Of a stretch of DNA of 12,920 bases, positions 1 to 12,920 are shown piece after piece. The notes below the pieces were generated by a model. That model worked only from the letters and a program-made list of their open reading frames with translations. It had not been told where the DNA came from and did not search any database. Each line of letters opens with the position of its first letter. Positions within the stretch are counted from its first letter, which is position 1. The stretch lies in contig CAWBCT010000012.1 of NCBI GenBank assembly GCA_963787445.1, positions 1 through 12,920 on the forward strand, given 5' to 3'. A program made the translations under genes and the position numbers. This stretch comes from an uncultured archaeon (GTDB taxonomy: Archaea > Micrarchaeota > Micrarchaeia > Micrarchaeales > CABMGC01).

Positions 1-1135
1 CCGCATTGTTGATCGTAACTGTGACAGGCACGTTGTTTGAGGTTATGCCTGCGGCGTCGGTTACAAAGACTAACACTGAAGAAGTAATTGCTGAAGAGCC
101 AGTATTTGTTCCAGATATGGTGCAGATACTATTTGAGGGTCCACAGCCAACAACTATCGATAGTCCTGTCCCCTCCGACCATGCGTAGGTAAATGGATTG
201 GTTCCTCCGGAAGGTATCGCAGTAAAGGTTGTTTGCTGGCCATTGTCTATCGCTACTGGAGATAGGGTGGCTATTGACAGGCTCGGATTAACTGTAACTA
301 TCGCATTTACTGTGTTGGTGAAGACATTTGCAGCGTCGACAGCTGTCACTGATACCGGTGAAGTTATTGCTGAAGAACTCGGGTTAACACCCGATACTGT
401 GCAGAAATTATCCAATGGTCCACAGCCACTATGTATGGAAAGCCCGGCTCCTTGTGACCAAGTATAGGTAAATGGGCTTGTTCCTCCGGAAGGAGTTACT
501 GTGAAGGTTGTTTGCTGTGCATTGTCAATGACTACTTGGGATAGAGCTGGCAATGACGGATCAGGGTTGATCGTAACTGTGGCCTTTTCGTTATTTGAGG
601 CCTGGCTTGTGGCGTCGATCACGAAGACCAGTAGCGAAGAGGTTATTGCCGAAGAGCCGAGATTGGTTCCCGATACAGTACAGGAGGCGTCTAGCGCTCC
701 GCAGCCGCTGACTTTGGTAAGCCCTGACCCTCCTATAGACCAGGCGTAGGTCAGTGGGTCAGTTCCGCCAGAGGGCACCACAGTTAGGGTCGTGTGCTGG
801 CCATTGTCGATGGCTACTGGAGAGAGTGGGGCTATTGATAGACCAGGGTTCACCGTGACTATCGCATTTACTGTGTTGGTGAAGACATTTGCAGCGTCGA
901 GGGCAATCACAGATACGGGTGAAGTGATTGCTGAAGAACCTGAGTTTACTCCTTTTACTGTGCAGGAATTATCCGATGGCCCACAGCCACCATATATGGA
1001 AAGCCCTGCTCCCTGCGACCAGGTGTAGGTTAATGAACCAGTGCCGCCTGAAGATGTCACCGTGAAGGTTGTTTGTTCCCCATCATTAATGGCTGCCGGA
1101 GATAGGGTAGTCAGAGATGGATCAGGATTAACGGT
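1..1135 (-). repeat. At least four tandem ~93-94 aa Ig-like (PKD/SprB-like) stalk domains in ABAB order
   Basis: The GGTxxxTYxW motif recurs at about 1019-1029, 740-750, 458-468 and 179-189 (spacing 279/282/279 nt). Each unit has GCGxxxxxC, SSAITS and VTV/IN. Units 1 and 3 resemble each other, as do units 2 and 4. Confidence 0.85.
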
Positions 1136-3928
1136 TATTGATGCAGGTTGAGATGTAACCCCTTCGTTGTTTACGTCTCCGGAATAGGTTGCGGTTATTG
1201 TTGCGGTTATTGTTGCGGTCCCTGCGCCGATATTATTGTACCCGACGGTGCATGAACCGGCATTCAGAGTGCATGACTCTTCTACTAAAACGCCAGAATC
1301 AACAGCGAAGGTTACAGTGCCAGTCGGCACGCCGTATCCGGTGACTGTTGCAGTGCAGACTGTTTCTGGTGTGCCGTCTATATTTCTAATATCAAATGTC
1401 GGGCATGACACCACCACGGTCGGGGTGGGTGTAACTATGTCTCCCGAGCTTCCCGTACCGGAATTTACCCAGACATCATTATTGGACAGATCGCTATAGG
1501 TCCAGTTCCAGGCATAGCCATTATTATTGTATGCAAAACTTGCGCTTGCGTCCCCAGTCGGGAAGTAGTGATCCAGCCAGCTAAACGGAGTTGTGCTTCC
1601 TGTCTGGCCAGCCCCATAGGTGCCGAGCAATATGTCGTTTTCCGTGCCGTCAAAGTTGAATGGGCCGATATTTCCGGTTGTCTGGGCCGAAGTATTGAAG
1701 GTGCTCGACGTGAATGTGGCTGTGTAGCCTCCGCTTATTGGACCACAGCCGCTGGTGGGTTCCGCTATCCCATTTCCAGGGCTTAATGCTCCCTTGAATG
1801 TGCACCAGGTTCCCAGATATATGACATTTGCGGCATACGTTGTCTGCCCGGTTTGCCACACCATTATGTGCTTTGCGTAGCTGTCAAGCGCCCAGTACCC
1901 GGAGAATCCGCTGTCCTCGTCGTGGTTTACGTTCACTGTCACGTTTACAAGCGGGCCCGTTATTATCTCGCCGCTGTTGGACTGCGAGACGCTGGATGAG
2001 TCAACCCAGGTCTGGGTTCCTACCGGGCTCTTGTAAACGTAGGTGTAGGTGTAGCCGTTCGCTCCTGGATTCACGTTCGTAACGTCGGTGAAGTAGGGAG
2101 TCAGTCCGTAGGTGAAGTAGTAAGTGGTGCCGGAGTTCCCGTTCATGTTATAGGGTCCTATGGATGAATTGTCTGCCGCGTTTGCCAGGCCACCGGTTGA
2201 GAACAAAGTTGCATCAAAGGTCACGTTCTGGCTTCCGGTCATGGTAGCAATTCCGTTAGCCGGCTGGATTATCCCGTAGTTGGGGCTTGGCGATCCCGCG
2301 GTGATATAGGACTTTCCTGAGTCTGTGAGGTATGCAATGAAGCTGTTCGCTCCAGTCTGGTATACCTTCATCGTCCTGGAGAAGTTGTCATTCGCCCAAT
2401 TGCCCATGTATCCGCTGTCCGCATCGTTTAGGACGTTCGCGGTTACAAATAGGACCAGCTTGCTGGTTATGATATCGCCATAGGAAAGTAGGATCTGGGA
2501 GGTGTCAACCCAAGTCTGAGAACCACCCGAAGGGGTAGCGTAGGCGTAGCTGTAGGTGTATCCGGGCTGCACCTCGTTGGTTACGGTGCCTGAGAAGTAA
2601 CTGTTGGCAAGCGCCAGGAACTGATCGACAGAACCCACTCCCGGATTTTGCGGGTTAGCCAGGAGATCGCTAACGCTTGAGCCTGCGTCGTAGGTGCCTA
2701 TGAAGGCATTGCTTGTGGAGAAAATAGGGGTTAGGTCGCCTGTCGAGACGGGAACGGCATTCGGGTTAAATGTGCCCTCAAGTGTCCAGCTCTGCGTACC
2801 ATCCATGGCGGCGGTGCCGCTGAATGGCTCCACAGTTCCCGACTGGGGGCTTCTTACGCCAGCAGGTATGAAGGACGTTCCGACATCGGTAAGGTTAATC
2901 GTGTAATTCTCTGAGCCCGTCTGCCAGATCTGGAGAACCCGGTTGAATGTATCTATCGCCCAATAGGTGCCGAAGTTTCCGCTGTCCGCGTCGTTTATAA
3001 CATTTGCATTTACTTGTAGTGCGAGCACTCTTGGACTGAAGCGGCTGCTGTTAGTGGTATTTGTTATGTAGGAGCCTATGTATGCGGCGGCGTTGGTAAA
3101 CGCAACGTTTACTGCAGCGGTCTGGTTTGTAACATAGACTGTAGTAAATCCATTGGGATCGTGCGGCAGCGATACAACATACGGGAAGTAGGAGGTGTTA
3201 ACGTGGACATTGGTGATGGTGTAGAGCGGGTTGTCGATCTCGGTGTAGGCCTTGGTGCTCTCCCCGAAGTTGTTCACGCCGTTGATGGTTATGTTGTTTG
3301 ATCCACCAGGATAATTGTACTTTCCGGAAGCATAGATTGCTAGTCCTGCCCATGCATTTCCAGAGGTTGTAATGTTGCTGAAATGAACATTGTTTGAATC
3401 GGTTATTGAAAACCCGGTTCCATAGACAACGTTTGCAACGGTTACATGATCAATGATTGCATAATTTACGCCATTAAGGTCTACTCCGGTCCTGTATGAC
3501 GCGATAACAGTCACGTTTTGAATCGCAACGTTTGAATCACCCTCTACTTTTATTCCGTAACCAGAGCTGTGGCTGCTTACACCTTCAAGCGTTAATGACC
3601 TTATTGCAACAGAATTCGCGTTGGTGTATATTCCGTACGATGTCGAGCTGGATGATATTATTACTCCACTCTCTGATGCGCCGACAAGGGTTAGTGGTTC
3701 ATTTATTGTTAGTTGTCCGGTGTTGCTATAGGTTCCTGCCATTATATAGACGACTGGGCTAAGATCTAGAGTGTTTGCTTCTGCAGCAATTATTGCGCTT
3801 TGTAGGGTAGAGTAGGTTGCCCCACTTCCACTTGGGCCGACCGTGTATGTTGCGGCCGATACAATCTGGGTACCAAACCCGACTGCCAAAATTAACGCAA
3901 ATATAGCCAATAGAGCATAGTTTTTCAT
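1..3928 (-). CDS. Large secreted cell-surface protein (>=1309 aa, 3' end outside window): signal peptide, pectin-lyase-like beta-helix, 3 large DxDSG-W repeats, Ig-like stalk repeats
   Basis: Manual translation from ATG 3928 (GTGGTGGA immediately upstream) reads open to position 2. It begins MKNYALLAIFALILAVGFGTQIVSA-ATYTVGPSGSGATYSTLQSAIIAA...VVYIMAGTY, a signal peptide plus the typical beta-helix N-cap. It is probably missing from the ORF track because it has no stop in the window. The plus-strand ORFs at 6, 198, 501, 792, 1236 and 2694 all share one register, consistent with shadows of a single uninterrupted frame. Confidence 0.9.
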   Translation of the reverse strand, partial: MKNYALLAIFALILAVGFGTQIVSAATYTVGPSGSGATYSTLQSAIIAAEANTLDLSPVVYIMAGTYSNTGQLTINEPLTLVGASESGVIISSSSTSYGIYTNANSVAIRSLTLEGVSSHSSGYGIKVEGDSNVAIQNVTVIASYRTGVDLNGVNYAIIDHVTVANVVYGTGFSITDSNNVHFSNITTSGNAWAGLAIYASGKYNYPGGSNNITINGVNNFGESTKAYTEIDNPLYTITNVHVNTSYFPYVVSLPHDPNGFTTVYVTNQTAAVNVAFTNAAAYIGSYITNTTNSSRFSPRVLALQVNANVINDADSGNFGTYWAIDTFNRVLQIWQTGSENYTINLTDVGTSFIPAGVRSPQSGTVEPFSGTAAMDGTQSWTLEGTFNPNAVPVSTGDLTPIFSTSNAFIGTYDAGSSVSDLLANPQNPGVGSVDQFLALANSYFSGTVTNEVQPGYTYSYAYATPSGGSQTWVDTSQILLSYGDIITSKLVLFVTANVLNDADSGYMGNWANDNFSRTMKVYQTGANSFIAYLTDSGKSYITAGSPSPNYGIIQPANGIATMTGSQNVTFDATLFSTGGLANAADNSSIGPYNMNGNSGTTYYFTYGLTPYFTDVTNVNPGANGYTYTYVYKSPVGTQTWVDSSSVSQSNSGEIITGPLVNVTVNVNHDEDSGFSGYWALDSYAKHIMVWQTGQTTYAANVIYLGTWCTFKGALSPGNGIAEPTSGCGPISGGYTATFTSSTFNTSAQTTGNIGPFNFDGTENDILLGTYGAGQTGSTTPFSWLDHYFPTGDASASFAYNNNGYAWNWTYSDLSNNDVWVNSGTGSSGDIVTPTPTVVVSCPTFDIRNIDGTPETVCTATVTGYGVPTGTVTFAVDSGVLVEESCTLNAGSCTVGYNNIGAGTATITATITATYSGDVNNEGVTSQPASITVNPDPSLTTLSPAAINDGEQTTFTVTSSGGTGSLTYTWSQGAGLSIYGGCGPSDNSCTVKGVNSGSSAITSPVSVIALDAANVFTNTVNAIVTVNPGLSIAPLSPVAIDNGQHTTLTVVPSGGTDPLTYAWSIGGSGLTKVSGCGALDASCTVSGTNLGSSAITSSLLVFVIDATSQASNNEKATVTINPDPSLPALSQVVIDNAQQTTFTVTPSGGTSPFTYTWSQGAGLSIHSGCGPLDNFCTVSGVNPSSSAITSPVSVTAVDAANVFTNTVNAIVTVNPSLSIATLSPVAIDNGQQTTFTAIPSGGTNPFTYAWSEGTGLSIVVGCGPSNSICTISGTNTGSSAITSSVLVFVTDAAGITSNNVPVTVTINNA
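297..900. repeat. Perfect 43-bp direct repeat pair (297-339 and 858-900)
   Basis: ACTATCGCATTTACTGTGTTGGTGAAGACATTTGCAGCGTCGA occurs twice, 561 nt apart (two Ig units). Confidence 0.95.
1188..1219. repeat. In-frame 12-bp tandem repeat (2.7 copies) encoding TATI-TATI-TAT
   Basis: GTTGCGGTTATT GTTGCGGTTATT GTTGCGGT, inside a Big_3-like domain ending TITATYSGDxN. Confidence 0.9.
1430..3030 (-). repeat. Three tandem ~170-190 aa repeats with a DxDSG-x(3-4)-WAxD ... QTG ... WV(D/N) ... G(D/E)I(I/V)T signature
   Basis: NDADSGNFGTYWAIDTFNR, NDADSGYMGNWANDNFSR and HDEDSGFSGYWALDSYAK. The shared 10-mer TCCGCTGTCC lies at 2978-2987, 2411-2420 and 1907-1916 (periods 567 and 504 nt). Confidence 0.85.
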
Positions 3929-3938
3929 TCCACCACTT

Positions 3939-4023
3939 AAGGTTCTGTCGAGTGTAAAATAGTTGGGAGCGGCAGTAAAAAAATGGCTCGGTATCTCAAC
4001 TATTTTGCCTTAGACTTAACCTT
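3939..4023 (-). promoter_or_regulatory. Long imperfect hairpin filling the predicted 5' leader of the large surface protein gene
   Basis: AAAATAGTTGGGA (3956-3968) pairs with TCTCAACTATTTT (3994-4006) at 12/13 positions. It is extended by GTC/GAC (3947-3949/4013-4015) and AAGGTT/AACCTT (3939-3944/4018-4023). An A7 tract at 3977-3983 (U7 in the transcript) lies in the loop. Confidence 0.6.
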
Positions 4024-4024
4024 C

Positions 4025-4065
4025 ACCATATGGTCTGGGAAAGTTAGATATATACGTCTTTCGGC
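4025..4065 (-). promoter_or_regulatory. Putative archaeal BRE/TATA promoter of the large surface protein gene, with a 10-bp palindrome
   Basis: Minus strand reads GCCGAAAGACG-TATATAT (TATA at 4054-4048), predicting a TSS near 4024. Palindrome ACCATATGGT at 4025-4034. Confidence 0.5.
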
Positions 4066-4087
4066 TTGCTTAGTTTTGAGATAATTC

Positions 4088-4100
4088 CTTTTATATTTAT
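4088..4100 (+). promoter_or_regulatory. Putative TATA box of hjc
   Basis: TTTTATATTTAT lies about 30 nt upstream of the CTG at 4126 and inside the ORF-track N-terminal extension. Confidence 0.5.
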
Positions 4101-4125
4101 CCAGAGCAGTAAGCCTGGCGATTCA

Positions 4126-4575
4126 CTGCACAGGTACGTCAAAGGCGCGCGGAGCGAAAGGGAACTGCTGAACAGGCTCTACGAGAGCGGCTACTCTGTG
4201 ATACGGGCTGCCGGCTCCGGAGTAAATGCTCTTGGACCCGACATAATCGCGGTCAAGGACCAGTTCTGCATGGCCTTCGAGTGCAAGGCCTGGGAGAGGA
4301 ACAGGCTGAGCATAGACCCTGAGGCCTATGTAAAACTAAGGGAGTGGGCCGACAATACAAAGTTTCCCACCTATATAGCCTGGAGAATGAACAACAAGGG
4401 CTGGTTCTTCGTTACCCTTGACGAGCTGAAGCACGGGGAGAAGGATCACAGCATCACCAAGATAAGGACGCTTGAGATAAACCGCCTCTACGAGCATGTC
4501 ATCTCCAGGACAGAACCACAACAGGCGCAGAACGAAAAATCTGTATTAACTAATCTTAAATCATTAAGTCCTTAA
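4126..4575 (+). CDS. hjc: Archaeal Holliday junction resolvase Hjc (PD-(D/E)XK nuclease)
   Basis: KGARSERELLNRL, GYSVIRAAGSG, PDIIAVK and AFECK match the Hjc signature. The ORF track starts at TTG 4066, but the conserved region begins at CTG 4126 (xHRYVKG). Confidence 0.9.
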   Translation: MHRYVKGARSERELLNRLYESGYSVIRAAGSGVNALGPDIIAVKDQFCMAFECKAWERNRLSIDPEAYVKLREWADNTKFPTYIAWRMNNKGWFFVTLDELKHGEKDHSITKIRTLEINRLYEHVISRTEPQQAQNEKSVLTNLKSLSP

Positions 4576-4579
4576 TATT

Positions 4580-5965
4580 TTAATCTTTCTTATCTTTGGT
4601 ATATTTTGAAGAGCGTCCGCTTCCAATTTTCTTGAGAATCATTTGCAAAACTAAATCATTCAAGTACTTTATGGCTGTGGGATGGGATACACCGATGATT
4701 TGGGCATAATGTGGTGCTGTTAGAAATTCGTGTTTTTCCAGATATGCTAATGCTTTTTGTTGCATGTTGCTAATATTGCCGTAGGGCTTTGCTACTCGAT
4801 CTGAAAGCGGACCATAGAGTACTATACGGAAGAACCCGCCAAGATCATCAAATACAGGGTCTGGCATTCCATTATCGCGCATTATTCCGATAATGGCTCT
4901 AACACCAAGATTGAGCCCATCGCCCCAGCCTGCATCGTTTAGGATGCGATGTAGTATTGGATTGCGATGTCGGCGCAAATCAGCAAAATTTTTGAGCGTC
5001 TGGCCCGGAAGCAGGGTACCTGGATTAGTTAGCGTGATGCGATCGTCAAATATTTCTACCAAAATTCCGTTAGGGTCAAAATAATCACGATGGCCCACAG
5101 CGTTGGTGAGGGCTTCGCGTAAAACCTTGTCTGGAACCATTGGCATCTCGACGCGTCTTCCATTGATTATGCGGGCTGCGATTCCTGCCTTTTCTTTGAT
5201 TATAGAGAATGCTTTTTCTAACAATTCGGGGCATGTATCTATTAGGCGTTGATCATATTCCCTAGATTCGATTGATGGGGTTCGGCCTTTGTATTTGACG
5301 ATACGTATTTCGCAGTTTGAGAAGAAGCGGGTAATATCCTTTGCAAAAGCTAACAGGCCAACATTTTTTATATAGAATTCTCCGATTGCATTGGCAACTC
5401 CGAGAGATTGCAGGAGCGCTTCTGCCGGAACCTCACCAATCTTTGGTTTTTTGTCTGTTCGATTAACTAAATGTTTACCGATCTTCTCTTCAGAAAGATC
5501 TTTTAATTTGGCGGCCGATCTGCCTTCCTCAAATGAGATAATACCGCGTGCTTTAAGAAACTCTATAAGTTGTTTATGGGAGACTTCCACGTTAACAGAT
5601 CCTTGTCTTACGTAAACTCGATTCCCAAAAAAACAGACGTCCCCAGGGGATAATGCCGAGATATTAACAAGGATGACAAGTTTACCATCTATATTGTGTT
5701 CTTCATAGCTGACCAATGGCCTTGGTTCAAGCTGAGGTAGAATAGCCGCCATTTTCTGGTAAGCTTCATCCTTTTTCTGAATTCCGATAGCGGCTGCTTT
5801 TCCGTTTACTGACTCTATTCCAAGCACTAACAGTCCGCCTCCAGCATTGGCGAAGGCACATACAGTCTGTCCAATTCTATCGGCAAAATGGACAGACTTC
5901 TTGAATTCTAACCTTGATCCCTCTTCCTGGGAAAGGAGGTATTGTACTTCTTCCTTCGAAAGCAT
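4580..5965 (-). CDS. Schlafen/AlbA_2 domain protein with HATPase_c_4 (RecG C-terminal-like) and C-terminal winged-HTH domains
   Basis: EEGSRLEFKKS and VCAFANAGGGLLVLGI (AlbA_2); LREALTNAVGHRDY, EIFDDRITLTNPG, RNPIL and GLNLG (HATPase_c_4); C-terminal QQKALAYL...VSHPTAIKYLNDLV...KIGSGRSSKY (wHTH). Visibly more AT-rich than its neighbours. Confidence 0.9.
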   Translation of the reverse strand: MLSKEEVQYLLSQEEGSRLEFKKSVHFADRIGQTVCAFANAGGGLLVLGIESVNGKAAAIGIQKKDEAYQKMAAILPQLEPRPLVSYEEHNIDGKLVILVNISALSPGDVCFFGNRVYVRQGSVNVEVSHKQLIEFLKARGIISFEEGRSAAKLKDLSEEKIGKHLVNRTDKKPKIGEVPAEALLQSLGVANAIGEFYIKNVGLLAFAKDITRFFSNCEIRIVKYKGRTPSIESREYDQRLIDTCPELLEKAFSIIKEKAGIAARIINGRRVEMPMVPDKVLREALTNAVGHRDYFDPNGILVEIFDDRITLTNPGTLLPGQTLKNFADLRRHRNPILHRILNDAGWGDGLNLGVRAIIGIMRDNGMPDPVFDDLGGFFRIVLYGPLSDRVAKPYGNISNMQQKALAYLEKHEFLTAPHYAQIIGVSHPTAIKYLNDLVLQMILKKIGSGRSSKYTKDKKD

Positions 5966-6008
5966 ATTAAAATATTAAACAATAACATATTTAATACTAT
6001 TTAATACA
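5966..6008 (-). promoter_or_regulatory. AT-rich promoter (leaderless type) embedded in the right inverted repeat, with tandem 10-bp and 8-bp repeats
   Basis: TATTTAATAC x2 at 5988-6007 and ATATTAAA x2 at 5964-5979. Minus-strand TTAAATA lies about 25-30 nt upstream of ATG 5965. Confidence 0.5.
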
Positions 6009-6041
6009 AAACTTGCATAATTAGGGGATAATTTTAGCAGT

Positions 6042-6809
6042 TTATACTCCCGCGTCAAGGATCTCCTGAAGGATCCCTTTTGCCTGCTCCGGGCTTGAGA
6101 CCGCTATGCAGTCCACCTGCAGGGTCAGGACGGGATAGTCGTTTCCGCCCTCGAAGAGGGCGTCGCCTATGAAGAGCATCTCATCAATGCTGAAGCCGAG
6201 CCTCTCCTGTATCTTCTTTATCCCGTAGGCCTTGTCTATTCCGGCCAGGGTTACGTCTATCGAGGTGGTCCCGCCAATCTTTGCCTGGGTCCCCTCCGGC
6301 AGATATTTATTGAGGTGCTCCACTATCTTCAGGCGCTTGCTTGCATCGGGATCATAGGCGCTTTTTATCTCCAATGGCGCGGTCTGGCCGTTGGCCGAGA
6401 AGGTTATCTGGGTGCCCCTGTCCTCGATAAGTTCACCGTATATCTTCTCCGGTTTCTGGAACCCCGCATCTGCGAGCGCCTTATCGAAAGCCTCGAAGAT
6501 CTGCTTCTTCTTTTCATCGGGAAGGCTCTCGGTGTAGACGTTCTGCCACTCGTTGCCGTTGTTAACGTACATCGAGGTTGCACAGGTCGGGAAGAGGTAA
6601 AGATGGGAGAGGTCGGCGCCATCGGCAGGAATGGACTTCACGAACTGGGTGAGGAACTGGTTGTAGGAGCCTCCGGAGATTACCGCAAAGTGCTTGAACC
6701 TGAGCAGGCGCGCGATTATGCCGGCCATCTCCGGATCCATGGGCGACTTGCTCTCCGCAAGGGTCCCGTCGAGGTCAGCTATTATTATCTTTTTTGAAGC
6801 GTAGTCCAT
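6042..6809 (-). CDS. HAD-IIB family enzyme, alpha-phosphomannomutase-like
   Basis: Motif I ADLDGTL, motif II ISGG, cap motifs IEDRGTQITFS and GGTTSIDV, motif III DK, motif IV FIGDALFEGGNDY. Confidence 0.85.
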   Translation of the reverse strand: MDYASKKIIIADLDGTLAESKSPMDPEMAGIIARLLRFKHFAVISGGSYNQFLTQFVKSIPADGADLSHLYLFPTCATSMYVNNGNEWQNVYTESLPDEKKKQIFEAFDKALADAGFQKPEKIYGELIEDRGTQITFSANGQTAPLEIKSAYDPDASKRLKIVEHLNKYLPEGTQAKIGGTTSIDVTLAGIDKAYGIKKIQERLGFSIDEMLFIGDALFEGGNDYPVLTLQVDCIAVSSPEQAKGILQEILDAGV

Positions 6810-6813
6810 GTTT

Positions 6814-7569
6814 TCATCTTATGGTGATTCCGAGTTTTCCTCCGTTCTCACGCAGCCATTTCCGCCTCTCCTTGTAGTCTGGCACAGCCTTCGCCACCAA
6901 CGCCCAAAACGCGGGAGAGTGGTTGTGCTGGCCGAGGTGCGAGAGTTCGTGCGCCATCACGTACTCAAGAATCGGGTAGGGCGCAAAGAGTAGTCTAACG
7001 TTCAGATTTATAGTCTTTCTCGGATGCGTAGTGCTGCCCCAGAGCCTTCGCTGCGATTTTATCTTGAGGTCGTTGAACTTGAATCCGTAGAACCGCTCGT
7101 TCAGTGCGTCAAGCCTGGAGCGCACTTCCGGCAACATCGCCTTTGACAGTCCAAGAGTGGTGAGCCTTGATATTGTTTCCCTGCGCGCATCCTCATCGTA
7201 GGCAAGAGGGGTCCTTATCTTCAGCAGGCCCGGCTCGAGGCGCACCGTGGAACGCTGGGCAAGGCTCTGCTCATCGACTTCTATCCTTACCGGGCTCCCA
7301 AGAATATTGATCACATCGCCGTTCGCGAACGCCGGAGCCTTTTTGTCGTCGAGAGCGGAGAAGCCGTCGCGGGAGAGCTTCTCTAGCCTCTTTACCACCT
7401 TCTGCGTCAGGCCGTTTATCAGGTCGATGCGGGTGGAACGGCTGATCCACCTGGGAAGGCGTATGGTGACGCTGTTCGAGTCGAAGCGCGCCACCGCCGT
7501 CCTCCTTCTCTCCTGTATCACAAACAGGTCGAAGCGCCTGCCCTGCACTTCTATCTGCCGTTCATCCAA
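6814..7569 (-). CDS. YgjP/DUF45-like (M48/SprT-type) zinc-dependent metalloprotein
   Basis: KSQRRLWGS, INLNVRL, EYVMAHELSHL, NHSPAFWALV and PDYKERRKWL. TTG start preceded by AAGGTG. Confidence 0.88.
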   Translation of the reverse strand: MDERQIEVQGRRFDLFVIQERRRTAVARFDSNSVTIRLPRWISRSTRIDLINGLTQKVVKRLEKLSRDGFSALDDKKAPAFANGDVINILGSPVRIEVDEQSLAQRSTVRLEPGLLKIRTPLAYDEDARRETISRLTTLGLSKAMLPEVRSRLDALNERFYGFKFNDLKIKSQRRLWGSTTHPRKTINLNVRLLFAPYPILEYVMAHELSHLGQHNHSPAFWALVAKAVPDYKERRKWLRENGGKLGITIR

Positions 7570-7578
7570 TAAAGCACC

Positions 7579-8139
7579 TTAGCTCAGGTCCACCGCAAGC
7601 GGGCACTGCGCCCAGTAGTTGGCATTTCCGTTCTGGTACAGCTGCTGCGCGTTTATTGTGCTGCTGTTGTAATTGCTGTAGGTGAGCACTATTCCAGGCT
7701 CTGCGCCCGCCTCGCTCGTGCAGGTTGCGGCTGATGCATTTTCTGGGGTAACCTGATGGCCTAGGCCGTTTGGCGAGTACGTGCAGCTGGTCTCATTGGC
7801 CTCATAGAAGTCTATCGTGCTGGGGCTGCGCTGGTTGGAAAGGATCTCGATGATGTAGGTGACGCACGGCTCCTCCGAGTTGAACTGTGTCAGGTTGTCA
7901 TAATTAACAAGCAGGGAGATCCTGGGTGCTGTGGAGAGGCTAGCCTTGAATGTCGAGAAGGAGGCGCTGCTTATCTGAATGGGGCCCTCTTGGCTAACGA
8001 CGAAGAGCGCTATGGCTGCAAGTATGATTATGCCTGCCGCTACAAAAAGGGCGTTCCTCTTTCTGCTTGAGGCTGTCTTCTTCTGAAGGGCCGCCTTGGT
8101 GGTTGCCTGTGCGCCCTGCTGTTTCTTCGCTGCTGGCAT
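7579..8139 (-). CDS. Single-pass membrane protein with a 4-Cys extracellular domain, unknown function
   Basis: Basic N-terminus, TM helix ALFVAAGIIILAAIALFVV, four Cys and several N-x-S/T sequons. Gaps of 4 nt and 9 nt to its neighbours. Confidence 0.8.
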   Translation of the reverse strand: MPAAKKQQGAQATTKAALQKKTASSRKRNALFVAAGIIILAAIALFVVSQEGPIQISSASFSTFKASLSTAPRISLLVNYDNLTQFNSEEPCVTYIIEILSNQRSPSTIDFYEANETSCTYSPNGLGHQVTPENASAATCTSEAGAEPGIVLTYSNYNSSTINAQQLYQNGNANYWAQCPLAVDLS

Positions 8140-8143
8140 ATGA

Positions 8144-10204
8144 TCATCTTATGAAGAAGGCGGGATAGCACGCGTTGATGAATGCGGAGTCGCCGTTTGC
8201 CGTCATCACCGTCCCGTAGAACGAGTAGACGCTTATGCTCTGCGTGCCTGCGATGCTGAGCGCCACCACCGGCGTCCTGCTGCGCGCGTACTGGGTCATG
8301 CACTGGCTGACGTTCATGTCGACTATGCCGGGTCCGGAGCAGACGTTGCCGGAGGTGTAGATCGTAGTGGCAGTGTAGTTGTAGGCAGTGGCGTAGGCTG
8401 TTATCTCGCTTGCGCAGGTAGAGAGCGCGGGGCTCGTGCCATTCAGCGCAATTACAAGGCTTCGCGAGGAGTGCACCGCATCGGTGAACAGGTTGGCAGG
8501 GGCGCTGGAGTTCGCGATGGAGGCGATCTCATAGGTCGCAAAGACGAAGATCAGCACTATCGCAATCACTATTATGAACAGCCATAGCCAGGCGCGGCTC
8601 GTCCTGTGGCTCACCTTGAGCTTCCTGCGCGCCTGAAGGCGCAGGTGGTAGAAGAAGAGCAGTGCCAGCAGTATTATGCCGATTATAAGCGAGAGAATGG
8701 AGGAGAGGAACGGGGCGGAGGCGATCGTGGATTGGTATGAAAGCCCCTCAACTGACGACATGAACGAGACGAACGGCTCGTTTATCGCGCGGGAGACTCC
8801 CTCAAGGCTGAAGTCTATGGTAAGGCCGTAGTTCGGCAAGAGGTTGTCTATTTGGAAGAGCTGCGCAAGCAGGGCAGTGGTGTTCTGCACCTGGCTTCCG
8901 AATTGACCGTTGGCCTGTGCCTCCTGGAATGCGAGTGCGGCTGTCTTGTTTGAGGTGTCGCCGTTGAGCTGCGCTGCTACCAGCACCACCGTGTTGTTGC
9001 GGGCCTCGCTCAATAAGGAGGAATAGGTTGCATTGACCTTAAGGTACGTTGCCCTAAGCTGCGCAAGGGAGGTCTGCAGTGCGGCTGCGTATGAGGTTAT
9101 GTTTATCTGGGCGTAATTGGTCTTCAGGTAGGAGTAATCAGAGCTCACAAGGGCGGTCTCTGTCTGGAGCGTGGCGTTAGAGATGTGCAAACCAAGCAGG
9201 GCGCTTGCGTTTGTGGTCGTGGAGAGGCCCTTGAGCGTGGTGTTCAGTACAACTGCAAGCTGGGTCGACTTCTGCGCGACAAGGGTGGGAACTATGTAGG
9301 CGTTCTCAGAAGCATTGACGCTCTGCGCCAGCACCGCGATCTTCGCAGAGGTGGGCAGGGAGGCGGCTATGCCGTTAAGCTGCACAGTGACATTGTTAAG
9401 CTGCGTGGGCTGGTATGTGAGCAGTCCGCAGTAGCCTATGGCGTTGCAGTACCAGGGCCCTGAGCTCGATGAAAGGTTGAAGCCTATGTTGCCGCCTAGC
9501 CCGCCGCAGAGCGAGAGGTCTGAGCTGGCAAGCGGAGGAAAGATCGGGTTCTGGCCAATTGTCTGCGTTATTGTAGAGACGTTGGCGAGCGCGTTGAGGA
9601 GCTTCTGTATTGCGACGAACGGGCTGGCGGTGCTCTTGGAAGAGCTGTAGTTGTTGAATATGGTTAGGTTGCTCTCCAGCTGGTTGTACTGGATCTCAAA
9701 GCTCGCTATCCCTGTGCCGAGGGTGCCCCCGGGGCCGTCTGTCGCGTATAACGCCTCATTGCAGGAAGGCACCGAGGCGCAGGACTGACAGAGGTTGGCG
9801 TAGGTACAGGTGCCGCGGTCAATTCCCGTCTCTATCAGGCAGTCGGTAAGGTTGTATGAGGAGCCGTTGAGATAGACGCCTAGTGCCTGGGCGGCTGGTG
9901 CGAAGTTGACGGCCTTCAGGCTTGCGCCTTGTATTGTCGGCGTTATGATCGTTGCTATGGTGGCTGCATTGAGGATGAAGTGGTACTGGCTGGATGAGGT
10001 GTTTATCAGGAACACTGGAGAGCTTCCGCTGTAGACCAGAACGTAGCTGTGGCTGCCGTAGGAGATGTTGGTGAAGGTTGCGCCGCTTACGAGGGTGCTC
10101 GAGACATTATAGCTCTTCAGCAGCGCGGTTATGCCCGCGTTTGAGGCGCCTAGGACGCCGACAAGAAGGACAGCGAAGAGCAGAGACGTAGTTTGCCTCG
10201 ACAT
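8144..10204 (-). CDS. Large membrane-anchored glycoprotein-like protein (~686 aa), unknown function
   Basis: Likely start is ATG 10204 (MSRQTTSLLFAVLLVGVLGA, signal peptide); the ORF track starts at TTG 10219. It has a Cys-rich segment, a long helical region, two TM helices around the basic loop HLRLQARRKLKVSHRTSR, a C-terminal 4-Cys domain and many sequons. Confidence 0.85.
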   Translation of the reverse strand: MSRQTTSLLFAVLLVGVLGASNAGITALLKSYNVSSTLVSGATFTNISYGSHSYVLVYSGSSPVFLINTSSSQYHFILNAATIATIITPTIQGASLKAVNFAPAAQALGVYLNGSSYNLTDCLIETGIDRGTCTYANLCQSCASVPSCNEALYATDGPGGTLGTGIASFEIQYNQLESNLTIFNNYSSSKSTASPFVAIQKLLNALANVSTITQTIGQNPIFPPLASSDLSLCGGLGGNIGFNLSSSSGPWYCNAIGYCGLLTYQPTQLNNVTVQLNGIAASLPTSAKIAVLAQSVNASENAYIVPTLVAQKSTQLAVVLNTTLKGLSTTTNASALLGLHISNATLQTETALVSSDYSYLKTNYAQINITSYAAALQTSLAQLRATYLKVNATYSSLLSEARNNTVVLVAAQLNGDTSNKTAALAFQEAQANGQFGSQVQNTTALLAQLFQIDNLLPNYGLTIDFSLEGVSRAINEPFVSFMSSVEGLSYQSTIASAPFLSSILSLIIGIILLALLFFYHLRLQARRKLKVSHRTSRAWLWLFIIVIAIVLIFVFATYEIASIANSSAPANLFTDAVHSSRSLVIALNGTSPALSTCASEITAYATAYNYTATTIYTSGNVCSGPGIVDMNVSQCMTQYARSRTPVVALSIAGTQSISVYSFYGTVMTANGDSAFINACYPAFFIR

Positions 10205-10228
10205 TGAATCAGTATTCAATATGCAAGT

Positions 10229-10242
10229 AATATTTAAATACT
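10229..10242 (-). promoter_or_regulatory. TATA box of the four-gene operon
   Basis: Minus-strand TATTTAAATA at 10240-10231, 27 nt upstream of ATG 10204. Confidence 0.6.
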
Positions 10243-10354
10243 CAACGCTTCTTTGCGGGAGTCGGAAAACACCTAGAATTTCCAGATGTCGACTAGAATC
10301 TCTAAAATATTTGGAATGGGAAATTTTGCCGATGCTCTACGCTAATGGGCAGAT

Positions 10355-10412
10355 AAAAGATTAGGGCCCCGATGAGGGGCCCAGAAAAAGAAACGAGGCC
10401 AAAAAGAAAGGC
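10355..10412 (-). terminator. Terminator of the S-layer gene: two T-tracts plus a GC hairpin
   Basis: After the stop, the minus strand reads TTTCTTTTT twice (10409-10401, 10393-10385), then GGGCCCC-TCATC-GGGGCCC (10382-10364), then TAATCTTTT. Confidence 0.75.
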
Positions 10413-10447
10413 CAATAAACTGTGGCTACGTTAGGCTGCTAGTCCAC

Positions 10448-11374
10448 TTAGACTGTCGCGTTTGCGAGCAAGTCCTGTATGAACTGGTTTCCTGCCGTCA
10501 CGGTCTGCGCTGCAGAGTATCCTGCGACCAGGACTCGGTTCGTACCAAATGCCTGGACCACTACTGAAGAGGTTCCGAAGGTCTGGTTGAACGACGGGTT
10601 CTGTCCGAAGATCTGTCCTGCTACGGAGTTGACGTACTTGCTTCCGACTACGATCAAGGTCGATGCCGAGTTCGCGTTCGAGTCTAGCACTGCCAAAGGC
10701 GTTACAGCCGTGTTCAGGGTCGTTGGGACCACTGCCTGGCTCACTGACGGAACAGCAGTCAGGTTGCTCAATCCGGAGACACTGCAGCTTGTGGTCGAGA
10801 ACGCACATGTCGCGTTTACCTTTGCTATGGTCACGTTAGGGATGTTTGTCGACTGTCCCACCGTGTATGGACCATCTGTCGCAGAGGTCGAGATGCTGTT
10901 CGAGGCCGTGCTTGCAGGACCAATTACGAAGGTCAAGCCGTCGATCGTCTTAGGCTCGTCGTACACAATCGAAGTTGTGGAGATCGAGGCTAGTTCGCCG
11001 CCGCGCTCTGTCCTGAAGCCCGGCAATGCCTTCACTGTAGCACCCTGTGAAGACTGGTACTGCACAGCGTTGTTGTTGCCACCTGTCACGTTTAGCCAGT
11101 ACAACGGAGTTGAGTCAACTGTCGAGCTGTTTGTAAGACCAAACATCACGTTTGAGCCCGGCGTTGTTAGCCCAGGTACGTCTATTTCGTTAACCGTGTA
11201 CGTGAAGTACTGGTTCCTTGGACCTGCACCTGCAACTGAAGGCGAGATCACGAAGTTGACGTTGTTCTGCTCTCCCGTGTATGTTACGGTCGAGACAGTA
11301 GGCGCAACCTTGTAGGTGTACTGAGGTACAGAGTACAACAGTGTAGGCGCAGCAGATACATATGATAAGCCGTC
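10448..11374 (-). CDS. S-layer protein, C-terminal segment with S_layer_C-like domain (part of one interrupted gene 10448..>12920)
   Basis: LAVLDSNANSASTLIVVGSKYVNSVA...RVLVAGYSAAQTVTAGNQFIQDL resembles the S-layer C-terminal domain of Methanococcales/Thermococcales type. The frame is open from 11374; the ORF-track start at 11338 is probably not a real start. Confidence 0.8.
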   Translation of the reverse strand, partial: DGLSYVSAAPTLLYSVPQYTYKVAPTVSTVTYTGEQNNVNFVISPSVAGAGPRNQYFTYTVNEIDVPGLTTPGSNVMFGLTNSSTVDSTPLYWLNVTGGNNNAVQYQSSQGATVKALPGFRTERGGELASISTTSIVYDEPKTIDGLTFVIGPASTASNSISTSATDGPYTVGQSTNIPNVTIAKVNATCAFSTTSCSVSGLSNLTAVPSVSQAVVPTTLNTAVTPLAVLDSNANSASTLIVVGSKYVNSVAGQIFGQNPSFNQTFGTSSVVVQAFGTNRVLVAGYSAAQTVTAGNQFIQDLLANATV

Positions 11375-11395
11375 CTATCATAATGCTGTTCGTGC

Positions 11396-12490
11396 CTATG
11401 AGTGTTCATAGGTTGGGGCTGCGGTCAGATAGTTACCAGCAAGACCGTTTGCTCCAACTGATTGGAACTGAACAGTGTTGCTTGTATCCCAAACGTCTAC
11501 TGAGACACCAGGGTTAGGTATCGCATAGCCGACCTGTATGTTCGTCAGGTTTGCAAGCACAAGGCCGTTTATCGTCTGCCAAACAGGCGAGCCCGAGATT
11601 CCATTATTGTTGAAGGTAACGGTGTAAGTCGTAGCAGAAGTCTGCCCGTACTTATAACCAGTTAGCTGCACGTTCAACGGATTGTTTGTCGAAATCGTGT
11701 TTGCAGGCAAGCCAGAGTTACCCCAAAGTCCAACAGCTACTCCGCCGTTTGCCAACGCAAGTACGTTGGATGCGTCCGATGTCGCATACAAGCCGTTAGG
11801 CGTGAAGCTGCTGTCCAGCTGGTAAGGGTCGAGGTTGTACGTCAATGTACCAACGTTTGAGGTCGGTGCAGCCAACGTTCCTGAGCTTACCTGGAAGGCC
11901 GTGGGTATCGTGCTTGCTACTGTCAGCAAGTTAACAGGCTCTGTGACGGTTGTCAAGTTGACCTGCTTGTTGCCGCTATTTCCTACAGTCACTGCACCTG
12001 TAGAGTTAAAGGAACAGCCGTTAGACGATACAACAGTTGCCTTCGTCGGGTTCGAGTACGTTACGCCGCTCTGGTATGACGTAGTGAACGTCAGAGGGTC
12101 GTAGTTCGCGTTTCCGCTGCTAGGCGCTCCCAGAGAGTCTCCTGCGAAGCTTACCTTCCAAGCCGCCGGGCTTGTTACGAAGTTAAAGCTCGATCCAGGA
12201 GTCATAGTCAACTGGTTCGTTTGGTTCGAGTACAGGATTATTCCCTGAAGCGCTGCGTTCGCATTGAATGCGAGCTGTGATACAGCAGCTGTGGACTGGT
12301 TCGTTGTCCACCTCAAAGCAGCCAGCCAGCCGTTGCCGTTGGCGCTGTTGAAGTTCTTGCCGCTCGTCACGTTAACCGTGTTTGAGAACAGCTGGATCTT
12401 TGCCCACTTCTGGTATGCGTACAAACCTGGGAAGGTCTGGGATACCTTGATGAACAGCTTTGTTCCAGATGAGTTCACGGTTATGGCTGC
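11396..12490 (-). CDS. S-layer protein, middle segment (part of the interrupted gene)
   Basis: S/T/N/G/V-rich beta protein containing SQTFPGLYAYQKWAKIQLFSN, with strong AAC/TAC/TTC codon bias and many sequons. Same frame as the C-terminal segment but separated from it by TAG, TGA and TAG. Confidence 0.75.
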   Translation of the reverse strand, partial: AAITVNSSGTKLFIKVSQTFPGLYAYQKWAKIQLFSNTVNVTSGKNFNSANGNGWLAALRWTTNQSTAAVSQLAFNANAALQGIILYSNQTNQLTMTPGSSFNFVTSPAAWKVSFAGDSLGAPSSGNANYDPLTFTTSYQSGVTYSNPTKATVVSSNGCSFNSTGAVTVGNSGNKQVNLTTVTEPVNLLTVASTIPTAFQVSSGTLAAPTSNVGTLTYNLDPYQLDSSFTPNGLYATSDASNVLALANGGVAVGLWGNSGLPANTISTNNPLNVQLTGYKYGQTSATTYTVTFNNNGISGSPVWQTINGLVLANLTNIQVGYAIPNPGVSVDVWDTSNTVQFQSVGANGLAGNYLTAAPTYEHS

Positions 12491-12920
12491 TGGTTCGATG
12501 CAGGCCCTGCGGACGTTACGTTTGTCAGTACACCATTGTTGTATACAGACAAAGCAGCGTTGGACAGTCCGTTAGAGTTCGGGTAGGACAGGTCGTTCAG
12601 AACCACTGTGAAAGGTCCGCTTGTCACGTTGTGGCCAACGTACACGGTCTGGATAGGCGTTGAAGCCTGTGCCAGTGTGACGTTACCACCAACTATGAAG
12701 TTGGCAGAAGCAACGCCAGTGTAGCCGCTTGTCGGAGGCGTCATTCCATAGACCGTCCAGTTCTGACCGAGCAACTTGAGGTTTGCGTTTGTTGCGCTTC
12801 CTCCAGAAGTCACCGGAATCGGCTTACCAAATACTATCTGGTAGGCGCCGTTCGTGTCGAGCACTGAGATCGAGCCTGTGTTCTGGTTGTATACTGGGAA
12901 TCCAGCCAGCCAAAGCGACT
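12481..12920 (-). CDS. S-layer protein, upstream segment (5' end outside window; part of the interrupted gene)
   Basis: The frame is open from 12918 (SLWLAGFPVYNQNTGSISVLDTNGAYQIVFGKPI...LKLLGQNWTV...VYVGHNVTSGPFTVVLNDLSYPN). It ends at TAA 12483-12481, one base out of register with the next segment. Confidence 0.75.
   Translation of the reverse strand, partial: SLWLAGFPVYNQNTGSISVLDTNGAYQIVFGKPIPVTSGGSATNANLKLLGQNWTVYGMTPPTSGYTGVASANFIVGGNVTLAQASTPIQTVYVGHNVTSGPFTVVLNDLSYPNSNGLSNAALSVYNNGVLTNVTSAGPASNQQP

Follow-up and report, generated by a model that had tools for sequence, protein, structure and literature searches.

Inverted arms flanking a Schlafen-GHKL-wHTH gene are conserved in a clade of archaeal loci

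Examination of a 12,920-nt stretch of DNA (hereafter the window; contig CAWBCT010000012.1, positions 1-12,920 of the forward strand, assembly GCA_963787445.1) from an uncultured archaeon (GTDB Archaea; Micrarchaeota; Micrarchaeia; Micrarchaeales; CABMGC01) identified a gene for a Schlafen-GHKL ATPase-wHTH protein enclosed by two inverted arms, and comparison with related loci revealed that these arms are conserved along with the gene. Their conservation at the level of the family is new here. The arms are best read as cis-elements belonging to the gene, and not as transposon ends that another element mobilises. More specifically, we lean towards the view that they serve the protein's own winged-helix domain as cognate operator arrays, the upstream arm doubling as core promoter, on a horizontally transferred cassette. 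We infer binding by this domain, promoter activity, looping or insulation, and a defence function as a tRNase.

The cassette and its host locus

A repeat scan delineated two inverted arms of 43 nt each, with 1381 nt between them and 77% complementary (Table 1). A separate count yielded an ungapped match of 33/43, perfect at the outer 8 bp and the inner 13 bp, exactly as the first-pass annotation of the window had it, and the TTAA motifs that it had reported throughout both arms were all found in the sequence (4546, 4556, 4564, 4572 and 4580 in the left arm; 5967, 5975, 5991 and 6001 in the right arm, plus a degenerate one near 5982). On the minus strand, the upstream arm consists of two ATTAAAT units 10 nt apart (5989-6005), a further 10 nt, and an inner TTAATATTTTAAT motif (5966-5978) that directly adjoins the ATG of the Schlafen gene (5963-5965, flush with the arm). 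The downstream arm contains a perfect copy of the inner motif (4572-4584), within which the Schlafen stop codon falls (4580-4582), and degenerate double units (4545-4561) whose two mismatches count against an operator reading. The earlier placement of the start codon against the right repeat and of the stop codon inside the left one agrees with this open reading frame. The 3' end of hjc, its last 11 codons and stop codon (4573-4575), also falls within the downstream arm. As previously noted, the cassette is richer in AT than its surroundings, with a GC content of 0.41-0.47 vs 0.53-0.56 in its neighbours.

Table 1. Features of the cassette and its surroundings in the window.
Feature	Positions	Strand	Basis and remarks
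hjc, Holliday junction resolvase	4066-4575	+	Pfam Hjc, 9.4e-21; convergent with the cassette
Strain-shared block: cassette, HAD gene and most of ygjP	4507-7557		Comparison of contigs C12, C13 and C1
Downstream (left) arm	4542-4584	+	Inverted copy of the upstream arm; repeat scan and motif search
Schlafen(AlbA_2)-GHKL ATPase-wHTH gene, 461 aa (Schlatpase-HTH, pSlfn-HisKinase-HTH)	4580-5965	-	Pfam, alignment, AF2, Foldseek
Upstream (right) arm	5966-6008	-	Repeat scan and motif search; conserved in orthologue loci
HAD-IIB hydrolase gene	6042-6809	-	Pfam; between the cassette and ygjP
YgjP-like metallopeptidase gene	6814-7569	-	Pfam; faces hjc directly in congeners

The encoded protein comprises an AlbA_2 domain (PF04326; residues 15-127, nt 5585-5923; Pfam 4e-18), a HATPase_c_4 domain (PF13749; residues 301-383, nt 4817-5065; Pfam 6.3e-17) and a C-terminal wHTH domain (DIP2311-like_C; residues 397-455, nt 4601-4777; 6.4e-06, at 26.8 bits just below the cut-off of 27). 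In an alignment of 26 homologues, residues E15, E20 and K22 of an Ex4ExK motif are invariant, as are E284 and N288, which we take to be the GHKL N-box. The AF2 model (pLDDT 81.7) presents three helices and a beta wing at residues 400-457. Foldseek searches matched PDB entry 3lmm over its full length (E 8.5e-23), SLFN12, 11, 13, 5 and 14, the SAMD9 tRNase domain, PDK2 and PDK4 in the GHKL domain, and the wHTH of CadC (probability 1.00, E 0.011); profile searches likewise matched SLFN14, 11, 5, 12 and 13. The sole PADLOC match was to the Schlafen-GHKL portion of a pAgo model (3.1e-20), and NCBIfam returned no named family for the protein. The homodimer prediction score, 0.00 vs a mark of 0.42, weighs neither for nor against. 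The protein thus combines AlbA_2, the catalytic motif Ex4(E/D)xK as defined in the accessible text of PMC13056530, a GHKL ATPase and a C-terminal wHTH, and has the already known pSlfn-HisKinase-HTH, or Schlatpase-HTH, architecture. The Schlafen domains covered by the accessible literature are RNases, and the same sources describe ATP-driven oligomerisation in the supradomain family, with the RzAgo tetramer formed as a dimer of dimers. By analogy with these relatives, the product is a putative antiviral nuclease that would cleave tRNA, oligomerise with ATP and act in defence against viruses.

The cassette lies in a block that is 100% identical in contig C13 and presents two differences (5008 and 6198) from contig C1, with flanks that differ by about 4-13% among the strain-variant contigs C12, C13 and C1. 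Three 100% matches in the assembly, considered as transposed copies, correspond to this same locus on the three contigs. The variable C-terminal tail of hjc runs into the left arm, and these tails differ among ten same-genus loci. The cassette was not found in the ten same-genus genomes searched; at their hjc loci, from which the HAD gene is likewise absent, ygjP is adjacent in seven, lies beyond a 729-nt gap in one and is missing in two. Since hjc adjoins ygjP in these congeners, the HAD gene is also an accessory insertion, and there is no hjc-HAD junction to compare; the empty junction that the first-pass annotation had proposed to look for was therefore absent from the relatives searched. 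A HAD homologue was detected in 10 of 60 other genomes of the family (a count that includes the unpublished genome G060), with a best identity of 60%.

Both flanks of the gene are 81-91% AT, and a chance likeness between two AT-rich intergenic stretches had to be considered. The composition-preserving shuffle test suggested for the 33/43 match was run with 1000 dinucleotide-preserving shuffles, three flank definitions and two scoring schemes. Under +1/-1 scoring the match is significant, the observed score of 23 being reached by 0/1000 shuffles with each flank definition (shuffle maxima 16-20); under +1/-2 scoring the observed 13 was reached by 7, 5 and 2 of 1000 shuffles across definitions. 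As a natural control we used 62 AT-rich segments of 73 nt from the host genome, among which the best of 49 neighbouring pairs scored 16 and none attained 18. Random pairs of these segments reached 23 in 37 of 20000 cases with a maximum of 70, which may point to duplicated contigs. The shuffles, the natural pairs and the recurrence of the arms in 22 of 25 related loci refute the chance explanation.

Conservation and specificity of the arms

To define the extent of this arrangement, a family scan was performed over 72 distinct full-length loci, taking an inverted-flank score of at least 14 as evidence of the arm layout and the flank read backwards as control. The arm-gene-arm layout was present in 22 of the 25 loci with at least 45% protein identity, in 2/9 at 35-45% and in 0/38 below 35%, against 3, 0 and 1 for the backwards control in the same classes. 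The 25 closest loci are archaeal, mostly from Micrarchaeota, and a quick tree placed every arm-bearing row in a single clade of 34 rows (SH-aLRT 98), within which a core clade presents arms in 22 of 26 rows. Each family arm carries two ATTAAAT units 10 nt apart and the inner motif. In most loci the ATG adjoins the upstream arm and the downstream arm overlaps the stop codon in like manner, with its inner end at -5 of the end of the reading frame. The initial description of a minimal, self-promoting single-gene cassette bounded by arms is supported, and the same unit recurs in unrelated archaeal contexts.

In pairs of loci with 55-70% CDS identity, four-fold sites are saturated (0.29-0.31 identical) and the outer 23 nt are about 0.90 identical in the upstream arm and about 0.74 in the downstream arm, values for which the arms were chosen by motif regex, biasing the 14 core positions upward. 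BLASTN and a regex-free inverted-repeat scan agree with arm conservation, and the data hence indicate that the arms are conserved along with the gene under purifying selection. In three sister-clade loci (L040, L043 and L046) located behind an Eco57I-like gene, the upstream array is absent and the downstream array is kept, which implies that the role of the latter is independent of an upstream partner. Another locus, L154, has one solo arm without any gene. Both the lone downstream arrays and the solo arm are observations that run against an operator reading.

The motif is specific to the Schlafen gene's own locus. In the host genome, the double unit was found with no mismatches only at the upstream arm, and the inner motif with no mismatches only at the arms; in five other cassette genomes the double unit (up to one mismatch) was found only at the cassette, plus one stray match. 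A composite upstream-arm pattern searched in a genome contig collection (185,579 species, each represented by one genome) returned three exact matches, all of them known cassettes, so the other cargo between matching ends that the first-pass annotation had envisaged did not come to light there; the arm pattern had 0 matches in viral contigs. Furthermore, comparison of the aligned sequences indicates that the motif and the recognition helix and wing change together. Loci of the ATTAAAT type encode a ..SHPTAI.. helix and an RSS[RK]Y wing, and those of the ACTTTAA type, in the sister clade, encode VS.[VP]TA[VI] and RGA[HY]Y; this co-variation rests on essentially one split of the tree and thus amounts to about one independent event. 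Different TTAA-core arrays accompany the neighbouring paralogues, and in the L062 paralogue the array is located upstream of a separate TATA-like box, which shows that these arrays are more than TATA boxes.

The upstream arm is probably both an operator array and the core promoter (BRE/TATA through to the start site) for an mRNA without a leader. Under the TATA position rule for archaeal promoters, the position of its second unit (-30 to -23 relative to the ATG) fits, and AAAGT and AT-rich boxes are seen at similar distances in host tRNA promoters. A genome-wide positional scan of host promoters returned a weak signal, the upstream regions of tRNA genes being more informative. At loci L028 and L036 an inserted leader shifts the entire arm, by 23 and 9 nt respectively; the L028 leader is SD-like. 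The search of sequencing runs for the locus listed no RNA run that contains it.

These results outline a possible mode of action. Each arm would constitute an array of helically phased TTAA-core sites, the two ATTAAAT units 10 nt apart plus the inner motif, recognised by the C-terminal winged-helix domain of the protein. The upstream arm would span about -48 to -1 of the leaderless gene as its BRE/TATA/initiator core promoter, where the protein, once bound, could shut down its own gene, which probably encodes a toxic tRNase. The downstream arm, inverted and placed on the stop codon, would act as a second operator cluster, which may form a loop of ~1.4 kb with the upstream arm through the kind of ATP-driven oligomer described for the supradomain, shield the gene from transcription entering from its neighbours, or govern an antisense promoter. 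With promoter, gene and boundary elements in one compact unit, the cassette would work wherever it is inserted, and this could have allowed its horizontal transfer among DPANN archaea. One point speaks against operator function: direct repeats are a less natural target than palindromes for a symmetric oligomer. The proposal, already made in the first-pass annotation, that the arms are paired operators for the protein's own wHTH is favoured because the motif is exclusive to the gene, co-varies with the HTH and probably overlaps the promoter.

Spread of the cassette and alternative explanations

The cassette occupies unrelated genomic contexts, and homology between copies ends close to the arms' outer limits. 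Among 10 unique pairs of cassettes at least 86% identical, flanks were unrelated in eight; in seven of these eight homology ends at -40 to -57, and in seven at +38 to +51. In cassettes 86-93% identical in differing contexts, the break usually comes no more than about 15 nt from the arm ends, a sharpness that hints at a defined recombination or transposition step and that a purely regulatory element leaves unexplained. The contexts are diverse housekeeping loci. Between G084 and G091 the cassettes are 93% identical, and the PPDK gene flanking one of them matches at 78-85% elsewhere in G091. For locus L024, the relative G097 was considered as a clean empty site and rejected, as its PPDK gene is adjoined by unrelated sequence. 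The cassette has probably been transferred horizontally and is, by its GC content, foreign to the host.

The unrelated contexts, the sharp ends of homology, the comparison of G084 with G091 and the GC content, as well as the absence of the cassette from the ten congeners searched, would fit if the arms were the terminal inverted repeats of a mobile element, moved by a trans-acting enzyme or by the Schlafen-GHKL-HTH protein itself. The ends of Tn7, Mu and IS21 carry repeated subterminal binding sites, and the arms resemble them in being inverted, in having several phased internal sites and in bounding homology between unrelated contexts. The first-pass annotation had accordingly likened the arms to DDE-type ends mobilised in trans, a likeness that breaks down at several points. 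As it had observed, no transposase accompanies the gene: Pfam searches detected no transposase, integrase or recombinase family in the window or in any of 132 neighbouring ORFs from 26 contexts. No consistent target-site duplication was identified at offsets of 0-8 in the 18 loci with both arms, only trivial TTAA-palindrome or 3-nt matches. The cassette is a single copy per genome, the three assembly copies being one locus in strain variants: the host genome presents no further arm copies at up to 13 mismatches, and no second cassette, arm-only miniature or other cargo was found in the seven cassette genomes searched, G000 and G084-G088 among them. The TG(T)...(A)CA termini also fail to generalise, with GT preceding the first unit in just 4/21 upstream arms; judging from these arms, the outermost bases are not conserved and the TG...CA ends are peculiar to the host copy. 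In two cassette pairs, 40-56 nt beyond an arm are shared as well, a pattern closer to ragged recombination than to precise transposition, and the Schlafen domains studied to date act on RNA. No tRNA that could serve as integration target lies beside the cassette in loci L001, L005, L006, L023 and L024 (the nearest, tRNA-His, is 1.8 kb away in L023), and the search for a viral vehicle returned only weak 37-residue protein matches in viral contigs. Taken together, a mobile element bounded by the arms appears distinctly unlikely. Even less probable is an autonomous single-gene element, in which the protein would bind its terminal arrays via the wHTH, synapse the two arms as a tetramer driven by ATP, and itself carry out DNA cutting and rejoining at their ends. 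Such an element would explain why homology stops at the arm ends although no transposase was found, and would make of the Schlafen fold a transposase or recombinase in this archaeal clade. Inversion of the cassette, also raised at the outset, found no support: all three strain contigs carry it in one orientation, the members of the syntenic pair L057/L058 likewise agree, no recombinase was found, and Logan contigs of four DNA runs from one study, which bridge both arms and cannot show rare forms, contained no inverted or excised joints.

A different explanation dispenses with the HTH and regards the arms as twin convergent core promoters, the downstream one driving from the stop codon an antisense RNA that silences the toxic nuclease gene in the manner of type I toxin-antitoxin systems. 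Toxin genes with antisense RNAs across their 3' ends are known. In length and layout the arms match an archaeal core promoter with TATA-like units, host promoters are similar, the leaders of L028 and L036 point to the inner end of the upstream arm as the presumed start site, and the downstream arm keeps the same geometry from units to inner end. Nevertheless, two 7-nt units phased at 10 nt are not a general property of promoters, and neither is a motif that differs between subclades and paralogues. Moreover, the motif is not found at other promoters of the seven genomes searched, the L062 array is separate from its TATA-like box, and downstream arms consistently differ in the BRE-like spacer. 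We hence regard twin promoters as an unlikely explanation. Scarcely credible is a pairing of the arms as nucleic acid, whether as a 5'/3' stem of the mRNA or as a cruciform-like DNA synapse, with no protein reader. Their complementarity would permit such pairing, but if transcription starts without a leader the upstream arm would not be transcribed, and the mismatches between arms are themselves conserved, the first spacer base being A in 21/21 upstream arms and T in 19/19 downstream arms. At the sequence level, it is therefore arm-specific sequence that appears to be conserved, and not complementarity between arms.

Relation to known systems and significance

The cassette protein shares with pSlfn-HisKinase-HTH and Schlatpase-HTH proteins the same three domains, with the Ex4ExK motif, the GHKL ATPase and the C-terminal wHTH; in contrast, the arms are confined to one archaeal clade and absent from all 38 distant homologues. 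According to the accessible parts of the respective texts, pSlfn-HisKinase-HTH proteins represent 19.2% of 5,930 pSlfns (PMC13056530), the Schlatpase supradomain occurs in 60,692 of 103,533 prokaryotic SLFN proteins, and an HTH is present on >90% of the tails of its stand-alone members (bioRxiv 10.64898/2026.05.29.728809). In those same parts, neither work mentions flanking repeats or reports a function for the HTH subclass or a target for the HTH tail, and the term "inverted repeat" has no occurrence in PMC13056530, whose supplementary pSlfn-class tables may list members of the clade. The protein also resembles DIP2311 of Corynebacterium diphtheriae (PDB 3LMM), by fold and profile, and TrlG of Photorhabdus, which in the accessible source has the same AlbA_2 and HATPase_c_4 pair; these are bacterial proteins with a sequence identity of about 18%.

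With respect to the arms, phased direct repeats over the probable core promoter of a regulator's own gene are reminiscent of autoregulated archaeal promoters and of plasmid iteron arrays, from which the cassette differs in having a second, inverted array on the stop codon and a reading frame that fills the space between the inner ends. We know of no precedent for an inverted second array exactly on a stop codon, and a literature search found none. With type I toxin-antitoxin systems, the likeness lies in a putatively toxic RNase gene with a promoter-like element pointing into its 3' end; in the cassette, however, the antisense RNA is hypothetical and both promoters would be near-identical copies.

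Schlafen-GHKL-HTH is, on the accessible evidence of published surveys, one of the commonest prokaryotic Schlafen architectures, and the clade described here provides a concrete candidate DNA site for its HTH tail: two ATTAAAT units 10 nt apart and an inner motif, occurring twice and exclusively at the gene's own ends. Should the arms instead be recombination ends, they would define a new kind of mobile element. If the protein binds the arms, they would give a way into the question of how silence or tethering is imposed on a potentially toxic tRNase, and would outline a plug-and-play defence cassette with its own promoter and boundary elements, a design that would explain its spread among tiny DPANN genomes with few mobile-element genes.

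Inverted arrays bracketing the Schlafen gene

The inverted-repeat search identified two 43-nt arms, 77% complementary and 1381 nt apart, that flank a gene encoding a Schlafen (AlbA_2)-GHKL ATPase-wHTH protein, the sole long ORF between them. A recount agreed with the match proposed in the first-pass annotation (33 of 43 positions, perfect over the outer 8 bp and the inner 13 bp), and its placement of TTAA motifs in both arms, of an ATG abutting the right, upstream arm and of a stop codon inside the left, downstream arm proved correct. The left arm also contains the stop codon (4573-4575) of the convergent hjc gene. The arm-gene-arm cassette is richer in AT than its surroundings, as had been proposed, with a GC content of 0.41-0.47 vs 0.53-0.56 in the flanks. 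Chance similarity of the arms has a negligible probability. With +1/-1 scoring, none of 1000 dinucleotide shuffles reached the observed score of 23, whichever of three flank definitions was used; under +1/-2 scoring, 7, 5 and 2 of 1000 reached the observed 13. Of 49 neighbouring pairs of natural AT-rich segments from the same genome, none attained a score of 18; of 20000 random pairs, 37 attained 23 and probably represent duplicated contigs.

The host assembly (1.05 Mb, 19 contigs, 82% complete, 5.4% contamination) contains three 100% matches to the cassette. Transposed copies were ruled out, as the matches correspond to one locus on colinear contigs: the window contig (C12) and contigs C13 and C1 are strain variants of one ~9-kb locus, assembled three times. 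Identity among them is mosaic, with alternating identical and divergent blocks. Across the block encompassing the cassette, the HAD gene and most of ygjP, the window matches C13 completely and C1 at all but two positions; the flanks of this block diverge by up to about 13%, and a further block is identical between C12 and C13 only. This suggests recombination, a recent cassette-HAD-ygjP sweep among co-existing strains, or assembler behaviour. A genome-wide search allowing up to 13 mismatches returned no further copy of either arm in the host assembly.

Features of the window and of compared contigs and loci (C, contig; L, relatives' locus)
Feature	Sequence	Position	Strand	Remarks
Surface or adhesin-like protein (probable)	window	2-3928	-	at least 1309 aa, open at window end; Big_3_5, beta-helix and SprB-repeat matches
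Internal ~510-nt repeats of this ORF	window	8-514, 566-1075		76% identical
Colinear region	window; C13; C1	3870-12920; 1595-10670; 1-8881		96.2% (C13), 94.4% (C1)
hjc	window	4066-4575	+	
Hjc C-terminal tail	window	4507-4575	+	last 11 codons encoded by cassette arm
Left (downstream) arm	window	4542-4584		
Schlafen gene	window	4580-5965	-	
Right (upstream) arm	window	5966-6008		
HAD-IIB hydrolase gene	window	6042-6809	-	starts 4 nt past ygjP stop
Block shared with C13 and C1	window	4507-7557		
Block shared with C13 only	window	8245-9844		
Solo downstream-type arm	L154 (JAKQHW010000011.1, Micrarchaeota)	6904-6941	-	
TTAACAAT-type array	L154	6640-6760	-	precedes archaeal ATPase_2/DUF234 gene
TTAACAAT-type array	L036	upstream of 6485		precedes AlbA_2 paralogue
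Small repeat, 26-49 nt	L024	5545-5600		~170 nt downstream of cassette
Eco57I/MmeI-like type IIG restriction-modification gene	L040; L043; L046	296-2998; 2-2143; 95-3001		sister clade; just upstream of Schlafen gene
158-aa ORF of no known family	L043	2140-2616		between restriction-modification and Schlafen genes
Divergent second Schlafen-GHKL paralogue	L036; L062; L041	6485-7377; 927-2255; 5890-7272		<3 kb from cassette

Conservation of the arms across the family

Relatives of the window protein, the nearest of which come from records titled Candidatus Micrarchaeota, were gathered from genome collections and metagenomes (80 of 404 metagenome relatives kept), and the flanks of each were examined; many of these loci are metagenomic and of unknown relatedness. 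The arm-gene-arm layout recurs in nearly all archaeal relatives. Across the family, the upstream arm comprises a short run of T, a pair of ATTAAAT units at 10-nt spacing, a spacer of 9-11 nt and an inner motif, TTAATATTTTAAT, immediately followed by the ATG; the downstream arm is an inverted copy, and the alignments place the stop codon inside its inner motif. Among 72 distinct full-length loci with both flanks, an inverted-flank score of at least 14 was obtained by 22 of the 25 with at least 45% identity to the window protein (3 in a backwards-flank control), by 2 of 9 at 35-45% (control, 0) and by 0 of 38 below 35% (control, 1). Three loci of the first group fall short: L030, with an upstream arm only, L064, scoring 12, and L032, where a partial downstream arm falls within a C-terminal extension. 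In a quick maximum-likelihood tree, every arm-bearing row maps to one 34-row clade (SH-aLRT 98), with arms in 22 of the 26 rows of its core.

Pairs whose CDSs are 55-70% identical show an identity of 0.29-0.31 at four-fold degenerate sites and, over the outer 23 nt of the arms, of ~0.90 upstream and ~0.74 downstream; the arm values are inflated at 14 core positions by the motif regex used to find the arms. Spacer and flanking positions, as well as regex-free analyses, agree in direction. As judged from these comparisons, the arms are under purifying selection. In the printed alignment, each upstream arm opens its spacer with A and each downstream arm with T, and selection appears to act on the sequence of each arm, not on arm-arm complementarity. 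Nucleic-acid pairing between the arms, complementary as they largely are in the window, is hence highly improbable.

Genomic contexts of the cassette

Ten unique cassette pairs are 86-93% identical in DNA. One (L057/L058) is fully and another (L054/L027) partly syntenic; in the remaining eight, homology is limited to the gene and its arms, starting at -40 to -57 in seven pairs (-99 in L023/L024) and ending at +38 to +51 in seven (+79 in L023/L051). The alignment of the window with L024 spans window positions 4539-6005, with the arms ending at 4542 and 6008. Most genes next to the cassette have housekeeping roles (gyrase, PPDK, GrpE/DnaK, SHMT, aminoacyl-tRNA synthetases), and some belong to toxin-antitoxin or restriction-modification systems. 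In genomes G084 and G091, the cassettes are 93% identical, and the PPDK gene adjoining the G084 cassette has 78-85% matches on other contigs of G091. The window protein was found in none of ten other genomes of its genus. No empty hjc-HAD junction was present at ten same-genus hjc loci, all of which lack both HAD and cassette; in seven, hjc directly faces ygjP. The unrelated contexts and low GC together indicate horizontal transfer of the arm-gene-arm unit.

The HAD gene has no counterpart at the ten same-genus hjc loci and is scattered across the family (10 of 60 genomes, a count that includes the unpublished G060; best identity 60%), which makes it a second accessory gene at the cassette spot; G045 carries a HAD pseudogene with in-frame stops. 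The Hjc proteins of the genus (window, L010-L020) share a conserved core to near ...LEINR..., followed by unrelated C-terminal tails of 15-25 residues. The small repeat beside the L024 cassette has further copies, 84-100% identical, on several contigs of G084, G091 and G095.

A mobile element with the arms as its genuine terminal repeats would best account for the sharp homology ends, but every other hallmark is missing, and we consider this reading unlikely. As initially claimed, no transposase accompanies the gene: neither the window ORFs nor 132 ORFs surrounding the cassette in 26 contexts match a transposase, integrase or recombinase family. No consistent target-site duplication was detected at cassette loci, and the TG...CA termini initially likened to transposon ends are not conserved, only 4 of 21 upstream arms having GT before the first unit. 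Without mismatches, the double unit and the inner motif are each confined to the arms in the host genome; in five other cassette genomes, allowing one mismatch, the double unit is confined to the two arms of a single cassette, plus one stray match. Searches for other cargo returned three exact composite upstream-arm matches in genome_contigs, all known cassettes, and none in viral contigs. No joints of inverted or excised forms were found, with contigs from four DNA runs bridging both arms, although contigs cannot show rare forms. The cassette is thus not a conventional transposon. The solo arm in L154, located between a riboflavin-kinase and an ATPase_2/DUF234 gene, shares 80-92% identity with the arms of L057, L058, L028 and L065. 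No Schlafen remnant adjoins it and no homologue was detected in its 0.9-Mb genome; the loss of a cassette is the simplest explanation for it.

Putative operator function of the arms

In most loci the ATG directly follows the upstream arm, and inserted leaders (23 nt and SD-like in L028, 9 nt in L036) displace the arm whole, suggesting that its inner end behaves like a transcription start. At -30 to -23, the second ATTAAAT(A) unit occupies the usual TATA position of a leaderless archaeal gene, and host tRNA genes present AAAGT and an AT-rich box at comparable distances. These features would fit twin convergent promoters without HTH binding, a reading that we find doubtful, since the presence of two units, their helical-turn phasing and a motif unique to the Schlafen gene point to more than a TATA box. 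The sister clade carries tandem ACTTTAA-type units and a different recognition-helix and wing signature; the motif thus appears to change with the protein, a co-variation that amounts effectively to one phylogenetic split. Where a sister-clade gene directly follows an Eco57I-like gene, the downstream array is kept and the upstream one is missing; the Schlafen gene begins at the stop codon of the restriction-modification gene in L040 and L046.

The window protein presents Pfam matches to SLFN_AlbA_2 (4e-18), HATPase_c_4 (6.3e-17) and, marginally, the DIP2311-like C-terminal wHTH (26.8 bits, cut-off 27). An AlphaFold2 model built from 26 homologues (pLDDT 81.7) matches the DIP2311 structure 3LMM over its full length (E 8.5e-23), and by domain resembles mammalian Schlafens, the SAMD9 tRNase, the GHKL kinases PDK2/PDK4 and the CadC winged helix; a profile search likewise matched 3LMM and SLFN14, 11, 5, 12 and 13. 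Residues E15, E20 and K22, invariant among the 26 homologues, correspond to the Ex4ExK active-site motif of prokaryotic Schlafens in PMC13056530, where Slfn-HisKinase-HTH proteins make up 19.2% of 5,930 pSlfns. A 2026 preprint (10.64898/2026.05.29.728809) names the Schlafen-GHKL pair 'Schlatpase', reports it in 60,692 of 103,533 prokaryotic Schlafen proteins, with HTH in >90% of the tails, and demonstrates, for a pAgo fusion, ATP-driven formation of a tetramer and tRNA cleavage by the Schlafen domain. In PADLOC, the window protein matches a pAgo model over the Schlafen-GHKL part of that model only. Domains, fold and motif follow the published architecture, and the protein therefore belongs to an already known family. 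In the full-text literature covered, with most subscription literature outside its scope, no description of gene-bracketing inverted arrays was found for the Schlafen-GHKL-HTH family.

We somewhat favour the arms being cognate operator arrays, to which the protein's own wHTH would bind. The upstream arm would double as core promoter, so that the protein, probably a toxic tRNase, would repress its own gene. The downstream arm could provide a second binding cluster that serves looping via the ATP-driven oligomer, insulation against convergent transcription (in the window, that of hjc) or control of an antisense promoter. Neighbouring paralogues present other TTAA-core arrays, that of the L062 paralogue being separate from a TATA-like box, and the TTAACAAT-type arrays of L154 and L036 combine two direct and two inverted units. 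Phased TTAA-core arrays may represent a wider regulatory style in these archaea.
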